Translations under genes and position numbers: made by a program
IMG/VR virus record: IMGVR_UViG_3300029319_009044
Span: 106,909 to 170,908 of that record
Source of the DNA: a virus
Reading direction: 5' to 3' (one strand)
DNA length: 64,000 bases
Notes under the pieces: generated by a model
What the model was told of the DNA's origin: nothing
The model's input: the letters and a program-made list of their open reading frames with translations, nothing else
The model's database searches: none
Shown here: positions 1 to 64,000 of the stretch, piece by piece
Layout of the letters: the number at the start of each line of letters is the position of its first letter
Position numbering within the stretch: position 1 is the stretch's first letter

Positions 1-1
1 T

Positions 2-1111
2 CAAGGCTATGTAATGCCTAAACAACTTATAATGGTTGATGATAAGCAAATGATTGATTGGAGTTTAGATTCAATTCTTAAGAAAGAAGAATGTAATCTT
101 ATATTTGCTATAAGAAGGGATCATATAAGTAACTTTTCATTAGATAAAATTTTAAAGAGTAGGTATGGAGATGATATTAAAATTATTATTATAGATAAGA
201 TTACTAGAGGGTCAGTAGAGACCTGCTTACAAGCAGAAAAATATATTGATAATGATAATCCTTTAATAGTATATACTCTAGATGTTTTCTTTGAACCATC
301 TTTTGATCCTACAAAAATAGATCATAATATTAATGGTTCAATTTTAACATTTAAAAGTAACAACCCTGCTTACAGTTATGCATCACTAGATAAAAATAAA
401 AACGTAATAAAAACAGCTGAAAAAGAAGTTATCAGTGAAAATGCTGCTGTTGGTGTATATACGTTTACTAAAGGTAGTGAATTTGTAAAGTATGCTAAGT
501 TAATGATAGACTTAGATCTTACTACAAATAATGAATTTTATATTTGCCCATTATATAATTTAATGATTGAGGATGGTTGTACTATCAAGACTAAAGATGT
601 AGAAAAAATGCATCTCATGGGAACGCCTGAAGAGCTAAATTTTTTCGTAACTCATACATTAAAAACTTTTGGTGATAAACCAATCGCTCTCTGTGCAGAT
701 CATTCAGGATGGGATCTTAAAGAACAAGCTAAATCTATTTTAGATAAATACGAGTTACCATATACTGATTTTGGTACTTTTGTTAATAAAGATTGCGATT
801 ATAATGATTACGTTTTTCAGGTTACAGATTTTATTAATAAAGGTAATTGTGATTTTGCTTTAGCTTTTTGTAGAACTGGTCAAGGTATGAATATATCTGG
901 TAATAAGCAAAAAGGTATCCGAAGTGCTTTAGTATTTAATGAATACACAGCTGAATATGCTGTTAGGCATAATTGCGCAAATTATTTTTCTATACCAAGT
1001 AAATTTGTAGATAAAGAGTTATTAGATGATATGATTTATATCTGGATAACTACTACTTTTGATGGAGGTAGACATGCGACCCGTATTCAAAAAGCAGAAA
1101 CTGGTAAGTAA
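2..1111 (+). CDS. Sugar-nucleotidyltransferase (GT-A/NTP transferase) fused to C-terminal RpiB/LacAB sugar-phosphate isomerase; 5' end lies outside the window
   Basis: N-part has PKQLI, TRGSVET, AEKEVIS..AAVGVYTF, EFYICPLYN, MGTPEEL motifs; C-part has the RpiB motifs IALCADHSG, FCRTGQGM..NK.KGIRSAL, HNCAN, FDGGRHATRI. Frame is open back to the window start. Confidence 0.85.
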   Translation, partial: QGYVMPKQLIMVDDKQMIDWSLDSILKKEECNLIFAIRRDHISNFSLDKILKSRYGDDIKIIIIDKITRGSVETCLQAEKYIDNDNPLIVYTLDVFFEPSFDPTKIDHNINGSILTFKSNNPAYSYASLDKNKNVIKTAEKEVISENAAVGVYTFTKGSEFVKYAKLMIDLDLTTNNEFYICPLYNLMIEDGCTIKTKDVEKMHLMGTPEELNFFVTHTLKTFGDKPIALCADHSGWDLKEQAKSILDKYELPYTDFGTFVNKDCDYNDYVFQVTDFINKGNCDFALAFCRTGQGMNISGNKQKGIRSALVFNEYTAEYAVRHNCANYFSIPSKFVDKELLDDMIYIWITTTFDGGRHATRIQKAETGK

Positions 1112-1455
1112 TGGAAGTAAAGCATATAGATAATTTTACTAATGGTTGGTTTATTGGTGATTTTGAACCATCATTATTTAAAAATCCTTTTTTTGAGGTC
1201 GCTCATCAACACCATAAAAAAGGTAAAATAGGTGATAAACATTTTCATAAACTTACAACTGAGGTTACGTATATTGTTACTGGTTCAATGAAGATAAATG
1301 ATCTTGCACTTAATAGAGAGCGATTTTTAAAAGCTGGTAATATGTTTACTTTCTTTCCTAACGAAGTATCTGATGTAGAGTTTTTAGAGGATTCTGATCT
1401 TATAGTAGTAAGATGGCCATCTATACCTACTGATAAATATATGGTTGAACTATAA
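1111..1455 (+). CDS. Cupin-fold protein
   Basis: GWFIGDFEP, H-F-H-K...E cupin metal motif; coupled to the upstream stop. Confidence 0.7.
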   Translation: MEVKHIDNFTNGWFIGDFEPSLFKNPFFEVAHQHHKKGKIGDKHFHKLTTEVTYIVTGSMKINDLALNRERFLKAGNMFTFFPNEVSDVEFLEDSDLIVVRWPSIPTDKYMVEL

Positions 1456-1472
1456 TAACCAGTTACTATAAT
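1445..1472 (+). promoter_or_regulatory. Sigma70-type promoter TTGAAC-N16-TATAAT, 6 nt before ATG 1479
   Basis: Direct sequence; the same N16 architecture recurs at several other loci. Confidence 0.6.
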
Positions 1473-1478
1473 AATTGT

Positions 1479-2555
1479 ATGAAGAAAGCTTTAGTTTTAG
1501 GTGCCGGTGGCTTTATCGGTAATCATTTAGTATCACGTCTTAAAAAAGAAGGTTATTGGGTAAGAGGAGTTGATTTAAAAACTCCTGATTATTGTGAATC
1601 TGAAGCAGATGAATTTATCTATGGTGCTGCTGGTGATTTAAGAGATCAAAATAACTGTAAACGTTTAGTAAAGTTTGATGGTGAGCAAGGTAATTATTAT
1701 AAAAGTGTACCTGAGCAATATAAAAGACCATTTGATGAAATTTATCAACTAGCTGCTGATATGGGCGGTGCTGGTTTTATTTTTACTGGAGAAAATGATG
1801 CTGATATTATGCATAATTCTGCTTCTATAAATCTTAATATTTTAAATGCAGTAAAAGAATTTAATGAACATAGATTTAATGATAATGTAGATAATGCTGA
1901 TGCATATAATAAAAGCAAAACTAATGACACTAAAATATTTTATAGTAGTAGTGCTTGTATGTATCCTGAACATAATCAGTTAGATCCTGATAATCCTAAT
2001 TGTGAGGAATCATCAGCATACCCCGCTAACCCGGATTCAGAATATGGTTGGGAAAAACTATTTAGCGAACGACTTTATTTAACTTATAATAGAAATCATG
2101 GCATACCAGTTCGCGTAGCTAGATTTCATAATATTTTTGGACCACTAGGTACATGGAATGGTGGTAGAGAAAAAGCACCAGCTGCTATTTGCAGAAAGGT
2201 AATTGAAAGTAGTGGTGAAATTGAAATATGGGGTGACGGAAAACAAACTAGAAGCTTTCTATACGTAGATGAATGTGTTGAAGGTATTAGACGTTTAATG
2301 GATTCTGATTTTACTGGTCCTGTTAATATTGGTTCAGATGAAATGGTAACTATTAACGAGTTAGTAGATATAGCCTGTTCAGTAGAAAATAAACAAATTA
2401 CTAAAAAGCATATTGATGGTCCATTGGGTGTAGCTGGTAGAAATTCTGATAATAAGCTTATTAGTGAAAAGGTTGGCTGGGCTCCAAATTACCCTTTAGC
2501 TAAAGGTATTGAAAAAACATATAAGTGGATTAAAGAGCAAGTTAATTTAAAATAA
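1479..2555 (+). CDS. NAD-dependent epimerase/dehydratase, GDP-mannose 3,5-epimerase-like extended SDR
   Basis: GAGGFIG, QLAADMGGAGFI, YSSSACMYP, YGWEK (YxxxK), GGREKAPAAICRK, WGDGKQTRSF. Confidence 0.9.
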   Translation: MKKALVLGAGGFIGNHLVSRLKKEGYWVRGVDLKTPDYCESEADEFIYGAAGDLRDQNNCKRLVKFDGEQGNYYKSVPEQYKRPFDEIYQLAADMGGAGFIFTGENDADIMHNSASINLNILNAVKEFNEHRFNDNVDNADAYNKSKTNDTKIFYSSSACMYPEHNQLDPDNPNCEESSAYPANPDSEYGWEKLFSERLYLTYNRNHGIPVRVARFHNIFGPLGTWNGGREKAPAAICRKVIESSGEIEIWGDGKQTRSFLYVDECVEGIRRLMDSDFTGPVNIGSDEMVTINELVDIACSVENKQITKKHIDGPLGVAGRNSDNKLISEKVGWAPNYPLAKGIEKTYKWIKEQVNLK

Positions 2556-2558
2556 GAT

Positions 2559-3140
2559 ATGGTTATTAAGCAAGGAGTATACGACGGTAATTTTATTCAT
2601 AATAGATTTGCATACGAACAATTTCGTAAAGAAGTTTCTCCGTATGGTAATATTGTAGCTTTTAGAGCTCCGATGTATGTAAAAGATGCTTTAATAGATC
2701 TTGAAGATACACTGAGTAACGACTTTATTCATAGTCAAGATGCGGTTAATTTTTGTTGGGAAATACCTGGCTTGTGTCCATTAGGTGCAGTATCTTTTCA
2801 AAGACTTTTTAATACAGCAGTAGCTAATATATTGGCTGGTTATATTAATAAAGGTATCGTAATTGATGGTGATGATCTTATGGTGCAAGATGAGTTTGTG
2901 GGTATAGATAATAAAGTTAGACAGTCCGGTAAGGTAAGCGTTTCTATTACTTACTCTAAAGATAATGTTACTCTTGGTCATACTGGTATTAATATTACAG
3001 CTGGAGATAAAGCGCCGGCTTTTGCTTATTCTTCGAATCTAAGTGATAATGAAGTAAATGATTTTATGCTTAATGTTATTGACTATTTTAACGCTGAGGT
3101 AAAGGATCAGTTTATTGCGACTACTAAAATTATTGTATGA
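2559..3140 (+). CDS. DUF366-family protein (lipoate/biotin-ligase-like fold)
   Basis: YDG..IH..FAY, IVAFRAPM.V, IDLED, FQRL, IDGDDL, KVSVSI, HTGINI pattern recalled for DUF366. Confidence 0.65.
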   Translation: MVIKQGVYDGNFIHNRFAYEQFRKEVSPYGNIVAFRAPMYVKDALIDLEDTLSNDFIHSQDAVNFCWEIPGLCPLGAVSFQRLFNTAVANILAGYINKGIVIDGDDLMVQDEFVGIDNKVRQSGKVSVSITYSKDNVTLGHTGINITAGDKAPAFAYSSNLSDNEVNDFMLNVIDYFNAEVKDQFIATTKIIV

Positions 3141-3289
3141 CAATTTGGAGACTTTGGGCTAAAGCATTAGGTGAAAAATCAGGATCTAATAACGAAGCAG
3201 ATATAATTGCTTTAATACGTACATTAATTATATTACAAGCTATATTATGTAACTTTTTTATTGTAGCTAATATTGTAAAAAATTGGTAA
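3137..3289 (+). CDS. Small membrane protein (50 aa, MTIWRLWAKALGEKSG...), a type common in marine T4-like phages
   Basis: Translated by hand; ATGA and TAATG overlaps with both neighbours; one hydrophobic segment. Confidence 0.7.
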   Translation: MTIWRLWAKALGEKSGSNNEADIIALIRTLIILQAILCNFFIVANIVKNW

Positions 3290-3663
3290 TGAACTTTTTT
3301 CAATTACAAAATAAATTATTTTATTCTAAAAAGAATGAAGCTGGTGAATTAGACTCAGAAGGCGAGCAAGCTTTTGTACCGTTCCTTTTTAATAGATGGC
3401 TTTCCTTTTATAGTAAGGAACTACCTGGTTTTGTTAATGAGACTTTAAATAAATTTGGAAATATATTTGACGATAAACAAGAAGTATATAAATTATATTA
3501 TTATCTTATACCTCGTCTAAAATGGAAGCGCATTTCCTATATTAAGAAAAAGAAAAAAGATAAAGAAGAGATTGAAGGTCTATATAATATAGCAAAAAAT
3601 AAAAATATATCTACAAGAGAGATAGAGCAATACGTTGAATTAGATAAAATTTTATGTAAATAG
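3289..3663 (+). CDS. gp62: Clamp loader small subunit (T4 gp62-like)
   Basis: F.PFLFNRWLS motif, size, basic C-terminal half; start set at the ATG overlapping the upstream stop. Confidence 0.65.
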   Translation: MNFFQLQNKLFYSKKNEAGELDSEGEQAFVPFLFNRWLSFYSKELPGFVNETLNKFGNIFDDKQEVYKLYYYLIPRLKWKRISYIKKKKKDKEEIEGLYNIAKNKNISTREIEQYVELDKILCK

Positions 3664-3667
3664 CTGT

Positions 3668-4087
3668 ATGGCGATGGCAAGTATTGATAATTTAGCACCT
3701 ACAAAAAGCTTAATCGACTTAACTCAAAAAGATAAAGGAGATTTTGGACTTGATGATTATGATTTAGACTTTATTTTTGATGATATTCTTTTAGTTGAAT
3801 ATGTAGATGAAACTGATGAAGGCGATGAAGTTATTCGTAATGGAATTGTAGTACCTACAAATGCTTTAACTAAAGCTTGGCGAAAGGGTAGAGTTATTCT
3901 TGCAGGTCCAGATACTAAACACGCAAAAGAAGGTGATATTGTAATCTTTCCAAATAATATGGGTGTTACTATTTCTAACATTTCAGTACGTGGCAAAGGT
4001 AAAGTTGCTAAAGGTATTTTCTTAAACGAAGAGAGAATGTTTGGTATTTGTAAACATAAAGATGATAATACAAAAAGCAACTCTTGA
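3668..4087 (+). CDS. groES: Co-chaperonin GroES-like
   Basis: DDILLVE...GIVVP...KGRVILAGP...KEGDIVIFP...FLNEERMFG. Confidence 0.75.
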   Translation: MAMASIDNLAPTKSLIDLTQKDKGDFGLDDYDLDFIFDDILLVEYVDETDEGDEVIRNGIVVPTNALTKAWRKGRVILAGPDTKHAKEGDIVIFPNNMGVTISNISVRGKGKVAKGIFLNEERMFGICKHKDDNTKSNS

Positions 4088-4439
4088 TACCCTTCTTCAG
4101 AATAACGTACTTGAAGTGAGATTTCCTAGAAGAATAGTTAAAGCTGGTTTAGCTGCTACTAGAAGAATGCTTTGTACCAACTCTTTAACTTTACTTAATT
4201 CAGTTAATGGTAGGATATCTTTAAATTATTTTGCACCTAAAGGACCTCCTAAGCCGTATCTCGGGCCTGATAATTTATCTGTTGCTTGGGATATTATAAT
4301 GCAAGATTATAGAAATATAAATTGTAATCAAGTAGATTTAATACAAGAAATACCAGCAAATGATGACTTTTGGGTTTATTTTAACGAAAATATATATCCA
4401 ATGTCAGCACAGCAAAAATTAAATTTTATGAATTCATGA
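4062..4439 (+). CDS. SH3/WYL_2 (DUF2693)-like phage protein
   Basis: LQNNVLEVRF...RRMLCT...AWDII.QDYRNI pattern. Confidence 0.5.
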   Translation: MIIQKATLDTLLQNNVLEVRFPRRIVKAGLAATRRMLCTNSLTLLNSVNGRISLNYFAPKGPPKPYLGPDNLSVAWDIIMQDYRNINCNQVDLIQEIPANDDFWVYFNENIYPMSAQQKLNFMNS

Positions 4440-4789
4440 ACGTAAGTTTAGAAAGAGTATCAGATTTTTTAAAGCCCTTTTTATTAAAAGATATAATTAT
4501 TAGAACTAATAAGAAAGTTCTTAAAAAAGGTAAATTTAAAATATTTCAAATTAAGCAATATTATATTAATTTTACTCTTGAAATAAACGGTGTTAATAAG
4601 AATTACGAAATTCCATATCCTTATAGCTTACAAAATGAAGAAGATATTGGTGTTTTAAATTACCATTTAAGCTCTTTTATACCTAAAGGACAAATGACAA
4701 GAGTAAAATTTTTAGATAGTTCTTCTAAATCAAAACTATATGACAGCCTTGTATATATATTGCCTTCAGATGGAAATATTATAAAATAA
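4436..4789 (+). CDS. Hypothetical protein
   Basis: ORF with ATGA overlap. Confidence 0.6.
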   Translation: MNVSLERVSDFLKPFLLKDIIIRTNKKVLKKGKFKIFQIKQYYINFTLEINGVNKNYEIPYPYSLQNEEDIGVLNYHLSSFIPKGQMTRVKFLDSSSKSKLYDSLVYILPSDGNIIK

Positions 4790-4792
4790 AGT

Positions 4793-6427
4793 GTGATAGG
4801 TGGTTTATTAAAAAGCTTTCCGGATAAGTATAATCCGAATCCCGCTCAAATAAAATTGCTTAAAAATATTGATCAAGCATTTACTGATGGTTATAAATTT
4901 GTTATTTGTAATGCCCCTACAGGATCTGGGAAGTCATTTATATCAAAAACTATAGGTAATGTATCTAGAGAACCAACAAAAGAGTTTAGAGAGATTGTAA
5001 CAAATTATTTAGTATATAAGAGATCCCATGGAGGTGGGTATATGTATGAAGATGAATGTAATAGTGAGCAAGCTTTTGGATGTACAGCTTTAACTATAAC
5101 TAAGGCATTACAAGATCAATATAAAGAGTTATTTAATGATATAAAGATTTTAAAAGGAAAATCAAACTATCAATGCGAAGTGGATGATAGATTTACTGTT
5201 GAGCTAGCTCCTTGCTTGCATTTACCTAAAATTAAAGAAGAATGTTGGGCTAAAAATAAGTGTCCTTATTATGAGGATAGAAATACTGCACTAACTTCAA
5301 CTTTTAGTACTTTAAATTATAATATGTTTTTCTCTTTACCGGATCATTTAAAAAAGAGACAATACATTATATGTGATGAAGCTGCTGAATTAGAAGATCA
5401 ATTAGTAAAAGAATTTTCTTGTTCTATTAATTTTGAAAGCTTAACTAGAATGGAAGTTAACATTAGACCTTTTTATTCTAGAAATAGTTTACAAGTAGTA
5501 AAGTGGATAAATGAACTTATTTTAGATTTAAATGATAGAATAGAAGAATTAAAAGATGTAACAAACAATAATAAAATAAGTAAAAAATTTATTATTGAGT
5601 CAAAGAAGAATTTGATTTCGTTGAGAAATTTACATTCAAAACTATCGCTTATAATAGATACTTGGAATGAAAGTGAATACCTATATGAAACTGATAAAAA
5701 AGGTATCAATTTTATGCCTTTAAAGGTTGATAAATTGGCTAATCATTTATTTAAACATGCTGATAAGGTAATATTAATGTCAGCTACTATTATTGATCCT
5801 AATAATTTTAGTAAAAGTTTAGGTATTAAAAAATTTAAATATATAGAAGCTGAATCTTCATTTGATTCTAAAAATGCTCCTATCTACTGTAATACTAAAG
5901 TTAAATTAAATTACCATAATTTAAAACGCAGTCTACCTAAAGTTGTAAAACAAATAGAAGAAATTTGCGATTTTCATAAAAGTGATAAAGGTATTATTCA
6001 TACTCATAATAATATTATTACATCTTTCTTATCAGATAAATTAACTGATTCAAGATTTTTAATAAGAGAGCCCGGAGTTAGAAATGAAGTTATATTAGAG
6101 CAACATTTTTTAAATAATGACCCTACTGTTTTAATATCCCCTTCTATGTCTCATGGTGTTGATTTAAGAGATGATCTTGCAAGATTTCAAATCATAGTTA
6201 AAGCTCCATTTTTACCTACTAAAGATAAACGAATAGAAAAATTAATGAAAGATAACTTTGATTGGTATATCAATAAGATGCTTTGTTCGTTAATTCAATC
6301 ATGTGGAAGAGGTGTAAGATCTCATAAAGATCACTGTGTTACTTATATTTTAGATGGTTCTATTGCTGAGAGTGTAGTTAATAATAGACATAAGCTACCT
6401 AAATATTTCATTGATAGGTTTTTGTAA
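4793..6427 (+). CDS. DinG/XPD-family SF2 helicase
   Basis: APTGSGKS Walker A, LQDQY, KGKSNYQC plus Cys cluster (CPYY), DEAAE, MSATI, GVDLRDD, QSCGRGVRSHKD. Confidence 0.85.
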   Translation: MIGGLLKSFPDKYNPNPAQIKLLKNIDQAFTDGYKFVICNAPTGSGKSFISKTIGNVSREPTKEFREIVTNYLVYKRSHGGGYMYEDECNSEQAFGCTALTITKALQDQYKELFNDIKILKGKSNYQCEVDDRFTVELAPCLHLPKIKEECWAKNKCPYYEDRNTALTSTFSTLNYNMFFSLPDHLKKRQYIICDEAAELEDQLVKEFSCSINFESLTRMEVNIRPFYSRNSLQVVKWINELILDLNDRIEELKDVTNNNKISKKFIIESKKNLISLRNLHSKLSLIIDTWNESEYLYETDKKGINFMPLKVDKLANHLFKHADKVILMSATIIDPNNFSKSLGIKKFKYIEAESSFDSKNAPIYCNTKVKLNYHNLKRSLPKVVKQIEEICDFHKSDKGIIHTHNNIITSFLSDKLTDSRFLIREPGVRNEVILEQHFLNNDPTVLISPSMSHGVDLRDDLARFQIIVKAPFLPTKDKRIEKLMKDNFDWYINKMLCSLIQSCGRGVRSHKDHCVTYILDGSIAESVVNNRHKLPKYFIDRFL

Positions 6428-6444
6428 TAAATATATAAGACGGT

Positions 6445-7617
6445 ATGAAGAATAGAGCTTTTCATTTTGAAATTAAAAATTTACTAACCCAGTTTGTTGC
6501 TGCATTTGATGATACAGTAATAAGTAGGTTTGATAAAAACAGAAATGCGAAGTCAAATATAGAGGTTAGATATGTCTTTGCGCCTAAGCAGCGCGTTATG
6601 TACGATATAGTAAATAAAGCTCAAAATTTAACCCTTCCAGTTGTAGCAATTAATTTAGATAGTGTATCACGAGATGAAACAAGAGTTTTTAATAAACTAG
6701 CTACTTCAATGATACCTGCTCAAGAAAAAGATGATCCTAAATCCTCTACTAAATTTCTAATGCCGGTACCAGTAAATCTTGAAGTTAGTATGTCTATTCT
6801 TGCAAGATACATGCAAGATGTAGATCAAATAGTTTCAAATTTTGTTCCATATAATAATCCTTATATTATACTTTCTTGGAAAGTACCCGAAGATATAGGT
6901 GCAGAGTATGATCAAGAGATAAGAAGTGAAGTTCTTTGGAATGGAAATTTAACTTACTCTACTCCAACAGATACAACTTATTCCGAAAAATTTAGAATAA
7001 CAGTTGATACATCTTTTACTATAAAGGGTTGGTTATTTCCAGAAGAAAAAAGTAACGTTGGTAATATATATCAAATCGATAATAATTTTATAGCAGTAGA
7101 TTTACAAAATAGAATATACTCTCCTCTTGAAGAGCAGATATCAGTAGAATCTTATACCAATCAAGGTTATGGAGCTTTATCGGGTTATGATAATAGTGTA
7201 CCTACTAATTATTCAGAAACTATATCTATATCAGGTGTACCTACATTTACAAATATATTTTATACTACTTCAGGTGTTTTTGAACAATTAAGAAATGAAA
7301 CATCTGTACTATCCTCTCAAACTAATAATTTTATATTATATGGAAAATCATTAAATTATAGTAATTCACTTTACATAAGTGCTAATAGATTAAATTTCTT
7401 TACAGATTTCCAAAAAGTAACTTCTGCTAAATTAGATACTATAAGCGCATATAAACTTGATGATAGTCTTTATAATATAGCTACTGATAATATAGTAAGT
7501 ATATTCTTACCAACTTCTACTTTAAGTGGTACCGGTAAGTTTACTTTTGTAACAGCTAACGAAGCTGGATGGGCTTCTTCTTATCAAGCTGCTAGCTCTA
7601 TCCTTAACTTAGAATAA
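6445..7617 (+). CDS. gp15: Tail sheath stabiliser/terminator (T4 gp15-like) with C-terminal extension
   Basis: F..AFDD.VI.R, YVFAPKQR, TLPV, MPVPVNL...MSI, QIVSNF.PY, FTIKGWLF. Confidence 0.8.
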   Translation: MKNRAFHFEIKNLLTQFVAAFDDTVISRFDKNRNAKSNIEVRYVFAPKQRVMYDIVNKAQNLTLPVVAINLDSVSRDETRVFNKLATSMIPAQEKDDPKSSTKFLMPVPVNLEVSMSILARYMQDVDQIVSNFVPYNNPYIILSWKVPEDIGAEYDQEIRSEVLWNGNLTYSTPTDTTYSEKFRITVDTSFTIKGWLFPEEKSNVGNIYQIDNNFIAVDLQNRIYSPLEEQISVESYTNQGYGALSGYDNSVPTNYSETISISGVPTFTNIFYTTSGVFEQLRNETSVLSSQTNNFILYGKSLNYSNSLYISANRLNFFTDFQKVTSAKLDTISAYKLDDSLYNIATDNIVSIFLPTSTLSGTGKFTFVTANEAGWASSYQAASSILNLE

Positions 7618-7626
7618 ATATAAATA

Positions 7627-9438
7627 ATGGCAAGACCTGATTCATCAACATCATCTCCTACTAATCGTTCTTATGTAACGAACGATGGGCGGGCATCTAC
7701 ATTTGGTAGAAATTTAATTCAATATATTCAAAATAGATTACCATATTCAAATGTAGCTCCTGAACAAGATAATCTCAATCCTAAGTATAATATATTTAAA
7801 AAGACAGGAATGAAGAGAGCAGAAGCTTTAGCAAAAGCTTCAGTTTCTTCTTCTAATCCATACAACAATATACCTATAGGTGATTTCGCAAAAGACTCGT
7901 CTTTTGGCGATGTAATGTATGCTAATATACAAGAAGATAAACAAGGTAGGTTAAGAGATTATAGAATAATTGCTGCTTATTCTGAAGTAGCTGATGCATT
8001 AGATGAAATTTGTGATGAAACAATTAATCCAGATGAATCTGGGTGGGTTACAAAATTACATTTAAAAGAAATTGATTTAACTATAGAAGAAAAAGCTGAA
8101 CTAGATAAACAGTTTCATAGATATGTAGAATATTATGATTTAAAAAATAAAGGCTGGCAATATTTTAGACAGCTTCTTGTAGAAGGAGAGTTATTTTTTG
8201 AACAAATAGTTCATGAAGGGTATTTAGAGGATGGTATATTAGGGGTAATTAATTTACCTGCTGAGATAATTGACCCGGTTTATAACAATATTCAAAATAT
8301 GCTAGTAAAGGGCTTTATTTACAGAAAGCCTATTTTTAGTATAGATAAACCTAATAAGATTGAAAAAATTGAATTTATTCCTATGGATCAAAACCAGATT
8401 ACTTATGTTAACTCTGGTGTATATAATGAAACTAAAAACTTTGTTGTACCATTTTTAGAAAATGCTAGAAGACCTTATAGGCAATTATCTTTAATTGAAG
8501 ATGCTATTGTAATATATAGATTAGTAAGAGCGCCAGAGAGATTAGTTTTTAATGTTGACGTAGGAAACATGGCACCTCCTAAAGCAGAAGCTTATCTAAG
8601 AAAACTCATATCAAATTATTGGTCAAAGAAAACTTTTGATTTGGATCAAGATAATGTAGTTAAAAAATTTAACCCTCAATCAATGCTTGATGCATTTTGG
8701 TTTGCTAGGAGACAAGGTTCTGAAGGTACAACTGTATCACAATTAGCTGGAGGTGCTAATTTAGGAGAACTATCTGACTTAATGTATTTTATTAAAAAGC
8801 TTTATAGAGCTCTTAAAGTACCTTCAACTAGACTTGATCCTAATGACCAGGCTTCTGCTGACGGATCAACTATATTAAGAGAGGAGTTAAAATTTGCTCG
8901 TTTTGTAATGAGACAGCAACAAAGATTTGGAGCTGGTCTTAAAAAAGGGTTTATTACACATTTAACATTAATGGGTCTATTTAAGAAATATGACTTAAAT
9001 GAGCAAAATTTAGAAATAGAGTTTAATGTACCTACTAATTTTTATGAATTAAGAGAAAATCAAAGATTAGAATTAAAAGCAGGTAATTTTAACAATCTAG
9101 CCTCATCAGAATTTGTATCAGCTACATATGCACAAAAAAAATATCTTGGTTGGAGAGATAAGGATATTCTAGCTAATAGAGAGTTTTTAAGAAAAGATGC
9201 TGAATTACAGTGGGAGTTATCTCAAATACAAGCAGCAGGACCGGCATGGAAAGAGCAAGCAGTAGCTGGAGAAGTAGCAGGAGGTGAAGCTGCTGTTGGC
9301 GGTGAAGGTGCTGGGGTAGGAGCTAGTGGAGGAGAAGGTGGTATTCCTGAGTTTGGTGGAGGACCAGCAGATACAGGAGATAATGTAGAAGTAGCAGCTG
9401 AAGCTGAACCTGATACAGCTGAAACAGCTGAGATTTAA
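7627..9438 (+). CDS. gp20: Portal vertex protein
   Basis: YSEVADALDEI, QLSLIEDAIVIYRLVRAPERLVFNVDVGNM, LYRALKVP.TRL, REELKF. Confidence 0.97.
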   Translation: MARPDSSTSSPTNRSYVTNDGRASTFGRNLIQYIQNRLPYSNVAPEQDNLNPKYNIFKKTGMKRAEALAKASVSSSNPYNNIPIGDFAKDSSFGDVMYANIQEDKQGRLRDYRIIAAYSEVADALDEICDETINPDESGWVTKLHLKEIDLTIEEKAELDKQFHRYVEYYDLKNKGWQYFRQLLVEGELFFEQIVHEGYLEDGILGVINLPAEIIDPVYNNIQNMLVKGFIYRKPIFSIDKPNKIEKIEFIPMDQNQITYVNSGVYNETKNFVVPFLENARRPYRQLSLIEDAIVIYRLVRAPERLVFNVDVGNMAPPKAEAYLRKLISNYWSKKTFDLDQDNVVKKFNPQSMLDAFWFARRQGSEGTTVSQLAGGANLGELSDLMYFIKKLYRALKVPSTRLDPNDQASADGSTILREELKFARFVMRQQQRFGAGLKKGFITHLTLMGLFKKYDLNEQNLEIEFNVPTNFYELRENQRLELKAGNFNNLASSEFVSATYAQKKYLGWRDKDILANREFLRKDAELQWELSQIQAAGPAWKEQAVAGEVAGGEAAVGGEGAGVGASGGEGGIPEFGGGPADTGDNVEVAAEAEPDTAETAEI

Positions 9439-9813
9439 TTATCTTATTGGATTAGAGCTAAAGAACTGAGTCCTATAATAAAGAGTACCAGCTCCAGTAC
9501 CAGTTTTAGCTGAAACTTGATTAACGTTAGTTAAACCTCTTAAAGTAATACTGTCATTATCATCAAGTAAAAAACCTCTGCTTACATTTATAGCTTCGGC
9601 ATCACCCCAAGCATCTGATCTATCAAATAAAGTAACTGTTTGACCTGTCTTATTTACTATGTATACTTCTGAGCATAATTGACCTAAAAATGGTTTAACT
9701 GAATCAACACCTGATAAACGAGTCATACCTGTAGTTACACGAATATTAAATGATCTACACTCATTATTATTAAAATATGTACTTCCGTTATTAGTAGTTA
9801 GAGCTTCTGGCAT
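9439..9813 (-). CDS. Hypothetical (probably virion) protein
   Basis: ORF with TAAATA-N5-ATG late-promoter signature. Confidence 0.7.
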   Translation of the reverse strand: MPEALTTNNGSTYFNNNECRSFNIRVTTGMTRLSGVDSVKPFLGQLCSEVYIVNKTGQTVTLFDRSDAWGDAEAINVSRGFLLDDNDSITLRGLTNVNQVSAKTGTGAGTLYYRTQFFSSNPIR

Positions 9814-9843
9814 ATTATTATTTATGCTAGAATAAATAATTTT

Positions 9844-11076
9844 ATGGCACTTGCATGTACTATTCAGCCTCTTTCAGCATTTTTATCTACTAATTTAAAT
9901 TCTAAAGTAGAGACTTACGATAGACTCGGAGATAGAATTAAAAGAGCTCTAGGTTACCCGATAGTAAGTTTAGAGATTCATACTGATCAATTAAGAGAAA
10001 ATATTCAAATAGCAGTAGAATATTTTACTAAATATGCTGGGTTTACACAAGAATATCTAATCTTTGATTCTAATATGTATGAAAAAAATAAAGGTATTCG
10101 TTTAGATTTATTATATACGTTAGCTAATACAAATTTAACTACTAATGCAAGAAAAGTAGCTGGTACTAATCCATTAGGACCGGGGCCTGAATTTATAGGC
10201 TCAACTCCTGAATCAGTTTATGTAAGTACATCATCAATATTATCAGGTAATTTTCATACATCAAAGTACCCAGTATATTCTGGTAGTACTGCAGTTTTAT
10301 CAGGCTCTCTTTCAGCCACATTTACTCCTTTAACTGGAGGTCAAAACGGTATTAGGAAATTTGAATTGTTTGATCAAACATTAGTCTCAACTATTACATC
10401 TCTTAAAACAACAAGTGGTTCACTTTTAGGTCAATCGCTATCGAGTCACTTTACAAAAACCACTAGACAAACTATAACTCAACAAGGATCAGCTTCAGAA
10501 GCTGTTTCTTTTCAAAATGTATTTGATTACGATATTATGGATTATAGAAAAGTAGTTGATGTTACTGACTTTGAAGAAGGTTCCACTACTGGTATTAATA
10601 CATTGTTTACATTAGAGCAAACTCTAGCTCAACAAACGTATTTTAGTTATGCTATGGGTAATTATGGATTTGATTTAATTTCGTGGTATACATTAAAAAA
10701 TTGGATAGATACTCGTGAAAAGGTATTAGCTATAAAAAGAGACGTAAAATTTGATGCTCGAACTCAGTATATGACAATGTACCCACAACCTGGTAACGAA
10801 AGATTTTACGGAGTCGTTTCATGTTATTTAGAAAAACCTATAAGAAATGTTATTATGGAACAATGGGTTTATGAATATTCACTAGCTCTTTCAATGATAA
10901 CTATAGGAAGAGTAAGAGGTAAGTTTGGTTCAGTTAATCTTTTAGGTGGAGGTGCTCTTAATTATGATTTACTTCAAGAAGGTCAGCAGAAAAAAGCTGA
11001 ATTAGAGCAAAAATTATTAGATGGAGCATCACCTGGACTTGGCGATTCTGATCCTACAATGTTCTTTGTCGGGTAA
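9844..11076 (+). CDS. gp13: Neck protein (T4 gp13-like) with Ser/Thr-rich insertion
   Basis: RIKRALGYP.V.LE...DQL, WVYEYSLAL...GRVRGKF..V.L.GG..LN. Confidence 0.85.
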   Translation: MALACTIQPLSAFLSTNLNSKVETYDRLGDRIKRALGYPIVSLEIHTDQLRENIQIAVEYFTKYAGFTQEYLIFDSNMYEKNKGIRLDLLYTLANTNLTTNARKVAGTNPLGPGPEFIGSTPESVYVSTSSILSGNFHTSKYPVYSGSTAVLSGSLSATFTPLTGGQNGIRKFELFDQTLVSTITSLKTTSGSLLGQSLSSHFTKTTRQTITQQGSASEAVSFQNVFDYDIMDYRKVVDVTDFEEGSTTGINTLFTLEQTLAQQTYFSYAMGNYGFDLISWYTLKNWIDTREKVLAIKRDVKFDARTQYMTMYPQPGNERFYGVVSCYLEKPIRNVIMEQWVYEYSLALSMITIGRVRGKFGSVNLLGGGALNYDLLQEGQQKKAELEQKLLDGASPGLGDSDPTMFFVG

Positions 11077-11513
11077 TGAACAAGTGGCGACAAGGTATAT
11101 TTATACCTAAAAATTCTCATAAATTTATAGGTGATAAAGCTATTTATAGATCCGGATTAGAATTAAAATTTTTTCGATTCTGTGATAATAATAATAATGT
11201 TAAAAAATGGGGTAGCGAAAATGTAATAGTACCATATTATAACCCTTTAGATAATAAAGGTCATAAGTATTACGTTGATAATTATATTGAAATTTTAGAA
11301 GGTAATAAATTAGTTAAATACTTAGTAGAAATAAAACATTCAAGGGAAACAAAACCACCAAGAACGAAGTATAGAAACCGTAAACATCTAATTTATGAAC
11401 AAAAAACTTTTGTAACTAATCAAGCAAAATGGAAAGCAGCTAAAGAATATAGTAAAAAAAGAGGGTATAAGTTTATTATTTTAACAGAAAAAGAGCTTAT
11501 TTTTAAAAGATGA
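11076..11513 (+). CDS. gp4: Head completion nuclease (T4 gp4, TnsA-like)
   Basis: QG.F.PKN..K, YRSGLE, WGSE..VVPY, YYVD, VEIK, NQAKWKAA, ILTEKEL. Confidence 0.92.
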   Translation: MNKWRQGIFIPKNSHKFIGDKAIYRSGLELKFFRFCDNNNNVKKWGSENVIVPYYNPLDNKGHKYYVDNYIEILEGNKLVKYLVEIKHSRETKPPRTKYRNRKHLIYEQKTFVTNQAKWKAAKEYSKKRGYKFIILTEKELIFKR

Positions 11514-11525
11514 ATAAATAATTGT

Positions 11526-12191
11526 ATGGCTTTAAAACTTAATTTAGTTGTAGAAAAACCTGACATAAACGATGAGTTCGAATATATTGAAGAACAAGCA
11601 GATAGAAATGCTGAATCGAGTCTTTTTATAAAAGGTCCTTATATGATGGCAGAAGGTGTAAATCGTAATAATAGGCTTTACCCTTTAGATGAATTAAAAA
11701 GAGAAACTGAACGTTATATTGAAGAAATGGTTAAACCGGGAAGAGCTATGGGAGAACTTAATCACCCAACTACAGCAGATGTAGATCTAGAAAGAGCATG
11801 TCATATGGTTACTGAATTAACACAAGAAGGTAATATATTCTATGGTAAATCTAAAGTTCTATCAACTCCTTGCGGGCAGGTAGTAAGATCGCTTATAAAT
11901 GATGGAGTAAAAGTAGGTATGTCTTCAAGAGCTTTGGGAACTTTAGAAGAGGGATCAGATCACAGTACAGTTAAAAATATGAAACTGGTTGCTATTGATT
12001 GTGTAGCTGATCCATCTTATCCAAGTGCTTTTGTAGATGGAATTTTAGAATCTAAACAATGGGTTGTCACAGGTGATAATAGATATGAAGAAATATATGA
12101 AGATTTTGAAAAATCTATAAAAACATTACCTAAAAAAGAAGTAGATTCATTTTTACGTAACAGAATTTTAAACTTTATTAAATCTTTATAA
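11526..12191 (+). CDS. gp21: Prohead core protease
   Basis: NRNNRLYP, GELNHP, GMSSRALG, DCVADPS. Confidence 0.95.
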   Translation: MALKLNLVVEKPDINDEFEYIEEQADRNAESSLFIKGPYMMAEGVNRNNRLYPLDELKRETERYIEEMVKPGRAMGELNHPTTADVDLERACHMVTELTQEGNIFYGKSKVLSTPCGQVVRSLINDGVKVGMSSRALGTLEEGSDHSTVKNMKLVAIDCVADPSYPSAFVDGILESKQWVVTGDNRYEEIYEDFEKSIKTLPKKEVDSFLRNRILNFIKSL

Positions 12192-12202
12192 TAAATAATA
12201 TT

Positions 12203-12349
12203 ATGGCTAATCAAAAAAACAAAATTATAAAGTTTATTCAAGAACTTTCTAGTAAAAATTATGCCGAGGCACATAAATATTTAAAGAGCGTAATTGAAGA
12301 CAAGATTACAAAGAAAATCAATAACGCTACAGAAAAACCACTCTTTTAA
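12203..12349 (+). CDS. Small prohead core protein (gp67-like), 48 aa MANQKNKIIKFIQELSSKNYAEA...
   Basis: Translated by hand; TAAATA-N5-ATG; position between gp21 and gp22. Confidence 0.6.
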   Translation: MANQKNKIIKFIQELSSKNYAEAHKYLKSVIEDKITKKINNATEKPLF

Positions 12350-12350
12350 T

Positions 12351-13205
12351 ATGAAAAACGAAAAATCATTACCCGAGCAGGCAGAAGAAGTACTTACTGA
12401 AGATTCAGTAAAAGAAATAGAAACTGCCATTGAAGAAAAAATTCAATTATCAGTTGAAGCAGCACTGACTAATCAAGACGAGTTATATGCAGAAAAACTT
12501 GAAGAGTTAGTAACAGCAATTGATAAAGATCATACTGATAAATTAAAAAGAGTGGTTGAAGCAGTAGATCATAATAACGCTAATAAGCTTGTACATGTAG
12601 TTAAAAAGTATGAAAATGAACTTAACGATAAAGCAGATTCATTTAAAAATACTTTAGTAGAAAGTGTTTCAGATTATTTAGATGAATATCTAGAAGAGTC
12701 AGTTCCAACACAAGCTATTGAAGAAGCTACTAAAAATAGAACAGCTAGAGAAGTTCTTTCTAATTTAAGAAAGGTACTTGCTGTTGATTCAAGTCTTATG
12801 AGTGAGTCAGTCAAAGAAGCGGTATTAGATGGTAAAACTCAAATTGATGAATTAACCTCTAAAGTTGATGAATTACATAAAGAAAATGTACTTCTAAAAG
12901 AAGCTTATGATAAGCAAACTTCTACTTTACTGTTAGAAAATAAAACTGCAGGTATAAATGGTAAGAAGAAAGAATATCTACTTAAGATTTTAAGTGATAA
13001 ATCGCCTAAGTTTATTGAAGAGAATTTCGAATATACTTGTAAATTGTTTGATAAAAAAGAAAATGAAAGACTTTCAGTACTAAAAGAGGAAGCATACAAA
13101 AAGCGTAAAGTTAAAACAGATGCTCCAGTACAACCAATTACAGAGGAGAAAAAGCCTGAGATTTCTAACCCTTATTTAGCGGAATTAAAAAGATCTCACA
13201 AATAA
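12351..13205 (+). CDS. gp22: Prohead core scaffolding protein
   Basis: Acidic coiled coil with LVESVSDYLD.Y.EE; between gp21 and gp23; start moved to ATG 12351. Confidence 0.85.
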   Translation: MKNEKSLPEQAEEVLTEDSVKEIETAIEEKIQLSVEAALTNQDELYAEKLEELVTAIDKDHTDKLKRVVEAVDHNNANKLVHVVKKYENELNDKADSFKNTLVESVSDYLDEYLEESVPTQAIEEATKNRTAREVLSNLRKVLAVDSSLMSESVKEAVLDGKTQIDELTSKVDELHKENVLLKEAYDKQTSTLLLENKTAGINGKKKEYLLKILSDKSPKFIEENFEYTCKLFDKKENERLSVLKEEAYKKRKVKTDAPVQPITEEKKPEISNPYLAELKRSHK

Positions 13206-13287
13206 TTTCACCCCTGAACAATGAGGTGCTTGCCACCTGAGTAACTTGGGACTAGATCCCATGAGGTAAAATGAAAGGAAACGTCTA
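13206..13287 (+). promoter_or_regulatory. Structured 5' leader and Shine-Dalgarno of the major capsid gene
   Basis: Hairpins AGGTG-cttgc-CACCT (13224-38) and TGGGA-ctaga-TCCCA (13247-61); TTTCA(13206-10) complementary to TGAAA(13272-76); AAGGA 8 nt before ATG. Confidence 0.55.
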
Positions 13288-14784
13288 ATGAATAAACCAC
13301 AATCATTTATTGATAGAGATAGAGCAGATTCACTTCTTGAGAAGTGGGCACCTGTTCTTGAGTACTCTTCCGATAGTGTTAAGCCCATTGAAGACGATCA
13401 CACCCGCCTTAATACTGCTATTCTTCTTGAGAACCAAGAGCAGTGGTGTATTGAGGAAGCCAATTCCGCTGGTAACGGCGGAGCTCTTGGTAGTGGTGGT
13501 ACTAACTCTGGTATTTATAATCCAACAGCTGCTGGTAACTCCTATGTAGGAGCTCCTAACGCTGATACTTATGCTGCTGGAGATGCTCGTCTTCCTAAAG
13601 TGCTTATCCCAATGATTCGTCGTACGTTCCCTGAGCTTATTACTAACGAAATCGTCGGTGTTCAGCCAATGTCTGGTCCTGTTGGATTAGCATTTGCTCT
13701 TCGCTACGCTTATCAGTCTACTACTCTTGGTAGTGGTATTGATGGTGGTGCTTCCGGCGGTGGAAGTGGTGCTGGTATTTCGCATGCTAAGTATGCGGGA
13801 GCTGGTGGACTTCCTGGTGATGAGCTTGGATACCAGCTTCTTGATACTCGCTTTACTGGTTCATCTGCTCACAATCTTAGTGGTGTAGGTGGTTACTGGG
13901 AATTCGCAGATCAAGATAAAGGTGTTGCGCAAATTCTTTCTGCTTTTGAAATCACTGGATCCATTCCTCAGGTTGAGGTTAAGTTCGAAAAGACCGCAGT
14001 TGAGGCCGGTACACGCCGCCTTGGTGCTCGCTGGTCTGTTGAACTTGAGCAAGACCTTAAGAACATGAACGGTATTGATATTGATGCTGAGATCACGAAT
14101 GCTATGTCATACGAGATTCAAGCTGAGATCGACCGTGAAATGCTCATGAGAATGATTCAAGCTGCTTTCAGTGGTGGACTGAACAAAGGCTACTCCGTAT
14201 GGTCACCTGCTTCTGCAGATGGTCGTTGGATGGTCGAGCGTAATAGGGACTTTTATCAGCGTCTTATCATTGAAGCCAATCGTATTGCTGTACGTAACAG
14301 ACGTGGAGCTGCTAACTTTATTGTTGCTACTCCTCGTGTTTGCGCCATCCTTGAGATGCTCCCTGAATTCCAGTGGGTACCTGTACAGGGTGATGTAAAT
14401 ACCCAGCCTGTTGGTATTGCTAAGGTTGGTTCGCTTGGTGGAAGATTCAACGTTTACCGTGATACTCGTACAGAGGTTCAGAATAGCACTAACTACGGAG
14501 GTGACAACGCTGGTGAATACAGCGGTGGTACATCTGGAGTTGAATATGCACTCCTTGGTTACAAGGGACCTGAATTCTACGATACTGGTATCATTTATTG
14601 TCCTTACATTCCTGTCATGGTTCAGAGAACTATCGGTCCTAACGACTTCGCTCCACGTGTTGGATTGCTTACTCGTTATGGTGTTGTTGACAACATCTTC
14701 GGTGCTGATCTCTACTACCATGTCATTATTGTTCAGGGACTTGGTACTGCGTTTACGCCAGCTTCACAGTCGGTGTACTTCTAA
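13288..14784 (+). CDS. gp23: Major capsid protein
   Basis: LLEKWAPVL, AILLENQ, VGVQPMSGPVGLAFALR, WSVELEQDLK, EIDREM, YCPYIP, PRVGLLTRYG; strongly biased codon use. Confidence 0.98.
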   Translation: MNKPQSFIDRDRADSLLEKWAPVLEYSSDSVKPIEDDHTRLNTAILLENQEQWCIEEANSAGNGGALGSGGTNSGIYNPTAAGNSYVGAPNADTYAAGDARLPKVLIPMIRRTFPELITNEIVGVQPMSGPVGLAFALRYAYQSTTLGSGIDGGASGGGSGAGISHAKYAGAGGLPGDELGYQLLDTRFTGSSAHNLSGVGGYWEFADQDKGVAQILSAFEITGSIPQVEVKFEKTAVEAGTRRLGARWSVELEQDLKNMNGIDIDAEITNAMSYEIQAEIDREMLMRMIQAAFSGGLNKGYSVWSPASADGRWMVERNRDFYQRLIIEANRIAVRNRRGAANFIVATPRVCAILEMLPEFQWVPVQGDVNTQPVGIAKVGSLGGRFNVYRDTRTEVQNSTNYGGDNAGEYSGGTSGVEYALLGYKGPEFYDTGIIYCPYIPVMVQRTIGPNDFAPRVGLLTRYGVVDNIFGADLYYHVIIVQGLGTAFTPASQSVYF

Positions 14785-14830
14785 TAGGAGTCATCGCTGG
14801 TTGAAGCAGCAGTCGCAAGACACAATCACT

Positions 14831-14870
14831 AAACAGCAGAGCGAAAGCTCTGCTGTTTTTTTTTATTTTT
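14831..14870 (+). terminator. Rho-independent terminator after gp23
   Basis: AAACAGCAGAGC-GAAA-GCTCTGCTGTTT followed by a T-run. Confidence 0.92.
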
Positions 14871-14904
14871 ATTGACATAAAGCTTATAAAAGAAGTTAAA
14901 AAGC

Positions 14905-14912
14905 TATAAATA
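14905..14912 (+). promoter_or_regulatory. T4-type late promoter TATAAATA, 5 nt before ATG 14918 (representative of >20 sites)
   Basis: Exact T4 gp55 consensus; the TAAATA-N5-start spacing is repeated across the window. Confidence 0.8.
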
Positions 14913-14917
14913 TTCAT

Positions 14918-15517
14918 ATGGCCGATTACACAGACATTAATAAAGCTTTTACAGACGCACTATACGGACAGCGTATTTCAGCAGATTCAACAAACACAGG
15001 TTTATCTGCATTTGGTTCTCCAGCACCACTTAACAATACTGATAGAAGTGATGGTAGAGGAGGATTTTTCTCTCTAAGTGCAGCTAATAATTCAATGCAA
15101 CTATTATCTTCTTCTGAATATCATACATTTGCTGATGATCCGGTAGTTGGTCTACTTTATAACTTAGTTCCAACTGCTAGTGGTGCTCATAAATTTACTC
15201 ATCACCTTGCTGATCCAGTAACCGGAGGTGGTACTGCTGGCACTAACAAGCATGCTGCTGCTACTATTAAATTTGCAGGTACTTACTTTAACGGTGGGTT
15301 CCATGGCAAACATAGAAAACTCGCTTTAGTTACTAAAAAGGGTAATACTATTTTCTATACTATTAATAAGCATGAAACAGCACATGGTAGACATACTTTC
15401 ACACCTACTGGTTCAGCAGGATCAGACTTCAACCTAGGCCTTGGAGCTGGTGCAACTGGTGATCCTCCAGCTATTGGTGATAATATGCGTAGATTAGTAC
15501 AATTAGGTTATCGCTAA
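14918..15517 (+). CDS. Hypothetical virion protein (possible head decoration)
   Basis: Gly/Ala/Thr-rich, late promoter, immediately after gp23. Confidence 0.6.
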   Translation: MADYTDINKAFTDALYGQRISADSTNTGLSAFGSPAPLNNTDRSDGRGGFFSLSAANNSMQLLSSSEYHTFADDPVVGLLYNLVPTASGAHKFTHHLADPVTGGGTAGTNKHAAATIKFAGTYFNGGFHGKHRKLALVTKKGNTIFYTINKHETAHGRHTFTPTGSAGSDFNLGLGAGATGDPPAIGDNMRRLVQLGYR

Positions 15518-15551
15518 GCGTCTCCCTTATTCTCCACGTAATAAAGTATAT

Positions 15552-15800
15552 TTACAGCTGTTGATCTCGAGCTTGTCTTACTATCTCTATTTCATTATAT
15601 AAAATATAATGATCTTGTTTATTACTGTCCCAATATGCTGATGCTGTAGCATAATCGCTAAAGTGATGCTCTTGCAAGAAGTTATCTGATACTCTAAAGC
15701 CAGTATCATCTACTGTATATTCTACTAGATCTACGTAATAACCACTTAAAGGCTCTCTACGAGGATCGCATTTTGTTATATTCCAATCGTATTCTTTCAT
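15552..15800 (-). CDS. Hypothetical protein
   Basis: ORF coupled to the upstream gene, end of the fibre operon. Confidence 0.6.
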   Translation of the reverse strand: MKEYDWNITKCDPRREPLSGYYVDLVEYTVDDTGFRVSDNFLQEHHFSDYATASAYWDSNKQDHYILYNEIEIVRQARDQQL

Positions 15801-16645
15801 TAGCTTATATTATAAAAGTCCATTATATTTTTTTCTAGAGCTGATTTTACAGTACTACAGTCTTCTCTATATACTAGTACCTCAGCAACCCTACCATCAA
15901 GTGGATAAGCTGCGACACTACTAGCACCTCCTATACCATACACACCACCAGAATCATTACTCTCTAGAGGAGTGGTTCCAATAGAAGAACCGTCAATAGA
16001 AGGTTGCCAGTTACCTTGTGTAGAACCAGCTATACCTGTAAATAGATGTACATTTGTATCAGCTGTTTGATCTTCTGCATCAAAATCATCTGCGTATCCA
16101 AAGTTAAAATTACCTTGCCACCCACTAGGCATAAACCATCTACCATTATTATTAGTCCACCCTAAAGAAAGCATCATCTGCTGTGCACTAAAAGTTGTTG
16201 TATCAAATTGACCTACACAAAAAGAACTACATTCTCCAACGTTAATATCAGGTAATGCACTATTCAAAGGCATAAAATCATTACCACCATCAAAATCCAT
16301 TGCTGGTAAGCCATTACACGTTTGTAATGTACCAGATGAATTTACAATTTCCGGCATGTTAAATCTAGAAGTTTGTGAGGCATCGTTACCGTTTCCACTC
16401 TGATCATATAATATTTTAACTCGAACTTTTCCTCCCCCACCAAATGTTGTTAATGTACCATCAATAATGTCAGTAACACTCATATCTTGTGTTGCTCCAT
16501 TACTATCTTTATACGCCTGAATGATTGGCCCGTTATACGCTCTATTTAAATATCTTGCAGTACTATACATACCATACGCATCAGTAGAAAATATATCCAT
16601 TAAAAGATCTCTCCTAGAACTAAGTATACCTGCTTTACTTCTCAT
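15800..16645 (-). CDS. Concanavalin/LamG-like tail-associated protein
   Basis: LYDQSGNGNDASQ, P.MDFDG, LDGRVAEVLVY, LEKNIMDFYNI pattern of phage LamG-like proteins. Confidence 0.6.
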   Translation of the reverse strand: MRSKAGILSSRRDLLMDIFSTDAYGMYSTARYLNRAYNGPIIQAYKDSNGATQDMSVTDIIDGTLTTFGGGGKVRVKILYDQSGNGNDASQTSRFNMPEIVNSSGTLQTCNGLPAMDFDGGNDFMPLNSALPDINVGECSSFCVGQFDTTTFSAQQMMLSLGWTNNNGRWFMPSGWQGNFNFGYADDFDAEDQTADTNVHLFTGIAGSTQGNWQPSIDGSSIGTTPLESNDSGGVYGIGGASSVAAYPLDGRVAEVLVYREDCSTVKSALEKNIMDFYNIS

Positions 16646-16648
16646 ATT

Positions 16649-19600
16649 TTATGCTGTTAAATCACCTGCTATTAGCCATTCGTCAGTAGCTATTTTAGTT
16701 AACACTGCTGTACTATATTGGACACGAGTTTTTAATTCATTATCAGCTGAACGTGCTGTTACTCCAGAACCTGCTAATATTGTAACTTGACCTGCTCCTC
16801 CTTGAAATAGTGTAACTTCAGCTCCAACAGGGAAAGCTACCGAACTATTAGGAGGTATTGTCACGCATACTGCACTTGATTTATTCATTTCTACTAATTT
16901 ACCATGATCAGCTAATGCTAATGTATAATCAGCAGTATTACAGCTAATACCAACTGCTTGCCTTACCATTCCAGTAACACATACATTATTGTTAAATGTT
17001 GCAGTACCAGCATCAGAACCATCGATTGTGAGAGCAGTTATACCACTACCACCATCGTTAACTTGAAATTTTATATCACCGTTCAATATTGGATTTTTTA
17101 AAAAGAAATGATCACTAGATTTGAATAAGTCAGCAAAATTTGTACCATCAGCTAGTAAGCAAATATTATTACCTGCAGCATCTAGATTAATATCTCCACC
17201 TACATCAATATAAAAATCCCCAGCATCAGTAATATTAGACCCATTAAAAGTCATATCATCTACAACTAAAGAACCAGTTATAGTTGCATCTGCAACTACA
17301 CTTAATCCATCTGCTGTAACAGTACCATCAAAGTATGCATCTTTAAATTCATTACTTGAACTACCTAAATCTATGCTATCATCAGCAACAGGTAGTATAG
17401 CTCCATCTGTAATTTTTAACTGTGTATCACCATCTGTACCACCAGAACCTAGATGTACTTCACCGCTAACAGAGGTTAAAATTAAATCACCGCTAGTAGT
17501 TTCATTTCTAATAACTACATCACCTAAAGCTGCACCATTAGAAAAGGCACCACCACCGCTAGGTATACCAATTCTAAGAACACCACTATCTGTAACACTA
17601 CAGTTACAACCAGTAAGAATTGTACAGTTACCGCTACCTGCTGGATTTAATTGAAGAGATGTATTCCCTCCTGTAACACAAAGACGACCGGTTACTACTG
17701 TACCAGACGCATCTGTGTTAAGCATTGTTGATCCATTATGCATTAAGAAAGATGAACCACCATCGGTGAACTGTGCCATTGCATTACCATCAGTATCTTG
17801 CAAATAAATTGCAGGGCCATCTGTTTGTAGGTATAAACCTCCATCACCTATATCTTTTATATAACTATGGCTTCCATCGTGGTAAAGTTGTAGATCATTC
17901 CCACCACCTAAAGATAACCTTGTATTATCCGTCAGTTTTAACCTATCCTCTGACTGAACCCATCTTAAAAAACGATCTGCAGTAGCTCCATAAAACTTTA
18001 CATCATAGCCTGTATCATTAACACCAACGGTTAGGGTACCATCTAGTTGTACATTCCCATCAATATCAACTGCATCAAGATTAGTAGTACCGTCGACGTC
18101 TAAATCAGTTCCAACATATAATTTTTTAGCTATTCCTACTCCACCTAGGAAACGAGCTGCTCCTGTAGATGAACTTGATGCATCAGTTGCAGTACAAACG
18201 CAAAATAATCCTGTTTCAACATCTAAGTTTCCAACTGATACATCATTCAAAGTTGAATTACTAACAACAGTAATATTGTCTAAGTGACCGGATTTCCATC
18301 TAGCAGAACTAGTACCTAAATCTACATCACTATCTGTTTCAGGACCAAAAACACCATCAGAAACATAGACTTGTTCGGCGTTAGCAGCATAAAAATGTAT
18401 TTCATCAGCTGTCTCGAAGTCAATCTTGGTCTGATCATCTTCACCTATCTTAAGATCAGTTGCAAGGATAGATGTTATACCTGTTTGAGCTGCAGTAACA
18501 GCAACATCGTTTGCATTAACTGTTATACCAGTTCCTGCACCAACTGCTAAATTACCCGATGAAGTAACAGAACCTGTTAATCCATCTCCGCCTCCTACAC
18601 ATGTTACTAAAGAAGATTTTCCATCTAATAAGTTAAGCTCTGCTGCTGTAGCATCAACTGCTGTACCATTAAGAACCAGCTTACTGTTACCCATACAAAC
18701 TTCATCTGCGAAAGTTGCCTTTTGTGTAGGAGATAAAGTTAAAGCATGAGTATCATTAGTAAATATAACAACTTCGCCATCGCTCTGACAAGATCCTATA
18801 TAAAACCCGTCGGCTCCTCCACCACTAGTTGGATCAGTTGTTCTTATTTCATAATCTACGGCACCAGTGTTATTCACAAATTGAATACTATGATCATCAT
18901 CATCTGTAGAATCAATTAAACATAACTTAGGTCCCCCGTTCTCAATACAAATATTACCACCGGTATGAATTGTATTATTAAAGCATGCCATACCGGCATT
19001 AGACATATCTAATGTTAAAGCTGTTATAGTTGCCCCATCATCATTACCTTTAAATAATATGTCTTTATTGCTTGTTGCAGATTTGATAACGAAATCAGAA
19101 GATACCCTTTTGAAACTGCCAAATTCAGTACCGCCGTCTTTTAATATTATATCAGTTCCATCTGCATCAAGTATAATATCCCCACCAGCATCAATAGTAA
19201 GATCACCAGCATCTGATATAGTAGAATCGTTAATAGTAATATCATCTACAGTAAGAGTTGTAAGCGTACCTAAAGATGTTATATTGGTTTGACTTGCTTG
19301 TGTTATACAACCACTGAAATTACCCGAAAATACTGTAGCTGTTACGGTTCCAGTAGAAGGGTTATAATGAAAATCACCATCTGATTCTAAAGCAACATTA
19401 CCGGTTGAACCAGCATCAGCAATGAAAGGTATTAAGTCATTTTCATCTGTACTTTCATTGTCAGCTATATTCAACTTACAAGAGTTAGTAGCATTTTGAG
19501 CATTAGTTACAGTAACTCCAGCAATAACCGTATTAAGTGCTGTACCACCTACTGTTATTGCATCCGCTTCAAGAGTGCCATCAAAATCACCATCTACTGC

Positions 19601-22600
19601 GTCAATGTTACCTTTAAATACTGTAGCTGTTACAGTACCTGATGATGGATTATAAGTAAAGTCTCCATCAGCTTCAAGACCTCTGTTAGCGGTACCACCC
19701 GCAGCGTTCTCTACGAAAGCAATTTGATTTTCTTCGTTAGTGCTTTCATTATCAGTAATACATACATGAGCTGCGTTAGTTGCATTAGTTGCATTAGTAA
19801 CAGTTGTACCTTCAATAACAGATGCTAAAGTAGCGCCTCCAACTGTTATTGCATCAGCTTCAAGAGTGCCATCAAAATCCCCATCAACGGCATCTATATT
19901 ACCTTTGAAAATAGTAGCTGTTACGGTTCCAGTAGAAGGATTATAATGAAAATCACCATCTGATTCTAAAGCAACATTACCGGTTGAACCAGCATCAGCA
20001 ATGAAAGGTATTAAGTCATTTTCATCTGTACTTTCATTATCAGCTATATTTAAGTTGCAAGAGTTAGTAGCATTTTGAGCATTAGTTACAGTAACTCCAG
20101 CAATAACCGTATTAAGTGCTGTACCACCTACTGTTATTGCATCCGCTTCTAATGTACCGTCGATGTCTGCGTTACCGGCGACACATAACCCAGCAGCGCC
20201 CCCGAGTATTAAGTCATCTGCTGAAGCATCCCATAACATATATGCGCTAGCTGTATCACCAAAGAACTTAACGTCGTAGCCTGTATCGTCAGCACCTACA
20301 TTAATAGTATTATCTATTTGTACAGCACCGTCGATATCAACTGCATCAAGATTAGTTGTACCGTCGACGTCTATATTACCAGGCAGAGTTAAATTACCAC
20401 CCTGAGACAAAGTCATAGCAGTTGCTAGACTACCTCCACTACCATTACCATGCATCCATTTCCACGTAGCATTGGTGTCAGATGTATTACTATCCCACTG
20501 TAGAAACCTTGTTTCCATTGAACCACTAGTTTCATCTTGCCTATGTATTATGTTTGCGCATCTATCATTAACAACAACACCGTAATATTGATTTGTACCT
20601 CTACCAACTTTTAATTGAGGCTGTGAAGATTGTTCAGCCGCATTAGTGTAAACTTCAAGACCTACACTTTCGTCTGTATGAACGATTTTAAGTTTTGCTT
20701 CACTAGTATCCCATTGCATGTATTCTCCAGAAGCATCGCCAAAGAATTTTACATCGTATCCTGTACCATCAGAACCTACGCATAAAGTACCATCTACTTG
20801 AACATTACCGTCGATATCAACTGCATCAAGATTAGTAGTACCATCAACATCTAAATCTGTTCCAACATATAATTTTTTAGCTATTCCTACTCCACCTAGG
20901 AAACGAGCTGCTCCTGTAGATGAACTTGATGCATCAGTAGTATTACAGCTGCAAAATAAACTAGTATTTATGATGAGATTATCATTAACGGTAATATCGT
21001 CAAAATGACCATGTTTCCATCTGACACTGTTAGTACCTAAATCTACATCACTATCAGTTTGAGGACCAAAAACACCATCAGCAACATAAACTTGTTCAGC
21101 GTTAGCAGCATAAAAATGTATTTCATCAGCTGTCTCAAAATCTATTTTTGTTTGATCATCTTCACCTATCTTAAGATCAGTAGCTAAAATAGAAGTAATA
21201 CCAGTTTGAGCTGCATCAACAGCTATAGTACCAGAGTTAGTTATAGTACCACCATTTAATCCTGTACCAGTACCTATACTTGTTACTGTACCTTCACAAC
21301 AAGCACCCGGTATACTACCTAAGCCATCAAGCAAGTTAAGTTCTGCAGCAGTTGTTGTAACAGCAGTTCCTCCTATTTTTAGTTTGTCTTTTACTATGTC
21401 AACAAAAGCACCGCCCGCTGTTTTAAGAGTATCTTCAGATTGATCCCATTGTAAATATGCACTAGCAGTATCACCATAAAAAATTACATCATGACCCGTT
21501 CCATCTACACCAACTGTTACATCTCTTTTAAATAAATTAGTTTCAGCACTACTATCTATTCTATAATATTCATGAACAGTCCCGCTACTATTTTCAGCGC
21601 AAAAAGCTATATCATCACCATGATCATATTGGTAAAAAATAATATTACCACCATGACTTTCAACACGATTACTAGTACCATTATGAAAAATTCTAAAATT
21701 ATCACCATCACCTAATCTCAACTGACAACTAGTTGCTACGTTTAAAGCACCACTAGCGGTAGTTGAACCTATATTTACAGGGCATAAAAATACATTATTA
21801 CCGTCAGATCTTAAACATACTTTATTATTACCACCACTATCATTAATAATAAATTGTCCATGGTTACTACTCCTTTGCATAGTAACTACCTGAATACCAG
21901 AAGTATTCAAAGTTGTTATTTCACCCTTAACGGAAAGTTCTTGAGGAGGTGTAGTAGTACCTATACCTACTGTACCTGCAAAATAATTTATACTATCAGC
22001 ACATGTAGCACTTAATCCTCTATTACTACTACCTTGAATTATAGCAGATCCAGCAACATCGAGTTTTGTATCAGCCGTGGGTGTTGTTGTACCTATACCA
22101 ACATCTCCATCTGAACATACACGAATTTTTTCTGCACCTTCTGTACCAAAAGTTAAAGCATCATCCGCGTGACGATATCTAACCCAACCGCGATATGGTT
22201 CACTACCAGATGTACCATCAGCAAAATATAAATTACCATCTTGTGAAGTACCTGAAGCTATAGTAATACCAGCATGGCCGGTCCTTTTAATAACTAAATC
22301 ATCAGCATTTGCATTATAATCTGTAGGTGAATATGTACCTATACCTACTCTTCCATTATCATCAAATACTATATCATCACCATCAAAATCTATAAAATGA
22401 GCTATTGGCTGTGAACCATCTTGCTTTACAGTTAACGCGGGTCCGGTACCAGCATTAACTACTGATAAAGCTGAAGTTGTTGAAATATGAGTATCTATAA
22501 AGGTTTGATCACCATGAACACTAAGATTTCCCATTATAGTAGTATTGTCTGATATATAAACTGATCCAGCAACATGTAAAGATGATACAGGATCACTAGT

Positions 22601-23500
22601 GCTTATTCCAACCTTTCCATTTGGACATATAGAAATTTGATTTTGATTGTTTGTTTGTATATGAAAAGTATCTGCGCCTTGTGTTCCTACATAACCATCA
22701 GTAAGTGCCTTTATATTAACTGTTGAACCACTACCTTCAGCTCTCATTTCTACACCATTAGAGGTGTCTTTTACGTGTAAAGCCTTTCTACTACCAGTTG
22801 TAGGCTTTGGAACATTAGTACCAATACCAACGTTACCATCAAAGTAATTAGGATCAGAACCAGCAGCACTTAAACTTCCACTAGCGCTAATGTTACCATC
22901 TACAGTTAGTTTTTCAGCTGGTGATGATGTTCCTATACCTACATTATCTCCATTAGAAGCATTAAGAAGTGTATCACCATCAGCCTTTAAAGTAATTTCA
23001 GCACCCCCAGTACCTTGGTATGTAATAAAAAAATCAGAATCATTACCACCATCAGCGTGATAAAAATTAACATTATCACTACCACCGCTTCCATTATCAA
23101 TACGCAACCCCCCTGTACTTCCATGACCTTGTATGTGAAATTTTGCGCTCGGGGTACTTGTACCTATACCAACATTCTGACTAGTATCAATAGTCATAGC
23201 TGTTGTATCAGCAGTCTCAAAAGATAAATTTTTACTAGCTATTGTGCCAACCTCTAAACCGTTAGCATTATTATATCTAATAAGAGAGCTATTGCTCGCT
23301 TGACTTAATCTTATAGCAGCACCGTTAGTGTCGCTATTAATATGTAATGTAGTTTTAGAGCCGTTTGCAGAGGGAACATTAGTACCAATACCAACGTTAC
23401 AAGCAAAATAATTGGGATCACCACCATTTCCATTGGCACTTAAAGAACCAGCAGCACTTATTCCAGCTGTAGAAGTAATCTTTACACAATTGTTAGCCAT
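16649..23500 (-). CDS. Giant repeat-rich tail fibre / adhesin protein (2283 aa)
   Basis: Multiple NVGIGT..P repeats, DVDGTTNLDAVDIDG repeats, C-terminal T.TIP.N.SVAFPVG...W...GDL fibre domain. Confidence 0.8.
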   Translation of the reverse strand: MANNCVKITSTAGISAAGSLSANGNGGDPNYFACNVGIGTNVPSANGSKTTLHINSDTNGAAIRLSQASNSSLIRYNNANGLEVGTIASKNLSFETADTTAMTIDTSQNVGIGTSTPSAKFHIQGHGSTGGLRIDNGSGGSDNVNFYHADGGNDSDFFITYQGTGGAEITLKADGDTLLNASNGDNVGIGTSSPAEKLTVDGNISASGSLSAAGSDPNYFDGNVGIGTNVPKPTTGSRKALHVKDTSNGVEMRAEGSGSTVNIKALTDGYVGTQGADTFHIQTNNQNQISICPNGKVGISTSDPVSSLHVAGSVYISDNTTIMGNLSVHGDQTFIDTHISTTSALSVVNAGTGPALTVKQDGSQPIAHFIDFDGDDIVFDDNGRVGIGTYSPTDYNANADDLVIKRTGHAGITIASGTSQDGNLYFADGTSGSEPYRGWVRYRHADDALTFGTEGAEKIRVCSDGDVGIGTTTPTADTKLDVAGSAIIQGSSNRGLSATCADSINYFAGTVGIGTTTPPQELSVKGEITTLNTSGIQVVTMQRSSNHGQFIINDSGGNNKVCLRSDGNNVFLCPVNIGSTTASGALNVATSCQLRLGDGDNFRIFHNGTSNRVESHGGNIIFYQYDHGDDIAFCAENSSGTVHEYYRIDSSAETNLFKRDVTVGVDGTGHDVIFYGDTASAYLQWDQSEDTLKTAGGAFVDIVKDKLKIGGTAVTTTAAELNLLDGLGSIPGACCEGTVTSIGTGTGLNGGTITNSGTIAVDAAQTGITSILATDLKIGEDDQTKIDFETADEIHFYAANAEQVYVADGVFGPQTDSDVDLGTNSVRWKHGHFDDITVNDNLIINTSLFCSCNTTDASSSSTGAARFLGGVGIAKKLYVGTDLDVDGTTNLDAVDIDGNVQVDGTLCVGSDGTGYDVKFFGDASGEYMQWDTSEAKLKIVHTDESVGLEVYTNAAEQSSQPQLKVGRGTNQYYGVVVNDRCANIIHRQDETSGSMETRFLQWDSNTSDTNATWKWMHGNGSGGSLATAMTLSQGGNLTLPGNIDVDGTTNLDAVDIDGAVQIDNTINVGADDTGYDVKFFGDTASAYMLWDASADDLILGGAAGLCVAGNADIDGTLEADAITVGGTALNTVIAGVTVTNAQNATNSCNLNIADNESTDENDLIPFIADAGSTGNVALESDGDFHYNPSTGTVTATIFKGNIDAVDGDFDGTLEADAITVGGATLASVIEGTTVTNATNATNAAHVCITDNESTNEENQIAFVENAAGGTANRGLEADGDFTYNPSSGTVTATVFKGNIDAVDGDFDGTLEADAITVGGTALNTVIAGVTVTNAQNATNSCKLNIADNESTDENDLIPFIADAGSTGNVALESDGDFHYNPSTGTVTATVFSGNFSGCITQASQTNITSLGTLTTLTVDDITINDSTISDAGDLTIDAGGDIILDADGTDIILKDGGTEFGSFKRVSSDFVIKSATSNKDILFKGNDDGATITALTLDMSNAGMACFNNTIHTGGNICIENGGPKLCLIDSTDDDDHSIQFVNNTGAVDYEIRTTDPTSGGGADGFYIGSCQSDGEVVIFTNDTHALTLSPTQKATFADEVCMGNSKLVLNGTAVDATAAELNLLDGKSSLVTCVGGGDGLTGSVTSSGNLAVGAGTGITVNANDVAVTAAQTGITSILATDLKIGEDDQTKIDFETADEIHFYAANAEQVYVSDGVFGPETDSDVDLGTSSARWKSGHLDNITVVSNSTLNDVSVGNLDVETGLFCVCTATDASSSSTGAARFLGGVGIAKKLYVGTDLDVDGTTNLDAVDIDGNVQLDGTLTVGVNDTGYDVKFYGATADRFLRWVQSEDRLKLTDNTRLSLGGGNDLQLYHDGSHSYIKDIGDGGLYLQTDGPAIYLQDTDGNAMAQFTDGGSSFLMHNGSTMLNTDASGTVVTGRLCVTGGNTSLQLNPAGSGNCTILTGCNCSVTDSGVLRIGIPSGGGAFSNGAALGDVVIRNETTSGDLILTSVSGEVHLGSGGTDGDTQLKITDGAILPVADDSIDLGSSSNEFKDAYFDGTVTADGLSVVADATITGSLVVDDMTFNGSNITDAGDFYIDVGGDINLDAAGNNICLLADGTNFADLFKSSDHFFLKNPILNGDIKFQVNDGGSGITALTIDGSDAGTATFNNNVCVTGMVRQAVGISCNTADYTLALADHGKLVEMNKSSAVCVTIPPNSSVAFPVGAEVTLFQGGAGQVTILAGSGVTARSADNELKTRVQYSTAVLTKIATDEWLIAGDLTA
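19335..20149. repeat. Near-identical 236-bp direct repeat (19335-19570 and 19914-20149) within fibre gene 1
   Basis: Compared by eye; only a few mismatches. Confidence 0.85.
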
Positions 23501-23521
23501 TTATTATATTTAATCTTAAGT

Positions 23522-26500
23522 TTACATCTTGCGAACCATCGCTTTTACTATGTGAGATTCACCATTACCACTTTCTAATGCTTGTGCGATAATAGTTCCA
23601 TGAATTGTATTTGTAGATCGTTCACCATGTCCAGGTTTATTAGACGTGGTTATATAATCCCCTATCTTAATTTCTCCAGTTACTAACACAGGCTCAGCTC
23701 CTAGAACTATTGGCTGTTTAGCGCCTTTTTGTGTTACACCAAATACATTCTTATCATTTCTCTTAGTAGAAAGTATTAATTTACCATCTTTTCCTATTAC
23801 TACTAAAGAACCGGTTTCATACTCTGCTAATTCATCATTAGCTGCTTTTTCCTCAAAGTATCCTCCAGCTATAACACAATCAAAATAACCATTTCCTGAA
23901 GCACATACATCACCAGTAACACATACACCACCAGTTGTAGTCTGTATTTTTACAGAGTTGTTATAGTAAAGATTTACTGCGCCAGCTCCACCTGCAGTAA
24001 TCATATCTTGTCCATCTTTATCTTCTATCTGTACAGTGTTACCTGATCCTGGTCTTATATATAAACTACCAGCTCCACCTTCAGCAGTTATAAAATTGTG
24101 ACCACCACTATGGTAAATTTGTAAATCGTCATCATCTCCAATTTTCAAATGAGTATTATCAGTCAAACATAAAGCATTTTCGCTTTCATCCCACTTCAAG
24201 AACCTATCAGCTGTTGCTCCAAAAAATTGAACGTCATAACCTGTATCATTAACACCAACAGTTAGGGTACCATCTAATTGTACATTACCATCGATATCAA
24301 CTGCATCAAGATTAGCTGTACCGTTAACGTCTAAATCAGTTCCAACATATAATTTTTTAGCTATTCCTACACCACCTAAAATTTGAACGGCTCCTGTAGA
24401 TGAGCTAGATGCATCAGTTGCAGTACATACACATAGATTTCCAATCTCTACATCTAAGTTTCCAACTGATACATCATTCAAAGTTGCATCACTACCAACA
24501 GTAATATTGTCTAAGAACCCACTTTTCCATCTAACTGAACTCGATCCTAAATCAACATCACTATCTGTTTGCGGTCCAAAGATACCATCAGCAACATAGA
24601 CTTGTTCGGCGTTAGCAGCATAAAAATGTATTTCATCAGCTGTCTCGAAGTCAATCTTAGTTTCGTCATCTTCACCTATCTTAAGATCAGTTGCAAGAAT
24701 AGACGTAATGCCAGTCTGAGCTGCATCAACATTTAAAGTAACTGTTCCTGATGTACCTCCGCCATTTAAACCTGTACCGGCTGTTACACCTTCAATATCA
24801 CCTGTAGTTGGTGTATGCCAACAGATTCCACTACCAGTAGAAGCTAATACTTGACCGCTACTACCTTGGGACCCAGCAATAGTTAAATTATCTAATTCAA
24901 CTGTACCATCAAAGAAAGCATTATTAAATTCTAAAGCATCTGTACCTAAATCTACAATAGCATTTGAACCTGGTGTTAAAAACCCATCAGTTAATATTAA
25001 TTGCTTTTCGTCTCCAGCATAAAAGTTTATTGTATCTGCTGTCTCGAAGTCAATCTTAGTTTCATCATCTTCTCCTATTTTAATATCAGTTGCAAGAATT
25101 GATGTTATGCCTGTTTGAGCTGCAGCTACTGCTAAGTTTCCAGCTGAAGTAACAGCTCCCGTTAACCCAGTACCAGCTCCAACACATGTTACAGTACCAA
25201 GACAATCTGTAGCAGCATTAATTTGAGCAGCTGTTCTTGTAACAAGAGTAGATCCTATGGTTAATTTACTTTCTGGTAGAGTTAGACCAGCGGCACCTCC
25301 AAGTATTAAATCGTCTTCTGAAGCATCCCATAACATATATGCACTAGCCGTATCACCAAAGAACTTAACATCGTAGCCTGTATCATCAACACCAACAGTT
25401 AATGTACCATCTAATTGTACATTACCATCGATATCAACTGCATCAAGATTAGCTGTACCGTTAACGTCTAAAGTAGTTAAAGTACCTAAAGATGTTATAT
25501 TGGTTTGAGCTGCAGTTTGTAGAGTACCTGCTAGTTGTGTTGCTGTTACTCTTCCAGTAGAAGGATTATAATGCAAATGGCCATCCGATTCCAAAGCAAC
25601 ATTACCAGTTGAGCCGGCATCAGCAATGAAAGGTATTAAGTTATCTTCATTAGTATCTTCGTTATCAGCTATATTTAACTTACATGAGTTAGTAGCATTC
25701 TGTGCTGTGGTTACAGTTGTTCCTTGAATAACAGATGCTAAAGTAGCCCCTCCAACTGTTATTGCATCAGCTTCAAGAGTACCGTCGATGTCTGCATCAC
25801 CGGATACGCATAACCCTGCGGCGCCCCCGAGTATTAAGTCATCTGCTGAAGCATCCCATAACATATATGCGCTAGCTGTATCACCAAAGAACTTAACATC
25901 ATAACCTGTATCGTCTACACCAACAGTAACAGTACCATCTATCTGAGTAGTACCATCTATATCAACTGCATCTAAATTAGTAGTACCGTCGATATCAACA
26001 TTACCTGATATCTCTAACTCCGTTGCAATAACCTTATTGTTAAATGTAGCAGCTCCCGCCTCAGACATGTCAAGAGTGAGGGCTGCAATAGCTGAACCAT
26101 TATCAGAACCACAAAATTTAATATCTTTATCATCGATTAAACTTTGTATTAAAAAATTATCACTTCCATCTTTTCTTAATTTACCAAAAGCTGTACCATC
26201 TACTAATAAACAAACATCGTTTCCTGCTGCATCGAGTTTAATATCACCTCCGGAGTCTAATATCATAGTACCACCATCTGATATAGTTGAACTATTAATA
26301 GTAATACCACCAGCAACTATTTTATCAACGTAAGCATCTTTCCATCTAACTAAATTTGTACCTAAATCAACATCGCTATCAGATTGTGGACCAAATATAT
26401 TATCGCCTAGATATACCTGTTCTGTATTATTAGCATAAAAATGTATTTCATCAGCTGTCTCGAAGTCAATCTTAGTTTCATCATCTTCACCTATCTTAAG

Positions 26501-29500
26501 ATCAGTTGCAAGAATTGATGTTATACCTGTTTGAGCTGCATCTACACTTAATGAAGGTGTTGTACCACCCGTTGAAGTTAGTCCTGTACCACCAGCTACA
26601 CTTGTTACTGTACCAAGACAATCTGTAGCAGCATTAATTTGAGCAGCTGTTCTTGTAACAGAAGTGCCCCCTATATGTAAACAGTTTTGAGGAATACATA
26701 ATTTAGCTGCTTCTAAGCATAGATGGTCGTTACCATCATTTGCACACCAACACATATAAACTCCTGAACAAAGACCAAATAATTTTACGTTTTTGCCTTG
26801 AGTATTACAACCAACAGTTAATGTACCATCTAGTTGTACATTACCATCTATATCAACTGCATCTAAATTAGTAGTGCCATCTACATCTACATTACCAGCT
26901 ACGCATAACCCAGCTGCTCCACCAAGTATTAAGTCATCTACTGAAGCATCCCATAACATATATGCGCTAGCTGTATCACCAAAGAATTTTACATCATAAC
27001 CTGTATCGTCTACACCAACAGTTAGAGTACCATCTAGTTGTGAAGCGCCATCAATATCTAAAGAGTCACCTTTAACCTCACCAGTTACATCAATACCAGT
27101 GTTTGTTGTTTCTAACTTCTTAGAGTTGTTAAAATATAAATCAACAGAGTCTCCTTTATTAAGAACAGCCATATTATGGCTATTGTTATATCCTTGAATT
27201 TTTACCTGATCGTTCGCTCTTAAAATAAGATCGCCAGTATCTGTGTCATCAATATAACTATTACTACCATCATGATAAATTTGTAAGTCACCATCATCTC
27301 CTATTTTTAACGGAGTGCTATCAGTTAAACATAATGCATCTTCACTTTCGTCCCACATCATGAAGCTACCAGCTGTTGCTCCAAAGAACTTAACATCATA
27401 TCCCGTGTCATCTACACCAACAGTAACAGTACTATCTATTTGTACAGCACCGTCTATATCAACTGCATCAAGATTAGTAGTACCATTAATATCAGCATCG
27501 CCTTCTATATCAAGCGAAGCAGCATCTAATTCACCAGTTAGAGTTATATTTCTAAAACCTGTTATATCTTTATTTGTATCAACAATAACTGCTTTATTAG
27601 CAGCAACTATGCCATCGGTTATAGAGTTAATTTGATTAAGCTCTGCAGCAGTAGAATCAACTGGAGTACTATTCAGAACTAATTTAGAGTCTCCTATACA
27701 AACTTTATTATTGAAAGTAGCAGTACCAGCATCAGACATATTAAACGTAAGAGCAACTGTTTGTACACCACCATCATTTCCGCAGATAATTAAATTTTGA
27801 TCACTAATTTTACTTTCTACTACAAAATTACTACTATTATTTCTTAATCTTCCAAACTCTGTACCACCGTCTTTTAAACAAATATCACCGCCATTAGCAT
27901 CAAGTACGAGATCTGCTTCAGCGTCTATTATTAGTGTACCACCATCTGATATAGTTGAACTATTAATAGTAATATCACCAGCAACTATTTTATCAACGTA
28001 AGTATCTTTCCATCTAACACCGCTAGTCCCTAAATCTACATCACTATCAGTTCGAGGACCAAAGATACCATCAGCAACATAAACTTGTTCAGCATTAGCA
28101 GCGTAGAAGTGAATCTCATCAGCTGTCTCAAAATCAATCTTAGTTTCGTCATCTTCTCCAATTTTAATATCAGTAGCTAGTAAAGATGTAATAACTGTTT
28201 GAGCAGCATCTACATTTAAAGTAACAGCTCCTGATGTACCGCCACCATTTAAACCCGTACCTGCTGTTACACCTGTAATATCACCTGTAGTTGGAGTATG
28301 CCAACAGATTCCGCTACCAGTAGAAGCTAATACTTGACCGTTAGCACCTTGAGAACCACAAATTTTTATATTATCTAATTTAACTGTACCATCAAAGAAA
28401 GCATTATTAAACTCTAAAGCATCTGTTCCTAAATCTACTGCAGCATTCGAACCCGGTGTTAAAAACCCATCAGTTAATATTAATTGCTTTTCATTATCGG
28501 TATAAAAGTTTATGGTATTTGTATCTTCAAAATCAATCTTAGTTTCATCATCTTCTCCTATTTTAATATCAGTAGCTAAAATAGAAGTAATACCTGTTTG
28601 AGCAGCAGCTACGGCTAAGTTTCCAGCTGAAGTAACGGCTCCTGTTAATCCAGTACCAGCTCCAACACATGTTACAGTACCTAAGCAATCTGTTGCAGCA
28701 TTAATTTCTCCGCCTGTTTTTGTAACAAGAGTAGATCCTATGGTTAATTTACTTTCTGGTAGAGTTAGACCAGCGGCACCTCCAAGTACTAAATCATCAG
28801 TAGATGCATCCCATAACATATATGCGCTAGCAGTATCACCAAAGAACTTAACGTCGTATCCTGTATCATCAACGCCAACTGTAACTGTATTGTCTATTTG
28901 TACAGCACCGTCTATATCAACAGCATCGAGATTAGCTGTACCATCTACATCAAGATCAGTTCCAACATATAATTTTTTAGCTATTCCTACACCACCTAAA
29001 ATTTGAACGGCTCCTGTAGATGAACTTGATGCATCAGTTGCAGTGCAAACACATAGATTTCCAATCTCTACATCTAAGTTTCCAACTGATACATCATTCA
29101 AAGTTGCATCACTACCAACAGTAATATTGTCTAAGAATCCACTTTTCCATCTAACTCCAGTTGTACCTAAATCTACATCACTATCTGTTTGAGGACCAAA
29201 AACACCATCAGAAACATGAACTTGTTCTGTATTGTTTATATTAAAAAATAAACATTGACCGGATTTTGCGTTTAAGCCAGTTGCTCCACTTGCATTCTGT
29301 TTAACAGCATAATTTGTTGAAGTACCATTATCAAAATGAGAAAAATAGGCATTGTCACCTACATAATTACCAATTCTTGACTGACCTATAACAGCATTTG
29401 TTGGGTTATCAGCATTTACACATAAATTATTTCCTGAATAAAGAACACCGCTAGCACTTATATTACCAACAACTGAGATTTTTTCACCGGGGGTGAATGT

Positions 29501-30304
29501 GCCTACTCCAAGCTTACCATCATCTGCAAAAATTATATCTCCTCCATTTTTATCTATAAAATGAGCAATAGGTTGTGTACCGTCTTGACGAACAAATAAT
29601 GCAGGACCGGTACCTGTATTAACTACAGATAGAGCTGATGTAACACTAACGTTAGTATCAATATAATGCATGTCTCCATGCACGCTTAGATTACCTAATA
29701 TTGTACTATCACCGTCAATATTTAAATTACATCTAGCACTTAAATTACCATTTACTTCAATAGTAGTACCGAGTTCACTTATGAGACTATCGCCTATACA
29801 AGATGAAGCGGTAAACTTAGGTATTTTATTTATAGTACCAGCTCCACCTACTCCACCTGCCGCTCCACCTGCGCCAAATATGTCTAAAAGATCTGTACCA
29901 CCAGAAATAAAAGAAGAAGCAGCAAAAATTGAATTAGCACTTAAGTTACTTCCCGCACTTATAAATCCTGTAACCGTTAAATTACCTTCAATATCATTTA
30001 CACTACCACCACTTCCAGTATTTTCTACAAATTTAACTCCACCTTGCCCATCAGCTGCTAATATTAACCCTTCAGATATATTAGTAGTTTTTAAATCAAT
30101 ACTTTCTACTACTACTTGATCACTACTTAATGGCTCACCTCTCCATTTACCTAGATAACTTCCAGAAGATATACCTGTACCAAATATAGTATTAGAAGAA
30201 CTAATACCTCCTGCTACAGTAAGTTGTTGCTCGGGTTTAGTCCCTATTCCTATTTTACCAAGGAATACGTTATTTTGACCTTCAAATGTTCTAATGAGCC
30301 CCAT
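23522..30304 (-). CDS. Giant repeat-rich tail fibre protein (2260 aa), paralogous to 16649-23500
   Basis: Shares KIGEDD.TKIDFETADEIHFYA, TGYDVKFFGDTASAYMLWDAS, GGVGIAKKLYVG modules; C-terminal G.I.IGD.ITTS..PG domain. Confidence 0.8.
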   Translation of the reverse strand: MGLIRTFEGQNNVFLGKIGIGTKPEQQLTVAGGISSSNTIFGTGISSGSYLGKWRGEPLSSDQVVVESIDLKTTNISEGLILAADGQGGVKFVENTGSGGSVNDIEGNLTVTGFISAGSNLSANSIFAASSFISGGTDLLDIFGAGGAAGGVGGAGTINKIPKFTASSCIGDSLISELGTTIEVNGNLSARCNLNIDGDSTILGNLSVHGDMHYIDTNVSVTSALSVVNTGTGPALFVRQDGTQPIAHFIDKNGGDIIFADDGKLGVGTFTPGEKISVVGNISASGVLYSGNNLCVNADNPTNAVIGQSRIGNYVGDNAYFSHFDNGTSTNYAVKQNASGATGLNAKSGQCLFFNINNTEQVHVSDGVFGPQTDSDVDLGTTGVRWKSGFLDNITVGSDATLNDVSVGNLDVEIGNLCVCTATDASSSSTGAVQILGGVGIAKKLYVGTDLDVDGTANLDAVDIDGAVQIDNTVTVGVDDTGYDVKFFGDTASAYMLWDASTDDLVLGGAAGLTLPESKLTIGSTLVTKTGGEINAATDCLGTVTCVGAGTGLTGAVTSAGNLAVAAAQTGITSILATDIKIGEDDETKIDFEDTNTINFYTDNEKQLILTDGFLTPGSNAAVDLGTDALEFNNAFFDGTVKLDNIKICGSQGANGQVLASTGSGICWHTPTTGDITGVTAGTGLNGGGTSGAVTLNVDAAQTVITSLLATDIKIGEDDETKIDFETADEIHFYAANAEQVYVADGIFGPRTDSDVDLGTSGVRWKDTYVDKIVAGDITINSSTISDGGTLIIDAEADLVLDANGGDICLKDGGTEFGRLRNNSSNFVVESKISDQNLIICGNDGGVQTVALTFNMSDAGTATFNNKVCIGDSKLVLNSTPVDSTAAELNQINSITDGIVAANKAVIVDTNKDITGFRNITLTGELDAASLDIEGDADINGTTNLDAVDIDGAVQIDSTVTVGVDDTGYDVKFFGATAGSFMMWDESEDALCLTDSTPLKIGDDGDLQIYHDGSNSYIDDTDTGDLILRANDQVKIQGYNNSHNMAVLNKGDSVDLYFNNSKKLETTNTGIDVTGEVKGDSLDIDGASQLDGTLTVGVDDTGYDVKFFGDTASAYMLWDASVDDLILGGAAGLCVAGNVDVDGTTNLDAVDIDGNVQLDGTLTVGCNTQGKNVKLFGLCSGVYMCWCANDGNDHLCLEAAKLCIPQNCLHIGGTSVTRTAAQINAATDCLGTVTSVAGGTGLTSTGGTTPSLSVDAAQTGITSILATDLKIGEDDETKIDFETADEIHFYANNTEQVYLGDNIFGPQSDSDVDLGTNLVRWKDAYVDKIVAGGITINSSTISDGGTMILDSGGDIKLDAAGNDVCLLVDGTAFGKLRKDGSDNFLIQSLIDDKDIKFCGSDNGSAIAALTLDMSEAGAATFNNKVIATELEISGNVDIDGTTNLDAVDIDGTTQIDGTVTVGVDDTGYDVKFFGDTASAYMLWDASADDLILGGAAGLCVSGDADIDGTLEADAITVGGATLASVIQGTTVTTAQNATNSCKLNIADNEDTNEDNLIPFIADAGSTGNVALESDGHLHYNPSTGRVTATQLAGTLQTAAQTNITSLGTLTTLDVNGTANLDAVDIDGNVQLDGTLTVGVDDTGYDVKFFGDTASAYMLWDASEDDLILGGAAGLTLPESKLTIGSTLVTRTAAQINAATDCLGTVTCVGAGTGLTGAVTSAGNLAVAAAQTGITSILATDIKIGEDDETKIDFETADTINFYAGDEKQLILTDGFLTPGSNAIVDLGTDALEFNNAFFDGTVELDNLTIAGSQGSSGQVLASTGSGICWHTPTTGDIEGVTAGTGLNGGGTSGTVTLNVDAAQTGITSILATDLKIGEDDETKIDFETADEIHFYAANAEQVYVADGIFGPQTDSDVDLGSSSVRWKSGFLDNITVGSDATLNDVSVGNLDVEIGNLCVCTATDASSSSTGAVQILGGVGIAKKLYVGTDLDVNGTANLDAVDIDGNVQLDGTLTVGVNDTGYDVQFFGATADRFLKWDESENALCLTDNTHLKIGDDDDLQIYHSGGHNFITAEGGAGSLYIRPGSGNTVQIEDKDGQDMITAGGAGAVNLYYNNSVKIQTTTGGVCVTGDVCASGNGYFDCVIAGGYFEEKAANDELAEYETGSLVVIGKDGKLILSTKRNDKNVFGVTQKGAKQPIVLGAEPVLVTGEIKIGDYITTSNKPGHGERSTNTIHGTIIAQALESGNGESHIVKAMVRKM
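24335..29156. repeat. ~200-bp direct repeat (24335-24536 and 28955-29156) and a longer ~600-700 bp diverged duplication (~24750-25400 vs ~28230-28880) in fibre gene 2
   Basis: Compared by eye; related copies also near 18105-18300 and 20855-20940 in fibre gene 1. Confidence 0.8.
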
Positions 30305-30346
30305 TTAACATATTTAATGGGGAGTATATGTATTAACTAGTACATA

Positions 30347-31282
30347 TTATTGCTTAGGTGTTTTGATATGAGGAACATCTACTTGACTTAAAGTATGATG
30401 TAAAAGCTTCTCATGGGATACACGCTCCGGATTAATATCAATACCACCACGTCGAGCATATAAACAACGAACAGCAAGCTCATCAGGTTCTATAGCATCC
30501 ATTAGTCTCTTATAAACAGCTTCACAAATTTCTTCATGAAAATGACATTCATCTCTAAAAGATACAATATATTGCAGCAAAGAGATAGGATCTACAGTAT
30601 TTTTACCTTTCATATAGATATAAACATCACCCCAATCAGGCTGCGAGGTTACCCTACAATTAGATTTAAGAAGCGCACTATGATAATATACTTTTTCAGA
30701 AGGAGCGTCTTCTATCTCTCTTAGTAAGTTAGGATCTTCAGCATATACAGTAAATTCTACATCTTCAATAGGGTATTCATCTTCAAGAGTTATATAACTC
30801 GGAGTACAATCTTCACCATGCATCCATTCTTTTTTAGCAGTAAACAAATTAGTATCAGATAATACGTATGCATTAGTATGAACTTTAACTTGAACTTTAG
30901 TTTCAAGCAATTTACTTAAGTCCTGAGAAGCAATATCACTAATATTTTTTAATACCTCATCAGTAGTTTCACCTAATCGAGTCATATTAAACGAATTAAA
31001 ATATAATTTAATAGATTTAGATTCTACAATATACTTACTACTACATGGATAAACTACTTTAGCTACACCAACTACAGGGAGACCATTTACAGTTAGAGCA
31101 GAAATTTCATACGCATTCCAAGTATCATAACCTAAAAAGGGAAGATTATTATCATCAATATTTAAATGAGTTCTATTAGACTGACGAGGCTCTTTAACTA
31201 AGAGCGTAGCATCATACTTTGATTTATACTTAGACGTCTGCCCAAGATGCTTACTAATATTGCTGTTATCAAGTTTTACCAT
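30347..31282 (-). CDS. queF: NADPH-dependent 7-cyano-7-deazaguanine reductase, bimodular type
   Basis: G.DTWNAYEIS, IVESKSIKLYFNS, LLKSNCRVTSQPDWG, FHEEICE, YARRGGIDINP.R; start moved to ATG 31282. Confidence 0.95.
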   Translation of the reverse strand: MVKLDNSNISKHLGQTSKYKSKYDATLLVKEPRQSNRTHLNIDDNNLPFLGYDTWNAYEISALTVNGLPVVGVAKVVYPCSSKYIVESKSIKLYFNSFNMTRLGETTDEVLKNISDIASQDLSKLLETKVQVKVHTNAYVLSDTNLFTAKKEWMHGEDCTPSYITLEDEYPIEDVEFTVYAEDPNLLREIEDAPSEKVYYHSALLKSNCRVTSQPDWGDVYIYMKGKNTVDPISLLQYIVSFRDECHFHEEICEAVYKRLMDAIEPDELAVRCLYARRGGIDINPERVSHEKLLHHTLSQVDVPHIKTPKQ

Positions 31283-31283
31283 A

Positions 31284-31877
31284 TTAAATTTTAATATCAA
31301 TATTATAAGATTCAAGAGTACTCTTAATACATTCTAGTCTTTCCTCTACTGTACCTTTTAAAATTACTACTTTAGGACCATCTTTAATAAGATCAAATTT
31401 CAAATACATATCAAAGAGACCAATAATATCATTACGAAATATATTATCAACACTTCTTTCACCATCATCTACTAGCTTAACATCCTTATGACTAGTATAA
31501 AAAATAACATCATATTTGTTTATAAGCTTTTTATACATGAGATCACAAGCATCATAAGTAGCTCTATTAATTTTGCCTTTATTTAAAAGATAATGACTAT
31601 AAACTATACCATCTAATGCACATCTATCAAATATTTGATGAACTCCTCTTAAAAGACGATCAGCTCCACCTCTAAAAATATTTCTAACATGCTCAGTCAT
31701 TATAAGCAGTTGAGTCAGATCATTGCCGCTTTCATTGATATGCATATTATATTCTCTTTTAATTAACCTTGTAACTTCAGGAACAAACTCAAACGGATAC
31801 ATACCGTTCTCTTTATACAAATGCTTAAGTAAAGTAGTTTTACCTGTACACTGAGCTCCAGTAAACGAAAAGATCAT
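31284..31877 (-). CDS. P-loop nucleotide kinase (AAA_28 / dNMP-kinase-like)
   Basis: FTGAQCTGKTTL, EVTR, DRCALDGIVY, DDGERS. Confidence 0.75.
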   Translation of the reverse strand: MIFSFTGAQCTGKTTLLKHLYKENGMYPFEFVPEVTRLIKREYNMHINESGNDLTQLLIMTEHVRNIFRGGADRLLRGVHQIFDRCALDGIVYSHYLLNKGKINRATYDACDLMYKKLINKYDVIFYTSHKDVKLVDDGERSVDNIFRNDIIGLFDMYLKFDLIKDGPKVVILKGTVEERLECIKSTLESYNIDIKI

Positions 31878-32434
31878 ACCTTATTATATAAACGTTCCTT
31901 TAGAAAACTACCCCAAGTTGCAAGAGAAGTTGATCTTAAAGCACTATACATTTCATCTAATGTTAATATATTAGCTGTAGAAACTTCAGAGTATGTATCA
32001 ATTTCACCTGCATCTACTTCTTCTACTACCTTATGCACAACACTACCTACCATATCATACTTATGAATATCTGCCCACGCTCTTTGCTGCGGGTCTTTTC
32101 CTTTAAGTTCAGGGTATTTAGTTATAAGACCTGGATGACCGTTATAGATGTTATACTTAGCGCATTTATCTGGAGGCACTATTCGAAGCCAACCATTTAA
32201 AGTTATCAATGTATCATCTGCAGATTCTACAACCTCGTCTAAGATATCTAAGGTTTTAGCCTCTTTACCAAAAGTAGTTAACCATCGATATTCTACGCCT
32301 TTCAGAATATTAAAAATATTACTTGGATGGTTATTCGAAATAATAAGATCAGGTACTCTATTTATTTGATTTGATATATCTATTATTTCTTGACCTGTTT
32401 GAGAAAATAATGCAATCCAATTATTATACTTCAT
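31874..32434 (-). CDS. PurN-like formyltransferase (candidate DpdN preQ1 formyltransferase)
   Basis: ALFSQTG, TLNGWLRIVP, YNGHPGL...P..KG, GSVVHKV...VDAGEI; co-transcribed with queF. Confidence 0.8.
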   Translation of the reverse strand: MKYNNWIALFSQTGQEIIDISNQINRVPDLIISNNHPSNIFNILKGVEYRWLTTFGKEAKTLDILDEVVESADDTLITLNGWLRIVPPDKCAKYNIYNGHPGLITKYPELKGKDPQQRAWADIHKYDMVGSVVHKVVEEVDAGEIDTYSEVSTANILTLDEMYSALRSTSLATWGSFLKERLYNKV

Positions 32435-32814
32435 TATAAATATTCTAATGCCAAATAATTAATTAGCAAGTGTATGGTATTATCACAAGCTACTAATAAC
32501 CAAAGTGAAAGCCATTGTGGTACTTCTTTATGGTAACCTGTTTCTTTACAATCTTCCCACTTATGCCAATATTTTTTAGGGCTAAGGCGACTTTTAGCAA
32601 ACACTACATAACGCGCTAATCTAAATCTATCAATTAAAAAATGAGTAATACAAATTACCGCAAAAGCTTCTAAAGAAGGGCATAATATCAAGAAAGGTAA
32701 AGAGTATGTGATCGCATGCGCTGCAGCTGCTTTACTACACTTCGTTTTATTAAGTGCCATCCAATCGCTCTGAAGAAGATAGTCACCAATTAGATGGAGT
32801 ATTAACTGGAGCAT
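32434..32814 (-). CDS. DUF3307-family membrane protein
   Basis: HLIGDY.LQS.WMA..K, H...Y, THFLID, DNTIH. Confidence 0.75.
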   Translation of the reverse strand: MLQLILHLIGDYLLQSDWMALNKTKCSKAAAAHAITYSLPFLILCPSLEAFAVICITHFLIDRFRLARYVVFAKSRLSPKKYWHKWEDCKETGYHKEVPQWLSLWLLVACDNTIHLLINYLALEYL

Positions 32815-32823
32815 TTATTTATT

Positions 32824-32851
32824 ATTTTATACAAGGAAGCATAATTTTCAA
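32824..32851 (-). promoter_or_regulatory. Sigma70-type promoter TTGAAA-N16-TAAAAT driving the queF operon
   Basis: Direct sequence on the minus strand. Confidence 0.55.
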
Positions 32852-32871
32852 GGTGTATATTAAATAATTTT

Positions 32872-33153
32872 GTGGAAGAGTTTTTTAAGCTAGTAACAGA
32901 AGTAGGATTTCCAATAGCAGGTGCTGTTGTATGTGGAGGTTTTGTATTTATTATTTTAAAATTTATATTGAGTGAGATAACTAGCTCAGTAAAAGGATTA
33001 GGGAGTATGATTAAATCATTAGAAAATAGAGTTCAAACTATGAATAACGATATAGTAAAAATTGATACTTTAGTTTCTTATGCTTTTAATAAACAACCTA
33101 ATTTAGATAGACTAGCAGCTAACGAAGGGAAGGAGGATGCAAGAAAAGACTAA
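32872..33153 (+). CDS. Small membrane protein (TM + coiled coil), first gene of the curli-like cassette
   Basis: GFPIAG TM segment; TAAATA-N5-GTG. Confidence 0.7.
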   Translation: MEEFFKLVTEVGFPIAGAVVCGGFVFIILKFILSEITSSVKGLGSMIKSLENRVQTMNNDIVKIDTLVSYAFNKQPNLDRLAANEGKEDARKD

Positions 33154-33452
33154 TGACTGATACTATTGTAAAAATAATAAATGATTTTGGTTTTCCCATT
33201 TTTGCAGCTTTTGGGTTAGGATATTTTGTTTACTATACTTGGAATTGGGTAGTAAAAGAAATAAAGCCTGTATTAGATGAATCTACAGGAACTTTGATAG
33301 GGCTTATCGATAGAATAAGAATGTTAGATAATGATATGATTAGACTTAACACTAAGATTCAAATGATACTACAGGAAAAAGATAGAATTAAAGAATTAGA
33401 AAAAAAAGAAAATCGAAGAAAAAATACACATATTTTAGATACTAAGCTCTAG
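33153..33452 (+). CDS. Small membrane protein, paralog of the upstream gene
   Basis: GFPIFAA...LIDRIRMLDNDMIRLNT aligns with GFPIAGA...LENRVQTMNNDIVKIDT. Confidence 0.7.
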   Translation: MTDTIVKIINDFGFPIFAAFGLGYFVYYTWNWVVKEIKPVLDESTGTLIGLIDRIRMLDNDMIRLNTKIQMILQEKDRIKELEKKENRRKNTHILDTKL

Positions 33453-33482
33453 CCATATATATTAATAGAGGTAAATAGAGTT

Positions 33483-33947
33483 ATGAAGTGTTTATGTTTC
33501 TTAATACTTTTATGTAGCAGTAGTCTAGCTAATGAATTAACATTTAGGTTTAAATCTCCTTCATTTAGTGGTATTGGATACAGTGCGCATAAAATAAATC
33601 TAGAAAATATATCTGCGGCCAGAAAGAAAACAATTAGAGATGAATTAAAATCATTAGAAATTCAAGCTAATTTAGCTGCCCAGAGAACTCCATTGAATGT
33701 ATTTATGACAAATTTACAGTCAAGGATTTATTCAGAGCTCTCTAAACAGGTTACAGAGCAGCTATTTGCTGATACTGGTTCTGATTCAGGTTCTTTTAAT
33801 CTTGATGGTAATACTATATCATGGTATAGATTAGCTGACCAAATAAATCTGACAGTAACTGATACTGATGGTGATCTTACTAACATATTAATTCCTATTG
33901 GATCACTTCTATTACCTGAGCCAACTAATGAAACAACTACTGAATAG
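33483..33947 (+). CDS. csgF: Curli assembly protein CsgF
   Basis: Sec signal then ELTFRFKSPSFSG (cf. CsgF mature N-terminus), F.TNLQSRIYSELS, GSF.L.G. Confidence 0.85.
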   Translation: MKCLCFLILLCSSSLANELTFRFKSPSFSGIGYSAHKINLENISAARKKTIRDELKSLEIQANLAAQRTPLNVFMTNLQSRIYSELSKQVTEQLFADTGSDSGSFNLDGNTISWYRLADQINLTVTDTDGDLTNILIPIGSLLLPEPTNETTTE

Positions 33948-34812
33948 TCTTTTAAGTTTAACACTTTTAAGCGGTTGCGCAACTTTTAATGATAGTGAAC
34001 TTAATAAACCTCCTATCGTAGCTCCAACCCCTTTAAAAAATAAATTAACTACTATACCAGAATTAGATGGTGAGCCTATTTATATTGGAGTTAATAGCTT
34101 TAAAGACTTAACTGGAGCAAGAAAACAAGCTGATAATTATGCAAGTTTCTCTTCTGCAGTTACTCAAGGTGGTGAAGCATGGTTAATTGAATCTCTCTTA
34201 GAGTCAAATGGTTGGTTTAAAGTTTTAGAAAGAGGTCAATTAGATACAGTAATGAGAGAAAGAGCTTTAGTTCAACAAACTAGAGAAGACTTTACTGATG
34301 ATGATGAAACTGGATTAAAACCTTTATTATTTGCTGGATTGCTTATACATGGAGGAATTATAAGTTATGATACTAATATGATTTCTGGTGGTGTGGGAGC
34401 TGCCTACTTAGGTATAGGTGCTCATGAACAGTACAGGAAAGATGTAGTTACTGTATCATTAAGATTAGTGAGTACGTTAACTAGTGAGATTCTTTTATCT
34501 TCAACTGTATCAAAAACTATATACTCAACCTCACTAGGATCAGATGTATTTAAATTTGTTAACCAAGCTTTAGATTCACTTGAATTTGAAATAGGATATG
34601 CTAAAAATGAGCTAGTATCGGTAGCTACTAGAGCAGCTATAGATTTAGCTATTTTAGATTTAATTGAAAAAGGAGAAAAAAATAAAATGTGGAAATTTAA
34701 AAAGAGCACTGTAAAAAAATTACCTAAAATAACTGAAAAAGAACAAGTTAAAAAAGAACCATTAAGTAAAAATAAGAAATATAAGTCTTCGTTTAATAAA
34801 ATAAAAAGATAG
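33928..34812 (+). CDS. csgG: Curli secretion channel lipoprotein CsgG
   Basis: Lipobox LSGC; FKDLTGARK, FSSAVTQG, WFKVLER, GGIISYDTN..SGG.GA.YLGIG...YRKDVVTVSLRLVS. Confidence 0.93.
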   Translation: MKQLLNSLLSLTLLSGCATFNDSELNKPPIVAPTPLKNKLTTIPELDGEPIYIGVNSFKDLTGARKQADNYASFSSAVTQGGEAWLIESLLESNGWFKVLERGQLDTVMRERALVQQTREDFTDDDETGLKPLLFAGLLIHGGIISYDTNMISGGVGAAYLGIGAHEQYRKDVVTVSLRLVSTLTSEILLSSTVSKTIYSTSLGSDVFKFVNQALDSLEFEIGYAKNELVSVATRAAIDLAILDLIEKGEKNKMWKFKKSTVKKLPKITEKEQVKKEPLSKNKKYKSSFNKIKR

Positions 34813-34831
34813 ATTTTTAATAAATAATTTT

Positions 34832-35662
34832 ATGAACATAAAATCTATTTTAACAGCTATTCTTTTATCTAGTGGTTTAGTATTCTCTTCAAATGAAATT
34901 TACTTAGATCAGATAGGTAGTGCAGGTATATTTAATATATCTCAAATTGGATCTAGTAACAAATTAGGAGAAGGTAATAATCGATCTAGAATTGAAGGAG
35001 AAGAAGTTATTTTTAATGTAGCAACTATAGGTAATGAAAATTTAATAGATATTGACTCTATAGGAAATGAAGAAGTAGTAAATCTTCAAGTAGAAGGCGA
35101 TGCTAATGACTTTATTTTAGCTCTTGAAGGTGATCAAAATACTGTAAATGCTTTTGTAGCAGGAGATACTAACAGCATTTTAATTGCAGGAGACCAGGAA
35201 GATACACAAAAAGCTACTGTAAATAATGGATTAATAAATTTAAATGTTGAGGGTGCTTCAAATGATATAGAGTTATTACTATTTGATACATCATATACTT
35301 TTACAGATTATTTTATTGGTGGCTCTTTAAATACCATTAGCTCTTATCAAGAAGGTCATGGTGGTTTAATTGGACATTCACAACTAGTTGATGTTTTTGG
35401 TAGTAGTAATAATTTATTAATATCTCAAGTAGGTTCTGAAAGTCAATTTATTGAGCTCTCAGTTTTAGGAAATGAAAACACATATCAAATATATCAAACA
35501 GATGGAAGCTTTGATCCATCATTCATGCCTGAGCAAATTGGTAACGAGGTTAACCCAGTTAACGATTTTTCAAATCCCGATGGTATTCCAAAAGTTCCAA
35601 CACTTGTTATCGAGCCACGTCCATTATTACTCGAAGGTATTGTTCTCGAACAGGGTCAGTAA
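34832..35662 (+). CDS. Secreted curlin-like beta-solenoid repeat protein (CsgA/CsgB-like)
   Basis: Signal peptide; NEIYLDQIG, ISQIGSSN, QVEGDAN, LEGDQN, VAGDTN, VEGASN repeats; follows csgG. Confidence 0.7.
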   Translation: MNIKSILTAILLSSGLVFSSNEIYLDQIGSAGIFNISQIGSSNKLGEGNNRSRIEGEEVIFNVATIGNENLIDIDSIGNEEVVNLQVEGDANDFILALEGDQNTVNAFVAGDTNSILIAGDQEDTQKATVNNGLINLNVEGASNDIELLLFDTSYTFTDYFIGGSLNTISSYQEGHGGLIGHSQLVDVFGSSNNLLISQVGSESQFIELSVLGNENTYQIYQTDGSFDPSFMPEQIGNEVNPVNDFSNPDGIPKVPTLVIEPRPLLLEGIVLEQGQ

Positions 35663-36563
35663 TATAGTTCTTATAATAAGTTTTATCTTATTACCTATAC
35701 TTGCTTACGCTGACATAGGCAGTGTAACGTCTCAAACTAAAGCAGCTAGAATTACCCGTAAAGGGGATAAATTTCTTACTGAAGTTAATACTTTAGTTGA
35801 AATGAGAGATTTAATTGAAACCTTAAAAGGTAAGGCTAATATAAAATTTATAGATGATACTAAAGTAAGTGTCACGGAATATTCTAAACTTGTAATAGAT
35901 GAATTTGTTTATAACCCAGAAAAGAAAACAGGTAAACTATCGTTAAAAGCAGCATTAGGTACTATAAGATATTCTTCAGGTAAAATTGCTAAGAATTCTC
36001 GACAAAATGTAAAGATAAAATCTCCAACTGCTTCAGTTACTGTTAGAGGTACTGATTTTACTATGAATGTTCAAGAAGATGGAGCTAGTAGTTTTCTATT
36101 ATTACCATCAAAGGATGATGCTGGTAACTCATTTGTTGGATCTATAGATGTTTCAACTCTTGGAGGTACTGTTACTTTAAATAAAGCGTATCAAGCAACT
36201 ACTGTTACTTCAGCTATAGCAGCACCAACACCACCGCAAGTTATACAACAAGATGGTCCTCAAGTAAAGAAAGATAAAAATAAAAAAGAAAATATAGAAG
36301 AAGATACAAAACCAGAAGATGATGAAAAACAACAAGATTTTGAAGATATTAAAATAAAGAGAAAAGAAAAGAAAGCCAAAAATGCTTTTTTAAAAATGGA
36401 TGATGGGAGATATGTTTTCTTTTCTAAAGATAAAGATAATATTATTTCTCTTATAGTAGAAGATGGTAGCAACGTTACAGTAAATTATGATAATAGAGGC
36501 AGTATTATTAACGCTAAGATGAACTCAGGTAATAACGTACAATTTAACATAAAACAACAATGA
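35580..36563 (+). CDS. FecR-domain exported protein; start uncertain (ATG 35580 or TTG 35640)
   Basis: Signal ending AYA-DIG; D.IET, I.F.DDT.V...EYS.L.IDEFVY.P, GTIRY.SG.IAK, IKSPTA.V.VRGTDF. Confidence 0.85.
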   Translation: MVFQKFQHLLSSHVHYYSKVLFSNRVSNIVLIISFILLPILAYADIGSVTSQTKAARITRKGDKFLTEVNTLVEMRDLIETLKGKANIKFIDDTKVSVTEYSKLVIDEFVYNPEKKTGKLSLKAALGTIRYSSGKIAKNSRQNVKIKSPTASVTVRGTDFTMNVQEDGASSFLLLPSKDDAGNSFVGSIDVSTLGGTVTLNKAYQATTVTSAIAAPTPPQVIQQDGPQVKKDKNKKENIEEDTKPEDDEKQQDFEDIKIKRKEKKAKNAFLKMDDGRYVFFSKDKDNIISLIVEDGSNVTVNYDNRGSIINAKMNSGNNVQFNIKQQ

Positions 36564-38617
36564 AATTTTTTAATATAAATGCTTATGCAATATGCTTAGC
36601 AGTTACTGTAGTTATGGTTCTATTAAGAATATTTGATCCTTTTTTTATAGAAACTGCTCGACTTAAAGGTATAGACTATTATCAAAATAAACAAGAAAAA
36701 GTTATATCAGAAAATATAGCTATTATTGAAATTGATGAGAATAGTTTAGATGAATATGGTCAGTGGCCTTGGAATAGAAGTTTGATTGCTGGGGGTATAG
36801 CAAAAGCTTTTGAAAGTGGAGCTCAATTAGTAGTGGTACCTATTTTATTTGCAGAAAAGGATAGACTTGGAGGTGATAAAGACTTAGTAAATTTATTAAG
36901 CGAAGCACCAGTTATTATAGGCCAATCAGCAAGTACAAAAGGTAAAGGATCTCCAGTTCCAAGAGGATTAGCTACTATTGGTGAACCGTTAGGAGACTGG
37001 CTTTATGATTACCCTGAAGCTATAGGACCTGTAAAAGAGTTAGGAGAAGTTGCTGCTGGAGTAGGTATGATACTAACAGCTCCAGAATTAGATGGAGTAG
37101 TTAGAAGAATGCCTTTAGTTATTCAAATAAAAGGTGAAGCATACCCTACTATACCTTTAGAAGTTATAAGATTATTTTCAGGTGAGCAATCTTATCAGGC
37201 TAAAGTTGGTTTAGGCGGTGTTGAAGCTATAAGAGTTCCAGGATTTGATCCTATAGCTACTGACGAAAACTCTAGAGTTTGGCTCAATTTTAAATATAAT
37301 TTTAATAAAGTATCTTTTAATGAAACTGATTGGTCAGTAGTTAAAGATAAAATTGCTGTTATAGGGTTAACAGGGGAAGGTTTAGCTAATACAGTAGCTA
37401 CTTCAACAGGTATAAGCTATGGACATGAAATTACTAGCCAAGCTTTACAAATGCTAATTGATGAATCTAGATTACAAAGACCTACTGAATCCACTATATT
37501 AGAAGTAATTATTACAGCATCATTCTGCTCGCTTCTTATCATTGGAGCTCTCTGGTTATCCTATAAGTTTAGCTTAGTATTAATAATAGCTTCTTTAGCT
37601 GCTGGACCATTTATCGGAAATATCTTTTATAATAATAATGGTTGGTTAATAGATTATACTTGGCCTTTTGCATGTATATTTGTTACCTGGGCTTGTGCAA
37701 CATTCATAAGATTTATTAATGAAAGCAAATCTAAACAACAGATAAAGAAACAATTTGAACATTATCTTGCTCCTCCCATAGTTAAATTATTGCAAAAGGA
37801 TCCTACATTACTAAAGCTTGGAGGCGATACTAGAGAGTTATCTATATTGTTTAGCGATTTAAGAGGGTTTACTTCTATAAGCGAACATTTTAAAAGCAAC
37901 CCTCAAGGTTTAACGGAATTAATAAACAGATACCTTACTCCGATGACAGGGTGTGTTATAGATCACAATGGTACAGTAGATAAATTTATTGGTGATGCTT
38001 TAATGGCCTTTTGGAATGCACCGTTAGATGTAAAAGACCATAGAGAAAAATCTATATACTGCGGTATAAAAATGTTTGATTTACTAGCTAAACTTAATAA
38101 GGAAGTAATTAACGAAGGTTTAGATGAATTAAAAATAGGGGTAGGTATTAATACTGGTGATGTAGTAGTAGGTAATATGGGATCAGAACAACGGTTTGAC
38201 TATACATGTTTAGGCGATGCAGTAAATTTATCTTCTAGATTAGAAGGTCAGACAAAAGATTATAGAGTAGGTATCATAGTGGGTGAAGGAACAGTAAAAG
38301 GAATAGAAGATAGATTTAAATTTGTAGAATTAGATAAAATAGCAGTCAAAGGAAAAGAAGAAGGGGTAAGAATTTACACCATTTTAAATAATACATCTAG
38401 ATGTGCTAATGGAGGCGATGTAACTCATCATAATACATTCTTAACATTCTATAGAAAACAACACTGGAATAGAGCATTAAAAATGATTGATTTAAATCAA
38501 ATTACATACCCGGAGTTAAAAGGTTATTATGAAATGATGAGAGAGAGAATAGAAACTCTCAAAGTTAATAAGCCTGGAAAAGGTTGGGATACAATTTATA
38601 GAGCTACTTCGAAATAA
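36560..38617 (+). CDS. CHASE2-domain membrane adenylate/guanylate cyclase (class III)
   Basis: IDENSL..YGQWPW.R, DGVVRRMPL (CHASE2); TM helices; LFSDLRGFT, DKFIGDALMAFWNAP, GINTG.VVVGNMGS..RFDYT.LGDAVNLSSRLEG. Confidence 0.95.
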   Translation: MKFFNINAYAICLAVTVVMVLLRIFDPFFIETARLKGIDYYQNKQEKVISENIAIIEIDENSLDEYGQWPWNRSLIAGGIAKAFESGAQLVVVPILFAEKDRLGGDKDLVNLLSEAPVIIGQSASTKGKGSPVPRGLATIGEPLGDWLYDYPEAIGPVKELGEVAAGVGMILTAPELDGVVRRMPLVIQIKGEAYPTIPLEVIRLFSGEQSYQAKVGLGGVEAIRVPGFDPIATDENSRVWLNFKYNFNKVSFNETDWSVVKDKIAVIGLTGEGLANTVATSTGISYGHEITSQALQMLIDESRLQRPTESTILEVIITASFCSLLIIGALWLSYKFSLVLIIASLAAGPFIGNIFYNNNGWLIDYTWPFACIFVTWACATFIRFINESKSKQQIKKQFEHYLAPPIVKLLQKDPTLLKLGGDTRELSILFSDLRGFTSISEHFKSNPQGLTELINRYLTPMTGCVIDHNGTVDKFIGDALMAFWNAPLDVKDHREKSIYCGIKMFDLLAKLNKEVINEGLDELKIGVGINTGDVVVGNMGSEQRFDYTCLGDAVNLSSRLEGQTKDYRVGIIVGEGTVKGIEDRFKFVELDKIAVKGKEEGVRIYTILNNTSRCANGGDVTHHNTFLTFYRKQHWNRALKMIDLNQITYPELKGYYEMMRERIETLKVNKPGKGWDTIYRATSK

Positions 38618-38774
38618 TAAACGAAGCAAGTGCCCAAGCTGGACCAACCATTAAGGTAATTCCAACTATCCATACTAAAGTATATAATAAGAATCTTTTA
38701 AAAGGATGATTTACTAAAGGAAAAAACTCTCTATCGTTTGCACGAGTTATAATTGTCTGATGATTTTCTTTCAC
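38604..38774 (-). CDS. Small membrane protein (56 aa, GTG start)
   Basis: Translated by hand (MKENHQTIITRANDREFFPL...); TAAATA 6 nt upstream; C-terminal TM. Confidence 0.5.
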   Translation of the reverse strand: MKENHQTIITRANDREFFPLVNHPFKRFLLYTLVWIVGITLMVGPAWALASFIISK

Positions 38775-38783
38775 TTTATTTAT

Positions 38784-39575
38784 TTAATCTATAATAAGCT
38801 TTTTGAACTCATCTACATTGTAAAGAATATCTCTCTTCTGTTCTTCATCTACAGAAGAGTTAATAAGATCAGCTAAAAGTGTTTTAGGTTTATCTAGTAA
38901 TCCAATACCTTTATAGTATCTTTTACCAAGAAGACCTGCTACAACAGGGTTAGAAGTATCTACAGATCTAATACTGCTAATATACTTATAGTCTTTAAAC
39001 TCACGCGCTAAAGAACAACCTAGCAAATGATGCGGTTTACTATGATCCCATATACCATCATCAATAAGCATCTTAATAAGACGTCTTCTACCCTTCATTT
39101 GCTGTTCTAGTTTACAGCCTATATTAGAGAAAGTAATAGTTTCATACCAAGAGTAATCAAAAGAAATAGCAATATAGTCAGCATGATTAGCCATAAACCT
39201 ATAACACTCTACTAACTCTTGATACGTTTTACCTTGTACAACTCCTATCTTTAAGCCAGGTAAGTCAGGGTAATTTAAAGTAAACTTATTAAATGAAGAG
39301 CAAGTTTGTTGACTATCTTCTAGTACATCAGGAACAACATAGTATGTAGGTTCTAACTCCACAACATACTTAGCAAATTTCTTAGGATCAAATGAATGAC
39401 CTAATTCAAAAATAGAATTATCTAGTAAAACTTCACGACCTAAGGTTAAAGAAACTTTAAAGAAGTTATAATATTCAGGCTCTTCATCAAATAAATGTAC
39501 AAGAGCGTAATCATAATCATTATAATTACGAGAATCATATAACATCGATATAGGAGATTCATGACTTACAAGCAT
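38784..39575 (-). CDS. TGT-fold transglycosylase-like protein (candidate DpdA-type 7-deazaguanine insertion enzyme)
   Basis: LLDNSIFELG, PDVL, GVVQG, HHLLG, SVDTS motifs resemble the TGT/DpdA TIM barrel. Confidence 0.6.
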   Translation of the reverse strand: MLVSHESPISMLYDSRNYNDYDYALVHLFDEEPEYYNFFKVSLTLGREVLLDNSIFELGHSFDPKKFAKYVVELEPTYYVVPDVLEDSQQTCSSFNKFTLNYPDLPGLKIGVVQGKTYQELVECYRFMANHADYIAISFDYSWYETITFSNIGCKLEQQMKGRRRLIKMLIDDGIWDHSKPHHLLGCSLAREFKDYKYISSIRSVDTSNPVVAGLLGKRYYKGIGLLDKPKTLLADLINSSVDEEQKRDILYNVDEFKKLIID

Positions 39576-39580
39576 ATCTT

Positions 39581-39608
39581 ATTATAGGTACTTGTGTTAT
39601 AAGTTCAA
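39581..39608 (-). promoter_or_regulatory. Sigma70-type promoter TTGAAC-N16-TATAAT, 5 nt before ATG 39575
   Basis: Direct sequence. Confidence 0.65.
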
Positions 39609-39625
39609 GGATTAAATATATGTGA

Positions 39626-40777
39626 ATGTACGTAAGAGGTTCAGATAAAAATGTTGAATATAAAAGAGATCTAAATGGATTTTTTAGAGGTATAGTAGTT
39701 TCTGATTTTGATCCATTATATTTACAAAGAGTAAAAATTTTTATACCTGAAATAACTAATATTGAAACTGGGGCTGATATGAATCAATTTATTGCTCCTG
39801 ATAAAGACGGGTCTATAAAGCCTAATTTTCATCAAAAATTACTAGATCTGCTCCCATACGCTGAGCAAGCTTCTGGGTTATGGGGTGAAAGAGGGGTTAG
39901 TCATTATAGCGCTAAAGAAAAAAGCCAAGTTAGTAAAGCAACATACGTAGAAAATAATACACGAAATAAAGTACCTAATAGTAAAGATGGTGGAGTTTAT
40001 CCTCGCATGACTATAGCTAATAGAGATAATACTGGAGCTGGTTCTTCAATTGATGATTTTGCAAATATTAATCCAAATGCAGCAAGTTATATACCCGTCA
40101 ATTCTGGACCACTAACTAGTGGATTTTATGGTGTGCCATCAGTAGGAAGTAAGGTGTGGTTATTTTTTGAACGAGGGGATATTAATTTACCAATTTATTT
40201 TGCATCATGTCCTAATATGAAAGAGACTATGCAAGTAACTAAAGATGGTACATCAGGTGCACCCGCAGGGTACAGTACAGATTATAATCCACAGGGTGCA
40301 GAGGATACTCCGCCAGAACCATTAGGTGCTAGAGTTGTACCTGGTCAAGATGTCCCTGGTACTGATCTTACAGAATTTGTAAAAGAATTTGAAGGTTATA
40401 ATCCAAATTCTTATTGGGATTATGGGCAATATTCTATAGGCTATGGTACTAAAGCTAAACCTGGAGAAACAACTATTACACAAGAAGAAGCAACTAGTAG
40501 ATTAAATTCAGAACTTAGTGAAGCTAGAGGATATGTTGAACGTTATAATGCTTCTCAAAATAGAAATTGGTCTGAAAATCAAATAGATGCTTTAACTTCT
40601 TTTACTTATAATACAGGACCAGGTAACTTACAGACTTTATTACAAGGAGGTAATCGTAACAATCAACAAGTTGCAGAGGCTATGCTTTTATATAAGAAAG
40701 CAGGTGGTAAGACTTTAAGAGGATTAGTAAGAAGAAGGCAAGCTGAACGTCAATTATTTTTAGAAGGTTATAGTTAA
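39626..40777 (+). CDS. gp5: Baseplate hub gp5 N-terminal OB-fold + GH24 lysozyme
   Basis: FRGIVV..FDP..LQRVK..IP, VPSVGSKVWLFFE.GD...P.Y; FVKEFEG...Y.D..QYSIGYG, DALTSFTYN.G, GLVRRR.AE. Confidence 0.85.
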   Translation: MYVRGSDKNVEYKRDLNGFFRGIVVSDFDPLYLQRVKIFIPEITNIETGADMNQFIAPDKDGSIKPNFHQKLLDLLPYAEQASGLWGERGVSHYSAKEKSQVSKATYVENNTRNKVPNSKDGGVYPRMTIANRDNTGAGSSIDDFANINPNAASYIPVNSGPLTSGFYGVPSVGSKVWLFFERGDINLPIYFASCPNMKETMQVTKDGTSGAPAGYSTDYNPQGAEDTPPEPLGARVVPGQDVPGTDLTEFVKEFEGYNPNSYWDYGQYSIGYGTKAKPGETTITQEEATSRLNSELSEARGYVERYNASQNRNWSENQIDALTSFTYNTGPGNLQTLLQGGNRNNQQVAEAMLLYKKAGGKTLRGLVRRRQAERQLFLEGYS

Positions 40778-40778
40778 T

Positions 40779-42515
40779 ATGAATAAGGAAGCATTAGAAG
40801 CAAATCAAGATTTATATAAAAATAAAGCTGTATTTAATCAACGTGGAGGTTCATTAGAGTTTAATAATTCTACTGGAGAAGAGAGTATATATCTAACTAA
40901 TTATCACGGTAGTAATATAAAAATTACACCGCAAGTTACTTCAGAATATGCTAAAGAGAATAAACAGCTTTTGGTGGTTAATGATAATTTTGAAACAGTT
41001 AGAAACGATAAGCATTTATCTGTAGGTGGTAATTATGTTAAAAAAGTTACAGGTTCTACAGTATATCAAAGTGGCTTTTCTAACGAAGAGCAAATTAAAG
41101 CTATAGAAGATTGGAAAGAAGAGTATAGACCTGTAGCTGAACGTAATTCAATGTTTGCTATTCAACGTGGAGGAGAGAGTTATCCTAATGGAGTTGTAAC
41201 TCCTAAATCAGGTACAAAGAGTCAAAATCCTTCTAAAAGTCAAGAAATTTATTTGAATGAAGATCAAGGCTTTCCTTCTACAAATGCTTCTAGTTCTGAA
41301 GTTAATAGTAGTAGCAATCAAGTAAATTCTTATTCAAATTATAATGTTCAACCCTCTCGTAGAGTAGTTCTCAACCCTTCGGTAGCTGATTATGGTGACG
41401 ATGAGAATCCGGCTACAGAAGGAGGAAGTTTTGACCCTACTATTGAAAAAGAAAAATTAGATGAAGAAATAACGAGACTACAAGAAGAAAAATTAACTGA
41501 TTTAGAACTTAAAGCATTTGGCGATGGTCCTAATGTAGGTGGAGATGATCAAGAGTTTACTTTTAGAAATAAAGTTATTATGGTTGGAGCTACTTTTAAT
41601 GATTATCCATCTATTAGATTTGATGATACAGGAAGATCGACTCCAGGAAGAGTAACTGTAGGTACACATGCAGGTGCGTATGTAGATGTAGAGTCAGTTC
41701 CTCATGTAGAAGAAGTTGATAATAGTAAATTTCCAGTTGGTAACTATACTGTACAGGCAGCTAACAAATATAATATTAGTGTAGGTTCTGGGGGTATAGA
41801 TGTAAAAACTACTGGACCTGTCGAAGTAGGTGCTACAAGTTATAAACTAGCTGCCCATAAAGTTACTATTAACTCTTCTAAAGGTATACATATAGGTAGT
41901 GAAAATTTAGTTGAAATAAATTCTTTAAAAAATATTTCTCTTCGCTCTAATAAACAAATTTATATCGAACCAGGATTAGGAGTTAAAAATAATTTAATAG
42001 TTGGTGGAGGTAGCTATCTTCAAGGAGAAACTTATTTACATCATGTAACTGCTCCTGCAGAGTTACAACAAACAGAAGATACAACAGTATTTGGTAAATT
42101 AGTAAATGGGTTAAAATTTAGAGCTGATATAGATTTAGGATTTCCTCTAGGTACTATTCGTAATTGTCCTATAACTATTAGATCTAGTGATAATGATATA
42201 ATAGAAATGGTTCCTCATTCACATCACTTTAAAAATCTACCTTTAAGATTAACAGAATCTGGAGCTAATATAAGAGAGATGGCTAGTGCTGAAGATATAA
42301 ATGTAGATGGTTTTAGTACACCAGCATTGCCTATAGGACATGGAAAAAAGAATCCTAGTACTACTCCAGCTGCTCCTATACCATTAGAACGAGAAAATGA
42401 AAGTACCTTGCTACCTCATGATAGAAGAAGAGTTACTATTGATGGTGATATAAAACCGCCTTTTCCTCAGGTTGAAAAAGATGGTTCTTTTGCTAAAGAA
42501 ACGCCTACTAATTAG
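40779..42515 (+). CDS. gp5 C-terminal beta-helix/spike-like baseplate protein
   Basis: LEFNNSTGEESI...HGS, V..DNFETV..D....VGG beta-helix repeats; PHSHHF tip motif. Confidence 0.65.
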   Translation: MNKEALEANQDLYKNKAVFNQRGGSLEFNNSTGEESIYLTNYHGSNIKITPQVTSEYAKENKQLLVVNDNFETVRNDKHLSVGGNYVKKVTGSTVYQSGFSNEEQIKAIEDWKEEYRPVAERNSMFAIQRGGESYPNGVVTPKSGTKSQNPSKSQEIYLNEDQGFPSTNASSSEVNSSSNQVNSYSNYNVQPSRRVVLNPSVADYGDDENPATEGGSFDPTIEKEKLDEEITRLQEEKLTDLELKAFGDGPNVGGDDQEFTFRNKVIMVGATFNDYPSIRFDDTGRSTPGRVTVGTHAGAYVDVESVPHVEEVDNSKFPVGNYTVQAANKYNISVGSGGIDVKTTGPVEVGATSYKLAAHKVTINSSKGIHIGSENLVEINSLKNISLRSNKQIYIEPGLGVKNNLIVGGGSYLQGETYLHHVTAPAELQQTEDTTVFGKLVNGLKFRADIDLGFPLGTIRNCPITIRSSDNDIIEMVPHSHHFKNLPLRLTESGANIREMASAEDINVDGFSTPALPIGHGKKNPSTTPAAPIPLERENESTLLPHDRRRVTIDGDIKPPFPQVEKDGSFAKETPTN

Positions 42516-43126
42516 ACTATTTCATCAACTAGACCATATTCTAAACATACTTTACTATCAAACCATAAGTCATGCTTAAGAATTTCATCAAGCTTTTTCA
42601 TCGGTAAATTAGTATACTCTTTGTAAATCTTTTTTATAGTAGCCATAAGATGTTTATTATTTTCCATATCATCTTCAAGCTCTGTATACTTACCGTATAC
42701 ACCAGCGCTTAATTGATGTATAAGCATCTTAGAATATTTTCCTATAAATCTCTTTTTACATGCAACAGAGATAATAGTAGCTGCAGAAGCAGCTGCTCCT
42801 TCTATATAAGAATGAACATCACATTTTAAATTTCTAATAACATCAACAGTAGCTAGTCCAGCAAAAAGTGAACCTCCGTATGAATTTATTCTTAAATTTA
42901 TAACCGGTTTTATATCTAAAAATACTTTAGTAACTGAAAGTTTTTTATCTAATTCATATAAAGAAGCATTTAATTCTAATGCATTACTTTCTAAAATATC
43001 ACCATAAAAATATATGTTATTCTCTACAGTTTTAGTTACTGACCCTCCTCCGGATGCTCCTGCATTTATATATTGTGATGTATTAGTTTCAGTACCTTCT
43101 TCTTGATTATCATATTTCCATTTCAT
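42512..43126 (-). CDS. clpP: ClpP-like ATP-dependent protease proteolytic subunit
   Basis: IYFYGDI, INSYGGSLFAG, GAAASAAT (Ser), MLIHQ (His), DLWF....CLEYGLVDEI; start moved to ATG 43126. Confidence 0.88.
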   Translation of the reverse strand: MKWKYDNQEEGTETNTSQYINAGASGGGSVTKTVENNIYFYGDILESNALELNASLYELDKKLSVTKVFLDIKPVINLRINSYGGSLFAGLATVDVIRNLKCDVHSYIEGAAASAATIISVACKKRFIGKYSKMLIHQLSAGVYGKYTELEDDMENNKHLMATIKKIYKEYTNLPMKKLDEILKHDLWFDSKVCLEYGLVDEIV

Positions 43127-43139
43127 ATTTAAATTGAGT

Positions 43140-44786
43140 TTAACTTTCGCATGATGTGCATTCATTTAAAGAACGAGCTAACTCTTGCGCAGGATTAGCA
43201 CTCCGTTGATAGTATAATGACTTAATACCGTTTTCCCAGGCCCATACAATAAGTTCATTTACTTCTTTAGGTTTAGTTTTAGGAGGAACTTGTATATTAA
43301 TAGATTGACCTTGGTCAATATATGGTTGACGTTGAGCTGCTTGAATAAGAATTTCTTTTTGAGATATTTCTCCAAAAGTTTTAAATACTTCTTTTTCGTG
43401 ATCAGTTAAAAACTTTAAGTGTTGAACTGATCCACCTTTTTGCAATATACTTCTCCAAGTAGGTATATCATCTTTATCATACTGCTTGAGTACTTTAGTA
43501 AGTTCAGGATTTTTATAAGTAAATTTACCTTTTGCGAGGTCTTTAGTAAAGTAATTACTATTAAGAGGTTCTATTGAAGGGCTAATTTGACCTAAGATAA
43601 ATGAGCTACTGGTAGTAGGAGCTATAGCTACTAAACAACTATTACGTAAGCCATACCCTTCCATGAGTGAAGGTACACCATATTCGATTGCCATCTCTTT
43701 TGAAGCAACAATTGTTCTTTCTTGAATAGTTTTAAAGATAAGAGAATTTTCTAGCTTAGCTTCCATTGACTCAAAAGCAATACTCTCTTGCTGTAAATAT
43801 GAATGCCAACCTAATACCCCTACACCTAAAGCTCTTTGCGTTAAAGCAAACTTATGAGGTGATTCCATATTCTTAACTCCTCTAGTTTTATTAATAAACT
43901 CTGTCATAACTGCATCTAAGAAGTATGTTAGAGTTTCAATGGCGTCAGTTTCTACAATCTCTTTCCATTTAGCAAGATTAAGAGAGGAAAGATCACATAC
44001 AAAAGATTCGTCTGCTTCAGATGATAGAAAAATCTCAGTACATAAATTTGAAGCATGAATACGCTTACCTTTATCTTTATATACCTGCGGTGCATTGTTA
44101 TTTGCATTATCTGAAAAGAAGATATATGGGTATCCAGATTCGTATCGTTTTTTAATAACTTTACCCCATATGCTTCGTTTCTTTTTGTCACCATCTAACA
44201 TAGACTTCATCCACTCATCATTTACAGTAACACCTATAGATAAGTCTTGTATAGCATTTCCTTCACCTCTTATGCCTAAAAACTCTTCAATATCACCATG
44301 ATCAATAGGAATATAAGCAGCAAAAGAGCCTCTACGTACATTACTTTGTGAAATATAGTTTGTTAAAGCATCAAAAACTGTTAACTGATGATGAACACCA
44401 GTAGATGTTCCACCTGTTGAAATTGCAGCTCCTCTTGGTCTAACATCACCGAAATAAGCAGATGTACCACCACCTACTTTAGACATAGTACCTACTTCAG
44501 CGATCTTACCTAGAATTTGCTCCATATCATCAGGGATATAAGATCCAAAACATGATATAGGTAAACCTCTTTCTCTACCAAAATTTGACCATATAGGAGA
44601 TGATAGAGAATAGAATCCCTTATGCATATAGTCTATGAACTTATCTGCCCATCCATCAATACCTAAATATTCTTGCGCTTTATATGCAATATCTTCTATT
44701 CGTTGTTCAGGATTTTCACCAGGTAATAAATACCCTCTTTCAAGAAACTTACGAGAATCTTCGTTAAGCCAATAAATTTCACTCAT
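43140..44786 (-). CDS. nrdA: Ribonucleotide reductase class I alpha subunit (short, no ATP cone)
   Basis: GLPISCF, SNLCTEI, VCDLSS, AIAPTTSSS, IDQGQS, KSLYY, C-terminal CTSCE. Confidence 0.95.
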   Translation of the reverse strand: MSEIYWLNEDSRKFLERGYLLPGENPEQRIEDIAYKAQEYLGIDGWADKFIDYMHKGFYSLSSPIWSNFGRERGLPISCFGSYIPDDMEQILGKIAEVGTMSKVGGGTSAYFGDVRPRGAAISTGGTSTGVHHQLTVFDALTNYISQSNVRRGSFAAYIPIDHGDIEEFLGIRGEGNAIQDLSIGVTVNDEWMKSMLDGDKKKRSIWGKVIKKRYESGYPYIFFSDNANNNAPQVYKDKGKRIHASNLCTEIFLSSEADESFVCDLSSLNLAKWKEIVETDAIETLTYFLDAVMTEFINKTRGVKNMESPHKFALTQRALGVGVLGWHSYLQQESIAFESMEAKLENSLIFKTIQERTIVASKEMAIEYGVPSLMEGYGLRNSCLVAIAPTTSSSFILGQISPSIEPLNSNYFTKDLAKGKFTYKNPELTKVLKQYDKDDIPTWRSILQKGGSVQHLKFLTDHEKEVFKTFGEISQKEILIQAAQRQPYIDQGQSINIQVPPKTKPKEVNELIVWAWENGIKSLYYQRSANPAQELARSLNECTSCES

Positions 44787-44800
44787 AATAATATAATCTT

Positions 44801-45784
44801 CTAGAATAGATCATCTTCATCAAATGACTGACTCTTTTTAGAGTACTCAACAGGTCGTGAATGAAAGAAATCAGTCATATTGTTTCCAAGAAGTTCTTCT
44901 TCAAACCACATTGTAGCCTCTAGAAGTTCATTATCAACGTCAAATACGGGTTTAAATCCAATTTGTTCAAGAGAAGAATTAATTCTATTCTTTATAAATT
45001 CTTTTACAGTATCAGCATCTAGACCAGGCTCTTTAATACCATTAATCATCCAATCAACTATTTTAGCCTCTGAGTTATATGCTTCAATAGCTTCTCCTCT
45101 TATGCGTTCTTCTAACTCATCATCAAATAGCTCTGGTAATTCTTCGCGTATAGTGTTTATAATTTTAATACCTACTAAAGCATGAATATTTTCTTCATTT
45201 CGGGTGTATTTAACTTGCTGATCAGTATCTTTTAACACGTTTTTAAATCTTGCAAACCAGTTTATAACATAAAATTGTGAAAAGAGAGAAACATTCTCAA
45301 CAAATAAAGTAAAAAGTGTCAAAGCATATAAGTATTGCTTTTTAGAACTGCTATAAAACTTATGTGTGTATTTTCTAAGATACTTTACTCGTCCTTGAAT
45401 AAAGTCAAGTTTAAGATTTTTCTCAAATATATCCTCCATATCAAGTACAGTTAGAAGTCTTTCATAAGCATTATTATGAATTACTTCAGTATTAGCCATA
45501 ACATAACCTAAATCTTGAAGTGCTGGGTGTGGTAAATTTTCACCTAACTTAGCCCAAAAACTTTTTACAGCAACTTCAATTTGACCAATAGCAGATAATA
45601 CTCTTACAACAATCTCTCTTTCTTGATCAGTAAGCTGTGTCTTAAATTGTTGAACGTCTGACGCAAAAGAAAACTCTTTATCAGTCCAAAATCCATTATG
45701 CATAGATTCTATAAATTGTTCCGTCCAAGGATATAGATTTGGCTTTCTAGATAACTGTTCCGTAAATATAGTACTCCCGTCCAT
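44801..45784 (-). CDS. nrdB: Ribonucleotide reductase beta subunit, class Id-like
   Basis: QIEVAVKSFW, EVIHNNAY, ENVSLFSQF, EENIH, DFF.SRPVEY. Confidence 0.93.
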   Translation of the reverse strand: MDGSTIFTEQLSRKPNLYPWTEQFIESMHNGFWTDKEFSFASDVQQFKTQLTDQEREIVVRVLSAIGQIEVAVKSFWAKLGENLPHPALQDLGYVMANTEVIHNNAYERLLTVLDMEDIFEKNLKLDFIQGRVKYLRKYTHKFYSSSKKQYLYALTLFTLFVENVSLFSQFYVINWFARFKNVLKDTDQQVKYTRNEENIHALVGIKIINTIREELPELFDDELEERIRGEAIEAYNSEAKIVDWMINGIKEPGLDADTVKEFIKNRINSSLEQIGFKPVFDVDNELLEATMWFEEELLGNNMTDFFHSRPVEYSKKSQSFDEDDLF

Positions 45785-45798
45785 TATATACTCCTACT

Positions 45799-46032
45799 TT
45801 ACTGTACTGGAATTGAGGTTTGTAAACTACCATGTGGGAGAGCAAAAGTCTTTACATGCTTTTTTCCTGCTGCTTCAACTGTAACAGTTAGTATGTGGCC
45901 GGCTATGTAAGGTTGAGATACTATATTACCACCAACAGTAATAACTCTATATAATTGTCCGGTTCCTGCTTCGAATATTTTTACTGTAGTATTCGAGCCC
46001 TGCTGTGCGATAAATTGTTTAGTCTTGCTCAT
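45799..46032 (-). CDS. Hypothetical protein
   Basis: ORF track. Confidence 0.55.
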   Translation of the reverse strand: MSKTKQFIAQQGSNTTVKIFEAGTGQLYRVITVGGNIVSQPYIAGHILTVTVEAAGKKHVKTFALPHGSLQTSIPVQ

Positions 46033-46387
46033 AGTCTCTGATATTATTTATAAAATGAGTAACTTCTGGATCAGATTTATGTGTAGCAAAGTTTAAAGTA
46101 TTTGATATTTTTTTTGCAGTATGAGAAGCTTGAATCTTATGAAACTCAATGAGTTCTACCAACACCTGAGAATCAGCGCCCGGAATTCCTTCCTCATTTA
46201 CATTTAATATATTTCTTATTTCTTGAATCGAATAACCTTTATTGAGATAGTTTTTAGCTTTCTGGGTTATAAAATATTTTTTAAGATTATTTTCATCGGT
46301 ATAGTCTCTTACTTTTTTATCATAGTAGTCTTGACTATAAGTATAACTCTTACCAGTTATTAAACACGTAATTTTTCTGCTAGCCAT
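46019..46387 (-). CDS. Hypothetical protein
   Basis: ORF track. Confidence 0.6.
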   Translation of the reverse strand: MASRKITCLITGKSYTYSQDYYDKKVRDYTDENNLKKYFITQKAKNYLNKGYSIQEIRNILNVNEEGIPGADSQVLVELIEFHKIQASHTAKKISNTLNFATHKSDPEVTHFINNIRDYEQD

Positions 46388-46400
46388 ATATTATATTAAT

Positions 46401-46838
46401 CTATTCCCACGGAAAAACAATCCACTTATCATCTGGTACAACACTTGCATAATAATTAAGGTAATCCCGATGCTTTAATTTTGTAAAAATACAAGCTCTA
46501 CAATGTTCAATATCTGCTAAAGTTAATCTGTTACTCAACCACTTTACAGTCTCACCTGTATCGCATATATCATCAACAACTAATAGTTTACTATCTTTTG
46601 TAAATTGATTTAGTTTAATATCATGATTAACTTTTATTTCATTTTTTTCCTTACCAATATAAGAGCTTACATTACAAGTTAATAACGGTAAATCTAATTC
46701 ATAACTAATTATAGTACCGGGTATTAAACCACCCCGTCCAATGCCTAATATATGAGTAAAGTTACCCTTTTTAGCTCTTGAGCCTAACAACCGAGACATA
46801 ACATTTATTTCATCAAAAGAAAACTTTAAAACTTCCAT
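46401..46838 (-). CDS. Type I phosphoribosyltransferase (xanthine/guanine PRT-like)
   Basis: GIGRGGLIPG, LLVVDDICDTGET, WIVFPWE. Confidence 0.88.
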   Translation of the reverse strand: MEVLKFSFDEINVMSRLLGSRAKKGNFTHILGIGRGGLIPGTIISYELDLPLLTCNVSSYIGKEKNEIKVNHDIKLNQFTKDSKLLVVDDICDTGETVKWLSNRLTLADIEHCRACIFTKLKHRDYLNYYASVVPDDKWIVFPWE

Positions 46839-46843
46839 AACCT

Positions 46844-46871
46844 ATTATATAGTAAAACTTATTTTTTTCAA
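46844..46871 (-). promoter_or_regulatory. Sigma70-type promoter TTGAAA-N16-TATAAT, 5 nt before ATG 46838
   Basis: Direct sequence. Confidence 0.65.
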
Positions 46872-46882
46872 TAAATATATAT

Positions 46883-47251
46883 GTGAACGATTTTGAAGAG
46901 TTACAGAAAATATATGAAGGATATAGAGGGTTAGATTATAATCCTGGTCCTAATGCTAAATACACTGCTAACATGTCACCTACTGGTTATTCTTATAGAA
47001 AGGGTCAACTACCTACTGGTTACCCAGGAGCAGGAGGTTATTCACAATATAATGCAGGGCAAGCAGGTTATTATCAAACACCTACCGTAGCAATAATAGC
47101 AGATGAAGAGATTGAAGCTGCAGAAATTATTAACTTAGATGTTATAGAAAAGGTCGACCAGCTAATGGAAGAAGCAGAAGAAGATGGTATGGAATATGCT
47201 GTTTTACAGTTGTCGAGATTAAAAGAGCATATTATTTCTCTTTCTCAATAG
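46883..47251 (+). CDS. Hypothetical late protein, possible internal head protein
   Basis: TAAATA-N5-GTG; N-terminal LQKIYE. Confidence 0.6.
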   Translation: MNDFEELQKIYEGYRGLDYNPGPNAKYTANMSPTGYSYRKGQLPTGYPGAGGYSQYNAGQAGYYQTPTVAIIADEEIEAAEIINLDVIEKVDQLMEEAEEDGMEYAVLQLSRLKEHIISLSQ

Positions 47252-47522
47252 GGTATACTTTGTTGAGTAGTATGCTATTAACTAGATAGATAAGATAGCA
47301 ACTGCTACTGCTATACAAAGCAAAAAGAATATTATTGTAACTGCTAGCATAAGTTCCTATGATAAGACCGGTCCAGAAACCTGTGCAAAGAGAGCAGCTT
47401 AACAAATCCTTAAAGAATTTAATTTTAGTAATTTTGTCTCTAACAAAATTTAAAATTTTTGCCTCCATTAAAATATAACAGAGACCATACGAAGCTAATG
47501 TATAAAATATTAAATCAGCCAC
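47232..47522 (-). CDS. DUF1360-like membrane protein
   Basis: LLSCSLCTGFWTG (C..C.G.W) flanked by TMs; GTG start overlapping the upstream stop. Confidence 0.55.
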   Translation of the reverse strand: MADLIFYTLASYGLCYILMEAKILNFVRDKITKIKFFKDLLSCSLCTGFWTGLIIGTYASSYNNILFALYSSSSCYLIYLVNSILLNKVYPIEKEK

Positions 47523-47715
47523 AGAGAAGTTCTTCATCTCCGTCAATAGCATTGACAGCGTCTCCCATAAGCTTTAGCTCTTCTTTTTTGACTATAATAG
47601 TATTACCATCATCATCAGTTACCTTATAATGATCATCATCAATTTTTTCAATAACGGGGCAACCTTGTTTTCCGCAACATACTTTAACACTATTTTCTGT
47701 TAGCCTTTTAATCAT
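47515..47715 (-). CDS. Small Cys-containing hypothetical protein
   Basis: CCGKQGCP; TAAATA-N5-ATG. Confidence 0.65.
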   Translation of the reverse strand: MIKRLTENSVKVCCGKQGCPVIEKIDDDHYKVTDDDGNTIIVKKEELKLMGDAVNAIDGDEELLCG

Positions 47716-47719
47716 ATAA

Positions 47720-48460
47720 TTATTTATTCAAAGCTGCTTCTAAGGCACTTCTTAATTTAGCTTCTGCTTTAGAACCTATATCATCTTTTCTTCCGGGGGA
47801 TATTTCTCTGTGTGTGGTAACAGTAGATAAATCTTTAGGCCATCCCCATTTTTCAAATCTCGGCACTAACCACTCTACAGCAGATGCAACTTCGTCATCA
47901 GTAAGCTCTCTAGTATTAGTATTACCACTGAAAGCTAATCCAAGTAAAAACCCATTACAATTAGTTCTTCCATTGAAATTAGATTTACCTGCATGCCAAC
48001 ATCTACGATCATCATCTGCAAAAATTGTTCTTTCTCCATTAGTATCTATAATGCAGTGATACGATACTTGAGACTTCGTTTGACATATCCAACTTACTGA
48101 TCCAGCATAAGATCCTGAAGAATGATGTAATACCACACCTTCAGGTCTAATTCTAGATGAAGATATATTAGGTGAAGGTTTACTTACTTCTGGGTATGTT
48201 CCGTCGACGGCACTTGATGCGACCTCAACCACTGCGGGTTGTTTACTTAAGCCTAACGCTTCTGAAATAGTTTTTGCTGTGTTAGGTCCATAAGCACCAT
48301 CTGGAAGGGAATCTGTTTTTTTCTGAATAATTTTAGTAAGTTCTTCTTTAGTAAATCCTAGCTTACTTATAATTTTTAACGCAGTATTCTTACCATAAAT
48401 ACCATCAGCTGTAGCGCCTACAGCTTCTTGAATCTTTTTAGTAGTTTCTTTTAATGACAT
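47720..48460 (-). CDS. Endolysin: N-terminal PG-binding repeats + Amidase_2
   Basis: ADGIYGKNT / PDGAYGPNT repeats; VVLHHS, SYH..I, WHAG, THREISPGRK.D. Confidence 0.9.
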   Translation of the reverse strand: MSLKETTKKIQEAVGATADGIYGKNTALKIISKLGFTKEELTKIIQKKTDSLPDGAYGPNTAKTISEALGLSKQPAVVEVASSAVDGTYPEVSKPSPNISSSRIRPEGVVLHHSSGSYAGSVSWICQTKSQVSYHCIIDTNGERTIFADDDRRCWHAGKSNFNGRTNCNGFLLGLAFSGNTNTRELTDDEVASAVEWLVPRFEKWGWPKDLSTVTTHREISPGRKDDIGSKAEAKLRSALEAALNK

Positions 48461-48513
48461 AAAAGTATTTATTAAAAAAGTTGTAAAATATACTATGTAT
48501 GATAAATACTTTT

Positions 48514-48768
48514 ATGGATATGATACTAGAATTCATTAGTGACAAACCTTGGTTTGGTCTTATAGCCGCAATTATTGCTGCAGCAGCTGCCTTTTGTGCA
48601 GCTACTCCAACACCTAAAGAGGGTGGTTGGGTGTCTAAAGTCTATAAAGTTATAGAGTTTTTGGCACTTAACATTGGAAAAGCTAAAGCTAAAGCAGAAG
48701 TTAAAGAAGCTGTAACTGATGCAGTAACTGACGCTGTTAAAAAGGCTACTACCAAAAAGAAGAAGTAA
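48514..48768 (+). CDS. Holin-like membrane protein
   Basis: TM then ATPTPK, ..IEFLALN.GKAK; divergent from the amidase; start at TAAATA-N5-ATG. Confidence 0.6.
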   Translation: MDMILEFISDKPWFGLIAAIIAAAAAFCAATPTPKEGGWVSKVYKVIEFLALNIGKAKAKAEVKEAVTDAVTDAVKKATTKKKK

Positions 48769-48779
48769 CTAATAAGCAA

Positions 48780-49052
48780 ATGGGTGGCGGCATTATTAAA
48801 GGAGTCTTAAGAGCCTTAACTGCATATTTAGAGTTAAGGAATAAGACTCATTATCACCGTGTCGTTACAGAATCTCGTGATAAACAAAAAAAATTAATAA
48901 ATGAAATTGAAACATTACGCACTGCTGGCGACGTCGATTCTAATGATAGGGCTGACATCTTGCGGGACGAGCTCCTCGACGAAAAGCGGCACCTTGAACA
49001 TTTATCAGCCTTCTACATTAAATCTTGCGGCGGGGATACCGATCCAGAGTAA
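48780..49052 (+). CDS. Hypothetical coiled-coil protein, possible i-spanin partner
   Basis: Follows the holin and overlaps a lipoprotein gene. Confidence 0.4.
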   Translation: MGGGIIKGVLRALTAYLELRNKTHYHRVVTESRDKQKKLINEIETLRTAGDVDSNDRADILRDELLDEKRHLEHLSAFYIKSCGGDTDPE

Positions 49053-49155
49053 AGCTGGAGTATACACCCCACAGACTGATGAAGTATGGCATTCAGATAC
49101 TCGTTTCAGAAAGCTTGAAAGGCAGCTATACTTTAAACCCACATCAGGTAAATAG
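48901..49155 (+). CDS. Small lipoprotein, possible o-spanin
   Basis: MKLKH + hydrophobic stretch + LTS-C lipobox; out-of-frame overlap with the upstream gene. Confidence 0.55.
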   Translation: MKLKHYALLATSILMIGLTSCGTSSSTKSGTLNIYQPSTLNLAAGIPIQSKAGVYTPQTDEVWHSDTRFRKLERQLYFKPTSGK

Positions 49156-49191
49156 TAGACTTTTATCTTTAGTATAGTATAATAAAGCTAT

Positions 49192-49398
49192 ATGAGTAAA
49201 GGAGATAAACCTAGACCACTTTCTATATCTTATAAAGAATATAGCGACAATTGGGAGGCTATATTTGGAAAAAAAGAAGAACAAGAAATTGATGGAATAT
49301 CTATGTCTGCAGAGGAGGAAATAAAAGCAGAAAAAAGAATGGATATTATAGGTCAAAATGGTAATGAAGGTCTTCATTACGATGATATAGATGGATGA
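49192..49398 (+). CDS. Hypothetical phage protein (KGDKPRP...Y.DNWE.IF type)
   Basis: Motif common in aquatic T4-like phages. Confidence 0.65.
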   Translation: MSKGDKPRPLSISYKEYSDNWEAIFGKKEEQEIDGISMSAEEEIKAEKRMDIIGQNGNEGLHYDDIDG

Positions 49399-49582
49399 TT
49401 TAGAGTACATCTATCCTCAAGATTTAAAAATGTGGGCAAAATGCGCGGGTCGTAAATTTTTAGAGGCTGAAGAAAAAATTAAAACTCTATCTACTAAAAA
49501 TATATCAGCCAGCGCGTATTGGGATAGAGATAGTAACATTGCAATTTTATTAGAGTGCGGTAAAATATATACGTATAGTTAA
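49391..49582 (+). CDS. Hypothetical protein
   Basis: ORF in operon. Confidence 0.5.
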   Translation: MDDLEYIYPQDLKMWAKCAGRKFLEAEEKIKTLSTKNISASAYWDRDSNIAILLECGKIYTYS

Positions 49583-50445
49583 TGAAAAATGTTATTATAA
49601 AACAAGGAGGAGGTATAGGTGATATATTATATTCTTTAAAAATAGCTCAAAAAATTTATAAAACAAATAACTGTAATATTATATGGCCTATCAATTCACA
49701 TATACTTTCTGATTTTCAAGACTATATAAAAATACCTTATATAGAATGGGTAGATGAAAAGGATTATAAATGGTTAGATGATTATAACTATTTTGTAAAC
49801 GGGGAGTTAATACCAAGTAGTTTAAAAATTGATAAAGAAACTGTAGTCTTTCCTTTATGTGAAGCAGCTAATAATCCCGACGGATCTTTTAAAGGAGGGC
49901 CTATAATGGGCAAAAAATATTCTACATTTAAATTAAGTCAGGCTAATTGGCAAGACAGTATAAAGATAACTAGAAATGTAGAAAAAGAAAATGAGTTATT
50001 CTATAAAGTGTTGAATCTAGATGATAATTGTAAGTATGTTTTTGTACATAAAATATACAGTACCCCGAGCCATGGATTATTAAAAAGTACATTTATGCCA
50101 GATGATTTTCTTCCTGATTGGGAAAAGGATTATGAAGCTCTAGTAACAGGAGCTTGTTTAGAAGAATATTCTGTATTCGACTGGATTAAAGTTTTTGAAA
50201 ATGCTGCTGATATTCATGTAGTATCAACTTGTTTATTTTATATATTTGAATCATTAGAAAAAAAATTACCTGAAATCAAAATTTATAATAGAGATCACTA
50301 CACTAATTTAGGTCAATTGTATTGTATGAAGCCAACTTTAAGACAAAAATGGAAGTTTCAAGAAGCTATGGAACGACACTATCGTGGTAATGCAAAATCA
50401 AAAAAAGCTAGTCATAATAAAATTCTAATAGAAAGAGAAGCTTAG
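49582..50445 (+). CDS. Putative glycosyltransferase (GT9/heptosyltransferase-like)
   Basis: N-terminal GGIGDIL, later FDW..VFENA..IH..ST; adjacent to ADP-heptose genes. Confidence 0.5.
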   Translation: MKNVIIKQGGGIGDILYSLKIAQKIYKTNNCNIIWPINSHILSDFQDYIKIPYIEWVDEKDYKWLDDYNYFVNGELIPSSLKIDKETVVFPLCEAANNPDGSFKGGPIMGKKYSTFKLSQANWQDSIKITRNVEKENELFYKVLNLDDNCKYVFVHKIYSTPSHGLLKSTFMPDDFLPDWEKDYEALVTGACLEEYSVFDWIKVFENAADIHVVSTCLFYIFESLEKKLPEIKIYNRDHYTNLGQLYCMKPTLRQKWKFQEAMERHYRGNAKSKKASHNKILIEREA

Positions 50446-50452
50446 AGTAGTT

Positions 50453-50959
50453 ATGATAGATACGATACTATATAAAAATAAACATTATCCTAAATTTCAA
50501 ACGCTTGGTAATGCTGCGCAATTTGCTATACCATATGCTTTACACGTATGTAAAGGTGAAGGAGTTGATATAGGCTGTTCAAAAGTAGAATGGGCTTTTC
50601 CTGGAGCTAGACCTATTGATTTAAATTTTAATGATAATTATGATGCTTATAATCTACCTTATGATAAAAATTCTTTAGATTATATATTTTCTTCTCATTG
50701 TTTAGAGCATCTTCCTAATTGGGTTGAAGCATTAGATTATTGGACTTCTAAATTAAAAAATGAAGGTACTTTATTTTTATATGTACCTCATTATAGTCAA
50801 GAATATTGGAGACCGTGGAATAATAAAAAACACATCCATTGTTTTACAGGGGAAGAAATTGTAGATTATTTAAACAGCTCTGGTTATAAAAAGGTTTTTA
50901 GATCTATGCCTGATTTAAACAATTCAATAATGATAACTGCAGAAAAAAATAATGAATAA
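50453..50959 (+). CDS. SAM-dependent methyltransferase (type 11)
   Basis: GVDIGC, DYIFSSHCLEH, LK..GTLFLYVP. Confidence 0.85.
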   Translation: MIDTILYKNKHYPKFQTLGNAAQFAIPYALHVCKGEGVDIGCSKVEWAFPGARPIDLNFNDNYDAYNLPYDKNSLDYIFSSHCLEHLPNWVEALDYWTSKLKNEGTLFLYVPHYSQEYWRPWNNKKHIHCFTGEEIVDYLNSSGYKKVFRSMPDLNNSIMITAEKNNE

Positions 50960-51344
50960 TAAAGTTATTTTTACTAATGGTTGTTTTGATATTTTGCATA
51001 TTGGTCATATTAGACTTCTTAAATATGCAAAATCACTTGGTAATCATCTCATAGTAGGTCTTAACTCTGATGAAAGTATAAAAAGATTAAAAGGTTATGA
51101 TAGACCCTTTAATAAGCTTGAATATAGAAAAGAAGTTATCGAGAGTATAAAGTGGGTAGATGAAGTAAGAATATTTACTGAAGATACACCTTACAATTTA
51201 ATTAAAGACTTAAAACCTGATATAATGGTTAAAGGTGGTGATTATACTCCTTCAACTGTAATAGGTAGTGATATATGTAAAGTAGAGATTTTTAATTTAG
51301 TAGGTAATATATCTACAACACAGATTTTAAATCATGTCAAATAA
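50952..51344 (+). CDS. rfaE2: Heptose 1-phosphate adenylyltransferase (HldE/RfaE domain II)
   Basis: FTNGCFDILHIGH, VGLNSD.S..RLKG..RP, KPD..VKGGDY, STT. Confidence 0.92.
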   Translation: MNNKVIFTNGCFDILHIGHIRLLKYAKSLGNHLIVGLNSDESIKRLKGYDRPFNKLEYRKEVIESIKWVDEVRIFTEDTPYNLIKDLKPDIMVKGGDYTPSTVIGSDICKVEIFNLVGNISTTQILNHVK

Positions 51345-52080
51345 TATTTTACTTATAGGAGAGCATTGCATTGACGTGTACCATTACGGCAAATGTAGTA
51401 GATTAAATCCAGAAGCTCCTGTACCTATTTTAAATGAAGAATATATAAGAAAAATAGAAGGAATGGCATCTAATGTTAAAAATAATTTAGTAAATTTAGG
51501 ATTTAAAATCGATCATTACAAAAATGAGGAAATTATAGAAAAGCATAGACTAGTAGATATAAATTATAAACAGCAGCTATTAAGATATGATATCGAAAAT
51601 AAATTAAAAAAAATAGAAGTAAAACATATTGAGGGGGATTACGATATTGTAATCATAAGCGATTATGATAAAGGACTCATTACAAGAAATGTTGCAGAGT
51701 ATATTTGTAATAAGTACAAAGATAAACCTATATTTGTGGATTCAAAGAAGAAAGATCTTACGTGTTATAGTAATTGTTTTTTAAAAATTAATGATAATGA
51801 ATATAATAATTTAAAATCATATAATAAGAGTAACTGTGAGCTAATAATCACAAAAGGTAGATTTGGAGCAACATATAAGTTTAAAAATTATCCAGCTGAA
51901 AAAGTTGATGTTTATGATGTTTGTGGAGCAGGTGATGTATTTTTAGCGGGACTTGTATATGGCTATTCAAAAAGTAAAGATATAATAGAAGGCATTAAGA
52001 TAGCAAATAAGCTAGCAAGTATATCAGTAAGTAAATTTGGAACTTATGTTTTAACTATAAAAGATATAAACACAATTTAA
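51334..52080 (+). CDS. rfaE1: Heptose 7-phosphate kinase (HldE/RfaE domain I, PfkB family)
   Basis: RLNPEAPVP, ISDYDKG, VYDVCGAGDVF. Confidence 0.88.
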   Translation: MSNNILLIGEHCIDVYHYGKCSRLNPEAPVPILNEEYIRKIEGMASNVKNNLVNLGFKIDHYKNEEIIEKHRLVDINYKQQLLRYDIENKLKKIEVKHIEGDYDIVIISDYDKGLITRNVAEYICNKYKDKPIFVDSKKKDLTCYSNCFLKINDNEYNNLKSYNKSNCELIITKGRFGATYKFKNYPAEKVDVYDVCGAGDVFLAGLVYGYSKSKDIIEGIKIANKLASISVSKFGTYVLTIKDINTI

Positions 52081-52081
52081 G

Positions 52082-52450
52082 ATGAAAAATTTTGCAGAGA
52101 TAAAATACGTACCTAAAGGATGGGGTTATGAGAAATGGATAGTAAACAAAGATGAATATTGTGGCAAAATCTTATGGTTCTCAAAAGGTAAGAAATGCTC
52201 ATGGCACTATCATAAAATAAAAGATGAAGTATTTTACGTACGTAAAGGTAAGCTATTAGTTCGATATGGTTTAGATAAAGACATAACTAAATGCGATGAA
52301 GTATTACTAATTCCTGGAGATAATTTTCACGTACCTGTAGGACTTATACACCAGATGGAAGCTATTGAAGAAACAGAAATGTTTGAATTTTCAACTAAGC
52401 ATAGAGATTCTGATAGTTATAGAGTTCTAGAAGGGGATGTAATTATTTGA
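52082..52450 (+). CDS. Cupin, mannose-6-phosphate isomerase/lyxose isomerase-like
   Basis: VPKGWG.E.W, CSWHYH..KDE.F, H.P.G..H. Confidence 0.75.
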   Translation: MKNFAEIKYVPKGWGYEKWIVNKDEYCGKILWFSKGKKCSWHYHKIKDEVFYVRKGKLLVRYGLDKDITKCDEVLLIPGDNFHVPVGLIHQMEAIEETEMFEFSTKHRDSDSYRVLEGDVII

Positions 52451-52478
52451 TTGCATTAACTCATATATAAATTATAAT
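52451..52478 (+). promoter_or_regulatory. Sigma70-type promoter TTGCAT-N16-TATAAT, 5 nt before ATG 52484
   Basis: Direct sequence. Confidence 0.65.
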
Positions 52479-52483
52479 AAGAT

Positions 52484-52624
52484 ATGGCAAAAAAGACTAA
52501 TAGTACTACCTGGAAAGTTAGCGATAAAAAACCTAAAAAAACTAGACAAGGAATCTCTAGAAATTCTAAAGGTCATAAAAAATATCGCGGTCAAGGTGGT
52601 CCCTGTAAGCGAAGAAAGAAGTAG
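52484..52624 (+). CDS. Small very basic protein (46 aa, ...KKTRQG.SR.S...KKYRGQG)
   Basis: Translated by hand; KKYRGQG motif common in marine T4-like phages; own promoter. Confidence 0.7.
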   Translation: MAKKTNSTTWKVSDKKPKKTRQGISRNSKGHKKYRGQGGPCKRRKK

Positions 52625-52655
52625 TTTTCTACGTTAACAACGCATAAATATTGTT

Positions 52656-54395
52656 ATGGTGAAAGCTATAACAATATTTTTATGTCTACTTTGCTCTAAT
52701 ATTCTAGCAAATCAAATAGATCATAGTAAAGAAATAGATAAAATTATTGCTAATGATCTTAAAAATAAAAGAATTGAGTTACCTATAGTAGTTAACCCCT
52801 TTGTATTTGTAAGAAGAGCGTATATCGATATTGCTGGTAGAGTTCCAACATATCAAGAATGGAAGACGTTTATAAAGAGACCTGATAGGAAAAAATTAAT
52901 TGAAGATCTTCAAAACTCTAAAGGTTATACTGAAAGTATGTTTAACTTTTATGCTGATCTTCTTAGAATAAAGAGACGTCTTTCAAACAATATTGATGGT
53001 GATACATATATAACTTGGGTTAAACAAGAAATAGAAAATAATACACCATATGATGAGTTTATTAAAAAGATATTAACTGCAGAAGGTAACATATGGGAAA
53101 ATCCAGAAGTGGGTTATTTCTTAAGAGATGAAGGGATGCTTCTCGATAATGTTAGTAATACATTTCAAGCTTTTGCTGGAATGAATATAAGTTGCGCGCA
53201 ATGTCATGATCACCCATTTGATGATTGGACGCAGATGGATTATTATAATATGTCAGCATTCTTTACACAGTTAAATACTAGAGGTAAAAAAGAAGATAGA
53301 AAAGAGTTTCAGCGATTAAGAAAAGAAGCTGAAGAGTTAGATAAATCTGGAAAGCAAAAAGGGTCAACAAATAGAATCGGGCAATTTTATAGACATGGTT
53401 ATCAGCATACTATAGTGCAGGATCAAGATAAAAAATTAAAGCTTCCTGATGATTATAAGTATAGAGATGCTGAACCCGGAGAAGTAGTAAAGGCCGAAAC
53501 TGCAGTAGGGGATAGAGTTAAAGAAAAGCGTAAGAGAGAAGGGTTAAGAGAAAGTTTCGCAAATTGGTTAGCTAATGACACGCATCCAACATTTGCTGCT
53601 AATATTGTAAACCGGTTGTGGGATAGATCATTTGGCTTTCCGTTAATAGATAATTTAAATGAAGTAGCTTTATTTGATGAAATAAAGGATGGGCGTAACA
53701 CTCGATTAATAGAATACTTAGTTAAAGTAATGAAAGAGGTTGATTATGATTTGAAGAAGTTCAATAATATTTTATATAATACAAAGTTCTATCAAGCTAA
53801 AATTGATCCGGATAACGAGTTTAAAGGACCTGTTCTAAGAAGAATGACAAGTGCACAATTGTGGGACTCTATAGTAACTTTATATCAAGGCGACCCAGAC
53901 AAGTGGCAGCCTAAGGATAGGAAGCAGGATTATATAGATCTGTTTACAGGTCTACAATCTATGCCTGTAGATGAAGCTTTAAAAAAATGGAATCAATATA
54001 CTAAAATAAGAGGTAGTTATTATGAAGGAGCTCCTAAAATAAAGGGTAATTTAGTAGTTAGATCATCGCATATATTTGAAGGTAGAAATGCAAACTTTTT
54101 AAGAGAGTTTGGTAGGTCTGATAGAGAGCTTATTGAAACCGGGAACGAACAACCAAACATAACTCAAATATTAAATTTAATGAACGGCAATGTAACACAA
54201 GCGCTTCAAGATCCTAATGGTTATGTAGCTAATCAAGCAAAAGATATGAAGCGAGAATTAGGAATGAATATAATTTTTATATCATATATTGGAAGAGCTC
54301 CTAATGATAAAGAAAGAGAATTATTAAAAGACGCAAGTTACGAAGATGTAGTATGGATACTAATTAACTCACATGAATTTAAACTAATAAGCTAA
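52656..54395 (+). CDS. DUF1549/DUF1553 (PSD2/PSD1) planctomycete-cytochrome-type exported protein
   Basis: Signal peptide; FVRRAYIDIAGRVPT, PYDEF...ILTAEG, CAQCHDHPFDDWTQ.DYY (CxxCH), NIVNRLW, RRMTSAQLWDS, FGRSDRE, WILINSHEF. Confidence 0.92.
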   Translation: MVKAITIFLCLLCSNILANQIDHSKEIDKIIANDLKNKRIELPIVVNPFVFVRRAYIDIAGRVPTYQEWKTFIKRPDRKKLIEDLQNSKGYTESMFNFYADLLRIKRRLSNNIDGDTYITWVKQEIENNTPYDEFIKKILTAEGNIWENPEVGYFLRDEGMLLDNVSNTFQAFAGMNISCAQCHDHPFDDWTQMDYYNMSAFFTQLNTRGKKEDRKEFQRLRKEAEELDKSGKQKGSTNRIGQFYRHGYQHTIVQDQDKKLKLPDDYKYRDAEPGEVVKAETAVGDRVKEKRKREGLRESFANWLANDTHPTFAANIVNRLWDRSFGFPLIDNLNEVALFDEIKDGRNTRLIEYLVKVMKEVDYDLKKFNNILYNTKFYQAKIDPDNEFKGPVLRRMTSAQLWDSIVTLYQGDPDKWQPKDRKQDYIDLFTGLQSMPVDEALKKWNQYTKIRGSYYEGAPKIKGNLVVRSSHIFEGRNANFLREFGRSDRELIETGNEQPNITQILNLMNGNVTQALQDPNGYVANQAKDMKRELGMNIIFISYIGRAPNDKERELLKDASYEDVVWILINSHEFKLIS

Positions 54396-54396
54396 T

Positions 54397-55599
54397 ATGA
54401 ACAGACGACTATTTATACAAACCCTAGCAGCATCTACTTACGGTCTTAAGACATTAGATGCTAAAGATGCACCAATTGCTTCTAAAGCTAAAAATGTTAT
54501 TTACATTTGCTTAGATGGAGGTATGAGCCATATTGACTCTTTTGATCCTAAAGATGATAAAGAGGTAATGGGTGATACTACAAAGATAAGCACTAAGGTA
54601 AGTGGTATTGAATTAGGTAACAGATTACCTAAATTAGCAGAAGTAGTAGATAAAATGTCAATTATAAGATCTACTCATTCTAAAACTGGTGCTCATGAAC
54701 AAGCTCAATACCTTAATAGAACATCTTATAGACAGATAGGTAGTATAGTACATCCTAGTTTGGGTTCTTGGGTAGCTCATATTCAAGATAGAGAAAAAGA
54801 TATTCCGGATTATGTTTTAATTTCTGGGTCTTCTGCTCATCCTAATTCTGGATTTTTACCTAAGGTAAAATCTCCTCTTCCTATTATAGATCCAAATGGC
54901 GGGTTAAAAAATTCTAAAGTAGATAGTAAGCTAGAAGAGAGAATGAACATATTAAGAGAAATTAATAGTAAATTTAAAGCTCCGTTAGCTACAGAGTATA
55001 ATGAGTTCTATGACAATACAGTAAGATTTTTAAAATCTAAAGATTTAGAATTATTTGACTTAACTAAAGAAAAGCCAGAAGCGAGATCTGCATATGGTAA
55101 TACTAAATTAGGACAGGGATGTCTTTTAGCTAAGCGTTTAATTAAAGGAGACATTAAGTTTATAGAGATTAATAACGGCGGTTGGGATACACATGTAGAC
55201 AACTTTACTAAGTTGGATAATAAGCTCAAAGAAGTGGATGATGCATTAAGTGCGCTAGTATTGGATCTAGATAGTGAAGGTCTTTTAGATACAACGCTAA
55301 TAGCTCTTGTAACTGAGTTTGGTAGAACCCCTAAGATAAATGTTAATGATGGTCGTGATCATCATCCATCTTGTTATTCAACAGTTCTTATAGGAGCAGG
55401 AGTTAAGGGTGGTTATGTAGCTGGTGAGACAAATAAATCAGCTTCTAAAGTAACTAAAGACCCTTATACTATATCCGATATTAATGCCACTATAGCTCAT
55501 CTATTAGGTATTGAAGCTGAAAAAGAAAGATTTTCTCCTACAGGAAGGCCATTTAAGGTTGCTAATAAAGGTGAAATAATTAAAGATATTTTAGCATAA
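54397..55599 (+). CDS. DUF1501 protein with Tat signal
   Basis: MNRRLF; AKNVIYI.L.GGMSHIDSFDPK, HPSLGSW, YG....GQGCLLA.RL, GGWDTH..NF, TEFGRTP..N...GRDH. Confidence 0.92.
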   Translation: MNRRLFIQTLAASTYGLKTLDAKDAPIASKAKNVIYICLDGGMSHIDSFDPKDDKEVMGDTTKISTKVSGIELGNRLPKLAEVVDKMSIIRSTHSKTGAHEQAQYLNRTSYRQIGSIVHPSLGSWVAHIQDREKDIPDYVLISGSSAHPNSGFLPKVKSPLPIIDPNGGLKNSKVDSKLEERMNILREINSKFKAPLATEYNEFYDNTVRFLKSKDLELFDLTKEKPEARSAYGNTKLGQGCLLAKRLIKGDIKFIEINNGGWDTHVDNFTKLDNKLKEVDDALSALVLDLDSEGLLDTTLIALVTEFGRTPKINVNDGRDHHPSCYSTVLIGAGVKGGYVAGETNKSASKVTKDPYTISDINATIAHLLGIEAEKERFSPTGRPFKVANKGEIIKDILA

Positions 55600-55631
55600 A
55601 AAAAGCGTCCTTGTATACAAGGACGCTTTTT
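55598..55631. terminator. Bidirectional intrinsic terminator
   Basis: Perfect palindrome AAAAAGCGTCCTTGTA/TACAAGGACGCTTTTT between convergent genes. Confidence 0.9.
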
Positions 55632-55649
55632 GTGAGGTTTATAGTTAAA

Positions 55650-56123
55650 TTAAAACTCGAATGAAAGACCAAGTCTAAGCTCGGTATCATCATCTTCAGC
55701 GTCAAAATCGTAACCTAAGGTATAAGTAGCAAATACTGCTTTACCATCACCGATCTCATACGATACACCAGCACCAGCACGAATGTCGAATCCAATATCG
55801 TCTGTATCAACCCAATTAAGGCCAACACCACCAATAGCAGAAACAGTACATCCATAAACTTCAGTCACATCGTAAGATGCACCAAGGTCGAAATTAAGAT
55901 CACCGCTACCAAATTCAACAGCAGGCTTAAGATCTACCTCAACACCAGCGAGGGCGATTGGAGCAGTAGTACCAACAACAAGACTATAATCACCATCGGT
56001 CTTTGATACACCAATGCTATAGTCAGTTAATTCAACACCTGCTACAGTTGCAGCTGCAGCGGGTCCAACAAAGGCCACAAAAGCAAAAGCAGTTGCAGCG
56101 AGTAATGTAGTTACTTTTTTCAT
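55650..56123 (-). CDS. Small outer-membrane beta-barrel protein
   Basis: Signal peptide MKKVTTLLAATAFAFV..., amphipathic strands, C-terminal LGLSFEF (BAM signal). Confidence 0.75.
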   Translation of the reverse strand: MKKVTTLLAATAFAFVAFVGPAAAATVAGVELTDYSIGVSKTDGDYSLVVGTTAPIALAGVEVDLKPAVEFGSGDLNFDLGASYDVTEVYGCTVSAIGGVGLNWVDTDDIGFDIRAGAGVSYEIGDGKAVFATYTLGYDFDAEDDDTELRLGLSFEF

Positions 56124-56175
56124 ATATCTATATTTATTATATAATATCAATATATAGATGCAACTAAATATTTAA

Positions 56176-56505
56176 ATGAGGCCAGTAATTTTTTATGAAG
56201 GTATAGTTGCGCCTCCTTCAGAATCTGGAGCTGTTCGCTCTGTATGTTTGTATGGTAAGGTTTTTATAGATTCTAACCTTCCCTTTTTATTAGAAACTAC
56301 CCAAGAAAATAAAGATATATATTATGATTGGATAAAGAAAGTTGGATTAACAGATTTTATAAAAGAGATAGTAACTGCTGAAGAAAAAGTAAAAGGTTTA
56401 AGAATATCTGAAGATAAAAAAAGAGATCCTTGTCTTACTATATCAAGAGTATCATTAGATAATTTAGATCATATTGTAAATATGTTAAAATATTCTAATT
56501 TTTAA
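56176..56505 (+). CDS. Hypothetical protein
   Basis: TAAATA-N5-ATG. Confidence 0.6.
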   Translation: MRPVIFYEGIVAPPSESGAVRSVCLYGKVFIDSNLPFLLETTQENKDIYYDWIKKVGLTDFIKEIVTAEEKVKGLRISEDKKRDPCLTISRVSLDNLDHIVNMLKYSNF

Positions 56506-57314
56506 TTATTTTTATTTGCTAATATACTAGCGTTTCTTTCCATACGCTTTACTACTCCATCTCTACCTTTACTCTTACGTCTTTTATACTCTTTATGATC
56601 AAGGTATTCATTAGCAGCTTTTATGTTTTCCCCTCTTTGTAAAAGCTTTACCCATTGCATACCAGGTAGAAGGTCACCTCTATAGCTAATATCAAGTAAA
56701 ACTGCTGCTTGTTCATCATTAAGGTCATTGAAAGATAAACCAAAAATTTCTTTTACTCGATTTAAATGAAAGTTTAACTTTTTATCAAAAAGCTTTTCAG
56801 CGAATTCTGGAGATATAGAACTACCATATTTTTTAACCCATTTATTCTTAGCTGCTAATGATCCATCTCCAATTTTATTTCCTATACCTATAGTATAAAC
56901 ACCGACATCATCTCTATATGGTTTTAAGAATTTTTTATTTCTAGGTTCACTAATATCAGTACCATATATTTCTACCGGTTTAATTAAATTACCTGCTAGA
57001 GTTAAAACACTATCTTCGTCTTTATCAGGCGGTAAATCATCTACAGTAGATTTTTTCTCTTTAGGCTCCGGAGGTAAGTAACTATTTTTATCTCTTGTTT
57101 CATATTGCTTTAAGTATTCATCTGCAGCTCTATGAAAGTTAGATGATGAAGGCATTATATCTTCAACTCTATCTATAGCGTTAATTTTTTGCTCTATAGG
57201 TTCTGGTCGCTTATCTAAGTAATCTTGTATTTTTTCTGCCGAAAAAGGAGCGGAACCTATAGCTAATAAGCCAAGTACTATTTCTTTCATACCTTCGTCA
57301 AACTGTTGAGTCAC
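56502..57314 (-). CDS. Lysozyme-fold (GH24-like) protein, possibly virion-associated
   Basis: KPYRDDVGVYTIGIG, QAAVLLDISYRG, AANEYLD...RMERNA; start moved to GTG 57314 (TAAATA-N5) because the longer ORF overlaps the tmRNA. Confidence 0.7.
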   Translation of the reverse strand: MTQQFDEGMKEIVLGLLAIGSAPFSAEKIQDYLDKRPEPIEQKINAIDRVEDIMPSSSNFHRAADEYLKQYETRDKNSYLPPEPKEKKSTVDDLPPDKDEDSVLTLAGNLIKPVEIYGTDISEPRNKKFLKPYRDDVGVYTIGIGNKIGDGSLAAKNKWVKKYGSSISPEFAEKLFDKKLNFHLNRVKEIFGLSFNDLNDEQAAVLLDISYRGDLLPGMQWVKLLQRGENIKAANEYLDHKEYKRRKSKGRDGVVKRMERNASILANKNN

Positions 57315-57343
57315 GTATATATTTATTATAAAGGTGTTCCTAT

Positions 57344-57753
57344 TGGTGGAGGTGAGGGGAGTCGAACCCCTGTCCATTAAGTTATCAAAATAACTGTCTA
57401 CATACTTAGATATATTCTATTTTAAGGATATATGGTTATATCAACCATCCTACATTTCTTTTATCAGTAATGCTTTGACTTAGCTTAAAATTACATTAAT
57501 TGCTAAAATTAATAACTCATTACATTACCCAAACACTTTAATGAGAATCCATGTTTGTTTTTATGCGGCGAGAAGGGCTTCTTCTTGAACCAAGAACGCG
57601 TCAGGGTTGTTGAAGATTGCTTCTGCTTCCGCAAGAAGGTCTGCTTCTTCTTGTTCTGCAGTTATGTATTTAATCGGCTTTTAACGTGGCCAACCGATCA
57701 ACCACGATATGCGAGCTATAAATCCAATATAATGTCGAATCCATTGCACCCCC
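57344..57753 (-). ncRNA. ssrA: tmRNA (SsrA)
   Basis: 5' GGGGGTG..GGATTCGAC; 3' GACAGGGGTTCGACTCCCCTCACCTCCACCA; G3:U70 pair; resume context ATAACT-GCA; tag ORF 57659-57561 ending ALLAA*. Confidence 0.95.
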
Positions 57754-57827
57754 TAGCTATTTAATGCAGCGACAGAATAGAACTGAACAACCACATTTTT
57801 TATCACACATACAAATAGTGTAAAATA

Positions 57828-58205
57828 TTACTTTTTTCCCGGCTTAGGTCCTTTACCCTTTCCTTTACCTTTAGGTCCTTTACCCTTACCTTCAGGACGC
57901 TTACCTTCAGGTCTAGGGCCTCTACGCTTTTTCATAGCTTCTGCTGCAGCTTTACGCTCTTCTGCACTAAGCTTACCATCTCCGTCTTTATCAAATTTTT
58001 CAAGAATCATTTTTTTTCTAGCCTCACCAGCAGCTTTACGCTCAGCTTCATCTAACTTACCATCACCATTCTTATCAAATTTTTCAATCCACTGTTTAAT
58101 ACCTGGCTTACTACGATCTTTTCTTCCTTCTTCCTTTTCAGGAGTACCACTTGCTACTGCAAGTCCTGCTGCAAATGCGACGAGCGCAAACAATTTAATT
58201 TTCAT
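57828..58205 (-). CDS. Exported EF-hand protein with basic low-complexity tail
   Basis: Signal peptide; two FDK.GDGKL...ERKAA EF-hand loops. Confidence 0.8.
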   Translation of the reverse strand: MKIKLFALVAFAAGLAVASGTPEKEEGRKDRSKPGIKQWIEKFDKNGDGKLDEAERKAAGEARKKMILEKFDKDGDGKLSAEERKAAAEAMKKRRGPRPEGKRPEGKGKGPKGKGKGKGPKPGKK

Positions 58206-58240
58206 ATATGTATTTATTATAACGTAATGTTTATATAATG

Positions 58241-58768
58241 CTACTTAAAAACTGGATCTAATAGGAGATCGACAAATCTCTTAATGGTCTTATATATTTT
58301 TGACTTAGTCGTGAATCCCCATCTCTTAGGAGCTTCAACTCTAATAAATGATCTAAAATCAGTACCCATTTCTGATTGTCTTGCATACCAATCACATACC
58401 ATCTCCGCAACTTGCGCATCATTCATAGCAGTTATACCATCAACATGGTATTCAGGATGATGATCATTAGTTTGTTGATGTTGATGTATAGCTAATTTTA
58501 AAGCTTGTTTATCTTCATCTCTATGGAGGGTATCCCACTCTATGCCTTGGAACTTTGATAGATCATGTTTACTACAACGCTGTAAAAGACGTCTAGCTAA
58601 ATCTAAATCATTTTCTGTTTCAGCATTATCGATAAGTCTTGTTGCCAATTTTAAAGCAGCTGATCTTACTGCTTGTGTATGCTCCCATACAGATAATAAT
58701 CTACGTCTATAATCTTCTCTAATTTCAAGAGGGAGAGTCGCTGATCCATCATTTTGCTCTTTATCCAT
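58241..58768 (-). CDS. DUF5662-like HD-type protein
   Basis: H...V, HDLSK, H...NDHHPEY, EMVCDW.AR. Confidence 0.65.
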   Translation of the reverse strand: MDKEQNDGSATLPLEIREDYRRRLLSVWEHTQAVRSAALKLATRLIDNAETENDLDLARRLLQRCSKHDLSKFQGIEWDTLHRDEDKQALKLAIHQHQQTNDHHPEYHVDGITAMNDAQVAEMVCDWYARQSEMGTDFRSFIRVEAPKRWGFTTKSKIYKTIKRFVDLLLDPVFK

Positions 58769-58846
58769 AACTTTAGATAATTAAGCCTCCGAGTAAAATA
58801 TATGTATAATGAGGATCGATCATACATATATATTTATTCTAATTAA

Positions 58847-59185
58847 TTAAACCCAGGGCGGTGAGACTGAAGTTTGTTCAGGTTCACTTTCGATATAATT
58901 ACCATCGTCATCCATCTCTGGAATACCATCTACTATAAGCTCACAAACTATTCTTACTCCGAAGATTGAAATACCTATAATAAAAAGTATAAATGTTAGT
59001 ATAATACCAGCTACAAATCCTAAAGGTACGATTATTAAAGTAGGAATAAGTACTAATAAAGAAATAATAGATCTACTAATAATTTTTGGTTTATCTGGAG
59101 CAAACGCTGCTCCAAAAGTAGCTGCTATCATGACTGACGTCATAGCCCATATTAATACGCCGAGAAAAATAAGAACACTAATCAT
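58847..59185 (-). CDS. Hypothetical membrane protein
   Basis: 2-3 TMs; TTGATA-N16-TATAAT-N5-ATG upstream. Confidence 0.65.
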   Translation of the reverse strand: MISVLIFLGVLIWAMTSVMIAATFGAAFAPDKPKIISRSIISLLVLIPTLIIVPLGFVAGIILTFILFIIGISIFGVRIVCELIVDGIPEMDDDGNYIESEPEQTSVSPPWV

Positions 59186-59201
59186 ACTAAATTATAGTAT
59201 G

Positions 59202-59813
59202 TTAAGCTGAAATATCAATAGGTTTTTGATATTTAGCTAAAGATTCAGAAGGATTGAATCTATTACAACAATCTTTAATGATATCATAAGCAAATTGTTT
59301 ACCATGCCAGTCACCTACTTCAACATATTTGTTATTTAGATCTTTATAATGCTTAAAGAAGTAAGACGCAACTTTCATAAACATGGGATCAATATCTCTA
59401 ATTGATCTATATTTTCTTACATGTGATGTCGGTGTTCCTAAAATTTTCCAATCTTGTCCTCCACTATCTTTCATATCGAGAACACCTATAACAGTACACT
59501 CTACTAAAGTTCCTCTATCTATTGGCGTATCATTGTATATTAATATATCTAAAGGATCATCATCCTCTGCTAAAGTAGAAGGAACAAAACCATAAGAGCA
59601 AGGATACTTCATAGAGCTAGGAAGACATCTATCTAATTGGAACGTATCAAGATCAGCATTGTATTCATATTTAGCAGACGTACCTTTAGGTATTTCTACT
59701 ATAGCATTTACCACCTTAGGGGAACTTTCATGCATTTCTATAAGTTCCAAATTTCTATGAGGTGCGCTTTCAAACAAACGTCTAGTGATGTTCCTAATAT
59801 CTTTTTTATTCAC
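59202..59813 (-). CDS. ppa: Family I inorganic pyrophosphatase
   Basis: VEIPKG..AKYE, LDR, YP..YGF.P.T...DDDPLDIL, D.KI, FFKHYK. Confidence 0.93.
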   Translation of the reverse strand: MNKKDIRNITRRLFESAPHRNLELIEMHESSPKVVNAIVEIPKGTSAKYEYNADLDTFQLDRCLPSSMKYPCSYGFVPSTLAEDDDPLDILIYNDTPIDRGTLVECTVIGVLDMKDSGGQDWKILGTPTSHVRKYRSIRDIDPMFMKVASYFFKHYKDLNNKYVEVGDWHGKQFAYDIIKDCCNRFNPSESLAKYQKPIDISA

Positions 59814-59853
59814 TAGTATATTTACTAATATACTTCACCAAGGCCAGGTGTTA

Positions 59854-60258
59854 TTATATTCTTTCACCCTTTGAAGGAGGAGGTATCTCTATACCTTCGG
59901 GATCTTGCTCTATTTGTTTTTTAACTTCTTCAGGGTCTTTACCAGACATGGTACGGACTTGAAATGGTGATTGAGGAGATATTGGAATACCACCTTGTTG
60001 TGTAAGATGTACATCATCTTGCGCTATAATAACTCCTGGTGTTGTAGTTTGTGGAGTGACAGCTGCTGGAGGATGATGACCGTTACCTAATTTAACTTTA
60101 GCAGCAGTATGTGCACCTACATTACCACCAACATAGATACCGAATACCCATTTCATCATATCAGCCCATCCATCGAAGTCTGTATTACCAGTAAAAACAA
60201 ATGCAGTAGCTGCTATAAAAAGAGCTAAACCAGCTATGAATTTACGCGACTTCATCAT
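59854..60258 (-). CDS. Two-TM membrane protein (holin-like N-terminus)
   Basis: SRKF + TM + W..M...FGIYVGGNV. Confidence 0.55.
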   Translation of the reverse strand: MMKSRKFIAGLALFIAATAFVFTGNTDFDGWADMMKWVFGIYVGGNVGAHTAAKVKLGNGHHPPAAVTPQTTTPGVIIAQDDVHLTQQGGIPISPQSPFQVRTMSGKDPEEVKKQIEQDPEGIEIPPPSKGERI

Positions 60259-60911
60259 TATGCGTATCCTGTTTTATCTTCTGCTTCAAACTCAGCAGCA
60301 CTCGTACCTCCACCTTGCTTAATATCGATATCTTCTTCCTCATCTTTGTCCTCTTCATCAATATCAACAGCTATAAGAGTTTCTAATTCTTTCAAAGTTT
60401 CATTATCTTCAGACTTTTTAACTTCTTTAAAACCTTTCTTCATATAATGATCTATAAGCTCTTTATCTTTTTTAGGTACATTAACATTAGTAACATTAAA
60501 TGTACTACCTTTAGTAAGTCTTACGTAATCTTCTTCACCTTCATTTAACTCTAACTCTCCCTCAGAGTGCTTTAATGAATCATACTCCTCATCAGTTAAA
60601 TCTAACATAGACTTACGTCTAAGCTTAGCTACGTTATTACGATGCCATGCAAGAGCTCTCTTTAACGCCTCAGGATCATCTTTAAGATACATACTATCTC
60701 TTGGCTGCTCTTCATCTGAAGGGTCATTAGGGTTATCATAAGTAGGGTCAGATCTATACTTAGGACCTCCTCGACCATCAGCATCAGCATCTCCTGATCT
60801 TAATCTACCTGCTGAATCGTAATGCTTACCTTTAGGAGCTTCTTTAGCTTCTAAATAGATACTTGCGTAAGCTTCTTCTAAGAGCTCTTTTTCTTTAGCG
60901 TTTTTATTCAT
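60258..60911 (-). CDS. Acidic hypothetical protein, candidate internal head protein
   Basis: N-terminal LLEEAYASIYLE. Confidence 0.6.
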   Translation of the reverse strand: MNKNAKEKELLEEAYASIYLEAKEAPKGKHYDSAGRLRSGDADADGRGGPKYRSDPTYDNPNDPSDEEQPRDSMYLKDDPEALKRALAWHRNNVAKLRRKSMLDLTDEEYDSLKHSEGELELNEGEEDYVRLTKGSTFNVTNVNVPKKDKELIDHYMKKGFKEVKKSEDNETLKELETLIAVDIDEEDKDEEEDIDIKQGGGTSAAEFEAEDKTGYA

Positions 60912-61228
60912 TACATGTATGCTTCGTCTTCAGGCTTATCACCATGACCTTCTTCATCGCTGTGCTTATCATAAAGCTTAGATAGAGCGTCGCGTGCTTC
61001 AGGCTTTAAATTACCGTCTGGTGTCGTTGCATGCTTAAGAAGATCAGTATCAGACATATCACCTGTCTTGTTTTCTGCATCTTCAGCATTTTCAAAACCA
61101 TCATCTTGAGCTAATTGATCTGCAGCTTGTACAGCATTACCAGTAGTTTGAATAGTCATACCACCTATCTGACCATATGCTTCGGAAAGTAGGTCCATGT
61201 CTTTTTTAAAACCATTGTGTTGTTTCAT
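60911..61228 (-). CDS. Acidic hypothetical protein, candidate internal head protein
   Basis: TAAATA-N5-ATG at 61228; LLSEAYGQI. Confidence 0.65.
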   Translation of the reverse strand: MKQHNGFKKDMDLLSEAYGQIGGMTIQTTGNAVQAADQLAQDDGFENAEDAENKTGDMSDTDLLKHATTPDGNLKPEARDALSKLYDKHSDEEGHGDKPEDEAYM

Positions 61229-61407
61229 ATTAATATTTATACTAAACAGTACCATTTTAAAGATATCCGATCGAAGATCTCGCGGCAAAAAAATTCTGAT
61301 ACTGTTATTAGTAATCTTAATAGTATATCAGGGTTCCCATTAAAACTTCCAATTGGATTAGGAGTTGATTTTATATTATAATATACGTGTCCTGTTGAAT
61401 TAGAATT

Positions 61408-61671
61408 ATGAATGAAGATAATATAATAAAACAGGTGCGTATTGGCAGTAACTATGTCTGGCTAAAACGCTATTATGTTAGTAATGAGAGAAAGTTCTTT
61501 ATATGTGCACAAGGACCTCACTATACTATATGGAAACGAACTAGAGGAAGTACCCATAAAGCCAAAGAGATATACTTTAGATATAGAGTAGGTGCATGGC
61601 TTATAGAGATGTGTGGTAATTGGTACCCGGCTACCAATTTAATTTGCTGGATAATGCACAGAATTATCTAA
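61408..61671 (+). CDS. Hypothetical protein
   Basis: ORF track. Confidence 0.45.
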   Translation: MNEDNIIKQVRIGSNYVWLKRYYVSNERKFFICAQGPHYTIWKRTRGSTHKAKEIYFRYRVGAWLIEMCGNWYPATNLICWIMHRII

Positions 61672-61679
61672 ATAGTTAT

Positions 61680-61910
61680 ATGGCTGATATAGAAAACAAA
61701 TATCCAGATAATGTACCTGGTAAGTACTATGTTGATGAAGAGTGTATAGATTGTGATCTGTGTAGACAGACAGCACCAGATAACTTTGAACGTAATGATG
61801 ACGAGGGATACTCGTATGTATATAAACAGCCAGTGAATGCTGATGAAGAGGAGCTATGCATAGAGGCTTTAGAAGGTTGCCCTGTAGAGGCTATAGGAGA
61901 TGATGGTTAA
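61680..61910 (+). CDS. Single-cluster [4Fe-4S] ferredoxin
   Basis: YYVDEECIDCDLC...APDNF...C..A..GCPVEAIG; start at TAAATA-N5-ATG. Confidence 0.92.
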   Translation: MADIENKYPDNVPGKYYVDEECIDCDLCRQTAPDNFERNDDEGYSYVYKQPVNADEEELCIEALEGCPVEAIGDDG

Positions 61911-62524
61911 ACGTCTATAACCGTCTCTGACTCACCACCCAGCTTAGCAAATGCAGCAACCAGCTCATTGTATGCTTCTGATCCATCATCAGTAAGATAC
62001 TCTGCTGTTAACGGAGTATTGTGATAATCTTTTACTGCTTGGTCGTATTCTCTCTCAATCATACTCATACCTCTCTGATATGGATGATTACTTAAAAAGT
62101 CTTCTAGCTTTTCTATCTCATCGTTAATCTTATTCATCTCATCCTCTTTACCTTCTCTACGTGCCCTTAAACGATTTAATCCTAATCTAGCTTTCTGACT
62201 CCTTGCCTTATTGTATGATTCATAATCATTCTCTTCTTTAAATTGTTCAGTCTCATATTCTCTCTCTTTAGGTCTTTTCTTTCCTATATCTCTATTAACA
62301 AAGCGTGTTAGCTTATTAACAAAGTCTGTAGCATCTCTATCACTACCTTCTCTTTGACCACCAATACCATACTTGTTACCCATATATAGATTCATATAAG
62401 AGCTATCATCTAAGATCTGCTTAATAGTCTTACCCTCTAAAGATCTAAGAAACTCCTCAAGGGTACCCCCTTTCGGTATTAGAGCTCTAGTTTTATCTTC
62501 TAGATATATACTAAAGGATTTCAT
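61907..62524 (-). CDS. Candidate internal head protein with capsid-targeting-like N-terminus
   Basis: MKSFSIYLE resembles the T4 internal-protein CTS (MKTYQEFIAE). Confidence 0.55.
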   Translation of the reverse strand: MKSFSIYLEDKTRALIPKGGTLEEFLRSLEGKTIKQILDDSSYMNLYMGNKYGIGGQREGSDRDATDFVNKLTRFVNRDIGKKRPKEREYETEQFKEENDYESYNKARSQKARLGLNRLRARREGKEDEMNKINDEIEKLEDFLSNHPYQRGMSMIEREYDQAVKDYHNTPLTAEYLTDDGSEAYNELVAAFAKLGGESETVIDV

Positions 62525-62840
62525 TTAGAACTTCAAAATCAAGTTTACCAGCAGGTGAGAGTTCTTTATGCATCTGATTGATATCATATTGATTACCATC
62601 CTTAATATCAATTCTTTTAGTAAATACATTATCACCTTTGATACCAACAACTAACTCATAATATAGTTCACCTTTGTATATATTACCAACTTCAACAGAA
62701 TCTTCTGCTTTATACTCATCTGACATATCTCTATATGCATCAGCCTCTGAATCATATTCAGCATCTTCATTATAGATGTTAGTATAAGCTTCTGCCATTA
62801 GGTGAGCTTCACGAGCGTTCTTATTATAGATATCAGACAT
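62511..62840 (-). CDS. Acidic hypothetical protein, candidate internal head protein
   Basis: TAAATA-N5-ATG at 62840; LMAEAYTNIYNE. Confidence 0.6.
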   Translation of the reverse strand: MSDIYNKNAREAHLMAEAYTNIYNEDAEYDSEADAYRDMSDEYKAEDSVEVGNIYKGELYYELVVGIKGDNVFTKRIDIKDGNQYDINQMHKELSPAGKLDFEVLNEIL

Positions 62841-62857
62841 ATTATTATTTAGTCTTT

Positions 62858-63190
62858 TTACCAAGGAACTGCAGAAATTCCTTTAGTGGGAGTAGCAGTT
62901 TTTAAATCAATAGCATTCTTTAAACTAGTTACTCGTGTTGGATAACTTCCTGTCTCCATAAACTTTAGTACTAATGTTTCAGTAAGATCATTATATGCTG
63001 TAAAGGAACTTAAAGTAGGAGACGCAACATCTGTAATACAATTATTAAAAAATACAGACGATGCATCAACTCCAGCTGAAGTATCATACCCACTTAAATT
63101 ATAACGTACTGAAATAACAACATTATTTAAACCTGATAACGCATATTGAACTTCGAGAGAATTAATTGTAGTTTCAATTTTATAAGCCAT
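62858..63190 (-). CDS. Hypothetical tail-associated protein
   Basis: L.NVV..V.Y, FTAYNDLTE..V, C-terminal VPW; late promoter. Confidence 0.55.
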   Translation of the reverse strand: MAYKIETTINSLEVQYALSGLNNVVISVRYNLSGYDTSAGVDASSVFFNNCITDVASPTLSSFTAYNDLTETLVLKFMETGSYPTRVTSLKNAIDLKTATPTKGISAVPW

Positions 63191-63354
63191 ATGGTTATTT
63201 ATTCACCCGGGTTCCAATATAAAGGGTATCTCGCGAGAGCTAAAAAATTTTTTGAGCACATGTGGTAACCATGGTTTTAGATTTGTCTCTCTATATAACC
63301 AATCTCGAACGCTGACGGTCTCTAGAAGGGGGTCTCTCAGAGGAACGGGGTCGA

Positions 63355-63401
63355 GAGAGAGAAACCTCTCTCGCTCAGTTACCCGAAACGAGAGAGGCTT
63401 T
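63355..63401 (-). terminator. Hairpin/terminator downstream of the RadA-like gene
   Basis: Minus strand AAGCCTCTCTCG-T-TTCGG-GTAA-CTGAG-CGAGAGAGGTTT then TCTCTCT. Confidence 0.6.
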
Positions 63402-63419
63402 AGTTATGCCGATGAGAGA

Positions 63420-64000
63420 TTATTTAGGAAATACGTTGCGCTTCCATACTGCATTAGCACCCCTACCAAACTTCTTAAGCTTCTTCTCGTCTACTAGCTG
63501 CTTAAGTGCTACGTACGTCTGGCCTTTAGTTAGGTTAAAGGTTGACATTACTCTCTGCTCAGTAATGTTAGGCGGGTCCATATTAAGGATCTTCTTCTTA
63601 AGCTCAGCCTTCCTATCCTTCTTGGACTTAATCTTCTTACCAGTCGTTACCTTCTCGCCGATATGGAAGCCTTTATGACCCATAATAGCCTGGACGTCGA
63701 TGCACTGACCGAATCGGTTCTTCGATACTGAGATGATGCGAGTCGTATCATCGTCGGACTCGAGGTCGTGACTGATCATCATATTGACATCAACGGAGTG
63801 AGGTACGAGGGTCGAGCCCTTCAGCTGTCCGTTCTTGGTAAGGTGCATGATGAAGATCAACACACACTCGGTCTCCTTTGCCTTATTACAAAGAGTCGAG
63901 ATGGCGTACTGCTCAAGCTGCCTACTATTCATCTTCGTTTTAGTAGTCAGGGCCTGGAACGAATCGACGACCATCACATCGTTATCCTCCATCGCCTTAG
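63420..64000 (-). CDS. RadA/Sms-like RecA-fold ATPase, C-terminal part (5' end outside the window)
   Basis: VVDSFQ Walker B, IMHLTK.GQ.KG...VPH.VD, SKNRFG; winged-helix-like tail; frame open to the window end. Confidence 0.8.
   Translation of the reverse strand, partial: KAMEDNDVMVVDSFQALTTKTKMNSRQLEQYAISTLCNKAKETECVLIFIMHLTKNGQLKGSTLVPHSVDVNMMISHDLESDDDTTRIISVSKNRFGQCIDVQAIMGHKGFHIGEKVTTGKKIKSKKDRKAELKKKILNMDPPNITEQRVMSTFNLTKGQTYVALKQLVDEKKLKKFGRGANAVWKRNVFPK

Follow-up and report, generated by a model that had tools for sequence, protein, structure and literature searches.

Organisation of the Gene Block

Seven co-oriented genes, all confirmed as ORFs, occupy positions 32872-38617 on the + strand of the window (the whole stretch of DNA analysed, 64,000 nucleotides), in the genome of a T4-like marine myophage, between the replication and the structural modules. 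The gene identities proposed in an earlier reading, made from the letters of the DNA only (hereafter the sequence-only reading), were borne out by domain matches in Pfam and PHROGs; among the families for which it had proposed HMM searches, CsgF, CsgG, FecR, CHASE2 and Guanylate_cyc were matched and Curlin_rpt was not. The genes and three late-promoter-like elements are the following:

32859..32871, + strand: late-promoter-like element, ATTAAATA + 5 nt, directly 5' of the GTG of the first gene, in TAAATA-N5-start geometry
32872..33153, + strand: small membrane protein 1, 93 aa, N-terminal TM helix then helical tail (phrog_18771, 7e-27; hydrophobic segment 7-40)
33153..33452, + strand: small membrane protein 2, 99 aa, paralogue of protein 1 (phrog_18771, 7e-31)
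33470..33482, + strand: late-promoter-like element, GGTAAATA + 5 nt, ahead of the csgF ATG
33483..33947, + strand: CsgF homologue, 154 aa, with signal peptide (Pfam CsgF, 5e-18 over the full model; phrog_35372)
33928..34812, + strand: CsgG outer-membrane lipoprotein, 294 aa, lipobox LLSGC (Pfam CsgG, 5e-50)
34819..34831, + strand: late-promoter-like element, AATAAATA + 5 nt, ahead of the ATG of the repeat-protein gene
34832..35662, + strand: secreted curlin-like beta-solenoid protein, 276 aa (homology to Melnitz gp101 and HTVC008M 'CsgB'; solenoid model)
35640..36563, + strand: periplasmic FecR-domain protein, 307 aa (Pfam FecR, 3e-9; AF2 model; Foldseek matches)
36560..38617, + strand: CHASE2-transmembrane-class IIIb adenylate cyclase, 685 aa (Pfam CHASE2, 1e-35; Guanylate_cyc, 7e-21)

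Two of these coordinates are corrections. The most likely start of CsgG is the ATG at 33928, from which the signal peptide ends in the lipobox LLSGC, and that of the FecR protein is the TTG at 35640, giving a signal peptide that ends in ...LAYA before D. A FecR start at 35472 is an artefact: the open frame there reaches back over the 3' end of the gene before it.

The start of small protein 2 overlaps the stop of the small protein 1 gene (TAATG), and the two proteins have phrog_18771 in common, the PHROGs matched being only ones of unknown function. The label 'histidine kinase' given to the small proteins (PMC9599517) is unsupported, as no kinase-family Pfam match (HisKA/DHp, HATPase_c) was found at E<=0.1 in either the 93-aa or the 99-aa protein. 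The nearest atlas cluster of small protein 2 carries the automatic name 'Holin family protein'; this is a lead only, and a 'holin' label has just that cluster name, with no family, behind it. The small proteins are absent from 10/37 viral loci and also from the loci L009-L011.

Late-Type Promoters

Late-promoter cores at 32861, 33472 and 34821 had been claimed in the sequence-only reading. This claim was initially dismissed, a perfect TATAAATA being absent from all three sites and TAAATA alone, with no spacing criterion, occurring at chance level in the genome, until the spacing analysis overturned the dismissal. Throughout the 171-kb genome, TAAATA lies 5 nt from a start codon in 44 cases and 6 nt in 18, against 0-4 cases at any other spacing, and control hexamers at start-codon spacing gave only 1-4 cases versus 44 for TAAATA-N5-start; ATAAATA-N5-start accounts for 30/97 sites. 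The TAAATA-N5-start class includes the head-tail adaptor, prohead protease and endolysin genes, and all three sites of the block share its exact geometry (TAAATA + 5 nt + start codon). The three cores are thus upheld by the genome-wide enrichment at spacing 5, and they have the form of T4-type late promoters, a box resembling TATAAATA at a short, constant distance 5' of late genes.

The same positions are conserved in relatives. The element at 34819..34831, one of the 30 ATAAATA-N5-start sites of the genome, has its offset conserved also in L003, L006 and L012; L003 and L012 have the canonical AATAAATA at the position matching 32859..32871, and HTVC008M has TATAAATA ahead of its csgF, at an offset identical to that of 33470..33482. 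As to the transcription factors, tblastn with the gp33-like protein of Melnitz gave no match to the co-activator gp33 in the 81%-complete record, and the late sigma factor gp55 was not located in the part of the Melnitz annotation examined.

Secretion Channel and Curlin-Like Protein

The alignment of phage CsgG with its E. coli counterpart (3x2r/6l7a, E 2e-40) is full-length; the constriction-loop Phe is conserved, and N55 and Y51 are replaced by Ser and Ala, respectively. The Pfam match of CsgF (5e-18) is above the cut-off and its predicted mature N-terminus is NELTFRFKSPSFSG; a phmmer comparison with the solved CsgF structures returned no match. The remark that no CsgE is visible in the window holds for the whole 171-kb record, where no match to CsgE (PF10627) was found. 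CsgE is likewise reported absent from alphaproteobacterial curli regions (PMC9599517), so its absence does not exclude a curli type of alphaproteobacterial kind.

The repeat protein, for which Sec export is predicted from the signal peptide, consists after that peptide of about 19 strands that repeat G-x-x-N every 11 residues, the G/N columns being invariant, and of a disordered C-terminal tail from residue 233. The AF2 model (pLDDT ~90 over residues 21-225) supports the beta-solenoid fold previously proposed, and its top match by VIA-align was the curli subunit CsgA (8c50, Z 17.7, 23% identity); Foldseek gave no significant match with the same model. Curlin_rpt was not matched in the repeat protein even at E<=10, nor anywhere in the phage record. 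Melnitz gp101, which the protein matches from one end to the other (E 3e-13), does pass the Curlin_rpt threshold.

FecR-Domain Protein and CHASE2 Cyclase

Downstream of the curlin-like gene, the FecR-domain protein is composed of a signal peptide, a FecR/PupR-type domain (residues 25-200), a charged disordered linker (205-255) and a small conserved C-terminal beta module. It resembles the FecR/PupR anti-sigma factors of cell-surface signalling in the fold of the periplasmic domain (Foldseek probability 1.00 with both 4m0h and 6ovk). In FecR/PupR systems, the binding partner of this domain is an outer-membrane protein, contacted through its periplasmic signalling domain. Unlike these factors, the phage protein has no cytoplasmic anti-sigma domain or TM anchor, a cleavable-type signal peptide directly preceding the FecR domain, and its partner is a cyclase instead of an ECF sigma factor. 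The published label 'iron regulator' is not supported. The motifs RGT and VY[DN]P are invariant and common to phage FecR and its bacterial counterparts.

Homology of the FecR tail with curlin repeats was negative by three approaches: BLAST against the second curlin proteins and the repeat protein of the window (E 0.11, E 0.33, no hit), hhalign of 38 FecR tails with the repeat-protein profile (probability 0.4%), and a member-by-member Pfam scan for Curlin_rpt (0/38). The tails keep just a short conserved terminal strand, with I and Q in at least 90% of them, and the AF2 confidence for the tail is <50.

In the cyclase, the Pfam CHASE2 match spans residues 16-327 and the hydrophobic TM segments are found at 2-33 and 310-357, the periplasmic CHASE2 domain being thus placed between an N-terminal TM and further TMs. 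The metal-binding D433 and D479 and the transition-state N556 and R560 are intact, and invariant or nearly so in 40 homologues. Comparison with 3r5g, 2w01 and 6fht aligned K475/T549 with the K/T of CyaB (3r5g), whereas Cya2 (2w01) has E/G at these positions, and the closest solved structures are adenylate cyclases. The catalytic motifs (D433, D479, K475, T549, N556, R560) are therefore intact, as had been claimed; the product, previously given as cAMP/cGMP, is now predicted to be cAMP and not cGMP, since its specificity residues are the Lys/Thr of CyaB instead of the Glu/Gly of Cya2. No cNMP-binding domain was found in the phage genome, and a literature search for host cAMP receptors retrieved nothing for Pelagibacter.

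Viral Relatives

The block is real and widespread, and its kind was already described in pelagiphages in 2022, when Wittmers et al. reported the same gene set, its co-occurrence, alphaproteobacterial origin, ocean-wide counts and expression, the latter in ocean metatranscriptomes, with phage curli proteins making up ~0.1% of assembled ocean viral proteins (PMC9599517). Pelagibacter phage HTVC008M (KC465899) and Methylophilales phage Melnitz (MZ577097) carry the whole cluster already annotated, FecR and adenylate cyclase included. The implication of the sequence-only reading that only csgFG were known from phages was therefore wrong. Both phages have, as in the window, two small proteins, CsgF, CsgG, the curlin-like protein, FecR and adenylate cyclase in the same order, with protein identities to the window of just 35-60%; the window differs from the pelagiphage curli region in having a repeat protein under the Curlin_rpt threshold and no second curlin-like gene separating FecR from the cyclase.

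The viral contig collection contains relatives of the phage CsgG in 596 stretches or more. The five core genes occur together and in fixed order in 37/37 viral loci, and likewise in 12/12 closer loci, so that FecR and cyclase accompany csgFG in all 37; the sequence-only reading had named a lack of such co-conservation as a refutation, and on this test it stands. The Sec-exported solenoid gene is also present in every one of the 37. A second curlin-like gene lies between FecR and cyclase in 19/37 loci and is absent in 18/37, as in the window. The curli block has moved as a whole between phage families (PMC9599517), and we found the whole module also in an unrelated 236-kb phage-like contig.

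Among close relatives, a recombination break falls exactly at the FecR/cyclase junction, and podophage versions of the block are often without the cyclase (PMC9599517); both observations fit a looser association.

Bacterial Relatives of the Two Modules

No bacterial relatives were retrieved from genome contigs by a single-sequence query, and an alignment query was needed. The phage cyclase is 31-36% identical, over the full length, to alphaproteobacterial homologues. A FecR gene was found within 10 kb of the CHASE2 cyclase in 33/83 alphaproteobacterial loci (40%), versus ~1.6% expected from a background of ~0.8 FecR genes per Mb; in 18/83 it directly adjoins the cyclase, and in 14 of these it is upstream and co-oriented, as in the phage. 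FecR and CHASE2 cyclase are thus a pre-existing bacterial sensor pair, which is one of the points added by this analysis. Published clusters combining FecR and CHASE2 are the LysM-FecR with CHASE2 kinase of Burkholderia, smc02177/cyaD1 of S. meliloti and the CHASE2 cyclase of Campylobacterota. As in the phage, the bacterial FecR lies immediately upstream of a co-oriented CHASE2 transmembrane sensor; unlike in the phage, the bacterial pair is unlinked to csgFG, and the FecR partner often is an adhesin-like protein of 1,200-2,400 aa that contains RTX repeats and arrays of cadherin/Ig domains, or carries LysM.

The closest bacterial relatives of CsgG lie in csgF-csgG-Curlin_rpt operons. These alphaproteobacterial operons have the gene order of the phage (csgF, csgG, curlin-like gene) and a CsgG 39-43% identical to that of the phage, but they are without FecR or CHASE2 cyclase, and the phage subunit is far more diverged. 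Indeed, csgFG was found beside the FecR-CHASE2 pair in 0/83 CHASE2-cyclase loci, and FecR or CHASE2 cyclase within 10 kb of bacterial csgG in 0/7 loci. As the two modules are never neighbours in these bacteria, the coupling of csg genes and sensor is not an inherited property.

Discussion

We regard as somewhat more probable than its contrary that the block is a late-transcribed 'viral curli/T8SS region' of pelagiphage type, built of two modules of alphaproteobacterial origin, in which FecR-CHASE2 sensing is tied to the fibre apparatus. The gene identities, the intact catalytic residues and the predicted export signals and folds are supported in this analysis. The first module (csgF, csgG and the curlin-like gene) would provide the outer membrane of the host with a CsgG/CsgF channel and export the Sec-delivered beta-solenoid subunit to the cell surface. 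The second, FecR-domain protein and CHASE2 adenylate cyclase, would form an envelope sensor encoded by two genes: the FecR domain, soluble in the periplasm, would act as co-sensor or ligand of the periplasmic CHASE2 domain, and their contact would control how active the cytoplasmic class IIIb cyclase is in producing cAMP. The state sensed may be how far the pore is occupied, the load of subunits in the periplasm, or contact of the fibre or surface. As the phage encodes no cNMP-binding protein, we propose that cAMP acts on host targets, and the fusion of the two modules into one phage unit leads us to propose that late cAMP output is tied to the state of the secretion/fibre apparatus.

Late-type promoter geometry, strict co-occurrence in phages and FecR-CHASE2 pairing in bacteria are likewise supported. 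On the comparative data, the link from FecR to CHASE2 is likely, and one from pore or fibre to FecR has only indirect support. We infer a physical contact of FecR with CHASE2, and of FecR with CsgG or the fibre; signalling would run from fibre or pore through FecR to CHASE2, and what we suggest of which way regulation runs, of the target on which cAMP acts downstream and of the benefit to the phage is equally conditional. Several findings weigh against this reading: the modules lie apart in bacteria, close relatives have the break between FecR and cyclase, podophages often lack the cyclase (PMC9599517), the repeat protein fails the Curlin_rpt model, cultures infected with Melnitz did not clump, and a curlin-like FecR tail as a direct link to the fibre found no support.

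To our knowledge, native curli genes are absent from the hosts, SAR11 and OM43, and no ligand is known to us for any CHASE2 domain. A surface fibre system with a cAMP-producing envelope sensor, in a streamlined planktonic host, could alter aggregation, superinfection or the timing of lysis among the most abundant marine bacteria. The new point is conceptual, FecR and cyclase being a conserved bacterial sensor pair and not ad hoc borrowed iron or curli regulators, and the phage context (one pore, one fibre protein, nothing else) offers an unusually simple system for finding the input of CHASE2.

The main alternative is that two independent cargo modules travel together with no signal between them, curli fibres serving aggregation ('sibling capture') or superinfection exclusion, and FecR with CHASE2 sensing some other envelope or environmental cue and reprogramming the host via cAMP. 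The separation of the modules in bacteria, the mosaic break at the FecR/cyclase junction, the podophages sometimes without cyclase (PMC9599517) and the published aggregation hypotheses all speak for it. However, the order is fixed in 37/37 co-occurrences, and because roughly half of the loci have the second curlin-like gene inside the FecR-cyclase pair, the modules are interleaved, not merely adjacent; moreover, the module has moved whole between phage families and into the unrelated 236-kb contig, and cultures infected with Melnitz showed no clumping. We consider independent cargo rather unlikely.

A more specific form of the preferred reading, in which FecR is a trans-outer-membrane tether, appears doubtful. 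The FecR domain would sit at CHASE2, the charged linker of ~50 residues would pass through CsgG, and the C-terminal strand module would join the curlin-like fibre outside, so that contact, load or loss of the fibre gives cAMP; the giant bacterial FecR/cadherin/Ig/RTX proteins, which have the FecR domain at the N-terminus and whose genes adjoin CHASE2 cyclases, would work alike. If so, FecR-CHASE2 would be a general sensor of 'surface-appendage state', with the first ligand class for CHASE2.

A lysis-timing device, with CsgG/CsgF as a gated pore (secretin- or pinholin-like), holin/antiholin-like small proteins and timing by cAMP or FecR, has been hypothesised for Melnitz, and the late-type promoters shared with endolysin genes and the automatic name of the small protein's atlas neighbour would agree with it. 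We judge it improbable: CsgG is a lipoprotein of the outer membrane and no holin of the inner one, every locus carries a dedicated Sec-exported solenoid substrate, separate endolysin-type genes lie elsewhere in the genome (47720-48460 and 56502-57314), and the small proteins are missing from part of the loci (see above), their holin name having no family behind it.

Least of all do we credit iron or cofactor uptake with regulation, an option raised by Wittmers et al. (PMC9599517) in which FecR acts as in ferric-citrate signalling and CsgG imports siderophores or vitamins: the Pfam name of FecR and the open-channel argument given the absence of CsgE favour it, but FecR here has a signal peptide only, with neither cytoplasmic anti-sigma domain nor TM anchor, and its conserved bacterial partner is a CHASE2 sensor and not FecI/FecA, the bacterial partners being often giant cadherin/RTX adhesin-like proteins.

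The cassette and its genomic setting

The window is the final 64 kb of a 170.9-kb IMG/VR virus record and derives from a T4-like marine myophage with a GC content of ~31%. It carries a block flanked on both sides by minus-strand gene groups:

32872-38617, + strand: seven tightly packed genes in one block (a small pair of membrane proteins, CsgF, CsgG, a repeat protein, a FecR protein and a cyclase)

A sequence-only reading had described this block as a curli-like cassette joined to a FecR protein and a CHASE2 cyclase, and its gene list was borne out by HMM searches (CsgF, 5e-18; CsgG, 5e-50; FecR, 3e-9; CHASE2, 1e-35, together with a class III cyclase domain, 7e-21). Every gene of the block has its own PHROG, the two members of the small leading pair being paralogues (phrog_18771). 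The observation is real and well read, and the interpretation attached to it is reasonable, if unproven.

The cluster has been annotated, with the gene order seen in the window, in the Pelagibacter phage HTVC008M (KC465899) and in four isolates of the Methylophilales phage Melnitz (MZ577097), both of which have a further curlin-repeat gene separating FecR from the cyclase. The presence of csgFG in pelagimyophages was reported by Zaragoza-Solas et al. 2020; Buchholz et al. 2022 suggested that a gated pore times lysis, and they did not see clumping. The full set ('HK', CsgF, CsgG, CsgA/B, FecR, second CsgA/B, AC) was described in both podo- and myo-pelagiphages by Wittmers et al. 2022 (PMC9599517), who inferred an alphaproteobacterial origin with transfer between phage families and found cluster genes at 65/65 GOV2.0 stations, as well as transcripts in Pacific metatranscriptomes. 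The cluster being already annotated and published, that of the window is another example of a described kind. CHASE2 is named in none of these three papers, and our literature search found no later experimental work on the phage cluster. The published 'histidine kinase' label for the small pair is unsupported: these proteins are 93-99 aa long, have a single membrane helix and lack a kinase domain.

Conservation among phages

In all 12 loci of a first set, CsgF, CsgG, the repeat protein, FecR and the cyclase were found in one order; this set includes a 236-kb phage-like contig whose backbone differs and which lacks the small membrane pair. CsgG relatives are encoded in at least 596 viral-contig stretches. 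From these, 80 viral loci were picked by similarity to the query, with a bias towards the myophage type, and all five core genes were present in order in 37/37 of those retrieved with enough flank; the small pair was present in 27 and a second curlin-like gene lay between FecR and cyclase in 19. Co-conservation of the FecR and cyclase genes with csgFG elsewhere, as the sequence-only reading expected, therefore held in fixed order.

Three relatives (L004, L005 and L007) share 96-99% identity with the window from CsgF to FecR and only 83% in the cyclase, while another (L003) shares 93% in the cyclase and 76-91% in the rest (33483-38617). Such contrasting identities on either side of the FecR/cyclase junction imply that this mosaicism probably arose by recombination there. 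In L009-L011 (contigs of 25-236 kb; locus 5841-12058), the phage-like backbone around the five-gene core is larger and of another type (GP88, RNA ligase and ART-PolyVal genes); the small pair is replaced by two ~123-aa genes, one with a cREC_REC match.

Bacterial counterparts

The nearest cellular homologues of the cyclase are alphaproteobacterial (31-36% full-length identity). A FecR-domain gene was located within 10 kb in 33 of 83 alphaproteobacterial CHASE2-cyclase loci, against ~1.6% expected from a background of 14 FecR genes in 17.5 Mb (~0.8/Mb); one 1.4-Mb genome has no FecR gene besides that near the cyclase. The FecR gene was directly adjacent in 18 of the 83 loci and, in 14 of these 18, lay upstream of the cyclase in the same orientation, as it does in the phage, while CsgG, CsgF, the repeat protein and the small pair occurred in none of the 83. 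FecR-CHASE2 pairing is known from the literature in Burkholderia, S. meliloti and Campylobacterota. Conversely, CsgG with 39-43% identity was found in 7 of 401 sampled alphaproteobacterial genomes, always with csgF immediately upstream (7/7) and, in both loci examined, with an adjoining Curlin_rpt gene; neither FecR nor a CHASE2 cyclase lay within 10 kb in any of the seven. Because the FecR-CHASE2 and csgFG loci are separate in bacteria, the phage block is a junction of two bacterial modules, phage-specific among the genomes sampled.

Many bacterial FecR partners of CHASE2 cyclases are giants of 1,200-2,400 aa:

L049, L052, L054, L058, L064, L073, L093 (Bradyrhizobium and other Alphaproteobacteria): giant proteins directly adjoining CHASE2 adenylate cyclases

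Those scanned have a FecR domain near the N-terminus followed by cadherin-like/Ig (Big_9) arrays, with weak C-terminal RTX-type matches in 3/5. We take this layout to be that of a type-1-secreted surface adhesin, which keeps its N-terminal end in the periplasm. In the phage the same logic is split up: its FecR protein has the domain and a linker, and surface repeat proteins are encoded to both sides of it. An architecture of this kind seems not to have been considered for a sensor partner before.

The cyclase

The metal-binding aspartates (D433 and D479) and the transition-state residues (N556 and R560) are intact, and the substrate pair K475/T549 matches P. aeruginosa CyaB (3r5g), which has Lys/Thr at the aligned positions, and differs from the guanylate cyclase Cya2 (2w01), where they are Glu/Gly. 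All catalytic and substrate residues are invariant or nearly so among 40 homologues. Since these residues are kept, the protein is classified, on sequence grounds, as a class IIIb adenylate cyclase, with predicted membrane segments flanking a periplasmic CHASE2 domain (residues ~34-310).

CsgG, CsgF and the repeat protein

CsgG most likely starts at ATG 33928, giving a signal peptide that ends in the lipobox LLSGC. Its alignment with E. coli CsgG covers the whole protein (E 2e-40); in the constriction loop the Phe is kept, with Ser in place of the neighbouring Asn and Ala in place of the Tyr. CsgF matches the full-length Pfam model above threshold and is too diverged for a phmmer match to solved CsgF.

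The repeat protein (34832-35662) had been read as curlin-like and as a beta-solenoid. A Pfam search gave no Curlin_rpt match to it even at E<=10, although its homologue Melnitz gp101 passes the threshold; the two align end to end (E 3e-13), as does the HTVC008M 'CsgB' (E 2e-7), and the invariant columns are G-x-x-N pairs with an 11-residue period. The proposed fold is supported by a confident AlphaFold model, which predicts an all-beta solenoid at residues 21-225 and a disordered tail. Foldseek returned nothing significant for this model. The top match of an exhaustive VIA search was Pontibacter CsgA (8c50; Z 17.7, 196 residues, 23% identity, rmsd 8.9 Å), tied on Z with a SufD beta-helix and followed by many generic beta-helices.

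The FecR protein

The long FecR ORF overlaps the last 190 nt of the repeat-protein gene (35472-35662). No signal peptide is found in this extension, and its translation is unlikely; the conserved TTG at 35640 is most likely the start, and the signal peptide then ends AYA|D. Residues 25-200 were modelled as a confident domain, whose best structural matches are 4m0h and 6ovk (PupR-PupB complex; Foldseek probability 1.00, ~148 residues, 3-4 Å), periplasmic signalling domains of anti-sigma regulators that the phage domain resembles in predicted fold. It is followed by a 50-residue charged disordered linker and a small, low-confidence C-terminal beta module, ending in a strand conserved in 38 diverged sequences. 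True FecR has a cytoplasmic anti-sigma domain and a membrane anchor, but the phage protein has neither. With the anti-sigma part missing and CHASE2 as the conserved partner, the published 'iron regulator' reading is unlikely.

Late-type promoters

Three late-promoter cores had been proposed for the block (32861, 33472 and 34821). They were initially dismissed, as none is TATAAATA and TAAATA alone occurs at chance frequency in the genome, a judgement overturned by alignment with relatives and by spacing counts. In the alignment, four diverged phages carry NATAAATA ahead of the repeat-protein gene, two carry it ahead of the first gene of the block, and HTVC008M has it ahead of csgF, in every case at exactly -13 relative to the start codon. 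Over the whole record, counting start codons of ORFs >=50 aa, ATAAATA is followed by exactly 5 nt and a start codon in 30 of 97 sites and by 6 nt in nine (other spacings, 0-3). The TAAATA core gave 44 cases at 5 nt and 18 at 6 nt (other spacings, 0-4), against 1-4 for control hexamers. Genes with this element include head-tail adaptor, prohead protease and endolysin-like genes; examples in the window are:

9832, 11514, 14906, 34820, 46871, 48472/48502: ATAAATA (TAAATA core)-N5-start sites
52644, 57326, 58217, 61240, 63202: further sites of this kind

All three proposed cores share the enriched 5-nt geometry, which supports the wiring of the cassette into a late-type programme. The T4 late box spans -13 to -6; placed beside the 5-nt geometry, this suggests that the A of the start codon may be the first transcribed base and that late mRNAs of this phage group may be leaderless. 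Neither gp55 nor gp33 was confirmed in the phage record.

Proposed mechanism

What computation shows is the set of components with their predicted export signals and folds, the intact catalytic residues, the late-type promoters and the strict co-inheritance. By comparison, the periplasmic FecR domain likely cooperates with the CHASE2 domain of the cyclase. We infer that FecR would sense the state of either the CsgG/CsgF pore or the exported solenoid, a step supported by the interleaved second curlin-like gene and by the adhesin-type bacterial partners; against this counts the search for a curlin-like FecR tail, negative by BLAST, hhalign and Pfam. The predicted output of the cyclase is cAMP and, no cNMP-binding domain being found in the phage genome, its target would have to be a host protein. 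The main value of the cassette is that such a very abundant, compact phage system could help to find what FecR-CHASE2 sensors detect.

Neighbouring genes

Directly upstream of the cassette in the related locus L012 is a divergent gene for a DUF3307-type membrane protein (6129-6527); at the corresponding position in the window is an ORF of comparable size (126 aa; 32434-32814, - strand). Further upstream, 23522-30304 (- strand) encodes a 2,260-aa fibre-like protein composed of several internally repeated modules; it contains many copies of the motifs DTGYDVKFFG and IGEDDETKIDFE.

Follow-up and report, generated by a model that had tools for sequence, protein, structure and literature searches.

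A PVC-type DUF1549/DUF1553 and DUF1501 gene pair with predicted export in an aquatic T4-like phage

The gene pair and its transcription signals

The window, a stretch of 64,000 nucleotides taken from a 170.9-kb IMG/VR record, carries two adjacent genes on the plus strand, here called ORF A and ORF B, together with signals that may make them a transcription unit of their own. The features of the locus are as follows.

52485..52625, plus strand: small, very basic 46-aa ORF directly 5' of the pair (context)
52645..52650, plus strand: TAAATA motif, within CATAAATA, 5 nt ahead of the ORF A ATG at 52656 (sequence)
52656..54395, plus strand: ORF A, 579 aa, predicted exported protein with PSCyt2 (DUF1549) and PSD1 (DUF1553) domains (Pfam)
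52656..52709, plus strand: predicted Sec-type signal peptide of ORF A, residues 1-18, MVKAITIFLCLLCSNILA (read from the translation)
53193..53207, plus strand: CAQCH, residues 180-184 of ORF A, the CxxCH motif of the PSCyt2 domain (sequence)
54397..55599, plus strand: ORF B, 400 aa, DUF1501 protein (Pfam)
54400..54420, plus strand: twin-arginine motif of ORF B, N-R-R-L-F-I-Q (MNRRLFIQ) (sequence)
55600..55631, not assigned to one strand: perfect palindromic hairpin flanked by A5 and T5, between convergent genes (folding)
55650..56150, minus strand: 166-aa OMP beta-barrel-like gene, the convergent neighbour, given as context with no membership of the module implied

ORF A matched PF07583 (PSCyt2/DUF1549) with an E-value of 1.6e-38 (133.2 bits, cut-off 29.8) and PF07587 (PSD1/DUF1553) with an E-value of 2.3e-18 (66.9 bits, cut-off 28.5). 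ORF B matched PF07394 (DUF1501) over profile positions 1-390 of 390 (E 3.5e-97, 326.5 bits, cut-off 27). An earlier note on this DNA had named these three families for checking, and all of them scored above their cut-offs. Its description of the locus, a CxxCH protein and a DUF1501 protein forming a two-gene unit, proved accurate in every element, down to the TAAATA-N5-ATG that precedes the pair and the palindrome that follows it, described there as a perfect bidirectional terminator, which folds strongly on both strands.

The sequence CATAAATA agreed with the T4-type late promoter TATAAATA at seven of eight positions. TAAATA-N5-ATG was observed 19 times in the window, against 2.9 occurrences expected (the largest of 100 shuffles gave 8). 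Of the 23 loci checked, 22 had a TAAATA 5-13 nt upstream of the ORF A start codon, and it was kept even at loci where the pair sits elsewhere in the genome. This promoter-like motif points to late expression, as the earlier note had proposed. One nucleotide separates the ORF A stop from the ORF B start, and a tight or overlapping junction was kept across phage sublineages; the two genes would be co-transcribed from the putative late promoter, and the 1-nt spacer may couple their translation.

The hairpin downstream of ORF B had a folding energy of -21.1 kcal/mol on the plus strand and -20.1 kcal/mol on the minus strand (z -6.6 and -7.3, respectively), and a U-run follows the stem 3' on both strands. 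It is likely a bidirectional intrinsic terminator, judging from the sequence and its predicted folding, at which transcription of the pair would end. A simple terminator scan did not list this palindrome; the probable reason is that its flanks of A and T are able to base-pair.

The 46-aa ORF upstream of the pair was 53-98% identical across loci sharing this phage's arrangement, and had no family match. On the other side, the 166-aa neighbour had a weak Pfam match to OMP_b-brl (E 4.9e-4, below the cut-off), and was kept beside the pair only where a locus is arranged as in this phage. A lysozyme-domain gene also adjoins the pair in this phage.

Distribution and origin of the pair

Genes for a portal protein, a major head protein, a tail-sheath stabiliser, a helicase and ribonucleotide reductase (RNR) were found in the window, which is real T4-like phage DNA. 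The phage is an uncultured, aquatic, T4-like myovirus, and dozens of its relatives carry the same pair. Its portal and major capsid (MCP) proteins were 29-34% identical to those of any deposited phage, and the protein encoded at 34832-35662 had no tblastn match in the phage database. At least 600 MCP-related contigs belong to this clade of aquatic T4-like phages. The pair marks a large clade without a cultured relative, and is among the few clues to the hosts of these phages.

The search of viral contigs called for in the earlier note gave sets of 15 and 27 loci with ORF B homologs. ORF A was directly upstream of ORF B in every viral locus with enough upstream DNA. In total, over 40 independent viral contigs of IMG/VR, drawn from many samples, had the pair in phage context; it occupies at least five different genome positions, with flanks that are homologs of genes of this phage, and both reading frames were intact at all loci examined. 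The earlier note had called the module single-copy. This holds for the present phage, but an additional, solo DUF1501 gene is present in many relatives. The pair was absent from some relatives: a 100%-complete relative of 229.7 kb has no DUF1501 gene, and DUF1501 was present in only 2 of 13 MCP-selected records. The pair is therefore accessory, not core, in this phage clade.

These data bear on the possibility that the locus is host DNA mis-assembled onto phage sequence, or a recent and functionless capture in decay. Its absence from some relatives would fit a passenger, and one public copy does lie on a chimeric contig: PBAI01000036.1, from the MAG 'Roseibacillus sp. SP52', carries an 89%-identical copy, and the contig is phage-like in GC as far as about 4.6 kb and 52-60% GC beyond a join that contains ambiguous bases. 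However, the pair in that chimera is on the phage side (30-36% GC, phage neighbours), and the public protein record MBG70831.1 is phage DNA on a chimeric MAG contig. The syntenic phage context on more than 40 contigs and the phage-like base composition exclude a chimeric join with host DNA, the finding that was to have refuted the earlier note. ORF A and ORF B have GC contents of 0.32 and 0.33, respectively, compared with 0.322 for the genome, in line with the AT-rich composition already remarked on, and GC3 values of 0.21 and 0.165, where the phage mean is 0.165 and the cellular mean 0.725. Finally, the intact frames and dN/dS values of 0.03-0.09 (0.046-0.087 for ORF A, 0.028-0.068 for ORF B) argue against decay, and show that the pair is under strong purifying selection. 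We regard an artefact or a decaying passenger as refuted by these tests and extremely improbable.

All pair-linked phage copies of ORF B formed one clade in a FastTree analysis of 130 rows (SH-like support 100) and in an IQ-TREE LG+C20 analysis of 54 rows (SH-aLRT 99). In both trees, which answer the earlier note's call for a phylogeny against host paralogs, this clade attached among Verrucomicrobiota and Planctomycetota clades. Of 20 further database proteins, 19 were placed in the phage clade. One basal member of that clade was also present on viral contigs; the database protein P0101 had no match on viral contigs. The nearest named genomes were from Planctomycetota and Verrucomicrobiota (38-49% identity), and the order A then B was found in 64 of 68 cellular loci. 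Full amelioration of composition, a single phage clade and low dN/dS agree with the long residence that had been suggested for the module.

Identity values differed between the pair and other genes. One relative (L012) had RNR genes 90-94% identical to those of this phage, but A and B only 57% and 68% identical, whereas three others (L003, L005 and L015) had RNR genes 72-82% identical, A 81-97% identical and B 93-98% identical. These mismatches point to exchange of the cassette among related phages. An ancestor of the large aquatic T4-like myovirus clade may have acquired the pair from a member of the Planctomycetota/Verrucomicrobiota group of bacteria; selection would have maintained it since then, with movement or exchange between related phages.

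Several routes to a host or a donor were tried and rejected. The 'Roseibacillus' MAG gives no host link, since the contig is chimeric. The phage tmRNA is real and one-piece, but its 3' end is common to many phyla and names no host: comparison with 401 Verrucomicrobiae genomes gave short end matches only, and PVC phyla ranked slightly above others (p 0.016). The one-piece form argues weakly against an alphaproteobacterial source of the tmRNA gene, where tmRNA is two-piece. A recently acquired sugar island was uninformative, as no close cellular relative of its PfkB gene was found. A SAR11 host was neither supported nor disproved, the phage having no close relation to HTVC008M or to any deposited phage. 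Opitutales were rejected as donor, because the Opitutia and Lentimonas copies were not sister to the phage clade in either tree.

Predicted export, folds and function

PSCyt2 and PSD1 were both present in 23 of 23 aligned ORF A homologs, and ORF A has the minimal architecture of these two domains, without PSCyt1 or carbohydrate-binding modules. Its N-terminus (MVKAITIFLCLLCSNILA, followed by NQ) has the shape of a Sec signal peptide in a motif-level reading, and equivalent hydrophobic N-termini were found in all phage homologs. ORF B begins with MNRRLFIQTLAAS...LDA, followed by KD, and includes the twin-arginine motif; the RR pair was found at the N-terminus of phage ORF B homologs (read from junction sequences). 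The conserved Sec-type and twin-arginine N-termini are consistent with the periplasmic location proposed earlier: ORF A would be exported unfolded through Sec, and ORF B folded through Tat. The pair is very probably a real, functional, exported phage module.

The AlphaFold model of ORF A (pLDDT 84, pTM 0.87) was all-alpha and had no solved fold relative in Foldseek (best E 0.18) or VIA (best Z 5.1). A search of the ESM Atlas gave a best score of 0.81, within the chance range. Two possible relationships were rejected. The likeness of the PSD1 C-terminus to a phycobilisome-linker/DUF4214 domain was too weak (Pfam E at least 0.0012 in 5 of 23 members, VIA Z 5.1). DUF1800 is the partner of DUF1501 in other phyla, and a relation of ORF A to DUF1800 gave no Pfam signal even at an E-value of 1. 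PHROGs and NCBIfam contained no family for ORF A, ORF B or the solo DUF1501 paralogs.

The residues C180, A181, Q182, C183 and H184 of ORF A were invariant in 23 of 23 phage and PVC homologs, and the motif starts a short helix in the model; it could hold covalently bound haem or another metal. The pair might accordingly be read as a periplasmic oxidoreductase, in which ORF A is a true c-type cytochrome passing electrons to or from ORF B. Besides the invariant CxxCH, this reading draws on the Tat export predicted for ORF B, which would suit a cofactor-loaded enzyme, on weak matches of two members to CCP_MauG, a family of di-haem peroxidases (E 0.012), and on the 'electron transport' role proposed by Kamneva et al. 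(2012; PMC3542564). However, only one CxxCH is present in the 579 residues of ORF A, no cytochrome was among the Foldseek or VIA matches of the model (searched as one piece), and the fold class of ORF B consists of hydrolases and transferases, not of redox enzymes. We consider a redox module unlikely.

The model of ORF B (pLDDT 76, pTM 0.81) matched YejM, LtaS, sulfatases and phosphonate monoester hydrolases in Foldseek (E 4e-5 to 1e-3, probability about 1). Fifty-five PDB chains matched at E 1e-3 or below, and every one belongs to the alkaline-phosphatase (AP) superfamily; the matches are distant (TM 0.3-0.42, identity 9-14%). Weak sulfatase profile matches were also found. On the predicted structure, ORF B is a distant AP-superfamily fold. 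Residues S44, H45, D47, D50, K52, D264, H266, R320, D321 and H322 of ORF B are invariant, and the 'DH' metal pair of sulfatases aligns with 'EF' in ORF B. The formylglycine motif (C/S)-x-P-x-R was absent throughout its 400 residues, which rules ORF B out as a type I sulfatase. The distant fold, the missing motif and the 'DH' to 'EF' change suggest that its chemistry may differ from that of known AP-superfamily enzymes.

The top Foldseek matches of ORF B were YejM/PbgA and LtaS/LtaP domains, which raises the possibility that it acts like LtaS, YejM or a phosphoethanolamine transferase, altering the envelope or LPS of its host at a late stage of infection, either to bring about superinfection exclusion or as an aid to lysis. 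The OMP-like and lysozyme-domain genes that adjoin the pair would fit such a role, as would the envelope modules of marine T4-like phages, for example CsgF/CsgG (PMC7029224). Nevertheless, the neighbours are not conserved because the pair lies at several genome positions, ORF B is soluble and lacks a membrane anchor like that of LtaS or YejM, and the dozens of bacterial paralogs per genome (52 DUF1501 copies in one MAG) suit substrate diversity better than a single envelope role. Envelope remodelling is in our view quite improbable.

We favour a view in which the pair is a PVC-derived phage accessory cassette that probably encodes a two-part periplasmic enzyme system. ORF B would be a metal-dependent hydrolase or transferase whose substrate, in the periplasm or envelope of the host, is a phospho- or sulfo-ester, and ORF A would be the partner that binds the substrate or bears a cofactor. 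Late in infection the pair would add to the set of paralogs that the host itself has, leading to nutrient release or to processing of envelope or glycan substrates. The ester-hydrolase reading itself is put forward tentatively, at rather less than even chances. A more far-reaching proposal, which we rate as a long shot, is a periplasmic enzyme of a new kind. Its AP-fold catalytic subunit would need an all-alpha partner that has a novel fold and bears haem or metal, and its chemistry would lie beyond that of the known superfamily hydrolases (e.g. oxidative cleavage of sulfated or phosphorylated glycans); it would be used clade-wide to reprogramme nutrient release in PVC-type hosts. If this were true, the minimal version in phages would unlock a family that has been an orphan for 20 years.

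Few families are as expanded in Planctomycetes and Verrucomicrobia as DUF1501 and PSCyt/PSD, and to our knowledge no member of either has a known function. Paralog redundancy in PVC genomes makes genetics difficult. The phage pair is a small, single-copy version of this large bacterial family. Its single copy, its minimal make-up (two domains plus one), the strong selection on it and its apparently self-contained transcription make it practical for biochemistry and structure determination.

Comparison with known systems

The PSCyt/PSD domains were first named in Rhodopirellula baltica. The combination of DUF1501 with PSCyt1, PSCyt2 and PSD1 is known from Planctomycetes, Verrucomicrobia and Lentisphaerae, where it has been described as a 'conserved genetic module' (Kamneva et al., 2012, PMC3542564; He et al., 2017, PMC5615132). 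The pair matches the module of Kamneva et al., which bears out its designation as PVC-type in the earlier note: the three Pfam domains, the gene order and strand (A upstream of B), the signal peptide on A, the twin-arginine motif on B and the invariant CxxCH are the same. It differs in that its carrier is a lytic-type T4-like phage, its base composition is that of a phage, and the promoter motif ahead of it is of the phage kind. Phage A proteins have the shortest architecture (577-615 aa, compared with 635-1110 aa), lacking PSCyt1 and carbohydrate-binding domains, and there is one pair per phage genome instead of the dozens found in bacteria. No cellular copy sampled is more than 49% identical to the phage ones.

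With enzymes of the AP superfamily (type I sulfatases, phosphonate monoester hydrolases, LtaS and YejM/PbgA; PDB 1p49, 4upk, 4uop and 5i5h), ORF B shares the predicted core fold and, by prediction, an extracytoplasmic location. ORF B differs from them in the missing formylglycine motif, the replaced Asp-His pair of sulfatases, the missing membrane anchor, the Tat motif and a partner gene that looks obligate.

Cyanomyophages carry the phosphate-acquisition genes PstS and PhoA as exported, host-derived auxiliary genes. Pelagimyophages, which are marine T4-like phages, carry an envelope-related CsgF/CsgG curli cluster (PMC7029224). As in these systems, the products of the A/B pair are periplasmic or envelope proteins by prediction, of bacterial origin and kept by T4-like phages; biochemical roles are known for PstS/PhoA and CsgF/CsgG and not for A and B. 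No phage-borne pair was found in the literature searched, in PHROG families or in 50,697 deposited phage genomes, in agreement with the earlier statement that it had not been described in a phage.

The two-gene unit and its predicted export

The earlier note had described a Sec-exported CxxCH protein and a Tat-exported DUF1501 protein, encoded by a two-gene unit, and this observation was confirmed in full. The two genes (ORF A and ORF B) are co-oriented, with 1 nt between the stop of A and the start of B, and a Pfam scan matched all three families far above their cut-offs:

52656-54395 (+): ORF A, 579 aa, PSCyt2 (DUF1549) and PSD1 (DUF1553)
54397-55599 (+): ORF B, 400 aa, DUF1501 from end to end

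The N-terminus of A is hydrophobic and of the Sec type, and its residues 180-184 read CAQCH, a motif invariant in 23 aligned homologs from phages and from the Planctomycetota/Verrucomicrobiota (PVC) group; B opens with a twin-arginine motif, MNRRLFIQ. Both boundaries ascribed to the unit were found as well: TAAATA lies 5 nt ahead of the ATG of A, and beyond the end of B, convergent genes are separated by a perfect palindrome, which folds with about -21 kcal/mol on both strands (z about -7) and is flanked by U-runs.

Across the window, 19 copies of TAAATA-N5-ATG were counted, compared with 2.9 expected (for example at 9833, 11515, 14907, 33472, 34821 and 56165), and TAAATA is present 5-13 nt upstream of the true A start in 22 of 23 loci, whatever the genome position of the pair. 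Also kept across loci are the predicted signal peptide of A, an A/B junction that is tight or overlapping, and the RR motif of B. These conserved features are compatible with a unit of two genes that would be self-contained, transcribed late and coupled in translation. If TAAATA is a T4-type late -10 element, the late mRNAs of the 19 sites would be leaderless or nearly so.

Carrier phage and residence of the pair

Judged by its sequence, the carrier is a T4-like myovirus. The source IMG/VR record (170.9 kb, 81% complete according to CheckV, the window being its bases 106909-170908) encodes a portal, a major head protein, a tail-sheath stabiliser, a helicase and a class I RNR; the phage is remote from all deposited ones, as its MCP and portal are only 29-34% identical to their best matches, cyanomyophages, among 50,697 phage records. 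Other features of the window are the following:

16649-23500 (-): giant ORF, 2283 aa
23522-30304 (-): giant ORF, 2260 aa
49582-52450 (+): sugar-nucleotide island of five genes (methyltransferase, cytidylyltransferase, PfkB kinase, cupin, one unknown)
52485-52625 (+): 46-aa ORF just upstream of the pair, very basic, Lys/Arg-rich
57344-57753 (-): tmRNA gene, full-length, one-piece and genuine (RF00023, 133.7 bits, gathering score 47)

The giant ORFs lie side by side, with a GC content (0.37-0.41) above that of the rest of the window. The lowest GC (27.5% over 50001-52000) falls in the sugar-nucleotide island, which is variable, since it was found only in this phage and at the related locus L002, and which directly precedes the pair. 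The basic ORF is kept at 53-98% identity in loci sharing this phage's arrangement and had no match to any family. The tmRNA tag given by ARAGORN is unusually long (32 residues) and ends LLAA.

A search of viral contigs, suggested in the earlier note, recovered DUF1501 relatives on 15 further IMG/VR contigs (68-99% identity) and a second tier on 27 more (46-52%). Every phage locus with enough DNA has A immediately before B, flanked by homologs of genes of this phage. Across sublineages, the pair was found at five or more distinct genome positions:

position 1: after the RNR block, as in this phage
position 2: just ahead of the tail-sheath stabiliser, portal and MCP
positions 3-5: three other sites

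The AT-rich composition noticed earlier held, as the GC of A and B (0.32 and 0.33) and their GC3 (0.21 and 0.165) match the phage means (0.324 and 0.165), unlike those of cellular homologs (0.60 and 0.73). Both reading frames were intact in every locus examined, and pairwise dN/dS against relatives was 0.046-0.087 for A and 0.028-0.068 for B. Phage flanks across contigs and phage base composition exclude a chimeric join with host DNA: the pair is phage DNA, and there is practically no room left for an artefact or a dead passenger gene.

Within the clade, the pair is an accessory feature, since G405, a complete relative (229,717 bp, 100% complete, MCP 71% identical), carries no DUF1501 at all; DUF1501 was present in only 2 of 13 MCP-selected records, most of them fragments. 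In many related phages a further DUF1501 paralog stands alone near the pair (about 33% identity, but 26% in L006); these paralogs form their own clade, apart from the pair-linked copies:

L103: 5808-7064
L101: 4736-6025
L123: 6338-7603
L102: 1324-2583 (-)
L006: 11203-12624

Origin, exchange and host

The closest named cellular genomes were Planctomycetota and Verrucomicrobiota (38-46% identity); the best copy among 401 evenly sampled Verrucomicrobiae genomes was 49% identical, and A preceded B in 64 of 68 cellular loci. In a phylogeny with cellular homologs, all 21 pair-linked phage B copies formed one clade inside a PVC group (FastTree, 130 rows, SH-like 100), and the same split was obtained with IQ-TREE under a site-heterogeneous model (54 rows, SH-aLRT 99), where the phage clade joins Verrucomicrobiota and Planctomycetota clades in an unresolved polytomy. 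Of 20 further database proteins, 19 fell in the phage-type clade, a basal member of which is also on viral contigs with the pair. Within present sampling, the pair was thus captured once, from a PVC-type bacterium, and its later spread was within phages.

Compared with this phage, L012 has RNR genes 90-94% identical and A and B only 57% and 68% identical; in L003, L005 and L015 the RNR genes are 72-82%, A 81-97% and B 93-98% identical. This decoupling of pair and flank divergence suggests that related phages have exchanged the pair as a cassette.

A 'Roseibacillus sp.' MAG has a copy that is 89% identical, which could suggest a host. The contig, PBAI01000036.1 (loci L150/L151 of 'Roseibacillus sp. 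SP52', G001:C36), is chimeric, since its GC content changes abruptly and the join is marked by ambiguous bases: about its first 4.6 kb (bases 1-4700 compared with the rest) belong to this phage lineage (30-36% GC) and hold the pair, an OMP-like gene and a lysozyme gene, while the remainder is 52-60% GC. MBG70831.1 is therefore a phage protein, and this copy points to no host. The tmRNA names no host either: it matched Verrucomicrobiae over the universal ends only, and PVC phyla ranked only slightly above others (p 0.016). No close cellular relative was found for a gene of this phage's sugar island, a recent acquisition. A SAR11 host was not supported by the tests made here. Given the PVC origin of the gene, a PVC host may reasonably be supposed, with about even chances of being right.

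Predicted function and the bacterial module

The model of A is confident (pLDDT 84, pTM 0.87) and all-alpha; no solved relative was found by sequence, and fold searches yielded none either (best E 0.18 in Foldseek, best Z 5.1 VIA-wide). At 577-615 aa, the phage A proteins are the shortest in a family whose bacterial members reach 1110 aa, and they contain PSCyt2 and PSD1 only. A redox role of the pair, with A as a cytochrome, would accommodate the invariant CxxCH; no cytochrome fold was detectable with the whole A model by Foldseek or VIA-wide. We consider this role unlikely.

The model of B (pLDDT 76, pTM 0.81) matches alkaline-phosphatase-superfamily structures only, namely YejM/PbgA, LtaS, sulfatases and phosphonate monoester hydrolases; these matches are distant (E 4e-5 to 1e-3, TM at most 0.42, identity 9-14%), and a profile search of PDB sequences gave only weak sulfatase matches. 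The formylglycine motif is absent from the 400 aa of B. An invariant set of Ser, His, Asp and Arg residues (S44, H45, D47, D50, D264, H266, R320, D321 and H322) would be compatible with a metal-dependent active site.

The domains of the two proteins, their export-type N-termini, the coupling of their genes, the residence of the pair in phages and the selection on it are demonstrated. Late in infection the two proteins would come together in the periplasm of the host, where B may be a metal-dependent hydrolase or transferase acting on phospho- or sulfo-esters and A its binding or cofactor partner; the ester-hydrolase reading is tentative, its chances falling somewhat short of even. Remodelling of the envelope by the pair is improbable.

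The claim that the pair had not been described in a phage stood: no published report was found in the literature, where the sole 'DUF1501 + phage' paper concerns a weak match on a 61-aa protein, and there is no PHROG family for the pair and no copy in 50,697 deposited phage genomes. In bacteria, the same association was described by Kamneva et al. (2012; PMC3542564) as a 'conserved genetic module' of Planctomycetes, Verrucomicrobia and Lentisphaerae, and He et al. (2017; PMC5615132) mentioned it as well; both papers give its function as unknown. Every defining feature of that module that was examined was found in the phage pair, so that a module known from bacteria is here carried by a phage.
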